Assembly (NCBI GenBank): GCA_030754595.1
Contig: JASLZZ010000127.1
Location: forward strand, 1-38,286
Length of the DNA stretch: 38,286 nt
Direction: 5' to 3'
Origin: Nitrospinota bacterium
GTDB taxonomy: Bacteria; UBA8248
Part shown: positions 1 to 38,286 of the stretch, one piece after another
Position numbering within the stretch: the stretch's first letter is position 1
Layout: every line of letters starts with the position of its first letter
Made by a program: the position numbers and the translations under genes
Notes under the pieces: generated by a model
Told to the model about the DNA's origin: nothing
The model's input: only the letters and a program-made list of their open reading frames with translations
The model's database searches: none

Positions 1-337
1 CACCGTGATTTTGGCTATAGGAGCCGCCTCAGAGGGATCTTTCAGCGCACTTTATGGACTTCTCGGCGGGAGGCACCGCCGAGGAAGGGTAAATAGACCG
101 GAATTTGTTAGATTGATAGCGTTGCCGCATTATTCCAGTAAGGACGGGATGATTCTCCGTGGGGATTAGGAGTGGTCCGAAATGGGTTGGAAACCATTCC
201 CTGTGGAGACATGGACCTTCCGACATCTCTCCCGTCAGATAGTAGATTTTATTGTTTCATTCTGGTGTAATTCTATTCTGGTTCCAATGTTCCTCTCATC
301 CTTCCTCAACATCCTCTGCAAAAAAGGGGGTTTTGAA

Positions 338-842
338 ATGATGCACAAATCCCTTCTCAAAAATCTTGTATTGGTTGTTGTGGTTGTCGCACTGGTAGTC
401 GGATGTGGTGCGGGACAAGGTTACCAGAGTACATCTCAAGGACCACTGGGACTTACAGACAAATCAAAAACTGGGATTTCCTTTTGGGACGGAAAGTATT
501 CTTGTAATGACAATGGTCATTGTCCTTTTAGATGTTAAGGGATGGTCTACTATTTTCGATATTTTCCTTGAGGTAAGGAATGGACAAATAAATGGAGAAA
601 CGACCACAGAAAATGGCACATATGACATTGAAGGTATTATTTCAATTTCCGGTGAACTCAAAAAAACCATTATAAAGCAACAGCGACTACCCACTACCAT
701 ATTTATTGTTGGGACTATTTTAAATCCGCGATTAAAAGAAAACAGGGTAGGAGGGGAAGTAGAAATAGACGAACCGTTTTCATACTTCAAAAAACCAAAG
801 GTTAATGAGATAAAAACTAAACTTGCGCAACTTCGACAATAA
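338..842 (+). pseudogene. Frameshifted putative lipoprotein of unknown function
   Basis: ATG338 follows AAAGGGGG. The N-terminus MMHKSLLKNLVLVVVVVALVVGC is a signal peptide with a lipobox-like LVVGC. The frame stops at 538, but the +1 frame (ORF 405..842) continues with protein-like sequence (KGWSTIFDIFLEVRNGQING...). The shift lies at about 500-537. Confidence 0.55.
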
Positions 843-1029
843 ATAGAACCGGTCGCCCCTCTTTTGTTGTAATCGAGAGTTGCTGCGTGGCGAGCTGCCT
901 ATGGATCTTGAGCGGTGCGGCTTGCCCCATGACCAAGAGTGATATTCCTGCCAGGAGCATCGCGAGCATTCCTTTTTTCAGACGCTGATTCTGCCGCTCC
1001 AGTCGATTCAATCTCTGCTCAACGTCCAT
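817..1029 (-). pseudogene. Small coiled-coil plus signal/TM hypothetical protein, probably C-terminally truncated
   Basis: Strong RBS (AAAGGAG) before the ATG. MDVEQRLNRLERQNQRLKKG is followed by a hydrophobic stretch ending LLVMGQA, an N-terminal pattern I recognise from longer exported hypothetical proteins. The ORF ends after 70 aa, overlapping the convergent ORF. Confidence 0.45.
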
Positions 1030-1119
1030 GTCATCTCCTTTGCTTGCGCCATTTCCACGTTCTAGGTTGTTGGGGGTGGCAAGGCTGTTGATGCGCTACG
1101 GCCGGGGGAAGACAATGAC

Positions 1120-1989
1120 ATGTTGATCGACGCGGCGATGCTTTTCGCCCTCGGGGCGGCGTTTTCGTACGCCTGCGCCGATATGTCGCTCCGCTACGGG
1201 CTCCTGCACACCACCCCCTTCGTCGGTTCGACGGTCGGGCGCACGTTTTCGGTCCTGATTCTGGCCACCGCCGTCCTGATCTCGGGGGCCACCTTCCCGC
1301 TTCCGGGCGTCCATTACCTTTGGGTGTTTCTGGGCGGGGTGTTCAATCCCGGCTTGTTCGCCGTTTTCTTCATGTTCGGGATTTCGAAGATCGGCGTCTC
1401 CCGGGTCGCCCCCATCAAGAGGTCGTCTCCCCTCATCGCCGCTTTTTTCGCCATCGTTTTTCTCGGCGAGCGGCCCGGTCCGGTGCAGTTGGCGGGCGTT
1501 GTCCTGGTCGTCTCGGGAGTCGGCCTGATCTCATCGGGCAGGACCGAGGGCCGGTGGCGGCGCATCCATGCACTCTGGCCCATCGCCGCGGCCGTTTTCG
1601 CCGGAACGGGCGCGATATTCTGGCGCAAGGGGCTACCCGCGTTTCCCGATCCCGTGGTGGGATCGTTGGTCGGCATGTCGGCGGCGCTGACCACGGTGAC
1701 CCTTTATTCTGTCTTGTTTGAGCGCGATCAGATCGTGGATGGCTTCAGGACGGCCTGGAGGCCTTTTTTGTTGGGTGGGATCGCGGGAGCCGCGGGGAAT
1801 TTTTTATACGCGAGCGCCCTTAAAGGGGGGGAGGTGTTCCGGATGGTTTCGCTCATCCAGATCTCGCCGCTCGTTACGGTCGTGTTTGCGTTTGTTTTGC
1901 TCCGGAAGGTGGAGAAAATTACATGGCGGGTTCCCGCCGGAGCGGTCCTCACCGTTTTCGGGGCCATTCTGGTCAGCTTCCGCCCATGA
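1120..1989 (+). CDS. EamA/DMT-family drug/metabolite transporter
   Basis: 289 aa with about 10 hydrophobic helices in two repeats. Motifs 'PLIAAFFAIVFLGER' and 'ISPLVTVVFAFVLLR' are typical of EamA repeats. Confidence 0.9.
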   Translation: MLIDAAMLFALGAAFSYACADMSLRYGLLHTTPFVGSTVGRTFSVLILATAVLISGATFPLPGVHYLWVFLGGVFNPGLFAVFFMFGISKIGVSRVAPIKRSSPLIAAFFAIVFLGERPGPVQLAGVVLVVSGVGLISSGRTEGRWRRIHALWPIAAAVFAGTGAIFWRKGLPAFPDPVVGSLVGMSAALTTVTLYSVLFERDQIVDGFRTAWRPFLLGGIAGAAGNFLYASALKGGEVFRMVSLIQISPLVTVVFAFVLLRKVEKITWRVPAGAVLTVFGAILVSFRP

Positions 1990-2119
1990 AGGCGGTCGAA
2001 GGGGGGGTGGCTTCGAGGTGGACGGCCCTGCTAAAAAGCGGTATAGGAACGGGGTTTCGAGGCTTCGGCCCCTGGGGGCTTCGGTCCCCTGCCGAGGGCT
2101 GGAGCATGAACTAATGTTT

Positions 2120-2197
2120 GACCCCATCGTCCAGTCTGGCCCAGGACACCGGCCTTTCAAGCCGGCAACGCGGGTTCAAATCCCGCTGGGGTCACCA
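2120..2197 (+). tRNA. trnE: tRNA-Glu (anticodon UUC)
   Basis: Acceptor stem GACCCCA/TGGGGTC, D stem GTCC/GGAC, anticodon arm CCGGC-CT-TTC-AA-GCCGG, T arm GCGGG-TTCAAAT-CCCGC, and an encoded 3' CCA. Confidence 0.97.
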
Positions 2198-2324
2198 TTA
2201 GTTTTCTCGGGCCTGGTTTCCCGAAGCGGTCCATAGAGATCCTCCCCCCGAATCGGGCGGTCGTTGCGCGGGGCGCGCGGAACCAGCGGCTCATCCATCC
2301 CGCGAAATAGTTCGATATTTTCTG

Positions 2325-2355
2325 TATTGATTATTGATTATTTATTGATTATTGA
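2325..2355. repeat. TATTGAT heptamer tandem array (4 copies, interrupted)
   Basis: tattgat-tattgat-tatt-tattgat-tattga read directly from the sequence. Confidence 0.8.
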
Positions 2356-2377
2356 GGAAAATTCCGTATTCCGGACC

Positions 2378-2440
2378 GGCGGCCGAGAGTTTGGCTCTGG
2401 CGGCCGAGGGTTTGGCGCTGGTGGCGGGAAAGGTGGCGCT
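2378..2440. repeat. Degenerate 21-bp tandem repeat, 3 copies
   Basis: ggcggccgagagtttggctct / ggcggccgagggtttggcgct / ggtggcgggaaaggtggcgct. Confidence 0.7.
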
Positions 2441-2592
2441 GGTTTCCGAGTTCCCCGGCCGGTGAATGGGGGCCTTGGCTTCAAGGGTGACCAAGGGTCT
2501 GGACGCCCGGGCCGGTATCACCGCTCATTCCGAATTCGGATATTGCGAGCGGACTGGCCGGCGGTTAGCGGCGCGCAAGCCCAAGAATATTA

Positions 2593-2621
2593 TTGACGTT
2601 TCGGGGGCTTCCGATTAGACT
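2593..2621 (+). promoter_or_regulatory. Sigma70-type promoter of the sugar ABC operon
   Basis: TTGACG (2593-2598), a 17-nt spacer and TAGACT (2616-2621), about 155 nt upstream of ATG2777. Confidence 0.65.
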
Positions 2622-2628
2622 GCCCGAA

Positions 2629-2650
2629 AATAATACAAAATACAATTATT
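2629..2650. promoter_or_regulatory. Candidate repressor operator just downstream of the promoter
   Basis: AATAATACAAAATACAATTATT has AATAAT/ATTATT inverted flanks and an ATACAA direct repeat. It resembles GntR/FadR-type TGTAT-containing sites (inference). Confidence 0.4.
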
Positions 2651-2776
2651 TTTTTCAGGTGATTAATCGGGGCGTTCCCCGATTCCGATGAAAGCGAGCG
2701 CCCGGTCCGATTATTTACTTGCGCACCAAAATTGGCGTGATTTATTTAAAATTCACGGGTTTTCCTCGGGGGAGTA

Positions 2777-4780
2777 ATGGAGAATAAAGCAACCCTCCTA
2801 GAAATGAGAAATATCGACAAGTCCTTTCCCGGCGTCCATGCCCTCAAGGAAGTGGATTTTGTCCTGGAGTCGGGACAGGTTCACATACTCCTCGGCGAGA
2901 ACGGCGCCGGAAAATCCACGCTCATCAAAATCCTGTCCGGAATCTACCAATCCGACAGCGGCGAAATACTCCTGGAGGGGAGCCCCACCGTTATCCCCGA
3001 CGCACGGACGGGCCGTGACCTGGGTATCAGCGTCATATATCAGGAGCTGAACCTAGTCCCCGATCTCAGCGTAGCGAAGAATATTTATCTGGGCCGGGAG
3101 CCGGTCCTTCCCGGATTTTTAAAGAAAGTGGATTGGGAGCATGTCGAAAGAGAGTCGCGCGAGGTGATGAAACGGCTGGACGTCGATATCGACATCCTTG
3201 CTCCGGTGAGATCGCTAAGCGTCGCGGATCAGCAGATGGTCGAAATCGCCCGGGCGCTTGCCTTCGACTGCAAGATCCTCGTCATGGACGAGCCGACCTC
3301 ATCGCTCAGCGGGCATGAAATCCATGAGCTTTTCAACGCCGTGGCCCGCCTCCGGGAGCAGGGGGTGGGGATCATCTACATCTCTCACCGCCTGGATGAG
3401 GTGCACCAAATCGGCGACCAGGTAACCGTTCTCCGTGACGGCGATTACATCGGCTCCTGGGATGTGAACGAGGTCGATCTCGATTTTCTCATCACCCAGA
3501 TGGTCGGCCGGATGCTGGACGAGAAATTTCCCTGGACCCCCCGCGAGCGGGGCGAGGTGGCGCTCAAGGTCAATGGCCTCACCCGCGAGGGTGTTTTCGA
3601 GGACATCAGCTTCGACCTTCACTACGGTGAAATCGTCGGCATGTCGGGGCTCGTGGGCGCCGGGCGGACCGAGGTGGCCCGGGCCGTCATGGGCGCCCAC
3701 GAGGTGGACACGGGAACCGTCGAGATGACCCGCGCGACCCTTGAAAAAGAGGAGCGCCGGCGCCTGCCGCACTACCCGGCCTGGAAGGCGGTAGTGGACA
3801 TCGTGTTGTTCGTTCTCGCTCTTCCCGTCTTCACGGTGTTCTTTCAGGGAATCTACGACCCGGTGACGCTCAACATGAACACCCCGCCGCCGCTGTTTAG
3901 TGCGACGTGGTTTTATGAGTGGATCATCGGGGGGCCGCTCTACAACATTCCGAACGGGCCGGCGCCTTATCTCGCCGCCGCGGCCATCACAATCCTCCGC
4001 CAGGCTGGGCTTTGGTTCCTGGTGCCCCAGTTTGCCTGGCGGACCATGTGGCAGGACCTGGGCTCATGGTACGCCTTCGCCCTGTTCTCGATGGTCATCG
4101 TGAGCATGTTCACCCAGAATTTCTCCACCGAATGGGTCATGGTGACTGGCGGGGTGGCGATGGTGCTGGTGCGCCTCGTGCTCATCCTCACCCACGAGCG
4201 TAAATGGACCCCGACGCTGGCCATTCGCCAGGGGCTGGGCCTCCTCCCCGAGGATCGCAAGGTGCAGGGGCTCACCCAGGTGCTTTCGGTGGCTTTCAAC
4301 ACGACAAGCGCCAACCTCGGGCGCCTCATCAACCGTTTTTTTCTCAATCTGGTGATGGAAAAAAACCTGGTCGAAGAACACATTGATCAGCTCAAGATCA
4401 TGACCCCCACGCAGGACACCCTGATCCGCTTCCTCTCGGGCGGCAACCAGCAGAAGGTCGTCCTTGCCAAGTGGCTCTTCCGAAAGGCGGATGTCCTTGT
4501 TTTCGACGAGCCCACGCGCGGGATCGACGTGGGCGCCAAGTACGAGGTTCACACCCAGATGCTCAACCTCGCCAAGGAGGGAGCCGCCGTCCTGATGATA
4601 TCGAGTGAAATGCCCGAAATCCTCGGGATGAGCGACCGGGTGTTGGTGATGAGGGAGGGGCGCCTCACCGCGGACATTCCGCGCGATGAGGCGACTCAGG
4701 AAAACATACTTCGCTACGCGATGGTGGCGGATGAACACGCGGCGGGCGCTTCGCCCGCCGGCGGCAACGGAGGAAATTAA
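2777..4780 (+). CDS. Sugar (CUT2) ABC transporter ATP-binding protein, RbsA/MglA-like, with an internal membrane-domain insertion
   Basis: NBD1: Walker A GENGAGKST, Walker B ILVMDEPT, H-loop ISHR. NBD2: degenerate Walker A GLVGAGRTE, PEDRK, signature LSGGNQQK, VLVFDEPTRGIDVGAK, ISSE. It is 667 aa against about 500 aa for the family, because of a hydrophobic insert at nt ~3728-4204. Confidence 0.93.
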   Translation: MENKATLLEMRNIDKSFPGVHALKEVDFVLESGQVHILLGENGAGKSTLIKILSGIYQSDSGEILLEGSPTVIPDARTGRDLGISVIYQELNLVPDLSVAKNIYLGREPVLPGFLKKVDWEHVERESREVMKRLDVDIDILAPVRSLSVADQQMVEIARALAFDCKILVMDEPTSSLSGHEIHELFNAVARLREQGVGIIYISHRLDEVHQIGDQVTVLRDGDYIGSWDVNEVDLDFLITQMVGRMLDEKFPWTPRERGEVALKVNGLTREGVFEDISFDLHYGEIVGMSGLVGAGRTEVARAVMGAHEVDTGTVEMTRATLEKEERRRLPHYPAWKAVVDIVLFVLALPVFTVFFQGIYDPVTLNMNTPPPLFSATWFYEWIIGGPLYNIPNGPAPYLAAAAITILRQAGLWFLVPQFAWRTMWQDLGSWYAFALFSMVIVSMFTQNFSTEWVMVTGGVAMVLVRLVLILTHERKWTPTLAIRQGLGLLPEDRKVQGLTQVLSVAFNTTSANLGRLINRFFLNLVMEKNLVEEHIDQLKIMTPTQDTLIRFLSGGNQQKVVLAKWLFRKADVLVFDEPTRGIDVGAKYEVHTQMLNLAKEGAAVLMISSEMPEILGMSDRVLVMREGRLTADIPRDEATQENILRYAMVADEHAAGASPAGGNGGN

Positions 4781-5793
4781 TGAGCGCGGTATCGACGGTA
4801 AACGGTGAGAAGCTGATCTTCGGGTATCCCGCCAAGGACATCCCCTGGGAGCGCGTAATTCTGATCGGCGCCTTCGTCGCGCTGATGGTTTTTTATACTT
4901 TCGCTACGGAAAATTTCTTCACGCTGGATAATTTCACCAACGTCGTCCGGCGCGACGCCTGGCTGTTTTTTCTGGCCTACGCACAAACGATCGTGATCAT
5001 CTCGGGTGGATTCGATCTCTCCCAGGGCTCGATTATGAGTATCGTGAGCGTGATGGCCTGGAGCGCGATGCTGCACTTGGGGTTTGTCGGCGGGCTCGTC
5101 TCCGGGCTTCTCGTGGGAACGCTTTGCGGGCTCATCAACGGTTATTTCATCGGCGTTGTCAGGGTCTATCCCTTCATAGCCACCCTGGGAATGCTTTTCG
5201 TTGGAAGCGGGGCGGCCCAGCTCTGGACCGGCGGCCTCCAGATGGGAGGCTCCCGCGAGGGCGCGACGCTGCCCACCCACGTTGAAAACACTTATGTGGC
5301 TCTCTCGAAAGGGAGCCTCGGTCCCATCCCGCTTCCGGTAATCTGGGTTCTCATCGCCCTGGGGGTGACCTGGTATCTCCTCAAATTCACCCGCTTCGGA
5401 ACCTACGTCTATGCCCTCGGAGGCAGCGAGGAAACGGCTGTTTCGGCGGGCATCAGTTTTTCGCGGATGAAAATCGGCATTTTCGCGCTGAGCGGGCTCT
5501 TTTGCGCAATCGGGGGTCTTCTCCTCTCGGCGAACGTGAGCGCGGCGGGCGAACCCCGGCTCGGCGGCGGCGACCAGCTCCTCCAGTCGATCGGCGCCAC
5601 CATCATCGGCGGAACCCACATTTTCGGCGGGCGCGGAGGGGTTCTGGGCACGACGCTGGGCGCGCTTCTCATTATCTTTTTGGTGAACGGGCTGAACGTC
5701 CTGAGTATCGACACCTACCGCCAGCAAATTATCGTCGGGCTGGTCATTCTCGTCTCCATTTGGGTTAGCACCCTTCAAGAACAGAAGAAATAA
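4780..5793 (+). CDS. Sugar ABC transporter permease (RbsC/BPD_transp_2 family)
   Basis: IISGGFDLSQGS, PFIATLG, TRFGTYVYALGGSEETAVSAGI and IIGGTHIFGGRG motifs. TAATG overlap with the ATPase gene. Confidence 0.93.
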   Translation: MSAVSTVNGEKLIFGYPAKDIPWERVILIGAFVALMVFYTFATENFFTLDNFTNVVRRDAWLFFLAYAQTIVIISGGFDLSQGSIMSIVSVMAWSAMLHLGFVGGLVSGLLVGTLCGLINGYFIGVVRVYPFIATLGMLFVGSGAAQLWTGGLQMGGSREGATLPTHVENTYVALSKGSLGPIPLPVIWVLIALGVTWYLLKFTRFGTYVYALGGSEETAVSAGISFSRMKIGIFALSGLFCAIGGLLLSANVSAAGEPRLGGGDQLLQSIGATIIGGTHIFGGRGGVLGTTLGALLIIFLVNGLNVLSIDTYRQQIIVGLVILVSIWVSTLQEQKK

Positions 5794-5807
5794 GGAGAAA
5801 TCTCAAA

Positions 5808-6806
5808 ATGGCAAATGTTGCCATGCCTTACAAAAGCAAGCCGCTCGATGCCGTCCGCTCCTGGCTATCGCTGGAGAAGTACGGCCTCCTGGTGGCGTTT
5901 GTCCTGATGATGCTGGGGTTCTCCATCCTTCAGCTTTTGGGCTACGTGAACAATTTCATCGATGTTCACAACCTGACGAATCAGATGCGAAATGCATCTC
6001 TCCTGTTTTTCATCGTCGCGGGTCAGAGCATGGTGCTTCTTGTCTCGGGAATCGATTTGAGCCAGGGCTCCCTGCTCAGCCTTTCGAGCGTTATCATGGC
6101 TCAGGGAATCCTCGATTTCGGCATCGCCGTGGGCGTGCTCATGGGGTTCGGCGTCGCCGTCATGTTCGGATTCATCAACGGATTTTTAGTCGGCAGGGTG
6201 AAAATCCAACCCTTCATCGTCACCCTGAGCATGCTTTTCATCTGCGCGGGGATCGCCCTCGTCTTTACGGGTGGACGCACCATTCACCAGTTCACCAGCG
6301 CGCAGAAGGACATCCTTCAGACTATCGGGCTTACCGATTTTTTCCACATACCGGGGACCATGTTTATCGCACTCGCTTTCTTTGTAGTCCTTCATTTGCT
6401 CCTGACGCGCACCGCCCTGGGGCGGGCGATTTATCTGACGGGCGGAAACGAAGAGGCCGCCCGGCTCTCGGGAATCGATACGGGCAAGGTGAAGCTTATC
6501 TGCTACCTCATCAGCGGCTTCACCGTGGCCTTTACGTCGTTTCTTTATCTGGCCCGACTGCCCGCGACAAATGGGCTCGCCGGTTTTCAGCTTGAATTTC
6601 AGTCTCTGGCGGCCGCCGTCGTCGGAGGCACGACGTTCCACGGCGGCGAGGGCGGCGTCATCCAGGCGGTGCTGGGAACGCTTTTCATCGTATTTTTGCT
6701 GAACGGCTTGATATTGCTGGGGGTGGGCACTTTCGCCCGAGAAGTCGCCCTGGGGGTGATGCTCATCGCCGCCGTCACCATCAGCGCCCGCCGGCGGCGG
6801 GAATAG
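5808..6806 (+). CDS. Second sugar ABC transporter permease (RbsC family)
   Basis: SGIDLSQGS, PFIVTL, GRAIYLTGGNEEAARLSGI and VVGGTTFHGGEG motifs. RBS TAAGGAG. Confidence 0.93.
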   Translation: MANVAMPYKSKPLDAVRSWLSLEKYGLLVAFVLMMLGFSILQLLGYVNNFIDVHNLTNQMRNASLLFFIVAGQSMVLLVSGIDLSQGSLLSLSSVIMAQGILDFGIAVGVLMGFGVAVMFGFINGFLVGRVKIQPFIVTLSMLFICAGIALVFTGGRTIHQFTSAQKDILQTIGLTDFFHIPGTMFIALAFFVVLHLLLTRTALGRAIYLTGGNEEAARLSGIDTGKVKLICYLISGFTVAFTSFLYLARLPATNGLAGFQLEFQSLAAAVVGGTTFHGGEGGVIQAVLGTLFIVFLLNGLILLGVGTFAREVALGVMLIAAVTISARRRRE

Positions 6807-6955
6807 TTTGCCGGAGGAAATTTTCGATATCGATTTTCCGAGAAGAGGAGGAGATCAATATCTAGGAAATCTACGGTGTTCTGAACTAATGCTGAATCGC
6901 GGAACCATTGGAGCCCATGTTTGTATATTTTTCCTTTAAGGAAAAGGAGGAAGCG

Positions 6956-8026
6956 ATGAGAACGAAACTGTTTCGCTCACTGACACTTCTTGCTGTGATG
7001 GCGGCTTTTCTGTTCACGGCCACCTTCGCGGCGCCGAAGGCCGAGGCCGCCAAGGCGAAGAAAGCCTACAGGATCGCCGTCGTCGTGCCGAACGGCGTTG
7101 ACCCCTACTTCTTCTCGAAGTGGTTCGGCAGCGTCCGTGAAGCGAAAAGGCTGGGCGTCTCCGTCACCATGTTCGACGCGGGCGGCTATGAATTTTTGCC
7201 CAAACAGGTGGCCCATGTCGAGGACATCATTGCCGCCAAGTACGACGGCATGATCATATGCCCGATCAGCACAAAGGGCATGGTCAACGCCGTCCACAAG
7301 GCGATTGACGCGGGAATGCCGGTCGTGGTGGACAACATCGACCTCGACAGCGACCGGGTGAAGAGCCGCGTCATGAAGAACAGCTACCAGCTCGGCCTGC
7401 TCATCGGCTCCGCGATGGCAGAGGCCATCGGACACGAGGGCAAGGTCATCATGCTCCCCGGACCCAGCGGCATCGAGATGGTCACCTCCATGGCCAAGGG
7501 TTTTGAGGACTATCTAAGCCACTATCCCAAGGTCAAGATCGTAGCCAAGGAGTTCACGAAATCGAACGTGCAGGCCTCCTATCAGACGGCCGAGGACCTC
7601 CTGAAGAAGCACCCGGACGTCGCAGGCATCTATCCCTGGGCGACCCTGATCGCGCGCGGAACGACCGACGCCGTCAAGGCCTTCTCCAAGGCCAACGGCT
7701 TCAAAGCCGGCAAGATCAAGATCGTGACGCACAACATCGCCGTCGGCGTCGAGAAGGACATCCGGGACGGCTGGACATATGGCGCGGTGCTGGCCGAGCA
7801 GATCGGCATGGCGAGTCTGGCTGTGAGTAACGTGGTGGACCTCATCGAGGGGCGTCAGCCTCCGGGAGCGCCTCACCGCGGCGGGACGCTTTCATACATC
7901 AAGAACTTCATGGTGTACAAAAGCAGCCTCGACAAGATCGACCGGAGCGGGATGCAGGCTCCCAAAGAGTGGATGATCAAGCGGGCGAAGCGGTCGAAAA
8001 ACATCGTCGGCGGAAAACGCCGCTAG
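6956..8026 (+). CDS. Sugar ABC transporter periplasmic substrate-binding protein (RbsB/Peripla_BP_4-like)
   Basis: ATG6956 follows AAGGAGG. Sec signal peptide MRTKLFRSLTLLAVMAAFLFTATFAAPKAEA. RIAVVVP..DPYF, YDGMIICP, AGMPVVV and KHPDVAGIY fit a type I binding-protein fold. Confidence 0.9.
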   Translation: MRTKLFRSLTLLAVMAAFLFTATFAAPKAEAAKAKKAYRIAVVVPNGVDPYFFSKWFGSVREAKRLGVSVTMFDAGGYEFLPKQVAHVEDIIAAKYDGMIICPISTKGMVNAVHKAIDAGMPVVVDNIDLDSDRVKSRVMKNSYQLGLLIGSAMAEAIGHEGKVIMLPGPSGIEMVTSMAKGFEDYLSHYPKVKIVAKEFTKSNVQASYQTAEDLLKKHPDVAGIYPWATLIARGTTDAVKAFSKANGFKAGKIKIVTHNIAVGVEKDIRDGWTYGAVLAEQIGMASLAVSNVVDLIEGRQPPGAPHRGGTLSYIKNFMVYKSSLDKIDRSGMQAPKEWMIKRAKRSKNIVGGKRR

Positions 8027-8048
8027 AGGTTTTCACCTCAAGCGAATC

Positions 8049-8082
8049 AAGCCCCGCCGGGTCCGACCGGCGGGGCTTTTTT
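8049..8082 (+). terminator. Rho-independent terminator of the ABC operon
   Basis: AAGCCCCGCCGG-GTCCGA-CCGGCGGGGCTT followed by TTTT, 22 nt after the SBP stop. Confidence 0.9.
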
Positions 8083-8205
8083 CGCGCCCGGCCGCATGTT
8101 AGAAAAGGCGCTGGCGAGGCAAATAGATTCTGATTGTTCGCGCGACTCGCGGTATCGGGAGCGGTTCCCGGCCGAGCCGTGACGCGTCACTCCCTGAGGG
8201 CCCCT

Positions 8206-8472
8206 ATGCTGAACGTCTCTGAATCGGCCTGTGATAATCTGTCCAAGTTGCTCTCCGATTCGGGCGCTCCCGACGGCGCCTGCGTCCGGTTCATCCTCTA
8301 AGGAGAGGAGTTGTCGCTCACGCTCGACGGCGAAAAGCCGGGAGACGCGACACTCGTCCACGAGGGCAAAACGGTTCTTGTTATAGACGAGGATGTTTCG
8401 CAGAGCCTCTCCAACAAGACGCTTGATGTGGAAGATTCGGAAGAAGGGCTTCAACTCACAATAAAGGATTGA
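8206..8472 (+). pseudogene. HesB/IscA-fold small protein lacking the Fe-S Cys motif, with an in-frame TAA at 8299-8301
   Basis: Manual translation: MLNVSESACDNLSKLLSDSGAPDGACVRFIL*GEELSLTLDGEKPGDATLVHEGKTVLVIDEDVSQSLSNKTLDVEDSEEGLQLTIKD. This follows the HesB-like pattern on both sides of the stop. Not in the ORF track. Confidence 0.75.
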
Positions 8473-8481
8473 GGTGGGGCG

Positions 8482-9570
8482 TCACATCGCGGGAAGCCCC
8501 GTGGCGTAAAGATTCAACTCCATCAGGCCGGTCGCCCCGCCGGGCTTGGGGTCCGATATTTTTTCCGTCTGTAATTGACCCGCGCCGTCCACCGCGCGGA
8601 CGGTCGCGGGGTAAAATCCATCCTCCGGAAATTCCATCCGGAAGGCCCAGGGCGTCCAGGCGAGGGAACCGAGCGGTTTCTTGACGAGGGCGGGCGCCCA
8701 AGGGTGTCTTTTCGGGCCCAGGCCGTAGGCCACCTCGACGCGGCTGATTCCCCTGTCGCCGGCGAAGGCCGAACCCACGAGCCAGGCCGACGGCGCCCCA
8801 ACCGTCACCCGCCGGCGCGGCGCCTCGAACCGGCTCAATGTCTCGACGCGCGCCGCGTCCGACCATCCCCTGCCTTGCCAATAGCCCGCGTGGCCGCCGG
8901 CCGCCACCTCGGTGGACCGAATCCACTTCACGTTCTTGAGTCCGTAGACACCCGGCGTAAGCAGCCGCAGGGGAGCGCCGTGATCGGGGGGCAGGGGGGC
9001 GCCGTTCATGCGGTGACAGAGGAGGGTGCGCTCGTCCAGCGCCGCCTCGAGCGGAATCGAATCGTGATACCCGTCCGCCGCCCGGAACACCGCGCGCCAC
9101 GCCGGCGACCTCAGCGCACTCTCGCGGGGGGACGCCCGCTCGAGCAGCGCGCGAAGGGGGACCCCGCGCCAGAGAGCATTGCCGATCTGCCCGCCGCCCA
9201 CGGGGTTCCCGATGCAGGTGATCGCCGCCCAGGCCTCGCGCTGGGGCAGGGCGGTCAAATCCGAAGCGATCAACTCAAAAGGAGAGTTCACCGACCCTCC
9301 CACGGAGATTTTCCAGTCTACCCGCGTCCCTCCGGCGGGGGTCCACCCGATGCTCTGTACATAGAATTTGCCGGTGGGTGTGATTTCGGGGAGCACCCGC
9401 GCGGAGAAATCGAGAATACTCTCGCCCGGCAGGGGGGACTCCACCGGACGGCTGTTCAACCAATCGAAGATGCGCCCGAGCATGGCCTCCGCCCGGCCGG
9501 CGGGGCCGATGAACGCCAGCGCGGCTGTCGATGCCCCGCCTCCGATCAGGCTCCGCCTGGAAATTCCCAC
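8482..9570 (-). CDS. Tat-exported molybdopterin-dependent oxidoreductase (sulfite oxidase family)
   Basis: GTG start after GGAGGAG. Twin-arginine SRRSLIGG. Mo-ligand region AITCIGN, GNALWRGVPL, MNGAPLPPDHGAPLRLLTPGVYGLKNVKW and GYWQGRGW, plus a C-terminal Ig-like dimerisation domain. Confidence 0.9.
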   Translation of the reverse strand: MGISRRSLIGGGASTAALAFIGPAGRAEAMLGRIFDWLNSRPVESPLPGESILDFSARVLPEITPTGKFYVQSIGWTPAGGTRVDWKISVGGSVNSPFELIASDLTALPQREAWAAITCIGNPVGGGQIGNALWRGVPLRALLERASPRESALRSPAWRAVFRAADGYHDSIPLEAALDERTLLCHRMNGAPLPPDHGAPLRLLTPGVYGLKNVKWIRSTEVAAGGHAGYWQGRGWSDAARVETLSRFEAPRRRVTVGAPSAWLVGSAFAGDRGISRVEVAYGLGPKRHPWAPALVKKPLGSLAWTPWAFRMEFPEDGFYPATVRAVDGAGQLQTEKISDPKPGGATGLMELNLYATGLPAM

Positions 9571-9774
9571 GGGTCTCCTCCGTGCACATCGGTTAACGGC
9601 GGCTTCCGGCCTTTATCTTCCGGAGATGGTGATAGTTTGGTATAAGTCCGTATCTTTATCCATTCCATTTTTGGGGCGGTTTCGCGGGGCGAAACGACGG
9701 GCCTTCGGGCGCTACCCGCCCCGGGCGGCCTCGCCCGAACGGGCTAGTCCGATCAAGCCGGAAGATGAAACGAG

Positions 9775-9826
9775 CCAGACGATGAATCAAGGAAAATTCA
9801 CCAGACGATGAGTCAGGGAAAATTCG
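9775..9826. repeat. 26-bp tandem duplication spanning the SDR start codon
   Basis: ccagacgatgaatcaaggaaaattca (9775-9800) vs ccagacgatgagtcagggaaaattcg (9801-9826), 23/26 identical. Confidence 0.85.
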
Positions 9827-10569
9827 AGGGCCAAAGCGCCTTCGTCACAGGAGCGGCCACGGGCATCGGCGAGTCCTGCGCCCGAAAACTCGCGGGCGGG
9901 GGCGCCTCGGTCGCCGTTTGCGATATTGACGAGGAAGGCGGAGCCCGGGTCTCCGAGTCGATTCGAAACGAGGGGGGGCGGGCGGGTTTCATCCGCGCGG
10001 ATCTCACGGATTGGGAGCAGGTGCGCACCGCCGTCGAGGGTTTTCAGCACGAGCAGGGCCGCCTCGATATCGCCATTCACAGCGCCGGGGGGTTTCCCCG
10101 GTATTTGAGCCTTCTCGATTGTCCGGTCGAGGCGTGGGACCTTGTAGTCGATTCGAACCTGAAGACCATGTTCTATCTGCTCAAGGCCGCGGCGCCTCTC
10201 ATGATCGAGGGCGGCTACGGCCGGTTCGTATCCCTGTCGAGTATGGCCGCCCGGAGCGGGGTGAACCCGAATCCCCCTCACTACACGGCGGCGAAGGCGG
10301 GGGTTCTCGGCCTGACGCGGCAGGCCGCGCGGGAACTCGGGCCCCACGGCATCACCGTGAACGCTGTCGCGCCCGCCAACGTGCGCACCCCGAGAACGGT
10401 GAAAATCCGCACCGAGGAGCGCATCCGCCATATCGAGCGGACCACCCCAGTGGGCCGCCTCTCGGAGCCGGACGAAATCGCCGAGGCCGTGCTCTTTTTG
10501 TGCAGCCCCGAGGCGAGCTACATCACCGGCGTCACCCTCGACGCGAACGGCGGCGCGACGATGGTTTAG
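9808..10569 (+). CDS. Short-chain dehydrogenase/reductase (FabG-like SDR)
   Basis: TGAATGIG Rossmann motif, HSAG, catalytic S...YTAAK, and GITVNAVAP. Confidence 0.93.
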   Translation: MSQGKFEGQSAFVTGAATGIGESCARKLAGGGASVAVCDIDEEGGARVSESIRNEGGRAGFIRADLTDWEQVRTAVEGFQHEQGRLDIAIHSAGGFPRYLSLLDCPVEAWDLVVDSNLKTMFYLLKAAAPLMIEGGYGRFVSLSSMAARSGVNPNPPHYTAAKAGVLGLTRQAARELGPHGITVNAVAPANVRTPRTVKIRTEERIRHIERTTPVGRLSEPDEIAEAVLFLCSPEASYITGVTLDANGGATMV

Positions 10570-10577
10570 GTGAACCA

Positions 10578-11651
10578 ATGACACCCGGAAATCTTCCCGG
10601 CAGAATGGCGGCGGTGGTCCTCGAGGCGCCGAACCGCATCGTGAACGAGGATCGGCTCCTGCCCGAGGCGGGGCCCGGCGAGGTGATCGTCAAGGTGCGC
10701 GCCTGCGCCTTGTGCGGGACGGATATACATGCCTGGCGCGGCCTCTTCGCCGGGGTGCGGCTTCCCGTGGTGCTCGGTCATGAATTCGCCGGCGAGGTGG
10801 TGGCTCTGGGCGAGGGAACCGAGGGCGTCCCCCTTGGGCTCCGCTGCTGCGTGGAGAATCTTATCACCTGCGGCGAGTGCGAGTTTTGCGGGACCTCGCG
10901 GCCGAATCTGTGCACCTCGCTCGAATCCATCGGAAATACGCTCGACGGCGCATACGCCGAGTACGTCTCCGTCCCGGCGGAGTGCGTCGTCCCCCTTCCC
11001 GGGAAAGTCTCCTACGATGTGGGCTCGGTCATGCAAACGCTGGCGACGGCCTATCACGCCGTCCGCGACGTGGGCGGTGTGCGGCGGGGCGAGCGCGTGG
11101 CGATTCAGGGGGCGGGGCCCATCGGACTCTGTGCCCTGGCGGTGGCGAAGGCCGAGGGGGCCTATGTCGCCATATCGGATACCGTGGGTTACCGGCTCGA
11201 GGCCGCCGAGAAAATGGGGGCGGATGCCGCCGTTAACCCGGCCGAGGCCGGTTTTCCCGAGCGGCTCGGCCAACTGACCGGCGGCGCCGGATTCGACAAG
11301 GTGATCGAGGCCGTCGGCGGCGCCCAGGAGGCCACGCTCCCAGAGGCCTGCCGCATCGTGAAGCGAAACGGAACGGTTGTCGTGATGGGCGTTTTTGCCG
11401 GGGAGGGTACCCCGATTCCGGCGGAGGAGGTCCGCCGTCTCGAGATTGTCATCAAGGGAGCGCGCGGGCGCTACGCCGGCCAGTTCGCCGAGTGCCTGGA
11501 GCTCGTCGCCTCCGGAAAAATCGATCTCGCCCCGATGCTCACCCACCGCGTGCCGCTCAGCCGGGCTGTGGAGGGCCTCGAGATGATGGAAGAGAAACAA
11601 GACGGAGCGATCAAGGTGATTCTCGAGCCGGCCGGGTCTTCGGAGGATTAA
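10578..11651 (+). CDS. Zn-dependent medium-chain alcohol dehydrogenase (sorbitol/threonine DH-like)
   Basis: Catalytic Zn motifs CGTD and GHEFAG, structural Zn CGECEFC...C, and GAGPIG. Start reassigned to ATG10578 after AGGTGA. Confidence 0.92.
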   Translation: MTPGNLPGRMAAVVLEAPNRIVNEDRLLPEAGPGEVIVKVRACALCGTDIHAWRGLFAGVRLPVVLGHEFAGEVVALGEGTEGVPLGLRCCVENLITCGECEFCGTSRPNLCTSLESIGNTLDGAYAEYVSVPAECVVPLPGKVSYDVGSVMQTLATAYHAVRDVGGVRRGERVAIQGAGPIGLCALAVAKAEGAYVAISDTVGYRLEAAEKMGADAAVNPAEAGFPERLGQLTGGAGFDKVIEAVGGAQEATLPEACRIVKRNGTVVVMGVFAGEGTPIPAEEVRRLEIVIKGARGRYAGQFAECLELVASGKIDLAPMLTHRVPLSRAVEGLEMMEEKQDGAIKVILEPAGSSED

Positions 11652-11870
11652 AGGCTGCGAGGGAAAAGTGGCAATGGATTGAGGGCGGCGAAGGGTTGAG
11701 GGCTGCGTGCCGGGCACTCTCTTGACCCGCCCCGGCTGGATGCCTTTTAATAGGTTTGGTTGATTTTCCCGACATGCAAAGCGGATTAATCGCTCGGAGC
11801 GCCAGCGGGCCGTGCGGTCCGGAATCGGGCCTTCCCGCTTGATCGGGATTCGCATAAAGGGGCCATACCC

Positions 11871-13937
11871 ATGCGGTTCGCTGTGGACACCGGCGGGACC
11901 TTCACCGATCTTGTGATGGAGGACGATAAAGGCGTCCTTCATATGTTCAAGGCGGCCACGACGCCCGACGATCCCGTCCGGGGGATTCTCGATGTCGTGG
12001 CCTCGGCCGCCGACAGCCTCTCGCTTTCGCCTCGGGACCTCCTTTCCCGGGGCGATCTCTTTATCCACGGCACCACCTATGCCATCAACGCGATTATCAC
12101 CGGCAATACCGCCCGAACCGCATTCCTCACCACCAAGGGGCACCCGGACGTATTGGTCCTCCGCGAGGGCGGGCGGATAGAGCCGTTCAACTTTCTCGTC
12201 CCTTTTCCGAAGCCCTACATTCCCCGGGCGCTTACGTTCGAGGTACCCGAGCGAATCACTTCCGCGGGCGAGGTCGCGCAACCGCTGGACGAGGCGGCGG
12301 CGATTGAAATCATCAAAAAACTAAAGAGTCTCAAAGTCGAATCCGTCGGGGTGTGCTTTCTTTGGTCCACCGTCAACCCCGCGCACGAGGATCGCATCGC
12401 CGAGCTTCTCGAAGAGAACCTGCCGGGGGCGCCCTACACCCTTTCTCACGTCCTCAACCCGATACTCCGCGAATACCGCCGCGCTTCGTCGGCCTGCATG
12501 GACGCCTCCCTCAAGCCCCTGATGAACAACTACCTGGGGGGGCTCTCGGAGCGTTTGTCGGGGGCGGGTTTCTCGGGGAGGCTGCTCATGCTGACCTCGC
12601 AGGGGGGCGTGATGGATGTGAGGGATTTGATCGCCGCGCCGATTCACGCCATCGGTTCGGGCCCCTCGATGGCCCCCATCGCCGGGCGCCACTTCGCCCG
12701 CGCGGACACGAAATCCGGCACCGCCATCGTCGCCGATACGGGCGGGACGACCTACGACGTCAGTCTCGTCCGGCGAGGGACCATTCCCACGACCCCCGAG
12801 ACCTGGATCGGCCAGCGCTACCGAGGACACATCGTCGGCTTTCCTTCGGTGGACGTGAAAAGCATCGGCGCCGGAGGGGGCAGCATCGCCTGGGTGGACG
12901 AGGGCGGACTACTTCACGTCGGCCCCCAGAGCGCGGGCGCGGTTCCGGGGCCGGCCTGCTACGGGCGGGGCGGGGAGCGGCCCACCGTGACGGACGCATC
13001 ACTCGTTCTCGGACACATCGACCCGGCCTATTTCCTGGGCGGCGCGATGGCGCTCGATTCAACAAAGGCCGAAAATGCAATCCGGAGCGATGTGGCCAAG
13101 CCCCTGAACTTGAGTCTCGAGGAGGCGGCGGAGGCGATCCTGAGGCTGGCCACCGAAAACATGGTGGGCGCCATCGAGGAGATCACCATCGATCAGGGGA
13201 TAGACCCCCGGGGGGCGGTCCTCGTAGGCGGCGGCGGCGCGGCCGGTCTGAATTCGGTGGCCATCGCCCGGCGGCTGGGCTGCGAGCGCGTGATCATCCC
13301 CGAGGTCGGCGCCGCGCTCTCGGCCGCGGGCGCGCTGATGAGCGATTTGCACGCGGATTTTAGGGCGCTCCACTACTCTTCCTCGGTCAGTTTCGATTTC
13401 GGCGGGGTGAACGCCACCCTGAAATCGCTTGCCGCCAAATGCAAGGCGTTTTTCAAGGGGCCGGGGGCGGGAGCGCTCGACCATTCCATCGAAATCTTCG
13501 CCGAGGCCCGCTACCGCCACCAGATTTGGGAGATCGATCTTCCCATCGATTTGACCCGCTTCAAGACGGAAAAGGAAGTCGCGCGGGTCCGCAGGGAGTT
13601 CGACGCCGCGCACGAAGAAATATTCGCCGTCAGGGACCCTGACTCGGACGTGGAGTTCGTCGGCTGGCGGGCCGTCGCGCGGTGCAAGTTGAGAGCGGGG
13701 CGGTTCGGTAAATTGGGGCATGAGAAAAAATTCGAGACAAATCTGCCCGCGAGGCGCAAGGCCTACTTCGAGGGCAAAGGGCGGGTAAACACTCGGGTGG
13801 AATTGTTCGAGAGCATGAAGCCGGGCGCCGCCATGAGGGGCCCCGCCATCATCGAATCGCCCTTCACCACCGTCGTTGTCGATCCCGGAGCGAGGGTGGT
13901 GAGAACAAGAAGCGGGAGTCTGGTGATCGAAGCCTAG
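11871..13937 (+). CDS. hyuA: Hydantoinase/oxoprolinase subunit A (HyuA/OplA family)
   Basis: AVDTGGTFTD, HGTT, LTTKGHPD, DTGGTTYDVS, IGAGGGSIAWVD, VGPQSAGAVPGPACYGRGG and GPAIIE motifs. Confidence 0.93.
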   Translation: MRFAVDTGGTFTDLVMEDDKGVLHMFKAATTPDDPVRGILDVVASAADSLSLSPRDLLSRGDLFIHGTTYAINAIITGNTARTAFLTTKGHPDVLVLREGGRIEPFNFLVPFPKPYIPRALTFEVPERITSAGEVAQPLDEAAAIEIIKKLKSLKVESVGVCFLWSTVNPAHEDRIAELLEENLPGAPYTLSHVLNPILREYRRASSACMDASLKPLMNNYLGGLSERLSGAGFSGRLLMLTSQGGVMDVRDLIAAPIHAIGSGPSMAPIAGRHFARADTKSGTAIVADTGGTTYDVSLVRRGTIPTTPETWIGQRYRGHIVGFPSVDVKSIGAGGGSIAWVDEGGLLHVGPQSAGAVPGPACYGRGGERPTVTDASLVLGHIDPAYFLGGAMALDSTKAENAIRSDVAKPLNLSLEEAAEAILRLATENMVGAIEEITIDQGIDPRGAVLVGGGGAAGLNSVAIARRLGCERVIIPEVGAALSAAGALMSDLHADFRALHYSSSVSFDFGGVNATLKSLAAKCKAFFKGPGAGALDHSIEIFAEARYRHQIWEIDLPIDLTRFKTEKEVARVRREFDAAHEEIFAVRDPDSDVEFVGWRAVARCKLRAGRFGKLGHEKKFETNLPARRKAYFEGKGRVNTRVELFESMKPGAAMRGPAIIESPFTTVVVDPGARVVRTRSGSLVIEA

Positions 13938-13969
13938 GGGCTCGCGCCCAGGTGATCGAAGTTTGGGGA
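13922..13969. repeat. Diverged duplication of the hyuA 3' end
   Basis: ggtgatcgaagcctagggg (13922-13940) vs ggtgatcgaagtttgggga (13951-13969), with an 11-nt identical core and a 29-nt period. Confidence 0.55.
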
Positions 13970-14042
13970 ACAACAAAGCGGCGTTTTTTTCGGCTCCGTA
14001 TTTTTCGGCTCAACGGGTACGAGTCAATGAGGAAATCGGGTC

Positions 14043-15902
14043 ATGGCGAGAGCGAAGACAAAGGTCAAGGGCAAATCAAAAAAAGCGGGGAAAAGAAAAC
14101 CCGCCGGCCGGGGCGTGAAAAAAGCGGGGATGGACCCCGTCACCCTGGCCGTGCTGAGCAAGCGCTTTGAGTCCATCACGACGAAGATGGCGAATACGCT
14201 CCTGCGGACGGGGCGGTCGGGCGTGCTCAACCTGGCGAAGGATTTCTCTACGAGCATCGTCACGCGCGATTGCGAGCTTATGACCGGGGCGGAGACGCTT
14301 CCGATCCACGTTTTGAGCGGCGCCGATCTAATGGCGCGGTCGATGATGGACCTCCATCCGGCGCTCCGGCGCGGCGACGCGTTTTTGCACAACTCGCCTT
14401 ATCACGGATGCTCTCATCCCGCCGACCACACGATTCTCGTCCCGGTCATCGACAAAAAGGGTGAGCATCACTTCACCGTTTGGGTGAAGGCGCATCAGGC
14501 GGACTGCGGCAACGGCCAGCCGACGACCTACATGGGACACGCCCGCGATGTTTACGAGGAAGGCGCCCTGATTTTCCCCGCCGTCAAGGTTCAGGAGAAC
14601 TATGAGGACATCGAGGACATCATACGCATGTGCCAGATGCGCATCCGGGTTCCGGTCCAGTGGCGCGGGGATTTTCTGGCCATGATCGGAGCGGCGCGCA
14701 TCGGCGAGCGGGAAGTCCTGGCGATGGCCGATGAATACGGCTGGGAGACCCTCCACACCTTCTCGGGGGAGTGGTTCGACTACAGCGAAAAGGTGATGAT
14801 CGCCGCCATTAAAAAGATGCCGAGCGGCAGCGCCACCGCCACCAGCACGCACGATCCCGTCCCCGGGACCCCCGAGGGGGGAATCCCCATCAAGGTCGGG
14901 GTCAAGATCGACAGCAAAAACGCGCGCATCGAGGTGGACCTCAGGGACAATCCCGACGCCATGCCCTGCGGGCTCAACCTCAGCGAGGCCTGCGCCCGGA
15001 CGGGGGCCATGATCGGCGTCTTCAACAGCATCGAAGATCTCGTGCCCACTAACGCGGGCAGTTTCCGCCGGCTCAAGGTCCACATCCGCGAGGGATGCGT
15101 CGCGGGCGGGGGAAAACACCCGACGAGCATGTCGGTGGCGACGACGAATCTGGCCGATCGGATGACGAATCCCGTCCAACGGGCGTTTTCGAAAATCAAG
15201 GACGGTCTCGGTCTCGCCGAGTGCGGGCCGATCTTCCCGGCCTCGCTCGGCGTCATATCGGGGGTCGATCCCCGAAACGAAAACGAGCCGTTTGTGAACC
15301 AGATTTTCCTGCTCGATACGGGAGGCGCGGCGGCCGCGAAGACCGACGCCTGGCTGACGATCTGTCACGCGGGAAACTCGGGCATGTGTTTCATCGACAG
15401 CGTCGAGCTCGACGAACTTCATTTTCCCTTTCTCGTGGATGAGCGGCGGCTCGTGGTCGACACCGAGGGAGCCGGGCGCACCATCGGCGCGCCCTCGGGT
15501 TATTGCGAGTACGGACCGGTCGGCGGCGGCGAACTGGAGGTGGTCTATGTGGCCGACGGCGCGACGAACAACGCCAAGGGGACGCTCGGAGGCCACGACG
15601 GCGAACGCATCAGGAACTATCACCGCCGCCGGGACGGCGAACTGATAGAGCTGCCCGCCTGCGAGGATATTATTCTCAAGCCGGGCGAAAAAATCGTTTC
15701 CTATTCTTCGGGTGGCGGGGGCTACGGCCCGCCCATCGAGCGGCCCGCCGCACAGGTGAAATTCGATGTGGACGAGGGCTGGGTGTCGAAAGAGCGCGCC
15801 CATGAGGTCTACGGCGTCGTGTTCCGGGAGGACGGCTCCGTCGATGAGGCGGCGACCGCCGCTCGGCGCGAGGCGCTCAAGACCCTTGAGGCGGCCGGAT
15901 AA
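14043..15902 (+). CDS. hyuB: Hydantoinase/oxoprolinase subunit B (HyuB/OplB family) with a basic N-terminal tail
   Basis: MDPVTLAVL, RTGRS..L..AKDFS, metal-site region NSPYHGCSHPAD and KAHQAD, EEGALIFP, and GGGGYGPP. ATG14130 is an alternative start. Confidence 0.93.
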   Translation: MARAKTKVKGKSKKAGKRKPAGRGVKKAGMDPVTLAVLSKRFESITTKMANTLLRTGRSGVLNLAKDFSTSIVTRDCELMTGAETLPIHVLSGADLMARSMMDLHPALRRGDAFLHNSPYHGCSHPADHTILVPVIDKKGEHHFTVWVKAHQADCGNGQPTTYMGHARDVYEEGALIFPAVKVQENYEDIEDIIRMCQMRIRVPVQWRGDFLAMIGAARIGEREVLAMADEYGWETLHTFSGEWFDYSEKVMIAAIKKMPSGSATATSTHDPVPGTPEGGIPIKVGVKIDSKNARIEVDLRDNPDAMPCGLNLSEACARTGAMIGVFNSIEDLVPTNAGSFRRLKVHIREGCVAGGGKHPTSMSVATTNLADRMTNPVQRAFSKIKDGLGLAECGPIFPASLGVISGVDPRNENEPFVNQIFLLDTGGAAAAKTDAWLTICHAGNSGMCFIDSVELDELHFPFLVDERRLVVDTEGAGRTIGAPSGYCEYGPVGGGELEVVYVADGATNNAKGTLGGHDGERIRNYHRRRDGELIELPACEDIILKPGEKIVSYSSGGGGYGPPIERPAAQVKFDVDEGWVSKERAHEVYGVVFREDGSVDEAATAARREALKTLEAAG

Positions 15903-15941
15903 TCGAAACTGGCGAAATTTAAAAAGGAAAGGGAGTGGGAT

Positions 15942-16694
15942 ATGAGGCTCAAGGACAAAGTGGCCATCGTCACCGGCGGTTCCATGGGAATTGGCAAGGC
16001 GATCTGTCTCGCTTTCGGACGCGAGGGGGCGAAGGTCGCCGTCGTGAACAGGAACCGCGAAACCGGCGAGGCGGTGGTGAAGGAAGTCGTGGACGCGGGC
16101 GGCGCCGCCCGGGCATTTCCGTGCGACGTTTCGAAAAAGGCCGATGTCAGCGGCATGGTCAAGGGCGTTTCCGATGCCTTCGGCACGGTGGATATCCTGG
16201 TCGGCAACGCCGGAATCATGATCAACAAGCCCGTCGAGGATTACGCCGAGGACGAATGGGACCGGACGATCAACACCAACCTCAAGGGGAACTTTCTCCT
16301 CTCCCAGGCGGTCATCCCCATCATGAAGAAAAAGAAGTACGGAAAACTCATCTACGTGGCCTCGATCGCGGGGACGCACGCTTTTCCCAACGCGCTCCCC
16401 TATTGCGCGAGCAAGGGCGGGGTCGTCATGATCACGAAAGCGCTGGCCGCCGAAATCGCCAAGGACGGGATCAACGTCAACTGCATCTCGCCGGGCAACA
16501 CCGCGACCCCGCTCAATCAACACCTCCAGGACGACCCCGATTTCGTCAAGCTGCTCGAGGGCCTTACGCCGACCGGCCGCGCCTACATATCGACGGAGGA
16601 AATGGCCGGAGCCGCCGTGTTTCTGGCCTCGGACGACGCCAGCGCCGTTCACGGCCTCGATATGATCGTGGACGACGGCTGGTGCGTGATGTAG
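15942..16694 (+). CDS. Short-chain dehydrogenase/reductase (SDR)
   Basis: VAIVTGGSMGIG, GNAG, YCASKGG and INVNCISPG motifs. RBS GGGAG. Confidence 0.94.
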   Translation: MRLKDKVAIVTGGSMGIGKAICLAFGREGAKVAVVNRNRETGEAVVKEVVDAGGAARAFPCDVSKKADVSGMVKGVSDAFGTVDILVGNAGIMINKPVEDYAEDEWDRTINTNLKGNFLLSQAVIPIMKKKKYGKLIYVASIAGTHAFPNALPYCASKGGVVMITKALAAEIAKDGINVNCISPGNTATPLNQHLQDDPDFVKLLEGLTPTGRAYISTEEMAGAAVFLASDDASAVHGLDMIVDDGWCVM

Positions 16695-16743
16695 GCGAGG
16701 AAATAATCAAAGGAAAATTCGGAAAATACCGGCGGTCGTTCGG

Positions 16744-17457
16744 CTAACTATCCTCGGGCCGCCGGGCGGCGAACAGGGCGCGGTTGTAGTGAAGGTAGAG
16801 GCACGAGGCGCGGAACCCCGCCCCGCGCAGCCAAGAGAGTTGGTCTTCGAGCGGGGCGACGTGGTCGTCCTTTTCCCGGTAGGTTTTCAGATATTCCTCG
16901 TATGACATTCCTTCCTTGATTCCGGCTTTTCGGTTCAGTCGGTCCCACACGCTCCGGTAGGCGACGGAGAGCGCCTCGCCCTCGAACTCCACCCGGTCCA
17001 GGACGAAGAACGCGCCCCCCGGTTCCAGAAGAGCGTAAACGTCCGCCATGATCTTTTTCTTTTCCTCGTGGGAGACCTCGTGCAAGGCCTGGACGCTGAT
17101 GGTGAAGGCGTAGGGCCCCTCGGGGAGTTCAAGCCCCGCCAAATCCTCCATGCCGCCGGTCACGGGGATGAAGCGGTCTCCGAATGTAGCGAGCCGCCTT
17201 TTGGCGATATCCATCATGGAGGGGGAGGCTTCCACGCCCGCCACCCGGACGCCGGGGATTCGCTCGAAGATGAGTTCCTCGACGCGCCCCGAGCCTGAGC
17301 CGAGGTCGAGAATCAGCGAGTCGGCGCCGCAACCGCCGGCGAGGAGGGAAACGATCAGGTCGAGTTGCTCCCCCCGGTCGGGATTGTCGCGAAAGTGGTT
17401 TTTTCCGTCCCAGCGGTCGGCGAAGTCCTTGTCGGCCCAGGGGTCTTTTTGGGACAT
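16744..17457 (-). CDS. Class I SAM-dependent methyltransferase (CmoA-like)
   Basis: Motif I ILDLGSGSG, GVEASPSMM, SVQALHE and LEPGGAF, and C-terminal QLSWLRGAGF. Confidence 0.88.
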   Translation of the reverse strand: MSQKDPWADKDFADRWDGKNHFRDNPDRGEQLDLIVSLLAGGCGADSLILDLGSGSGRVEELIFERIPGVRVAGVEASPSMMDIAKRRLATFGDRFIPVTGGMEDLAGLELPEGPYAFTISVQALHEVSHEEKKKIMADVYALLEPGGAFFVLDRVEFEGEALSVAYRSVWDRLNRKAGIKEGMSYEEYLKTYREKDDHVAPLEDQLSWLRGAGFRASCLYLHYNRALFAARRPEDS

Positions 17458-17529
17458 TGCATGCTTCCGTTTGTTTCGGGGGAAACTGGAATCGGGCGAG
17501 TCTAGGCGGCTATTGTCGAGATCGGGTGG

Positions 17530-18711
17530 CTAGCTCATGACTGCCTGGAACAGGTAGCCCGCGAGCAGGGCCCCGACGATGCCGACGCTGAGGTAGTAGA
17601 AGAAAAGCGGTTTCTTCACCATCACCCAGACCGTCATCATGCAGGGAATCGTGGTGACCGGCCCCGCGACCAGGAAGGCCATCGCCGCGCCGGGAGACAT
17701 GCCGCTCGATACGAGCCCCTGCGTGATGGGGATGGAGGCCACTCCCGAGGTGTAAAGGGGGATGCCGATGGCCGTCGCAAGGGGAATGGCGAAGGGCTGA
17801 TCGCCGCCGAGGGCGGCGCTGATCCATGACTGATCGACGTAATGAACGATGACCGCCTCGATGATGAACGCAAGGGTCAGCCATTTTCCCAGGAAAAGGG
17901 AGACGCCGCCGGCCTCGACGAAAAACCTCCTCAAGCGCGTGGGTTGGTAGGAGACGCCGGAAAAAGAAACCTCCGGCGCGGGGCCGCAACATGAGTCGGC
18001 CTGGGCGAGCCCCCGAAGCTGATTTTGAAGATAGCCGCGCGAGATGAGCGCCGAGACCATGTACCCCGAACCCGCTCCGAGCAAAATAGCCGCGGCGAGG
18101 CGCCCCGCCGCATAGTCGACCCCCAGCGTTCCCGAGGTGAGCAGGAACATTTCCGGGCTCATCAGGGGCGAACTGATCCAGAAGGCCATGATCGGGGCGA
18201 GAGGTACGCCTCCGGTCAGCATGGCCGCGATTAGGGGAAGAACCCCGCAAGCGCAAAACGGGACCGTGGCGCCGGCCAGCGCCGCTCCCGCGACCGCCAC
18301 CTTTTCCTGGCGCGTGAATACCGCCCTGATTTTCTCCGAAAAGCCAGAGACGGTCGCCCAGGCGGAGGCGGATACGCTGATCAAGACATAGGGCAGGATT
18401 TCCCAAATTTGATTGGCGACGAAAGCGATGTTTTTCCATATCTCACCGCTCAGTTTATCAAAGGCAGCCGCCGGAAGAATCAGGAAGGCCAGAACCGCCG
18501 CCCCCGCAAACGCAAATGCTCCGGCGGCGAGCCAGCTCCAGTTCGTCGCGGGCAGGGCGCCTGAAAAACCATCGGCCGCAGGTGCGCCGTTTACGGCGGC
18601 TGCCGAGCAGCAGCCGGCCTCTTCGACCGGGGTATTAACTTCTCCGCAACAAGCGGCGGGGGCCTCTACGGGAGTCTCGACAGGAACTGGGGCTTTCGAT
18701 TCCGTCGTCAT
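17530..18711 (-). CDS. ArsP/DUF318-family permease with a Cys-pair-rich N-terminus
   Basis: PFCACGVLPL, MAFWISSPLMSP, IGIPLY and GMSPGAAMAFLVAGP are DUF318 motifs. CC pairs occur at AACCG, AGCCS and DSCCG. Confidence 0.85.
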   Translation of the reverse strand: MTTESKAPVPVETPVEAPAACCGEVNTPVEEAGCCSAAAVNGAPAADGFSGALPATNWSWLAAGAFAFAGAAVLAFLILPAAAFDKLSGEIWKNIAFVANQIWEILPYVLISVSASAWATVSGFSEKIRAVFTRQEKVAVAGAALAGATVPFCACGVLPLIAAMLTGGVPLAPIMAFWISSPLMSPEMFLLTSGTLGVDYAAGRLAAAILLGAGSGYMVSALISRGYLQNQLRGLAQADSCCGPAPEVSFSGVSYQPTRLRRFFVEAGGVSLFLGKWLTLAFIIEAVIVHYVDQSWISAALGGDQPFAIPLATAIGIPLYTSGVASIPITQGLVSSGMSPGAAMAFLVAGPVTTIPCMMTVWVMVKKPLFFYYLSVGIVGALLAGYLFQAVMS

Positions 18712-19205
18712 GATTTAACGGCCCCCTCCGATTCGGCCGAAGCGGCGCCGGCGAGGCGCTCGAGTGCTTTTATGAAATTCTCACCCTCCCCGGCCGGCAG
18801 GTGTTCGATGAGCCGCCCCTCGCGCTCGGCGCATTCGCACTGAATCTTTTCCCACAGCGCGACGCCATCTACGGTCGGCTTGAGGCAGCATACGCGCCGG
18901 TCGCCCGGTTTTTGCTCCCGTTTGACGAGTCCGCGCTCCACCAGCGGCTCCGAGCAGCGGGTCAGCCCGCTGGGGGTCAGGCCGAGTTTCGAGGCGAGGA
19001 ACCCCATCGTCAGCGGCTCCGGGGGCTCCTCGCATAGCGCGTGAATCAGGTTCCACTGGGTCAGGGTGATGTCGTGGTAGCAGACGGCATCCTTGTCGAT
19101 GGGGTGAAGGATCGACCAGAGCCGGTGGAGGGCCTGATGAAACCGGTGGCCGAGTTCCTCGCCTTGGTCGGTCAATTTAAGAGTATTCTTTTCCGTGGTC
19201 GGCAT
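18708..19205 (-). CDS. MarR-family transcriptional regulator, Cys-rich
   Basis: ITLTQW, LTMGFLASKLGLTPSGLTR..LVERGLVKR..PGDRRV winged helix. ATGA overlap with the permease gene. Confidence 0.9.
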   Translation of the reverse strand: MPTTEKNTLKLTDQGEELGHRFHQALHRLWSILHPIDKDAVCYHDITLTQWNLIHALCEEPPEPLTMGFLASKLGLTPSGLTRCSEPLVERGLVKREQKPGDRRVCCLKPTVDGVALWEKIQCECAEREGRLIEHLPAGEGENFIKALERLAGAASAESEGAVKS

Positions 19206-19302
19206 CGTAAAAAAACCTCTCTAAAACAACCTTATCTAACGGAAGCGGCCCTGATTTAACGAAAATACTAAACGGAAACGGCCCGGTACCTTTATCCGGT
19301 CA

Positions 19303-19349
19303 ATATTTGATTCAATCAAGTATATATCCTCATCCCGCTAATTCGTCAA
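19303..19349 (-). promoter_or_regulatory. marR promoter with an overlapping palindromic operator
   Basis: Minus-strand TTGACG (19349-19344), 17 nt, TATATA (19326-19321). The inverted repeat ATATTTGAT-TCA-ATCAAGTAT (19303-19323, one mismatch) overlaps the -10/TSS region, as is typical of MarR autoregulation. Confidence 0.65.
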
Positions 19350-19398
19350 GACATTCCAGCACTTTTTTTCTTTTTTTTTAGGGGACCTCTCATTTTTA

Positions 19399-19462
19399 GG
19401 GGACCCCCGCCCGGCCTGCAGGGACCCCCGCCCGGCCCGCAGGGACCCTCGCCCGAGGCCGC
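19399..19462. repeat. 21-bp GC-rich tandem repeat, 3 copies
   Basis: ggggacccccgcccggcctgc / agggacccccgcccggcccgc / agggaccctcgcccgaggccgc. Confidence 0.85.
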
Positions 19463-19585
19463 GTTTAAATGTAACCTAGAGTCATTCAACCTAAGAAAAA
19501 TGCTGGCAACCCCAGAAAAACCCTGGAGCCGGACAGGGGGGATAGAGCCCCCCCGTCAAACCGCTCCTTAAAAGGAGAAACGTCC

Positions 19586-20698
19586 TTGAAAGCGCTCATT
19601 ATCTGCATCGACGGGGGCGACCCCGCCTATTTCGAGACGGCCCCGACCCCGAACCTCGACCGCCTCGGCGCGGAGGGCCAAAGACTTTTCGTGAAGGCCC
19701 AGATGCCTACCGTCACCAACGTGAACAACGTCTCGCTCATCTGCGGCGGCCCGCCCTCCATGCACGGCATCACGGCCAACTATTTCCTGAATCCCGAAAC
19801 CGGCGAGGAGGTTTATATGGAATCGGGCGACTTTCTCCTCTCGCCCACCTTGATGGAGATGGGGGCCGCGGCCGGGCGCAGGACGGCCGCTCTGGCCTCG
19901 AAGAAAAAACTCACCGACATGATCGGAAAAGGAGCGGATACGGTTATCACCGCCGAGGAGCCGCCCGAGTGGCTAATCGACCGCGCCGGTCCGAAAGAGG
20001 AAATCTATAGCGCCGAGGTGAACTTTTGGCTTCTCCGCGCGGCGCGGGCCGTTGTCGAGGAAAAAGCGCCCGAGCTCTTCTACGTCACGACAACCGATTT
20101 CAGCCAGCATAAATTCGGCCCCGAAACCCCCGAGGGGCAGGAGCATCTATCCACCATCGATGAGGAGATCGGACGCCTGGCCGACGCCTGGGCCGGGATC
20201 CACCCGGAGGGCGCGATCTTCGTCACCGCCGACCACGGAATGCGCCAGAAAACGCGGGCCATCGACCCCGGCGTTGTCCTGAGAGGGCGCGGAATCGCCG
20301 CCGAGGCGGTGCCCATCATCAAGGACCGCTACGTCGTCCACCACGGCAACCAGGGCGGCGCGGCTTATGTTCACTTGGGCGAAGGGGCGTCCCTGGATGA
20401 GGCCGCCGCCATCCTGAACGAAGTGCCGGGGATCGATGGCGCGCTCCCGAGAGAAGAGGCCGCCGGGCGGTTCCGGCTCCTGCCCGCGCGCATGGGCGAG
20501 ATCATGGTCATCGCCGACGAGGACACCGTATTCGGGGTGATGGACGAGGCTGAGCGCGAGGTGAATTTAAGGAGCCACGGTTCGGTTCACGAGCAGACCG
20601 TGCCACTTTTTTCGTGGAACGCTCCGTTTTTCGATCCGGGCGAGGAGGCGAGCCACTACGACGCCGTGCGCTCGATGATGAACGGGCTGGAAGGGTAG
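19586..20698 (+). CDS. phnA: Phosphonoacetate hydrolase-like enzyme (alkaline phosphatase superfamily)
   Basis: ICIDGG, nucleophile region PTVTNVNNVSLICG.PPSMHGI, YVTTTDFSQHK, TADHGM, YVVHHG and LRSHGS match the PhnA pattern. TTG start after AAGGAG. Confidence 0.8.
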   Translation: MKALIICIDGGDPAYFETAPTPNLDRLGAEGQRLFVKAQMPTVTNVNNVSLICGGPPSMHGITANYFLNPETGEEVYMESGDFLLSPTLMEMGAAAGRRTAALASKKKLTDMIGKGADTVITAEEPPEWLIDRAGPKEEIYSAEVNFWLLRAARAVVEEKAPELFYVTTTDFSQHKFGPETPEGQEHLSTIDEEIGRLADAWAGIHPEGAIFVTADHGMRQKTRAIDPGVVLRGRGIAAEAVPIIKDRYVVHHGNQGGAAYVHLGEGASLDEAAAILNEVPGIDGALPREEAAGRFRLLPARMGEIMVIADEDTVFGVMDEAEREVNLRSHGSVHEQTVPLFSWNAPFFDPGEEASHYDAVRSMMNGLEG

Positions 20699-20740
20699 GG
20701 GCGGGTTGATTTTCCGTTTCAAATAAAGGGGGCGTTATCC

Positions 20741-21369
20741 TTGCCGCTTATCGATCTGACGGTTCCGCTTCGCGAGGGGATGCCGGTCTGGCCGGGCGAT
20801 TCGGTCCCCCGCATCAGCTACCAGCGATCTTTCGAGGCGGGAGATAAAAACAACGTCTCCTCGGTGGCGATGGGTCTTCACACCGGAACCCACATGGACG
20901 CGCCCAAGCATTTTATTCCCGGCGCGGGCGGGATGGAAACGCTGCCGCTCGATACGATCATAGGCCCCGCCCGCGTGATCGAGATCGAAAACCCTGACCG
21001 GGTGGAGGCAGAGGAGTTGAGGGGAAAAAACATCGGCGGCGCGACGCGGGTTTTGATTAAAACGCGAAATCCCGGCGCGCGGTGGTGGGAAAAACCCTTC
21101 GACCCCGATTTTGTCACATGACGGAAGAGGCGGCGCGGGTGCTGCTCGGCGCGGGAATGCAACTGCTCGGCGTGGATTGCCTGTCCGTCGATGGGTATGC
21201 GGCCGATGCCTCACCCGTGCACAATCTTCTGCTGCCCGCCGGGGCGGTGCTGCTCGAGGGCCTGAATCTATCGGACGCCCCTCCGGGCGATTACGAACTT
21301 TTCGCGCTGCCCGCCCTTTTCGAGGACCGGGACGGCGCCCCGGCAAGAGCGGTGTTGCGAGCCCTTTAG
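20741..21369 (+). pseudogene. Cyclase-family metallohydrolase (kynurenine formamidase KynB-like), frameshifted
   Basis: MPVWPGD and HTGTHMDAPKH lie in one frame; GVDCLSVD, VHNLLL, LEGLNL and DGAPARAVL lie in another. Adding one T to the T4 run at 21109-21112 gives PDFCHMTEEAA and joins them. This could be a read error. Confidence 0.85.
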
Positions 21370-21390
21370 CTTTCAGACGGGAGTTTTCCA

Positions 21391-22557
21391 TTGGACTTTC
21401 AGTTGAGTGAGCAGGACAGACTGCTCCAGCAGACGGCCAGGGATCTCGCCCTGCGCGAGTTTCAGGAGACGGCCTACAACTATGTGAAAACCGAGGAATA
21501 CCCCCGCCGCTCGATGAAGGTGCTCGCCGACCGGGGGATGATGGGAATGACGGTCGCCGGGCCCCACGGCGGGGGGCGCCCGCTCCTTGAGGCTTGTCTC
21601 GTGATGGAGCAGATTTCTCAAATCTGCCCGCACAGCGGCGATGTCGTCCAGATGGGGAACATGGGTCCCGTCCGGGTGATCGACGAATTGGGAACCGAAG
21701 CGCAAAAGGCCCGCTTTCTCCCCCAAATTTGTGCCGGCGAGAAGATCATCGCCATCTCGATGAGCGAACCCGACGCCGGCTCCGCCGCGACCGATCTGAA
21801 GACAACCGCCCGCTACGACGGCGACAGCGTCATCGTCAACGGGCAAAAAGCCTTTTCGTCGAACTCCCCGCACGCCGATCTTTTCGTCGTCTACGTGCGT
21901 TTCGGCCCGAGGACGAAGGATTGCGGCGCGGTTGTCGTCGAGACCGGAACCCCCGGCTTCACGAAAGGAAAGACCGAGCGGTATATGAGCGGGGAGGCGC
22001 ACTGTGTTCTTCACTTCGACGACGCTCGAATCCCGAAGGAAAACGTACTCATCGATAGCGAGGGTTTCCGGGTGCTCATGCCGGTCTTCAACGTCGAGCG
22101 GCTCGGTAACGCGACCCGGTGTCTCGCCCTCGCCCAGGCCGCCTACGACATGACCGTAGAGCACACCCGGACGCGGCATCAGTTCGGCCGCCCGCTGTGC
22201 GAGTTTCAGGGGGTGCAGTGGATGGTGGCGGACATGCGGGTCAAGCTCGAGGCCGCGCGGCTCTTACTCTACCGGGCGCTCTCGAATGCCAGGGACGGCC
22301 TTCCCTCGGCCGTCGAAACCACCTCGGCCAAGCTTTATTGTAACGAGATGGCGCGGCAGGTGGCCGACGATGCGGTTCAGCTGCACGGCGCCTACGGGTT
22401 TTCCACCGAGATGCCGCTCGAGTATCTCTACCGGAAGATCAGGGGTTGGTCGATCGCGGGAGGTACGGTCCAGATTCTCCGCAATCGGCTGGCGAGCGAA
22501 ATTTACGGCCGGAACTTCAGCCAGCGCCCTCCGCGCCCGTCCCCCAGCCCGGAATAG
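21391..22557 (+). CDS. Acyl-CoA dehydrogenase family protein
   Basis: MSEPDAGS, NGQKAF, FNVERLG, RHQFGRPLCEFQGVQW, QLHGAYG and IAGGT motifs. TTG start after GGGAG. Confidence 0.93.
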   Translation: MDFQLSEQDRLLQQTARDLALREFQETAYNYVKTEEYPRRSMKVLADRGMMGMTVAGPHGGGRPLLEACLVMEQISQICPHSGDVVQMGNMGPVRVIDELGTEAQKARFLPQICAGEKIIAISMSEPDAGSAATDLKTTARYDGDSVIVNGQKAFSSNSPHADLFVVYVRFGPRTKDCGAVVVETGTPGFTKGKTERYMSGEAHCVLHFDDARIPKENVLIDSEGFRVLMPVFNVERLGNATRCLALAQAAYDMTVEHTRTRHQFGRPLCEFQGVQWMVADMRVKLEAARLLLYRALSNARDGLPSAVETTSAKLYCNEMARQVADDAVQLHGAYGFSTEMPLEYLYRKIRGWSIAGGTVQILRNRLASEIYGRNFSQRPPRPSPSPE

Positions 22558-22565
22558 CCCGCCCG

Positions 22566-24731
22566 ATGAACGCAGATTCCACGAAAAAAACGCGGGAGCT
22601 GATTGGCCGCCTTCTTTCCCCGGAATCGATTGCCATCGTCGGCGCCTCCGCAGACCTTGAGCGCTTTAACGGGCGGGTGGTGAAAAACCTTCTGCGCCAC
22701 GGTTACCCGGGAAAAGTGTATCCGGTCAATCCGAAATACGATGAAGTGGCCGGGCTTCCCTGCTACGCATCGGTCGGCGATCTGCCCGAGGCCCCCGAAA
22801 CCGTGTTTATTTCGGTCGGAAGGGAGCGCGTCCTCGGCGTGTTCCGGGAGTGCGCCGCCCTCGGCACCCCGACGGCTACGATCTATTCGGCGGGATTCTC
22901 CGAGTTCGACGACGAGGGCGGCCGCATCGAGGCCGAAATCGCCCGAATCGCCGCGGACGCCGGGATGAGGGTGTGCGGCCCGAACACGGCGGGCTATCAC
23001 AACTTCGGCGGCCGCGTGCAACTCGCGGGAATTATCGCGATGGATGTGGAGCGTCTCGTGCCCGGCGCGGTCGGGGTGATCTGTCAGAGCGGGAGTATCG
23101 GCGGGGCGCTCATCTCCCGCGCGACCCACCGGGGGATCGGGTTCAGTTACCTGATCTCGTGCGGAAACGAGATGGACCTCGAGATGGCCGACTATATGGA
23201 TTTTCTCGTCGCGGACAGCGCCACGCGATCGATAGCGATTTATCTCGAGGGCCTGAAAAACCCCGAAAAATTCCTCGCCGCCGCCCAAAGAGCGCTCGAG
23301 GCGGGAAAGCCCGTCGTGGTCTGCAAGGTGGGCCGCACCTCGGCCGGCCGCGCGGCCGCCGTCAGTCATACCGGTGCGCTCGTGGGGGAGGACCGCGCCT
23401 ACGGCGCCGCCTTCCGCCAGGTGGGTATTACCCGCGTGGACGGGCTCGAGGCGCTTTTCGAGGTGGCGCATATGTTCGCCACCACTCCGTTTCCCCGAGG
23501 GAGGCGGGTGGGCATCCTCACGACCTCGGGCGGAGCCGGGGCGCTCGTGGCCGATGAGTGCGGCGGGCTCGGCCTCGAGGTGCCGCCCTTCGGCGAGGAG
23601 CTCGAGGCGCGAATACTCAAAACCCTTCCCGATTTCATCGGGGTCTCGAACCCCATCGATACGACCATCGCCGGGATCAACTCGTTTCAGGAAATTCTCC
23701 GGGCGCTTCTCGGCGAGGCGGGTTTTGACATCCTCGTCGCCATCGTGGGGTCGAGTGCGCAGTTCCGGCACGGGATCGCCGTCGATCCCCTCGTCCGCGC
23801 AAAAGATGGCGGCCTGGCCGGGGATACCCCCCTACTGACCTATTTCAATCCATACTCCGAGGAAGCTCACCGGAAAATGGCGGCGGCGGAAATTCCCTCC
23901 TTCAACACGACGGAGGGCGCGGCGCGGGCGGCGGGCTATTTGTCGCGTTACGCCGAGTTTTCACAAAGGCGGAGAAGTGAAGACCCCCCGCCGCGGGCGG
24001 TGGAGACTCCCGCCGAGGCTCAACTAATCCTTTCAGGAGCCACCGGCTCAGCGGGAGCTATCGGCGAGGCGGGCGGGCTGGCGCTGGCCGAGGCTTTTGG
24101 CATCCGGGCGGTTCCCCGGCGGCTCTGCGCCGGGGTTGAGGAGGCCGCCGCCGCCGCGGGAGAGCTGGGCTATCCCGTTGTGCTCAAGGTGTCGTCCCTC
24201 GAAGTTTCCCATAAAACCGAACTCGGCCTCGTTTCGGAGGGTCTATCCGATGAAGCCTCTCTCCGGGAGGCGTTTTCTTCGTTATCGGAAAATTCGAGGC
24301 GGGCGAATTTGAGGAAGGTGGACGGGTATCTCGTCCAGAGACTGATCAGGAGCGGTGAGGAGTTTTTGGTCGGAATGGTGCGCGATCCGCAGTTCGGGGC
24401 GCTCATCACGGTCGGGTTGGGGGGAGCCGCCGCCGAAGCGGTGGGGGATGTGAGCGTTCGCCTGGCGCCGGTGTCTGAGGGCGAGGCGGACGCCATGCTG
24501 AACGAGCTTCGGGGAAGAAGGCTGCTGGACGCTTTCCGGGGCCGGGGGGGCCTTGATAGGAGCGATCTCATCGAGGTTATCCGTCGTTTCAGCTTGCTCG
24601 TGGCGTCCCTGGGGGAGCGGCTGGCCGAGGCGGATTTGAACCCGGTATTCGTCCTGCCGGAGGGCGAGGGGGCTTGGGCGGCCGATGCGTTATTTATCCT
24701 CTCTGACTCCGAATTGGGGCGGATTCAGTAA
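22566..24731 (+). CDS. ADP-forming acyl-CoA synthetase (acetate-CoA ligase family, fused alpha/beta)
   Basis: SIAIVGAS, VYPVNP, GPNTAG, QSGSIG, phospho-His motif SHTGAL, GYPVVLK, HKTELG and DLNPV. Start reassigned to ATG22566. Confidence 0.92.
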   Translation: MNADSTKKTRELIGRLLSPESIAIVGASADLERFNGRVVKNLLRHGYPGKVYPVNPKYDEVAGLPCYASVGDLPEAPETVFISVGRERVLGVFRECAALGTPTATIYSAGFSEFDDEGGRIEAEIARIAADAGMRVCGPNTAGYHNFGGRVQLAGIIAMDVERLVPGAVGVICQSGSIGGALISRATHRGIGFSYLISCGNEMDLEMADYMDFLVADSATRSIAIYLEGLKNPEKFLAAAQRALEAGKPVVVCKVGRTSAGRAAAVSHTGALVGEDRAYGAAFRQVGITRVDGLEALFEVAHMFATTPFPRGRRVGILTTSGGAGALVADECGGLGLEVPPFGEELEARILKTLPDFIGVSNPIDTTIAGINSFQEILRALLGEAGFDILVAIVGSSAQFRHGIAVDPLVRAKDGGLAGDTPLLTYFNPYSEEAHRKMAAAEIPSFNTTEGAARAAGYLSRYAEFSQRRRSEDPPPRAVETPAEAQLILSGATGSAGAIGEAGGLALAEAFGIRAVPRRLCAGVEEAAAAAGELGYPVVLKVSSLEVSHKTELGLVSEGLSDEASLREAFSSLSENSRRANLRKVDGYLVQRLIRSGEEFLVGMVRDPQFGALITVGLGGAAAEAVGDVSVRLAPVSEGEADAMLNELRGRRLLDAFRGRGGLDRSDLIEVIRRFSLLVASLGERLAEADLNPVFVLPEGEGAWAADALFILSDSELGRIQ

Positions 24732-24904
24732 TTATTAGGTGCCAGCGGACCGAATCACTGACCAAACCCTATTTTTATTAGTACATGGGCATGAATTTAG
24801 TTGAATCTTCCTTAAATCCGAATAGAATAGTATCCATCTTGCGACATTCATATATTTAGGGTTTTCAAGGACTTTGGCCCTTGCGCATTCATGGGGACGA
24901 AAGG

Positions 24905-25903
24905 TTGCCCAAGCTTCTCGAAATCGAAGATCTGAAGACTCAATTCTTTACTTCCGCCGGGACCGTACGGGCCGTGGACGGTATTTCCTACGATGTCGAG
25001 GAGGGCGAGACCGTCGCCCTGGTTGGCGAATCCGGCTGCGGCAAATCCGTGAGCGCGCTCTCGGTCCTGAGACTGATTCCGGATCCCCCGGGAGAAATTG
25101 TCGATGGAAGCGTTCGTTTCATGGGTGAGGATTTATTGAAGCTCGACGACGATGCTATCCGGCACGTCCGGGGCCGCCAAATCTCCATGGTGTTTCAGGA
25201 ACCGATGACATCTCTGAACCCGGTGTTGACGATAGGGCTTCAACTCACCGAAACCATGGAGCACCATCTCGGTCTGAGCCGGGAGGAAGCCACCCGGAAG
25301 GCGGCCGAGTATCTCGATTTGGTCGGTATCGGGGATGCCGACCGCCGTCTCCAGCAATACCCCCACCATCTGAGCGGAGGTATGCGCCAGAGGGTGATGA
25401 TCGCGATGGCGCTTTGCTGCGAGCCGAGAATCATCATCGCCGACGAACCGACCACGGCGCTCGACGTCACCATACAGGCCCAGATTCTCGAGGTCATGAA
25501 AGATCTGAGCAATCGCCTTGGCGTGGCGCTCATCATCATCACCCATAATCTTGGCGTGGTGGCGCGCTATGCCGATCGCGTAAATGTCATGTACGCGGGC
25601 AAGATAATCGAACGCGCATCCGCCCGTGAGATTTATAAAAACCCGAAGCATCCCTACACCCTGGGGCTCCTGAATTCGGTGCCGCGCCTCGATCTTCCCC
25701 GGCGGGACAAACTCGATCCGATCGAGGGCCAGCCGCCCGATCTGACAAAGCTCCCCGAAGGGTGCGCCTTCCGGGCGCGTTGCCGCTTCGCGGTGGATCG
25801 ATGCGCCTCCGAGGTTCCTCGGCTCGAAGAGGTCGGCGGCGGGCATCTTTCGGCCTGCTGGGAGAAAAGCAACCTCCGGAAAACGGCGGAGGCCGTCTCA
25901 TGA
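24905..25903 (+). CDS. oppD: Oligopeptide/dipeptide ABC transporter ATP-binding protein (OppD/DppD)
   Basis: [40 protein letters not shown] and C-terminal Fe-S Cys motif GCAFRARC. Likely TTG start at 24905. Confidence 0.95.
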
Positions 25904-26928
25904 GCGCCACGAGAGCGGCCCAGACCTTCGCCGGAGCATCGAACGGCGGCCGGGGGGATACGCTCGTCGAGGTGAATAACCTCAAGATGTATTTCCCCAT
26001 CACCGAGGGAATTCTGATCCAGACCCATGCCGGTTTCGTGAAGGCCGTGGACGGAATCAGCTTCATGATAAAAAAAGGGGAGACTCTAGGGCTTGTCGGT
26101 GAATCCGGATGCGGGAAGACAACGACTGGCCGGTGCATCCTCCAACTGGAGAACCCCACCGCGGGGGAGATCAAGTTCGATGGCGTCGAGTTGACCTCGC
26201 TCGATGCACGCCAGCTTCGCGATGTACGACGAAAAATTCAGGTGATTTTCCAGGACCCCTACAGTTCGCTCAACCCCCGGATGAAAGTGGGCGATATCAT
26301 CGGTGAGCCGATGTATGTCCATGGCCTCGAGCCCGACAAGGAGAAACGCCGCAAGCGGGTGCGGGAGCTGCTCACCACCTGCGGCCTCAGGCCGGAAATG
26401 GACGATCGCTACCCCCACGAAATGAGCGGCGGCCAGCGTCAACGGGTGGGGATCGCCCGGGCTTTGGCCCTCGAACCCGAGTTCATCATATGCGACGAGC
26501 CGGTTTCGGCTCTCGATGTGTCGATTCAGGCCCAGGTGATCAACCTGCTCGAGGATTTGCGCGATAAATTCAATCTCACCTACCTGTTTATCGCCCACGA
26601 TCTGAGCGTTGTCCGCCATCTGTGCCACCGCGTGGCGGTGATGTATCTGGGCAAAATTGTCGAATTGGCGGAATGCGACGAGTTATACGATAATCCGATG
26701 CATCCATATACGAAGGCCCTCCTTTCCGCCGTCCCGGTCCCGGACCCGGAAATCGAGGAAGAACGCCAGAGAATTATTGTCTCGGGGGAAATCCCAAGCC
26801 CCATCAACCCCCCGAGCGGTTGCGTGTTCAACCCGCGGTGCTCCATCGCGGCGGATGGTTGCAGGGGCGAGGTTCCTGTGCTCCGGGAGCTTAAGCCCGG
26901 TCACTGGGTGGCCTGCCCCGAGGTGTAG
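25900..26928 (+). CDS. oppF: Oligopeptide/dipeptide ABC transporter ATP-binding protein (OppF/DppF)
   Basis: [38 protein letters not shown] and [10 protein letters not shown] motifs. ATGA overlap with oppD. Confidence 0.95.
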
Positions 26929-27013
26929 GGGAGAAAATTTCAAGGAGGTTGTTGAAAGCAGGTTTTTAACCGGGAGGGGTGGCCCTCTCTTTCGTTAGTT
27001 AGGAGGAACGAAA

Positions 27014-28636
27014 ATGGCAAGCTGGAAGATGAAGTCCATCCTCGCGCTCACGCTGGCACTCGCCCTGGCCGTCTGGACATTTGGTCCCCGGCCCGCCGAG
27101 GCGGTCAAGCGCGGTGGGATTCTGAAGTTAGTCGTGGGCAGCAAGATTCCCTCCTACGACGGCCATAGGGAAACGACCTTTGGCATCATTCACCCGCTCC
27201 GGCCGTTCTACAGCCTGCTGATCCGGGTGAATCCGGACAATCCGCAATCGCCGACGGATTTTATTTGCGACGCGTGCGCGGGCAAGGTTCCCAAGCCCAC
27301 CGATGGGGGCACGAAGTACACTTTCAAGATCCGCGACGACATCTGGTTCCACAACGGGGTGAAGCTTACCTCGGCGGATGTCAAGGCAACCTACGACAAG
27401 ATCATCTTCCCTCCGAAAGGGGTCCCGAGCGCCCGGAAAGCGTTTTTCACAAGCGTGAAATCCGTCACGGCGCCGGACTCGAAAACCATCGTCTTCAAGC
27501 TGAAGTACGCGTCGGGCGCCTTCATCCCGGCCCTCGCCAACCCGTTCAACTGGATCTACTCCAAGGCGGACCTGGATAAGCACGGAACCAATTGGCACAA
27601 GAAAAATATCAACGGCTCGGGCGCCTTCCGCTTCGTCCAGCATAAGCCGGGAGCTTTTGTCGAGGGCAAGCGCTACGAGAAATACCACCTCAAGGGAAAG
27701 CCCTACCTGGACGGTTACCGGGCGATCTCGGCCCCGAAGATGGCTCTCAGGATGCAGGCCATCCGCGGAAACCGGGCTTACATCGAATTTCGAGGCTTCC
27801 CGCCCAAGGCGCGCGACGACCTCAAGAAAGCCCTGGGCGACAAGCTCCGGGTCCAGGAGAGCGACTGGAACTGCAACCTGCTGTTCACCCCGAACAATAA
27901 GCGCGCGCCTTTCACCGATAAGCGTGTCCGCCGGGCATTGACCCTGGCCGTTGACCGCTGGGGCGGCTCGAAGTATCTCTCCCGGATCGCCATCGTGAGG
28001 GGGGTCGGCGGCATGGTATTCCCGAAGCACCCGCTGGCCGCGACCAATGAAGAGCTTAAAAAAATCGCCGGCTACTGGCCGGACATCAAGAAATCCCGCA
28101 AGGAAGCCAAGCGTCTTCTCAAGGAAGCGGGCGTGAACCTGAACAAAACCTACATCTTCAGCAACCGCGGCGTGGACCAGCCCTACCGGGTCGTGGGCAC
28201 CTGGCTCATCGATCAGTGGCGGAGCGTCGGCCTCAAGTTCAAGCAGGAGGTCAAGCCGTCTCCCGCCTTCTACGCTTCGCTGCGGAAGAAGCACGACTGG
28301 GACGTGAGCATGGACTTCAACTGCCAGTCGGTCATCAACCCCCTTGCCGATGTCTCGAAGTTCCTCTCGGACGACGTCTCGGGGAACCAGTATGGGCAGT
28401 ACCAGAACCGCAAGCTCGACAAGTTGTTCGACCAGATGAACCGGGCATCGGATGTCGCCAAGCAGCGCGCGTTCATGCGTGAGTACGAAAAGGAAGCGCT
28501 GGAAACCTCGGCTCACCAGTTCATCACGCTCTGGTGGTTCAAGATCAACCCGCACCGCAGCTTCGTGAAGGGCTGGAAGATCGCGCCGAGCCACTATCTG
28601 AATCAGTCTCTCGATCAGATTTGGCTGGATAGATAG
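27014..28636 (+). CDS. ABC transporter substrate-binding protein, family 5 (OppA/DppA-like)
   Basis: RBS AGGAGG and a signal peptide ending AEA. KRGGIL, YTFKIR..FHNG..LTSADVKAT, GSGAF and PFTDKRVRRAL motifs. Confidence 0.93.
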   Translation: MASWKMKSILALTLALALAVWTFGPRPAEAVKRGGILKLVVGSKIPSYDGHRETTFGIIHPLRPFYSLLIRVNPDNPQSPTDFICDACAGKVPKPTDGGTKYTFKIRDDIWFHNGVKLTSADVKATYDKIIFPPKGVPSARKAFFTSVKSVTAPDSKTIVFKLKYASGAFIPALANPFNWIYSKADLDKHGTNWHKKNINGSGAFRFVQHKPGAFVEGKRYEKYHLKGKPYLDGYRAISAPKMALRMQAIRGNRAYIEFRGFPPKARDDLKKALGDKLRVQESDWNCNLLFTPNNKRAPFTDKRVRRALTLAVDRWGGSKYLSRIAIVRGVGGMVFPKHPLAATNEELKKIAGYWPDIKKSRKEAKRLLKEAGVNLNKTYIFSNRGVDQPYRVVGTWLIDQWRSVGLKFKQEVKPSPAFYASLRKKHDWDVSMDFNCQSVINPLADVSKFLSDDVSGNQYGQYQNRKLDKLFDQMNRASDVAKQRAFMREYEKEALETSAHQFITLWWFKINPHRSFVKGWKIAPSHYLNQSLDQIWLDR

Positions 28637-28657
28637 CAACGGTTGGTTTTGAGTCTT

Positions 28658-28692
28658 TTCCCGCCCGCCGCGATCAACGCGGCGGGCGGGAA
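28658..28692. terminator. 15-bp perfect hairpin after the SBP gene (partial terminator or mRNA stabiliser)
   Basis: TTCCCGCCCGCCGCG-ATCAA-CGCGGCGGGCGGGAA, followed by GCTTT. Confidence 0.7.
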
Positions 28693-28709
28693 GCTTTCGG
28701 AGTTTTAGG

Positions 28710-29693
28710 GTGTCTAAGTACATCTTTAAAAGAATCCTGCTGATGATCCCGACCCTGGTCGGAGCGGCTGTGATCGTCTTCTTTTTGCTCAGGGCGATCC
28801 CCGGCGACGTGTGCGTGCTTAAAATGGCCGGAACGGGCATGTACGCGGATCCCGAAGCGATCAGAATCTGTCAACAAGAGCTTGGGATCGATAAGCCCCT
28901 GATTCTGGGCATCGATACCCAATTCGTGGATTTTGTCTGGGGGTTTGCGACGTTTAATCTGGGCGAGTCGATGTGGACCGGAAAATCCATTTCCGGGGAG
29001 ATCGGCCTCAGGTTCCAGCTTTCACTCCAGGTGGCCATCATGGCGACGCTGACAGCCACTGTTTTCGCCATACCGCTCGGCACGATCTCGGCGATCAAGC
29101 AGGACACCTGGATCGACTACATCGTTCGCACCTTCAGTATATCGGGCATCGCCATGCCCTCGTTCTGGCTCGGAATCATGATCATCCTGGGCCTCTTGAT
29201 CATCACCAATAAAATCACCGGCGAGCCCTGGATGCCGCCCATCGAGTACACGCCGTTTTGGGTGGACCCGTGGGCGAACATGAGCCAGCTCGTATGGCCG
29301 GCGGTGGCGACTGGTTTCAGGTATTCCGCCGTGGCCACGCGGATGACGCGCTCGGCGCTTCTGGAGGTGCTTCGAGAGGACTACGTGCGGACGGCGCGGG
29401 CCAAGGGGCTCCTGGAGAAGCTCATCATCAACCGCCATGCGCTCAAGAACTCGCTTCTACCGGTGACCACCGTCATCGGGCTCGAATTCGCTTTTCTCAT
29501 GGGCGGGCTCGTTGTCACCGAACAGGTCTTCAACCTGAACGGGCTGGGCAAGCTCTTCGTCGAATCGGTGCTCGCTTCCGACTATACAATGACGCAGTCG
29601 CTCGTCATGTTGGTGGCGGTTGTTTTCATTTTGACAAATTTCGTGATTGATATTCTGTATGCTTGGCTCGATCCGCGGATTCGCTACAGTTAA
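28710..29693 (+). CDS. oppB: Peptide ABC transporter permease (OppB/DppB)
   Basis: YIFKRILLMIPTL, PSFWLG, EAA loop EDYVRTARAKGL, HALKNSLLP and YAWLDPRIRY. GTG start. Confidence 0.95.
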   Translation: MSKYIFKRILLMIPTLVGAAVIVFFLLRAIPGDVCVLKMAGTGMYADPEAIRICQQELGIDKPLILGIDTQFVDFVWGFATFNLGESMWTGKSISGEIGLRFQLSLQVAIMATLTATVFAIPLGTISAIKQDTWIDYIVRTFSISGIAMPSFWLGIMIILGLLIITNKITGEPWMPPIEYTPFWVDPWANMSQLVWPAVATGFRYSAVATRMTRSALLEVLREDYVRTARAKGLLEKLIINRHALKNSLLPVTTVIGLEFAFLMGGLVVTEQVFNLNGLGKLFVESVLASDYTMTQSLVMLVAVVFILTNFVIDILYAWLDPRIRYS

Positions 29694-29705
29694 GGAAAAT
29701 ATCCG

Positions 29706-30602
29706 ATGGCCGTTTCGGAAGTCGCCGCAGAGGGAATTGTCTTAGAGGACTCCCGCGATACATTCGGGCAAAAGGTCTGGGATTTGGTGCGCCGCAAACC
29801 CCTCGGCGCGGCGGGGGCGTTCGTCGTCCTGTTCTTATTGGTCATTGCCCTGCTTGCCGATTTCATTACGGTGTACGACCCGGTGAAAAACTCGTATGAC
29901 TCGATGCATGTCCCGCCGAACGCGGAGCATTGGATGGGTACGGATCAGTTCGGACGCGACATTTTAACGAGAATTATTTATGGGGCGAGGACCGCCCTTT
30001 TGGTCGGATTCGTGGCGTCTTTTATCGGATCGACCCTGGGCCTGATGCTCGGCGTGACGAGCGCTTACTTTGGAGGGCGTTTCGACCTGATTTTCCAGCG
30101 GATCATGGATATCTTCATGTCCTTCCCGCTGATCATCATGGCGCTCGCCGTGGTCTCTATCATGGGCACCGGAACCGACAAGGTGATCTTCGCCATCATG
30201 ATTCCCTTCATCCCCCGGTGCGCCCGCGTCGTCCGGGCCAGCGCGCTGGCGGTGCGCGAGATTCCCTATGTGGACGCCGCCCGAACGCTGGGTTTCAACC
30301 ACAAGCGGATCATCCTCCGTCACATGGTGCCCAACGTGATGGCTCCCTATCTCATCATGCTGACCTCGTTCATGGGCCAGGCCATCCTGCTCGAGGCCTC
30401 GCTTTCCTATCTGGGCCTTGGGGTTCAGGAACCCACGCCCGCCTGGGGGTTGATGCTCCAGGGCGGGGCCGAGGAGTACGCCGAGAGCGCCCCCTGGATC
30501 CCCATCTTCCCGGGTCTGGCGATAACGATCGGCGTATTCGCTTTCAACCTGCTCGGGGACGCGGTGCGCGACACCCTCGATCCGAGGCTTCGCTCGCAAT
30601 AA
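29706..30602 (+). CDS. oppC: Peptide ABC transporter permease (OppC/DppC)
   Basis: HWMGTDQFGRD, YVDAARTLG, RHMVPNV, EASLSYLGLG and FNLLGDAVRDTLDP motifs. Confidence 0.95.
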   Translation: MAVSEVAAEGIVLEDSRDTFGQKVWDLVRRKPLGAAGAFVVLFLLVIALLADFITVYDPVKNSYDSMHVPPNAEHWMGTDQFGRDILTRIIYGARTALLVGFVASFIGSTLGLMLGVTSAYFGGRFDLIFQRIMDIFMSFPLIIMALAVVSIMGTGTDKVIFAIMIPFIPRCARVVRASALAVREIPYVDAARTLGFNHKRIILRHMVPNVMAPYLIMLTSFMGQAILLEASLSYLGLGVQEPTPAWGLMLQGGAEEYAESAPWIPIFPGLAITIGVFAFNLLGDAVRDTLDPRLRSQ

Positions 30603-30634
30603 TCTCCTCCGATCCGAGGCATCGTTCGCAATAA
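30578..30634. repeat. 25-bp direct repeat duplicating the oppC 3' end including its stop
   Basis: cgatccgaggcttcgctcgcaataa (30578-30602) vs cgatccgaggcatcgttcgcaataa (30610-30634), 23/25 identical. Confidence 0.85.
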
Positions 30635-30763
30635 CCCTTTCGAAAATGCCGAAATAGATTTACTTCAAGGAAAGGTTCGGCCGCGAGCCGGTCCTCCGGA
30701 TGACCGCGTCCGGTGGCCGCGCCCTGAGAGCCGCCGTGCCCGGGGAGGGCGGAAAGCGCTCGC

Positions 30764-31628
30764 TTATTCCGCGGGCAGGTATTTGGACTCAATCTCCCGG
30801 AGGGCGCCGTAGCCGGCCAGATCGAACCTCTGGGGGTAGGTGAGCATTCGCTCCTCGAGAGAGCCGAGCGAGCCCGTCTCCCTCAAAATTTTCACGGCCT
30901 CGCGCATCGCGAACGCCGAGACTCTTTGCATTTCGCCGGGATAGACGGCGATCTTGAAACCCATCGCATCGAGTTTGGACTGGGGCATCTCCTCCGCTCC
31001 CCACGCGACGACCAGAAGGCAAGGCGCATCCACCTCAGTGGGAATTCGGGCCAATACGGCCTCGCCGCCGGGTCCGGTGACAAGAAGGATGTCCACCCCG
31101 GCCTCCCGGTAGGCGCGGCACCTGTGAATGGCCTCGTCGATTCCTGAGCTTTCGGCTGCGTCCGTGCGCGCGACGATGGCGAAATCGGGATCGCGTCTCG
31201 CCTCTCGGGCGGCGGCTATCTTCAGGCACATCTCCTCGGCGCCGATCACCTCGCGCCCCGACAGGTGGCTGCATTTTTTCGGGCTGATTTGATCCTCGAG
31301 GTGGACCCCCGAGGCCCCCGCGCGCTCGAACTCGCGAACCGTCCGCTGGACGTTGATCGCGTTTCCGTAGCCGATATCGGCGTCGGCGATGAGGGGGCAG
31401 GAAACGGCCGAAGTGATTCGCCGGCAGGCCTCGGCCATTTCGGTCAGGGTCAAAAGGCCGACATCGGGGAGCCCGTGGGTGCCCAGCGAGACGCCGGACC
31501 CCGTCATGTAGAATTTCGAAGCTCGCCTCGGCGGTGGTCTGGGCCGAAATTCCGTCCCATACGCCCGGAGAGGGGATCAGGCCGGGAGCGGCCAGCATTT
31601 CTATGAGACGGGCGGCGCGAGATTTCAT
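30764..31628 (-). pseudogene. Isocitrate lyase/PEP mutase family lyase (PrpB/2,3-dimethylmalate lyase-like), frameshifted
   Basis: PGVWDGISA lies in the first frame; MTGSGVS..GLPDVG, IADADIGYG, HLEDQ and VARTDA lie in a second frame. The shift is at ~31511 (GAA ATT C TAC ATG). The catalytic loop reads KKCSH rather than K(K/R)CGH. Confidence 0.85.
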
Positions 31629-31630
31629 GT

Positions 31631-32155
31631 TCAGTTTCCTCCCCGGGCGGCTTTTCGGGCCGCGATGATTTTTTTTCCGTGAGCGACGAGCCCGCCCGCG
31701 TCGATAATCTCCATCAGGAAATCCGGCAGGGGCGGGAATGAGAAAGTATCGCCGCCGGCGGTTATTTCACCGCCCCGGACGTTGACGGCGACCTCGGCCC
31801 CGTCGCGGATGGCATCCGCCGCCTCGGGGCAGGTAATGAGAAGAAGGCCGTGGTTTACGCTGTTGCGGAAAAAAATGCGGGCGAACGATTTCGCGATGAC
31901 GGCGGGAACGCCGGCGGCCCGGATAGCGCCGGCGGCCTGCTCTCTCGAGGAGCCGCAACCGAAATTCTCTCCGGCGGCGATGATATTTCCGGGCCGAACG
32001 CGGCCGGCCACCGCCTCCCCCAGCCCTTCGAAAAGGTGTTTTTTCATTTCCCCGGGCTCGTATATCAAAATGTATTTTCCCGGATAGATAACATCGGTGT
32101 TGATGTCGTTGCCCAGCTTCAGGGCGGGACCCGAGAATTTTGTTGCCGCCGCCAT
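31631..32155 (-). CDS. Aconitase-family small subunit (LeuD/HacB/DmdB-like)
   Basis: DINTDVIYPG, GENFGCGSSREQA and AKSFARIFFRNSVNHGL motifs. ATG32155 follows CAGGAG. Confidence 0.92.
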   Translation of the reverse strand: MAAATKFSGPALKLGNDINTDVIYPGKYILIYEPGEMKKHLFEGLGEAVAGRVRPGNIIAAGENFGCGSSREQAAGAIRAAGVPAVIAKSFARIFFRNSVNHGLLLITCPEAADAIRDGAEVAVNVRGGEITAGGDTFSFPPLPDFLMEIIDAGGLVAHGKKIIAARKAARGGN

Positions 32156-32163
32156 TTCCGTCT

Positions 32164-32191
32164 CCTGATTCAACGTCCCTGACTCAACGCC
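32164..32191. repeat. 14-bp tandem duplication covering the large-subunit stop codon
   Basis: cctgattcaacgtc / cctgactcaacgcc, 12/14 identical. Confidence 0.6.
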
Positions 32192-33446
32192 CCCGGAGCA
32201 GGGGCCTCGGATCGGCGATAGCGCCCTTGACCGCCGATGCGGCCACCGTGGCCGGGCTGGCGAGATAGACCTCGGCGCCGGGATTGCCCATGCGGCCCTT
32301 GAAATTCCGGTTCGACGAGGAAATGCACACTTCCCCGTCCGCGAGGATGCCTTGGCTCCCGCCAAAGCAGGCGCCGCAGCCGGGATTGAGAATCATGGCG
32401 CCCGCCTCGAGGAGCGTCCGGATATAGCCCTTTCGGTCGGCCTCGAGGTACTCGTGGCGCGAGGCGGGCCCCGCGAGGAGGCGCACGCCCGGATGTATCT
32501 TTCTCTCCTTAAGGATTCTTGCCGCCTCGCCGAAGTCGTCGCTTCGCCCGTTCGTGCACGAGCCGAGAAAAGCCTGATGAACGGGGCCCCCCGCCACCTC
32601 CGAGACCGGCTTTACATTGTCCACGGTGTGCGGACAAGAAATCATCGGCCCCAGGCGGCTGACGTCGAACTCATGCTCGGTTTCGTAGCGGGCGCCCGGG
32701 TCGGGCGCGACCGGGTGGAATTTTTTCTTCGCCCTTCCCTTTAAATATCGCTCGGTCGTCTTGTCGAAGGGCATGATGCCGGTTTTCGCGCCCATCTCGA
32801 CGGCCATGTTCGTGAACGAAAAGCGCTCTGACACCGATAGGCGGGAGATGAGTCCGCCCGAGAATTCGATGGATTTATAGGTGCATCCCCGGGAGGTCAC
32901 CTTTCCGATGATGTGAAGTATGGCGTCCTTGGCGTACACCCCCCGGCGGAGAGCGCCGTTCACATGAATCCGGACGCTTTCGGGAACCCTGAGCCAGACG
33001 CTGCCGACCGCCCAAAGGTAAGCCACCTCGGTCAACCCGAACGGAAGGGAAACGGCGTTCATCGCGCCGTGAGAAGTGTTGTGTGAGTCGCGCCCCATGA
33101 TGAGCTGGCCGGGGAGGGCGTGGCCGTTTTCCATGAAAACCTGGTGGCATATCCCCTCGGCGACATCGTAGAAATGCCTCAGATTTTTCTCCTCGGCAAA
33201 GAGGCGCAGGGCGCGGTGCATGTTCGCCGTCCGGGGGGATTCGGCCGGGGACCAATGGTCCACGGTCACGACGATTTTCTCTTTGCCGACGGGCTCCTCG
33301 GCCCCCATCTCGCGCATTTTTACCAGGGTTGTTTCGCTAAGGGAGCTTTGAATGACGTCGGGGGTGGCGTCGATGATCTCGCCGGGCTCGACCGCTTTCA
33401 GGCCCGCCGCCCGCGCCAAGATTTTCTCGGCAATGGTTTTCGCCAC
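32184..33446 (-). CDS. Aconitase-family [4Fe-4S] large subunit (LeuC/HacA/DmdA-like)
   Basis: KTIAEKIL, DH, GICHQV, DSH, NMAVEMGAK, GSCTNGR, PGCGACFG, SNRNFKGRMG and YLASPATVAASA. Likely GTG start at 33446. Confidence 0.92.
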   Translation of the reverse strand: MAKTIAEKILARAAGLKAVEPGEIIDATPDVIQSSLSETTLVKMREMGAEEPVGKEKIVVTVDHWSPAESPRTANMHRALRLFAEEKNLRHFYDVAEGICHQVFMENGHALPGQLIMGRDSHNTSHGAMNAVSLPFGLTEVAYLWAVGSVWLRVPESVRIHVNGALRRGVYAKDAILHIIGKVTSRGCTYKSIEFSGGLISRLSVSERFSFTNMAVEMGAKTGIMPFDKTTERYLKGRAKKKFHPVAPDPGARYETEHEFDVSRLGPMISCPHTVDNVKPVSEVAGGPVHQAFLGSCTNGRSDDFGEAARILKERKIHPGVRLLAGPASRHEYLEADRKGYIRTLLEAGAMILNPGCGACFGGSQGILADGEVCISSSNRNFKGRMGNPGAEVYLASPATVAASAVKGAIADPRPLLRGR

Positions 33447-33889
33447 AAAAAGCCCGCCAGAAAGAGAATTCGAATCCACCGAGTATGCCAACAGGATGGT
33501 TCGCCGGCAACGGAGCGGACGAAAGGGCGGATTCGGGCCGTTTGCACCAAAAACGGAAAAACGGAATGATCCAGGCTAATTACGGTTTGTAATTCAAGCG
33601 GTTAACCTTTCTCTTCCGCCCGGCGATGAAGAATGCCCGGTTTAAGACGCCGCGAATGGAGGATTTCGGCCCGGTTTGAGCGCAGAGGGAAATAATTGTG
33701 GAAAAAGCCATTTCTTGTATCAGAGCAAGTCTGTAAGTAGGCCTGAATTTTTCTTTAAAGACTAAATTTTGGTTACGCTCACAAATCAAAGAAGCAATGA
33801 AATTCGTAAAGAATTGTTAACTGCAAACTAGAATGAATTAAGCGTACCTATTCCTCAGTCAGGCTCTACTTCCCTTGAGGGAGGTTGTC

Positions 33890-36755
33890 ATGGACCTCAT
33901 AAGCGCTGTCCTTGTTCTCCAGTGGAAAGTCTTGCTTTATCCCGATAGTTATGATCGCCGTGGGTGGTCTAATCATTTTTTGGGAATTTTTCTCAAAATT
34001 GCTGTTACCAAGCCCTATTCAAAAGGCGGAACGGTTAGTCTCAAAAGCAACGAATTTAAGCTTATCTGGCGACAACAATGCGGCCGAGACCTTATATCTT
34101 TTGGCGCTGGAAATTCAGGAGAAAGAATTAGGTCCGGAACATGATGGCGTCCTTGAAGTATTGGGGGTCTTGTTTAATTTCTATATGATCGAGGATCGAT
34201 TCGAGGAGGTGGAATCCGTCGTCCGCCGTTATCTCGCCATTTACGAAAATTCCCAAGGCCCCAATTCTATCCAAGTTGGAATATCTCTCGACAACCTTGG
34301 ATTTGCTCTCCATTCTCAGGAAAGGTTTGATGAAGCTGAGGCCATAAAGCGGAGAGCCATCTCAATATTAGAAACTACACTTGGTTTCCTTCATCCCATC
34401 ACCGTCGATAGCATTCAAGTTCTGGCGACTATCTTCACGGACCAAGGTAGCTACAAAGAAGCCGAATCGTTCTTCCGCCGCGTTCAAGCCACCCTCCTGG
34501 ACGCTATGGGTCCAAATAGCTGTAAGGCGGCTGAATTTTCCGAGGAATACGCCAAACTTCTTCGCCGGACCGGTCGCGTTATAGAAGCGGAGAAGATGGA
34601 AGAAGAGGCATTAGCAGTACTGTCCAAAGACCTAGAGAAAAGTTCAAAAACAATTTTCTATCTTGGAAATTTCCATATCGGGAGAGAGCCCCGAGAGGAC
34701 GATATATTCGATCTTGAGTGGCAAACCACCATGGATGCCTCTATCGAGGCATGGAACCAGGGTGAATACAAGGCCGCCGAGGATGGATTCCTCTCCGCCA
34801 TCCGTATGATGAAATCATCACCGCCGGGGGGGATGAGAGCAGCAGAGAGCCAATTAATTATGGCGGGCTTATATCACGAGCAGGGACGTGTTTCGGAAGC
34901 GCGGTCCCTCTATGAGAGATCGATGGCCATCCGAGAAAGAATCCTGGGATCCGAGGACCCCTATTTGGCGTTTCCTTTGAACAGCCTGGGAAATCTTTGC
35001 CTGGAGCAGGAGCTCAATGACGAAGCCGAGTCTTTTTATAGGAGAGTGCTTGAGATTCGGGAAACAGTTCTAGGGCCCGGGCATCCCGACGTAGCCATAT
35101 CTCTGAATAACTTGGCAAGGGTTTGTCAAATTCAACAGAAATTTGTCGAGGCGGAACAATACTTTAAGCGGGCGCTGGCGATATTTGAGAAATCACCCGA
35201 GCCCGAAACTACACTGGCCATCGGGTTCGACAATCTGGCCGCTTTATATGCGCAACAGGAAATGTTTGAAGAAGCGGAGGAGCTCTACAAGCGGGCGATG
35301 GCCATTTTCGAGGAGGGGGGCGAGTTGGAAAATCCGGGGCTGTTGGCCAACCTGGACATCCAGACAGCGTTCCATGAAATCCATGGCAGACTCAATGAGG
35401 CGGAATCCCATTGCAAAAGGGCCTTGAATATTCGGGAAAAATACCTCGGCTCTGAGCATCCTTATTTGGCCGGTAATATTCACTACTTGGGCAAACTATT
35501 AACTGCGGGGGAAAAGTACTCCGAAGCGGAGTCCTGTTGCCGCCGGGAGCTGGAAATTCGAGAGAAAGCGCATGGGCCAGATGACTTCGAAGTGACGGCA
35601 TGCTTGGACAACTTGGGGATGATCTGCACCCAACAGAGTAAATACAATGAGGCAGAGCCGTTTTTGCGGAAATCGCTTTCGATCAGGGAAAGGACAGTAG
35701 GGGCGGGTCATCCCGATAATGTCTATACCATGGAGCGCCTTGCTGAGATTTTTGAAGCATTGGGGAGGTTGGATGACGCCCGTGCCTATACCGAGAGGGC
35801 ACAAACCTTACGGGTCAAACTGGAAAAAGCCGAGAAGGAGCCACCACCCGAGATTTTCGATGAGCCGGAGGACGCCGGGAAACTGCCTCAGGACTTAAGC
35901 CCGCCTCTCAAGCAGGGCATTAACGATGAATGGGTTACGGGGCTGGAAGGACGTGAACGTTCATTCGTTCCACCCGAAATCCGCCTCCGGATGATGATCC
36001 AGCGGGCATCCATGTTTTCCGCCAAGATGCCCCCTAAGAAATCCATGTTTCCCTCCAAAAAGTATCTCCTGTGGTTATTCATTCTCCTTTTTGGCGTTGG
36101 AGTTATCTTGGTTGCGAATAGGATTTGGTGGCAACCAACTATATCGGAAGTGAAGATAAAGGAGGCCAAAGAACTTGAAGGAGATTCAATTCGCTTCCTC
36201 AAGAAAAACCGGACAGTAGCTGCAACTACCTTGCTCCTGGACGCACTTGCTATCCTCGAAAAAGAGGTGGGAGACAACCATCCTAGGCTTGTCGGGACAG
36301 TGTACACACTGGCCTCTGTTCGAAGGGCTCAAAGAAATTTCCCTGAAGCAGAAGGGGTTTACCAACGGATATTGACCATCCAGGAGAAAGCATTCGGGAA
36401 AGATCATCTTAGCGTCGCAAAAACCCTCTACGAGATGGTGCCAGTCTATATTCTCCAGCGAAAATATGCCGAGGCGGTGGCTCTTCTCAAAAGAGCACAA
36501 GCCGTATTCGAGAAAAATCTGGGGCCTGCTCACATTCGAATCGTTCAAGTCTTAAACAGACTGGCATTTGTCTATCAGGCTGGTGGGAAGTGGACAGAGG
36601 CTGCAGCCGTCAAAGAAAAAGCACAGATCATGCGGAAAAGGCTTGGGGGGGGGGGAGAAAGTAGGAGAGAATCACTATATCCGCACGGGCAGACGTTGAT
36701 ACGATACAACCAGGTTATCCGGGAACTATCGGATAAAGGGAGGCATCGAACATGA
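33890..36755 (+). CDS. Large tetratricopeptide-repeat protein (kinesin-light-chain-type TPRs) with two TM segments and a probable frameshift near the start
   Basis: Many 'LGPxHPxVAxSLNNLA...AE..Y.RAL.I.E' repeats. Hydrophobic segments occur at the N-terminus and at KYLLWLFILLFGVGVILVANRIWW. ATG33890 has RBS GGGAGG but joins the long frame (33912..36755) only via a shift at ~33936-33938. Confidence 0.85.
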
Positions 36756-36837
36756 GCGATTTGGCGTTAAAGGAATGCGTCCCCTTTGAGTGTATTCACC
36801 TCCTTCCGGCGAACATAAATCCGGCGGATTCAGGTCC

Positions 36838-37899
36838 TTGCGCTTTGCTTTTTTGAATTCATGGCGCTCCGGCGCGGCGAAGGGCAGCGGAACGGCGGTG
36901 GCCATTTCGGGGCTCGCCCTCGGGCTGGAGCGCCTGGGCCACCGGGTGGAGATGCTGGCGCCCCGCCCGTTCACGCCGAGCCTGACCCTCAATCGACTTG
37001 TTTATAACGCCCGGCTGATGATCCGGCCGCCGGGGGACGCCTTCGACGTGGTGGTGGGATTCGATATCGACGGGTTTCTTTTGCCGGAGGCGGGCCTCGG
37101 TAATTACGGGGTTTGCCTGTTCGGGATATCGGCGGAGGAGATGCGCTTTGAAAAGGGCTGGCCGCGCGCCTATCTGGGCGCGTTATCTCACTTGGAGAGA
37201 ATGAACGCCCGCCGGGCGCGAAGGACGATTGTCCCGAGCGAGCATAGCCGCCGGATCGCGATCGAGGCCTATGGTTTGAGCCCCGAAAGGGTTTCGGTCG
37301 TTCCGCTGGGTATCGACCTCGCGCTTTGGGATTCCCTCGCCGCCGCCCCGCCGCCCCGGGAGGACGCCCGGCCCACGATTCTTTCCGTCGCCCGCCAGTA
37401 CCCCCGGAAAAACACGCGGTCGCTGATCGCCGCCATGCCCGAGGTGCGGCGCGCCGTGCCCGAGGCTCTTCTGCGCATCGTCGGGGGAGGGCCCATGTTG
37501 CCCGCGCTCAAACGGCAGGCAGGGGAACTGGGGCTGGGCGCCGACGTGGAATTTTGGGGGGAGGTGGCGTCGGATGAGCGCGTCAGGCGGGCCTTTTTTC
37601 AGGCGGACGTTTTTGCGCTGCCGAGCCTCCAGGAGGGATTCGGCCTGGTGTTCCTAGAGGCGATGGCGGCCGGGCTGCCGATAGTCGCTGCCCGGGCGGC
37701 GGCGGCGCCCGAGGTGGCGCCGGACGGCGAGGCCGCCAGATTGGTTTCGGGAGAAGACGCCGGGGAGCTGGCGGCGGCGCTGATAGCGTTATTAAAGGAT
37801 GATCAGTCGCGGGAGAAGCTGGGAGCGGGAGGCCGGGCGAGGGTCCGGCGCCATGGCTGGGCGGAAGTGGCCTTGTTGTTTGCTCAGTCGTTCGGATGA
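36838..37899 (+). CDS. Glycosyltransferase family 4 (GT-B)
   Basis: LERLGHRVE, VVPLGID, RQYPRKN, ADVFALPSLQEGFGLVFLEAMAAGLPIV (EX7E motif). Likely TTG start at 36838. Confidence 0.93.
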   Translation: MRFAFLNSWRSGAAKGSGTAVAISGLALGLERLGHRVEMLAPRPFTPSLTLNRLVYNARLMIRPPGDAFDVVVGFDIDGFLLPEAGLGNYGVCLFGISAEEMRFEKGWPRAYLGALSHLERMNARRARRTIVPSEHSRRIAIEAYGLSPERVSVVPLGIDLALWDSLAAAPPPREDARPTILSVARQYPRKNTRSLIAAMPEVRRAVPEALLRIVGGGPMLPALKRQAGELGLGADVEFWGEVASDERVRRAFFQADVFALPSLQEGFGLVFLEAMAAGLPIVAARAAAAPEVAPDGEAARLVSGEDAGELAAALIALLKDDQSREKLGAGGRARVRRHGWAEVALLFAQSFG

Positions 37900-38135
37900 C
37901 CGGAGGTCGTGTGGAGGATGACTTTATTCATGTTTGAAAGCTTGTTGCATAGCCCCTCGGCGATATAGCAGAGGATTTTAATCGCCAAATCGGGCGAGGG
38001 GTTCGAAAGGGGGTTGTTCATCATTTTGTTGAGATCGAGCTGGAGAAGGGTGGAGAGGCCTTTGGACCTGATGGTGGCTGATCTTGGTTCGTTATTGAAC
38101 ATGGACATTTCGGCGAAAATTTCGCCGGGCGAAAG
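37884..38135 (-). pseudogene. 3' part of a cyclic-nucleotide-binding domain gene, truncated by an IS insertion
   Basis: In-frame LSPGEIFAEMSMFNNEPRSATIRS matches the cNMP phosphate-binding cassette (G..FGE..L....RSAT). Protein-like sequence ends exactly at the IS terminus at 38136. Confidence 0.8.
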
Positions 38136-38286
38136 TGATCTTCCCCCTCAAAACCAGTCCATGCTGAATGGGATCATTTTCAGTATTCTTTCGGTGTGAC
38201 CGCCCAATCCGGGGGGATTTAGATGAGCAAGAAGCGTCATACACCTGAGCAGATCATATCCAAGCTGAGAGAAGCAGAAGTTCTTC
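38136..38286 (+). mobile_element. Left end of an IS3-family insertion sequence (runs off the window)
   Basis: Begins TGATCTTCCCCCTCAAAACCAGTCCA (5'-TG terminus, IS3-like IR) and is followed by an OrfA-type start. Confidence 0.85.
38223..38286 (+). CDS. IS3-family transposase OrfA, N-terminal fragment
   Basis: MSKKRHTPEQIISKLREAEVL is the typical start of IS3 (IS407-like) OrfA HTH proteins. Confidence 0.85.
   Translation, partial: MSKKRHTPEQIISKLREAEVL

Follow-up and report, generated by a model that had tools for sequence, protein, structure and literature searches.

The ATPases of CUT2 importers (TC 3.A.1.2), such as RbsA, AraG, XylG and MglA of E. coli, carry two NBDs fused in one polypeptide. 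Those of E. coli are soluble proteins of about 500 aa, and the ATPases of ABC importers in general are textbook soluble subunits. Two other described ABC arrangements are relevant for comparison. In the MacB/FtsX-type (type VII) proteins, an NBD is fused to four transmembrane (TM) helices, the first two of which flank a periplasmic domain. In NBD1 of CFTR, strands 1 and 2 are separated by a regulatory insertion of approximately 30 residues, which is disordered and soluble.

The window analysed here is a stretch of 38,286 nucleotides from a Nitrospinota draft genome (138 contigs, 6.4% contamination). It contains an ATPase gene that translates without stops to 667 aa, followed by genes for two permeases and a periplasmic substrate-binding protein (SBP) (Table 1). 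With CUT2 systems this locus shares the fusion of two NBDs in one polypeptide, the NBD1 motifs GxxGxGKST, LSxxDQQ and the H-loop His, the NBD2 motifs GAGRT, PEDRK, LSGGNQQK and ISSE, and an operon with BPD_transp_2 (RbsC-like) permeases and a Peripla_BP_4 binding protein. Compared with the approximately 500 aa of CUT2 ATPases, a figure based on NCBIfam profile lengths of 492-513, the window protein has an additional 159 residues within NBD2, which include four hydrophobic helices (aa 335-472), and thus departs from the description of CUT2 ATPases as soluble proteins of about 500 aa lacking hydrophobic segments. Its predicted layout shares with MacB/FtsX a cytoplasmic NBD covalently joined to four TM helices and a main periplasmic element between TM1 and TM2, but in MacB/FtsX the TM domain comes after the NBD and constitutes the transporter, whereas the putative TM segment of the window protein is nested in the NBD and the permeases are separate. 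Like the CFTR insertion, the insert is lineage-specific and lies in the antiparallel-beta subdomain of an ABC NBD, adjoining a degenerate ATP site; unlike it, the insert is 159 residues long, hydrophobic and helical, and is located after the Walker A helix.

Table 1. Positions of the ATPase gene, its insert and the neighbouring operon features (nucleotides of the window; residues of the ATPase)
Feature	Position	Strand	Residues	Description
Promoter-like site TTGACG-17-TAGACT	2593..2621	+		consensus scan alone, 9/12 matches; AT-rich spacer upstream of ATPase gene
CUT2-type tandem-NBD ABC ATPase gene	2777..4780	+		667 aa; NBD2 interrupted by insert
NBD1 and first part of NBD2	2777..3727	+		from sequence and alignment
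NBD1 motifs			40-48; 147-153; 167-174; 204	Walker A GENGAGKST; signature-like LSVADQQ; Walker B; H204
NBD2 motifs 5' of insert			291-299	Walker A GLVGAGRTE, then strand GTVEM
Insert	3728..4204	+	318-476	in frame
Insert N-terminal linker	3728..3778	+	318-334	charged; predicted short helix; predicted cytoplasmic
Predicted TM helix 1	3779..3844	+	335-356	KD peak 2.64; helix in both AF2 models
Loop 1, predicted periplasmic	3845..3961	+	357-395	39 aa, Pro/aromatic-rich
Predicted TM helix 2	3962..4024	+	396-416	KD peak 1.52; AF2 helix 396-415
Loop 2, predicted cytoplasmic	4025..4057	+	417-427	D427 invariant
Predicted TM helix 3	4058..4114	+	428-446	KD peak 1.61; AF2 helix 421-446
Loop 3 (QNFxxE), predicted periplasmic	4115..4132	+	447-452	83% identity
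Predicted TM helix 4	4133..4192	+	453-472	KD peak 2.31; AF2 helix 451-476
Remainder of NBD2	4205..4780	+		starts with helix TPTLAIRQG
NBD2 motifs 3' of insert			491-495; 553-560; 573-580; 608-611	Q-loop-like PEDRK; signature LSGGNQQK; Walker B VLVFDEPT; ISSE replacing H-loop
Permease 1	4780..5793	+		BPD_transp_2, RbsC-like; 337 aa
Permease 2	5808..6806	+		BPD_transp_2, RbsC-like; 332 aa
SBP	6908..8026	+		Peripla_BP_4; likely start M17 (nt 6956), then Sec-type signal peptide

The assignment of the ATPase to CUT2 was supported by profile searches. Pfam ABC_tran matched the protein in three stretches (E 3e-46), corresponding to two fused ABC domains, and NCBIfam CUT2 profiles matched on both sides of the insert with E-values from 4e-166 to 1e-104, the best being AraG (4e-166), XylG (7e-156) and RbsA (3e-154). 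The AraG, XylG, RbsA and MglA profiles each covered both NBDs in two stretches, and the first stretch of the AraG, XylG and RbsA matches stopped near aa 310-326. The motif residues of NBD1 and of the 5' part of NBD2 are invariant in 17/17 aligned proteins, and NBD2 is the domain with non-canonical motifs (GAGRT, PEDRK, and ISSE in the H-loop position), in agreement with what an earlier note on this DNA had said of its Walker A. The best equivalog score was 553 bits against an AraG cut-off of 689, and the protein scored below every curated NCBIfam cut-off among AraG, XylG, RbsA, MglA, GguA, YtfR, AlsA and LsrA, so that no substrate could be assigned. One member of the protein clusters carries the name "sugar ABC transporter ATP-binding protein". 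A sequence search of the PDB copy returned no CUT2 ATPase, the best match being ABCB4 (4e-29).

The earlier note had described about 159 in-frame, stop-free codons within an intact RbsA-like ATPase, with four hydrophobic segments, a GC content like that of the host gene, and a position normally occupied by a short loop. The insert was found to be exactly 159 codons in length, bounded by '...GTVEM' and 'WTPTLAIRQGLGLLPEDRK', and located directly after the Walker A helix of NBD2. All four quoted segments are present, and 19-residue Kyte-Doolittle (KD) windows exceed 1.3 only within the insert, the highest window elsewhere in the protein reaching 1.04. The GC content of the insert is 0.614 compared to 0.597 for its flanks, and its GC3 is 0.836 compared to approximately 0.78. 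An insert-less homologue from a sister genus within this family (genome G012, locus L016, 549-aa frame) reads 'GNIVLRGERLRPRTPRDTIRRGLGLIPEDRK' at this site, with approximately eight residues (RGERLRPR) in place of the 159 and nearly identical flanks, indicating that the insert is a clean replacement. This homologue is 56% identical to the window ATPase in NBD1 and 64-66% in the C-terminal part of NBD2, and its locus has the same gene order, but its permeases and SBP are just 36-42% identical to those of the window, suggesting that the G012 transporter probably serves another substrate.

The insert was found in 27/51 Nitrospinota genomes, one copy in each, and single-contig (closed) genomes are among them. 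It was present in 16 of the 29 high-quality genomes and in 3 of 15 genera, all belonging to one family. In the 27 genomes the insert-bearing reading frames are 628-710 aa in length, in frame and free of stops, and their 21 protein clusters are 61-100% identical across the insert region. The alignment of 17 inserts is gapless, with 56/159 positions invariant, and no indels occur in the insert across the three genera. Over 55 pairs from 11 orthologues, the median dN/dS of the insert was 0.11, compared to 0.04-0.06 for the NBD parts; mean pN and pS of the insert (11 orthologues, gapless) were 0.145 and 0.591, and synonymous change was near saturation. The insert is fixed, conserved and under purifying selection. 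The best-conserved segment is loop 1, with a mean pairwise identity of 86% compared to 64-72% for the helices and 88-89% for the NBDs.

The distribution of charge along the insert is consistent with a membrane domain. Mean K+R counts were 3.6 in the N-terminal flank, 0.4 in loop 1, 2.0 in loop 2, 0.1 in loop 3 and 1.8 in the C-terminal flank, an alternation that gives the positive-inside pattern of a four-helix topology with both ends in the cytoplasm. From these features the insert is predicted to form four TM helices and to enter the membrane in an N-in/C-in orientation. An even number of helices in this orientation would leave both halves of NBD2 in the cytoplasm, as the earlier note had reasoned. 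The hydrophobicity of helices 2 and 3 is no more than moderate, and several of the segments contain invariant polar or charged residues: D341 in helix 1 (which also has an ALP kink), R408 and Q409 in helix 2, and R466 in helix 4, so that helices 2 and 4 have one invariant Arg each. Loop 1 has the pattern QGIYDP..LNM..PP..S..WFYEW..G.P..I...P.P, with means of 7.3 aromatic and 6.7 Pro residues, and AF2 placed a short helix at residues 377-384. Helix 4 is separated from the resumed NBD2 by approximately five residues (HERKW), and this junction lies approximately 15 residues ahead of the Q-loop-like PEDRK. Two AF2 runs, one of the full-length protein and one of the insert alone, agreed on the helices of the insert. 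Only helix positions were taken from the full-length model, which was built on a 17-sequence alignment and had a mean pLDDT of 55 (30-45 in the insert). For the insert alone, the best model had a pLDDT of 72.7 and a pTM of 0.65, with one of five models exceeding a pLDDT of 56; pLDDT in loop 1 was 46-60.

Searches for relatives returned only the ATPase family itself. An insert profile run against 1.84 billion representative proteins had no match outside this family, and the recurrence search suggested in the earlier note recovered the same architecture in the Nitrospinota genomes and no stand-alone protein. No NCBIfam family matched the insert alone at E<=0.01, and none of the Pfam matches of the whole ATPase at E<=0.01 fell within it. 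When the 17 inserts were searched against Pfam up to E=10, only weak, sub-threshold matches were obtained; FtsX/MacB families were absent from these, in a range where HMMER filters drop most matches above approximately E 0.1, so that a remote relationship could have escaped this search. PDR_CDR matched nine of the 17 inserts (best E 2.4e-4), the window's insert scoring 6.7 bits against a cut-off of 20.5, and was rejected as reflecting the composition bias of membrane helices. A Foldseek search of the PDB with the insert model found nothing at E<=0.001 (best E 1.2). VIA-align gave a best Z of 9.4, to chain t of 8b5l, a TRAP-gamma-like bundle (rmsd 7.3 A over 122 residues, 5% identity), which is within the background, since Z values below approximately 13 are common for helical bundles. 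The ESM Atlas had no usable match by features and no structure of the protein. Neither permease was related to the insert by profile comparison (hhalign, probability <1%), tblastn with the insert as query, run on all six frames of the remaining window and of three insert-less loci, returned no match with E below 0.26, comparison of its two halves revealed no internal repeat, and its own genome has no second copy. Judged by these sequence searches, the insert is an orphan module without a stand-alone form. A membrane segment inside a CUT2 NBD was found in no paper or family library searched (Pfam, NCBIfam, and a literature search mostly at abstract level and outside subscription journals); the catalogued domain fusion that the earlier note had named as a refutation was not encountered in them.

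The insert is tied to one specific permease/binding-protein operon. The order ATPase-permease-permease-SBP is kept in all five complete loci examined, and a sixth locus (L004) leaves the contig end after the second permease begins. Of the 51 genomes, 28 have an orthologous SBP (at least 76% identity), and the insert is present in 27 of these 28. In the SBP-bearing exception (G020), which is 79% complete, the gene lies close to the end of a contig. The SBP of this operon is the sole Peripla_BP_4 binding protein of the window's own genome. Its best NCBIfam match was TorT, at 110 bits compared to a cut-off of 200. An Rfam search found no riboswitch upstream of the operon, and only a tRNA in the window. 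The earlier note had counted two complete permeases and proposed an undescribed system. Both permeases are indeed present, and the unusual subunit is one for which no description was found, but the system as a whole is an ordinary CUT2 importer operon.

The reading that we favour, and consider reasonably probable, is that the insert is a built-in accessory membrane subunit lying beside the permeases, which would make this an integral-membrane CUT2 ATPase. The lineage-specific orphan module would take the place of a short beta-hairpin of NBD2, located behind the Walker A helix in the antiparallel-beta subdomain; from general ABC-importer geometry, this hairpin would lie near enough to the membrane. 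With four N-in/C-in helices, the two cytoplasmic halves of NBD2 would remain able to fold together, while the periplasmic side would receive the 39-residue Pro/aromatic loop joining helix 1 to helix 2 and the short QNFxxE loop joining helix 3 to helix 4. The module would then anchor NBD2 to the bilayer alongside the permease heterodimer and bring the conserved loop to the periplasmic face, near the docking site of the binding protein. Such a complex would be structurally asymmetric, and the module might fix the permease above NBD2. Other CUT2 systems with heterodimeric permeases function without such a module. We infer that the module may contact the permeases or the binding protein, and that it may affect ATPase activity; in a complex prediction of the insert with both permeases, made from alignments with NBD2 left out, ipSAE was 0.00 in two runs with the controls not folded, a result that counts neither for nor against such contacts.

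An artefact of assembly, a frameshift or an annotation error can be regarded as refuted. The source is a contaminated draft, and nothing else was found that would support an artefact, the chimeric assembly against which the earlier note had cautioned included. The architecture is common to 27 genomes, single-contig ones among them; 14 marine DNA runs from at least eight studies contain at least 90% of the sampled words, and an 11-kb DNA contig covers the whole examined stretch. The 5' junction is crossed by metatranscriptome contigs of two studies (3607-3778 and 3550-3797) and the 3' junction by a single such contig (4065-4366), with no joint or indel at either junction in the bridging contigs; as RNA-library contigs may contain DNA, bridging here means presence in RNA libraries. 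Cover by these contigs is absent in places, e.g. 3985-4064, which carries no weight for or against the insert. That the insert is real in-frame junk or the remnant of a mobile element, tolerated without function in a permissive surface loop, is disfavoured and very improbable. The site is a surface hairpin, and neither relatives nor a source of the insert were found, but a dN/dS of approximately 0.11, the absence of indels in three genera and the 56 invariant positions, at near-saturated synonymous change, argue against it, as do the host-like GC content and the single copy per genome, with none elsewhere in the window's own genome.

Two further explanations accept a functional insert. It is improbable that the hydrophobic domain is not a membrane domain but a cytoplasmic or peripheral bundle, such as a dimerisation or lipid-binding module. 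The borderline hydrophobicity of helices 2 and 3, their conserved Arg residues and the fact that the closest structural matches are helical bundles of a generic kind, soluble in several cases, would be compatible with this, but KD values of 2.64 and 2.31 over 19 residues in helices 1 and 4, the alternating K+R counts that fit a membrane topology, and an aromatic and Pro content typical of interfacial loops point to the bilayer. A TM sensor or coupler, one of the roles raised in the earlier note, is a considerably less likely alternative than the accessory subunit. Here the loop would detect SBP docking or a periplasmic ligand and signal through the four-helix bundle into NBD2 beside the degenerate ATP site, and ATP binding or hydrolysis would be gated without involvement of the permease coupling helices. 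The conservation of the predicted periplasmic loop 1 at a level comparable to the NBDs would suit such a role, as would the invariant polar and charged residues within the helices, the short connection from helix 4 to NBD2 shortly before PEDRK, and the location of the module in the NBD with non-canonical motifs. However, profile, Pfam and NCBIfam searches revealed no homology to known sensor domains, a loop of 39 residues is small for a ligand site, and a structural contact surface is equally expected to be highly conserved. We know of no coupling route in ABC importers that bypasses the permease coupling helices, and it appears rather unlikely that the nested module reads the state of the SBP or a periplasmic cue and passes the signal across the bilayer into the degenerate ATP site of NBD2.

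The picture of importer ATPases as soluble subunits would be challenged by a conserved membrane domain running through an NBD, and the insert is a natural test both of the tolerance of the NBD beta-subdomain and of whether NBDs can receive periplasmic signals directly. Nitrospina-type bacteria, the lineage that hosts the insert, are autotrophs and the main nitrite oxidisers of the ocean. If, as we infer, this operon is the same transporter as the one known entry point of organic carbon into these autotrophs, then the odd ATPase would be located at that point.

The ATPase matched the NCBIfam profiles of CUT2 ATPases (AraG 4e-166, XylG 7e-156, RbsA 3e-154, MglA 3e-146), and it scored under the curated equivalog cut-offs of all matching profiles. 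Each match was split into two stretches, the first of which stopped at approximately aa 310-326, and the Pfam domain ABC_tran was matched in three stretches. The public annotation names the protein 'sugar ABC transporter ATP-binding protein'. The insert is bordered upstream by the strand '...GTVEM', which comes after the NBD2 Walker A helix (GLVGAGRTE, aa 291-299), and downstream by WTPTLAIRQGLGLLPEDRK, which runs into the Q-loop position. Kyte-Doolittle 19-residue windows above 1.3 were confined to the insert, where they peaked at 2.64, 1.52, 1.61 and 2.31; the rest of the ATPase reached no more than 1.04. The GC content of the insert is host-like (0.614 vs 0.597 in the flanks). The earlier note had described about 159 in-frame, stop-free codons inside NBD2, four hydrophobic segments, a GC content like that of the host gene, and an operon with two permeases. 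This observation was confirmed in full: the codon count is exact, all four segments were found, with all four peaks in the insert, and two BPD_transp_2 genes lie 3' of the ATPase gene.

Features of the ATPase operon and of the rest of the window
Feature	Position	Strand	Remarks
EamA-family transporter gene	1120-1989		
tRNA gene	2120-2194	+	Rfam, 66 bits
CUT2-type ATPase ORF	2777-4780	+	667 aa, stop-free translation
Insert	3728-4204	+	aa 318-476, exactly 159 codons
Permease 1, BPD_transp_2	4780-5793	+	Pfam
Permease 2, BPD_transp_2	5808-6806	+	Pfam
SBP, Peripla_BP_4	6908-8026	+	Pfam
Oxidored_molyb protein	8482-9570	-	362 aa, sulfite-oxidase/YedY-type; convergent to SBP gene
Hydantoinase/oxoprolinase A+B pair	11871-15902	+	
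Complete Opp/Dpp-type peptide ABC importer	24881-30602	+	two oligo_HPY ATPases, SBP_bac_5, two BPD_transp_1 permeases

G012, a genome from a sister genus of the family, encodes a CUT2 ATPase with 56% identity in NBD1 and 64-66% at the NBD2 end. At the insertion site this homologue reads GNIVLRGERLRPRTPRDTIRRGLGLIPEDRK; the insert therefore replaces approximately 8 residues and leaves the flanks nearly unchanged. A short loop, as the earlier note expected, is thus normal at this site in an insert-less homologue. Judged from sequence, the replaced residues would be the turn of the beta-hairpin following the Walker A helix of NBD2. The NBD2 motifs are non-canonical (GAGRT, PEDRK, and ISSE replacing the H-loop), and the Walker A GAGRT, also anticipated as degenerate, is invariant in 17 full-length proteins. 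The ATP site of NBD2 is completed by LSVADQQ of NBD1, and NBD1 (GAGKST, H-loop His) pairs with the canonical LSGGNQQK of NBD2. The motif residues of both NBDs are invariant in 17/17 proteins and follow the same pattern in the insert-less G012 homologue; to our knowledge, CUT2 ATPases as a class are asymmetric in this way. A sequence search of the PDB found no CUT2 ATPase (best match ABCB4, 4e-29), so the distance of the hairpin from the membrane is not readable from a solved relative. Since importer NBDs dock directly beneath their permeases, and the site lies approximately 15 residues from the Q-loop position, we infer that the hairpin is membrane-proximal.

The order ATPase-permease-permease-SBP, followed by the convergent molybdopterin oxidoreductase gene, is conserved in two genera, with 62-93% identity in the oxidoreductase neighbourhood. 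SBP orthologues (at least 76% identity) were found in 28 of the 51 Nitrospinota genomes. The insert was found in 27 of these 28 but not in G020, which is 79% complete and where the gene lies close to the start of a contig. The remaining SBP matches in the 51 genomes were at most 40% identical. Identity of both permeases fell sharply, from 72-99% inside the insert-bearing group to 47% or less outside it. When five insert-less genomes were searched with the whole ATPase, insert-less CUT2 ATPases were found in two (G012 and G040); no tandem ATPase was found with this query in G048, G043 or G008, which gave only single-NBD-type matches (E>=1e-30). The window's own genome has 14 BPD_transp_2 matches and one Peripla_BP_4 protein, the SBP of this operon.

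Both permeases are RbsC-like and score under the NCBIfam cut-offs. The SBP has a Sec-type signal peptide after the likely start M17, and its best NCBIfam match was TorT (8e-32, 110 bits vs a cut-off of 200), ahead of RbsB (5e-17). TorT is a TMAO-sensing periplasmic protein, and the SBP ligand may not be a sugar. The closest solved relative of the SBP is a CUT2 monosaccharide-binding protein (7e-23). In the insert-bearing lineage, both permeases carry small lineage-specific insertions, ATLPTHVE in permease 1 (aa 162-169, window 5263-5286) and AQKD in permease 2 (aa 165-168, window 6300-6311). Their positions correspond and fall in the loop that follows hydrophobic segment five; more than 70% of the more distant homologues (90 and 82) lack them. 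This loop may be periplasmic, and the insertions could be related to the loop of the ATPase insert. P0051, a 484-aa protein of other origin that is homologous to permease 1, contains both BPD_transp_2 and ABC_tran and is therefore a fused permease and ATPase of a CUT2-like system.

A HMMER profile of 17 inserts was searched against 1.84 billion representative proteins and gave one match, a member of the same ATPase family; the stand-alone protein that the earlier note proposed looking for was therefore not found, and no relative of the insert was detected in another protein. No usable match came from Pfam, NCBIfam or the ESM Atlas. The insert did not resemble either operon permease, any reading frame elsewhere in the window or in three insert-less loci; comparison of its halves revealed no repeat, and its own genome yielded no second copy. 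In the text returned by a full-text literature service, no membrane domain was found described within the NBD of a CUT2 ATPase, and the architecture appears, as had been supposed, to be uncatalogued. The protein shares domain content, motifs and operon with CUT2 ATPases, but those are soluble and of approximately 500 aa, a feature that it fails along with every equivalog cut-off. No described relative working like this ATPase was found.

Of 1682 candidates in a search with the insert region, 21 protein clusters passed E<=0.001, with insert identities of 61-100%. Eighteen of these were 643-670 aa long and the others 391, 428 and 439 aa, and some were located on 2.9 Mb contigs. Six-frame whole-genome searches placed the insert in 27/51 Nitrospinota genomes (16/29 of high quality) and in 3/15 genera, all of one family: g1 (3/4 plus the window's own genome), g3 (22/23) and g7 (1/1). 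It was always single-copy within a stop-free open frame of 628-710 aa, including in several single-contig genomes. For one Nitrospinota MAG (L003 2931-4956), tblastn split the ATPase orthologue into two pieces, aa 1-532 and aa 534-667, offset by 10 nt, which points to a frameshift in that record or to a sequencing error. Fourteen DNA runs of marine samples, drawn from at least 8 studies, contained at least 90% of the sampled words of the 1.2-kb stretch around the insert, and one 11-kb DNA contig, which may derive from the window's own source, spans the stretch completely. The 5' junction was bridged by metatranscriptome-library contigs from two studies (3607-3778 and 3550-3797) and the 3' junction by one such contig (4065-4366), with no joint or indel seen at the junctions in these contigs; they are supportive of transcription and not proof of it, because RNA libraries can contain DNA. 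With recurrence and junctions, both raised in the earlier note, settled in this way, an assembly or annotation artefact is practically out of the question. It is also very improbable that the insert is a functionless, tolerated insertion, as the 17 full-length proteins aligned over it without gaps, 56/159 of its positions are invariant, and purifying selection clearly acts on it, if a little less strongly than on the NBDs. For the codon analysis, 15 loci were examined, 13 gave full ORFs with a motif filter, and 11 were kept (L003 and L006 were dropped and the exact duplicates L005 and L007 removed). Median dN/dS over the 55 pairs was 0.11 in the insert (dS finite in 49 pairs), 0.04 in NBD1 (34) and 0.06 in the N-terminal part of NBD2 (43), ratios that are rough because synonymous sites are near saturation. 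It was undefined for the C-terminal part of NBD2 (mean pN 0.071, mean pS 0.634; insert 0.145 and 0.591). Mean pairwise identity was 88-89% in the NBDs, about 67-72% in the helices and 86% in loop 1, the best-conserved stretch of the insert.

The full-length AF2 model was poor (mean pLDDT 55; insert 30-45). The best model of the insert alone reached pLDDT 72.7 and pTM 0.65, with helices 2-4 at 80-90 and loop 1 at 46-60, and the other four scored 50-56. Both runs placed helices at approximately 335-357, 377-384 (short), 396-415, 421-446 and 451-476, and only about five residues separate helix 4 from the resumption of NBD2. Mean K+R over 17 sequences was 3.6 for the N-flank and 1.8 for the C-flank, and 0.4, 2.0 and 0.1 for loops 1, 2 and 3, respectively, consistent with a positive-inside pattern of four helices with both ends cytoplasmic; the latter is a requirement of an intact NBD2. 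The insert is accordingly predicted from its residues to enter the membrane with this topology, and the Kyte-Doolittle peaks and K+R pattern argue against a hydrophobic domain outside the membrane, which we consider improbable. Loop 1 averages 7.3 aromatic and 6.7 proline residues. Because the invariant polar residues D341 (helix 1), R408 and Q409 (helix 2) and R466 (helix 4) sit within helices, they suggest that the helices are packed as a bundle with either a polar core or a specific interface. The insert is probably a membrane module of four helices through which the ATPase becomes an integral membrane protein with a built-in accessory subunit. NBD2 would thereby be anchored next to the permease heterodimer, with the conserved Pro/aromatic loop on the periplasmic side. 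The conservation pattern, the invariant intramembrane charges and the very short link between helix 4 and NBD2 are also compatible with a more specific form of the sensor idea in the earlier note, in which the loop would detect a periplasmic cue or the docking of the SBP and would thereby gate the degenerate ATP site, a reading that we regard as rather unlikely.

Since the operon is present in 22/23 g3 genomes, it may correspond to the organic-carbon transporter reported for Nitrospina gracilis in a passage of PMC3578206. As the window also holds the hydantoinase/oxoprolinase pair and the Opp/Dpp-type importer, its genus has more organic-substrate importers than that passage reports for N. gracilis. 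The tRNA gene lies between the EamA-family gene and an AT-rich spacer upstream of the ATPase. No Pfam match was obtained for ORFs of 218, 268 and 571 aa (20735-22179 and 10566-12281, both on the minus strand); the 571-aa frame overlaps SDR and hydantoinase genes on the opposite strand and is probably not a gene. The insert in this ATPase is real and unusual, with a role that we infer, and its host lineage is ecologically important.
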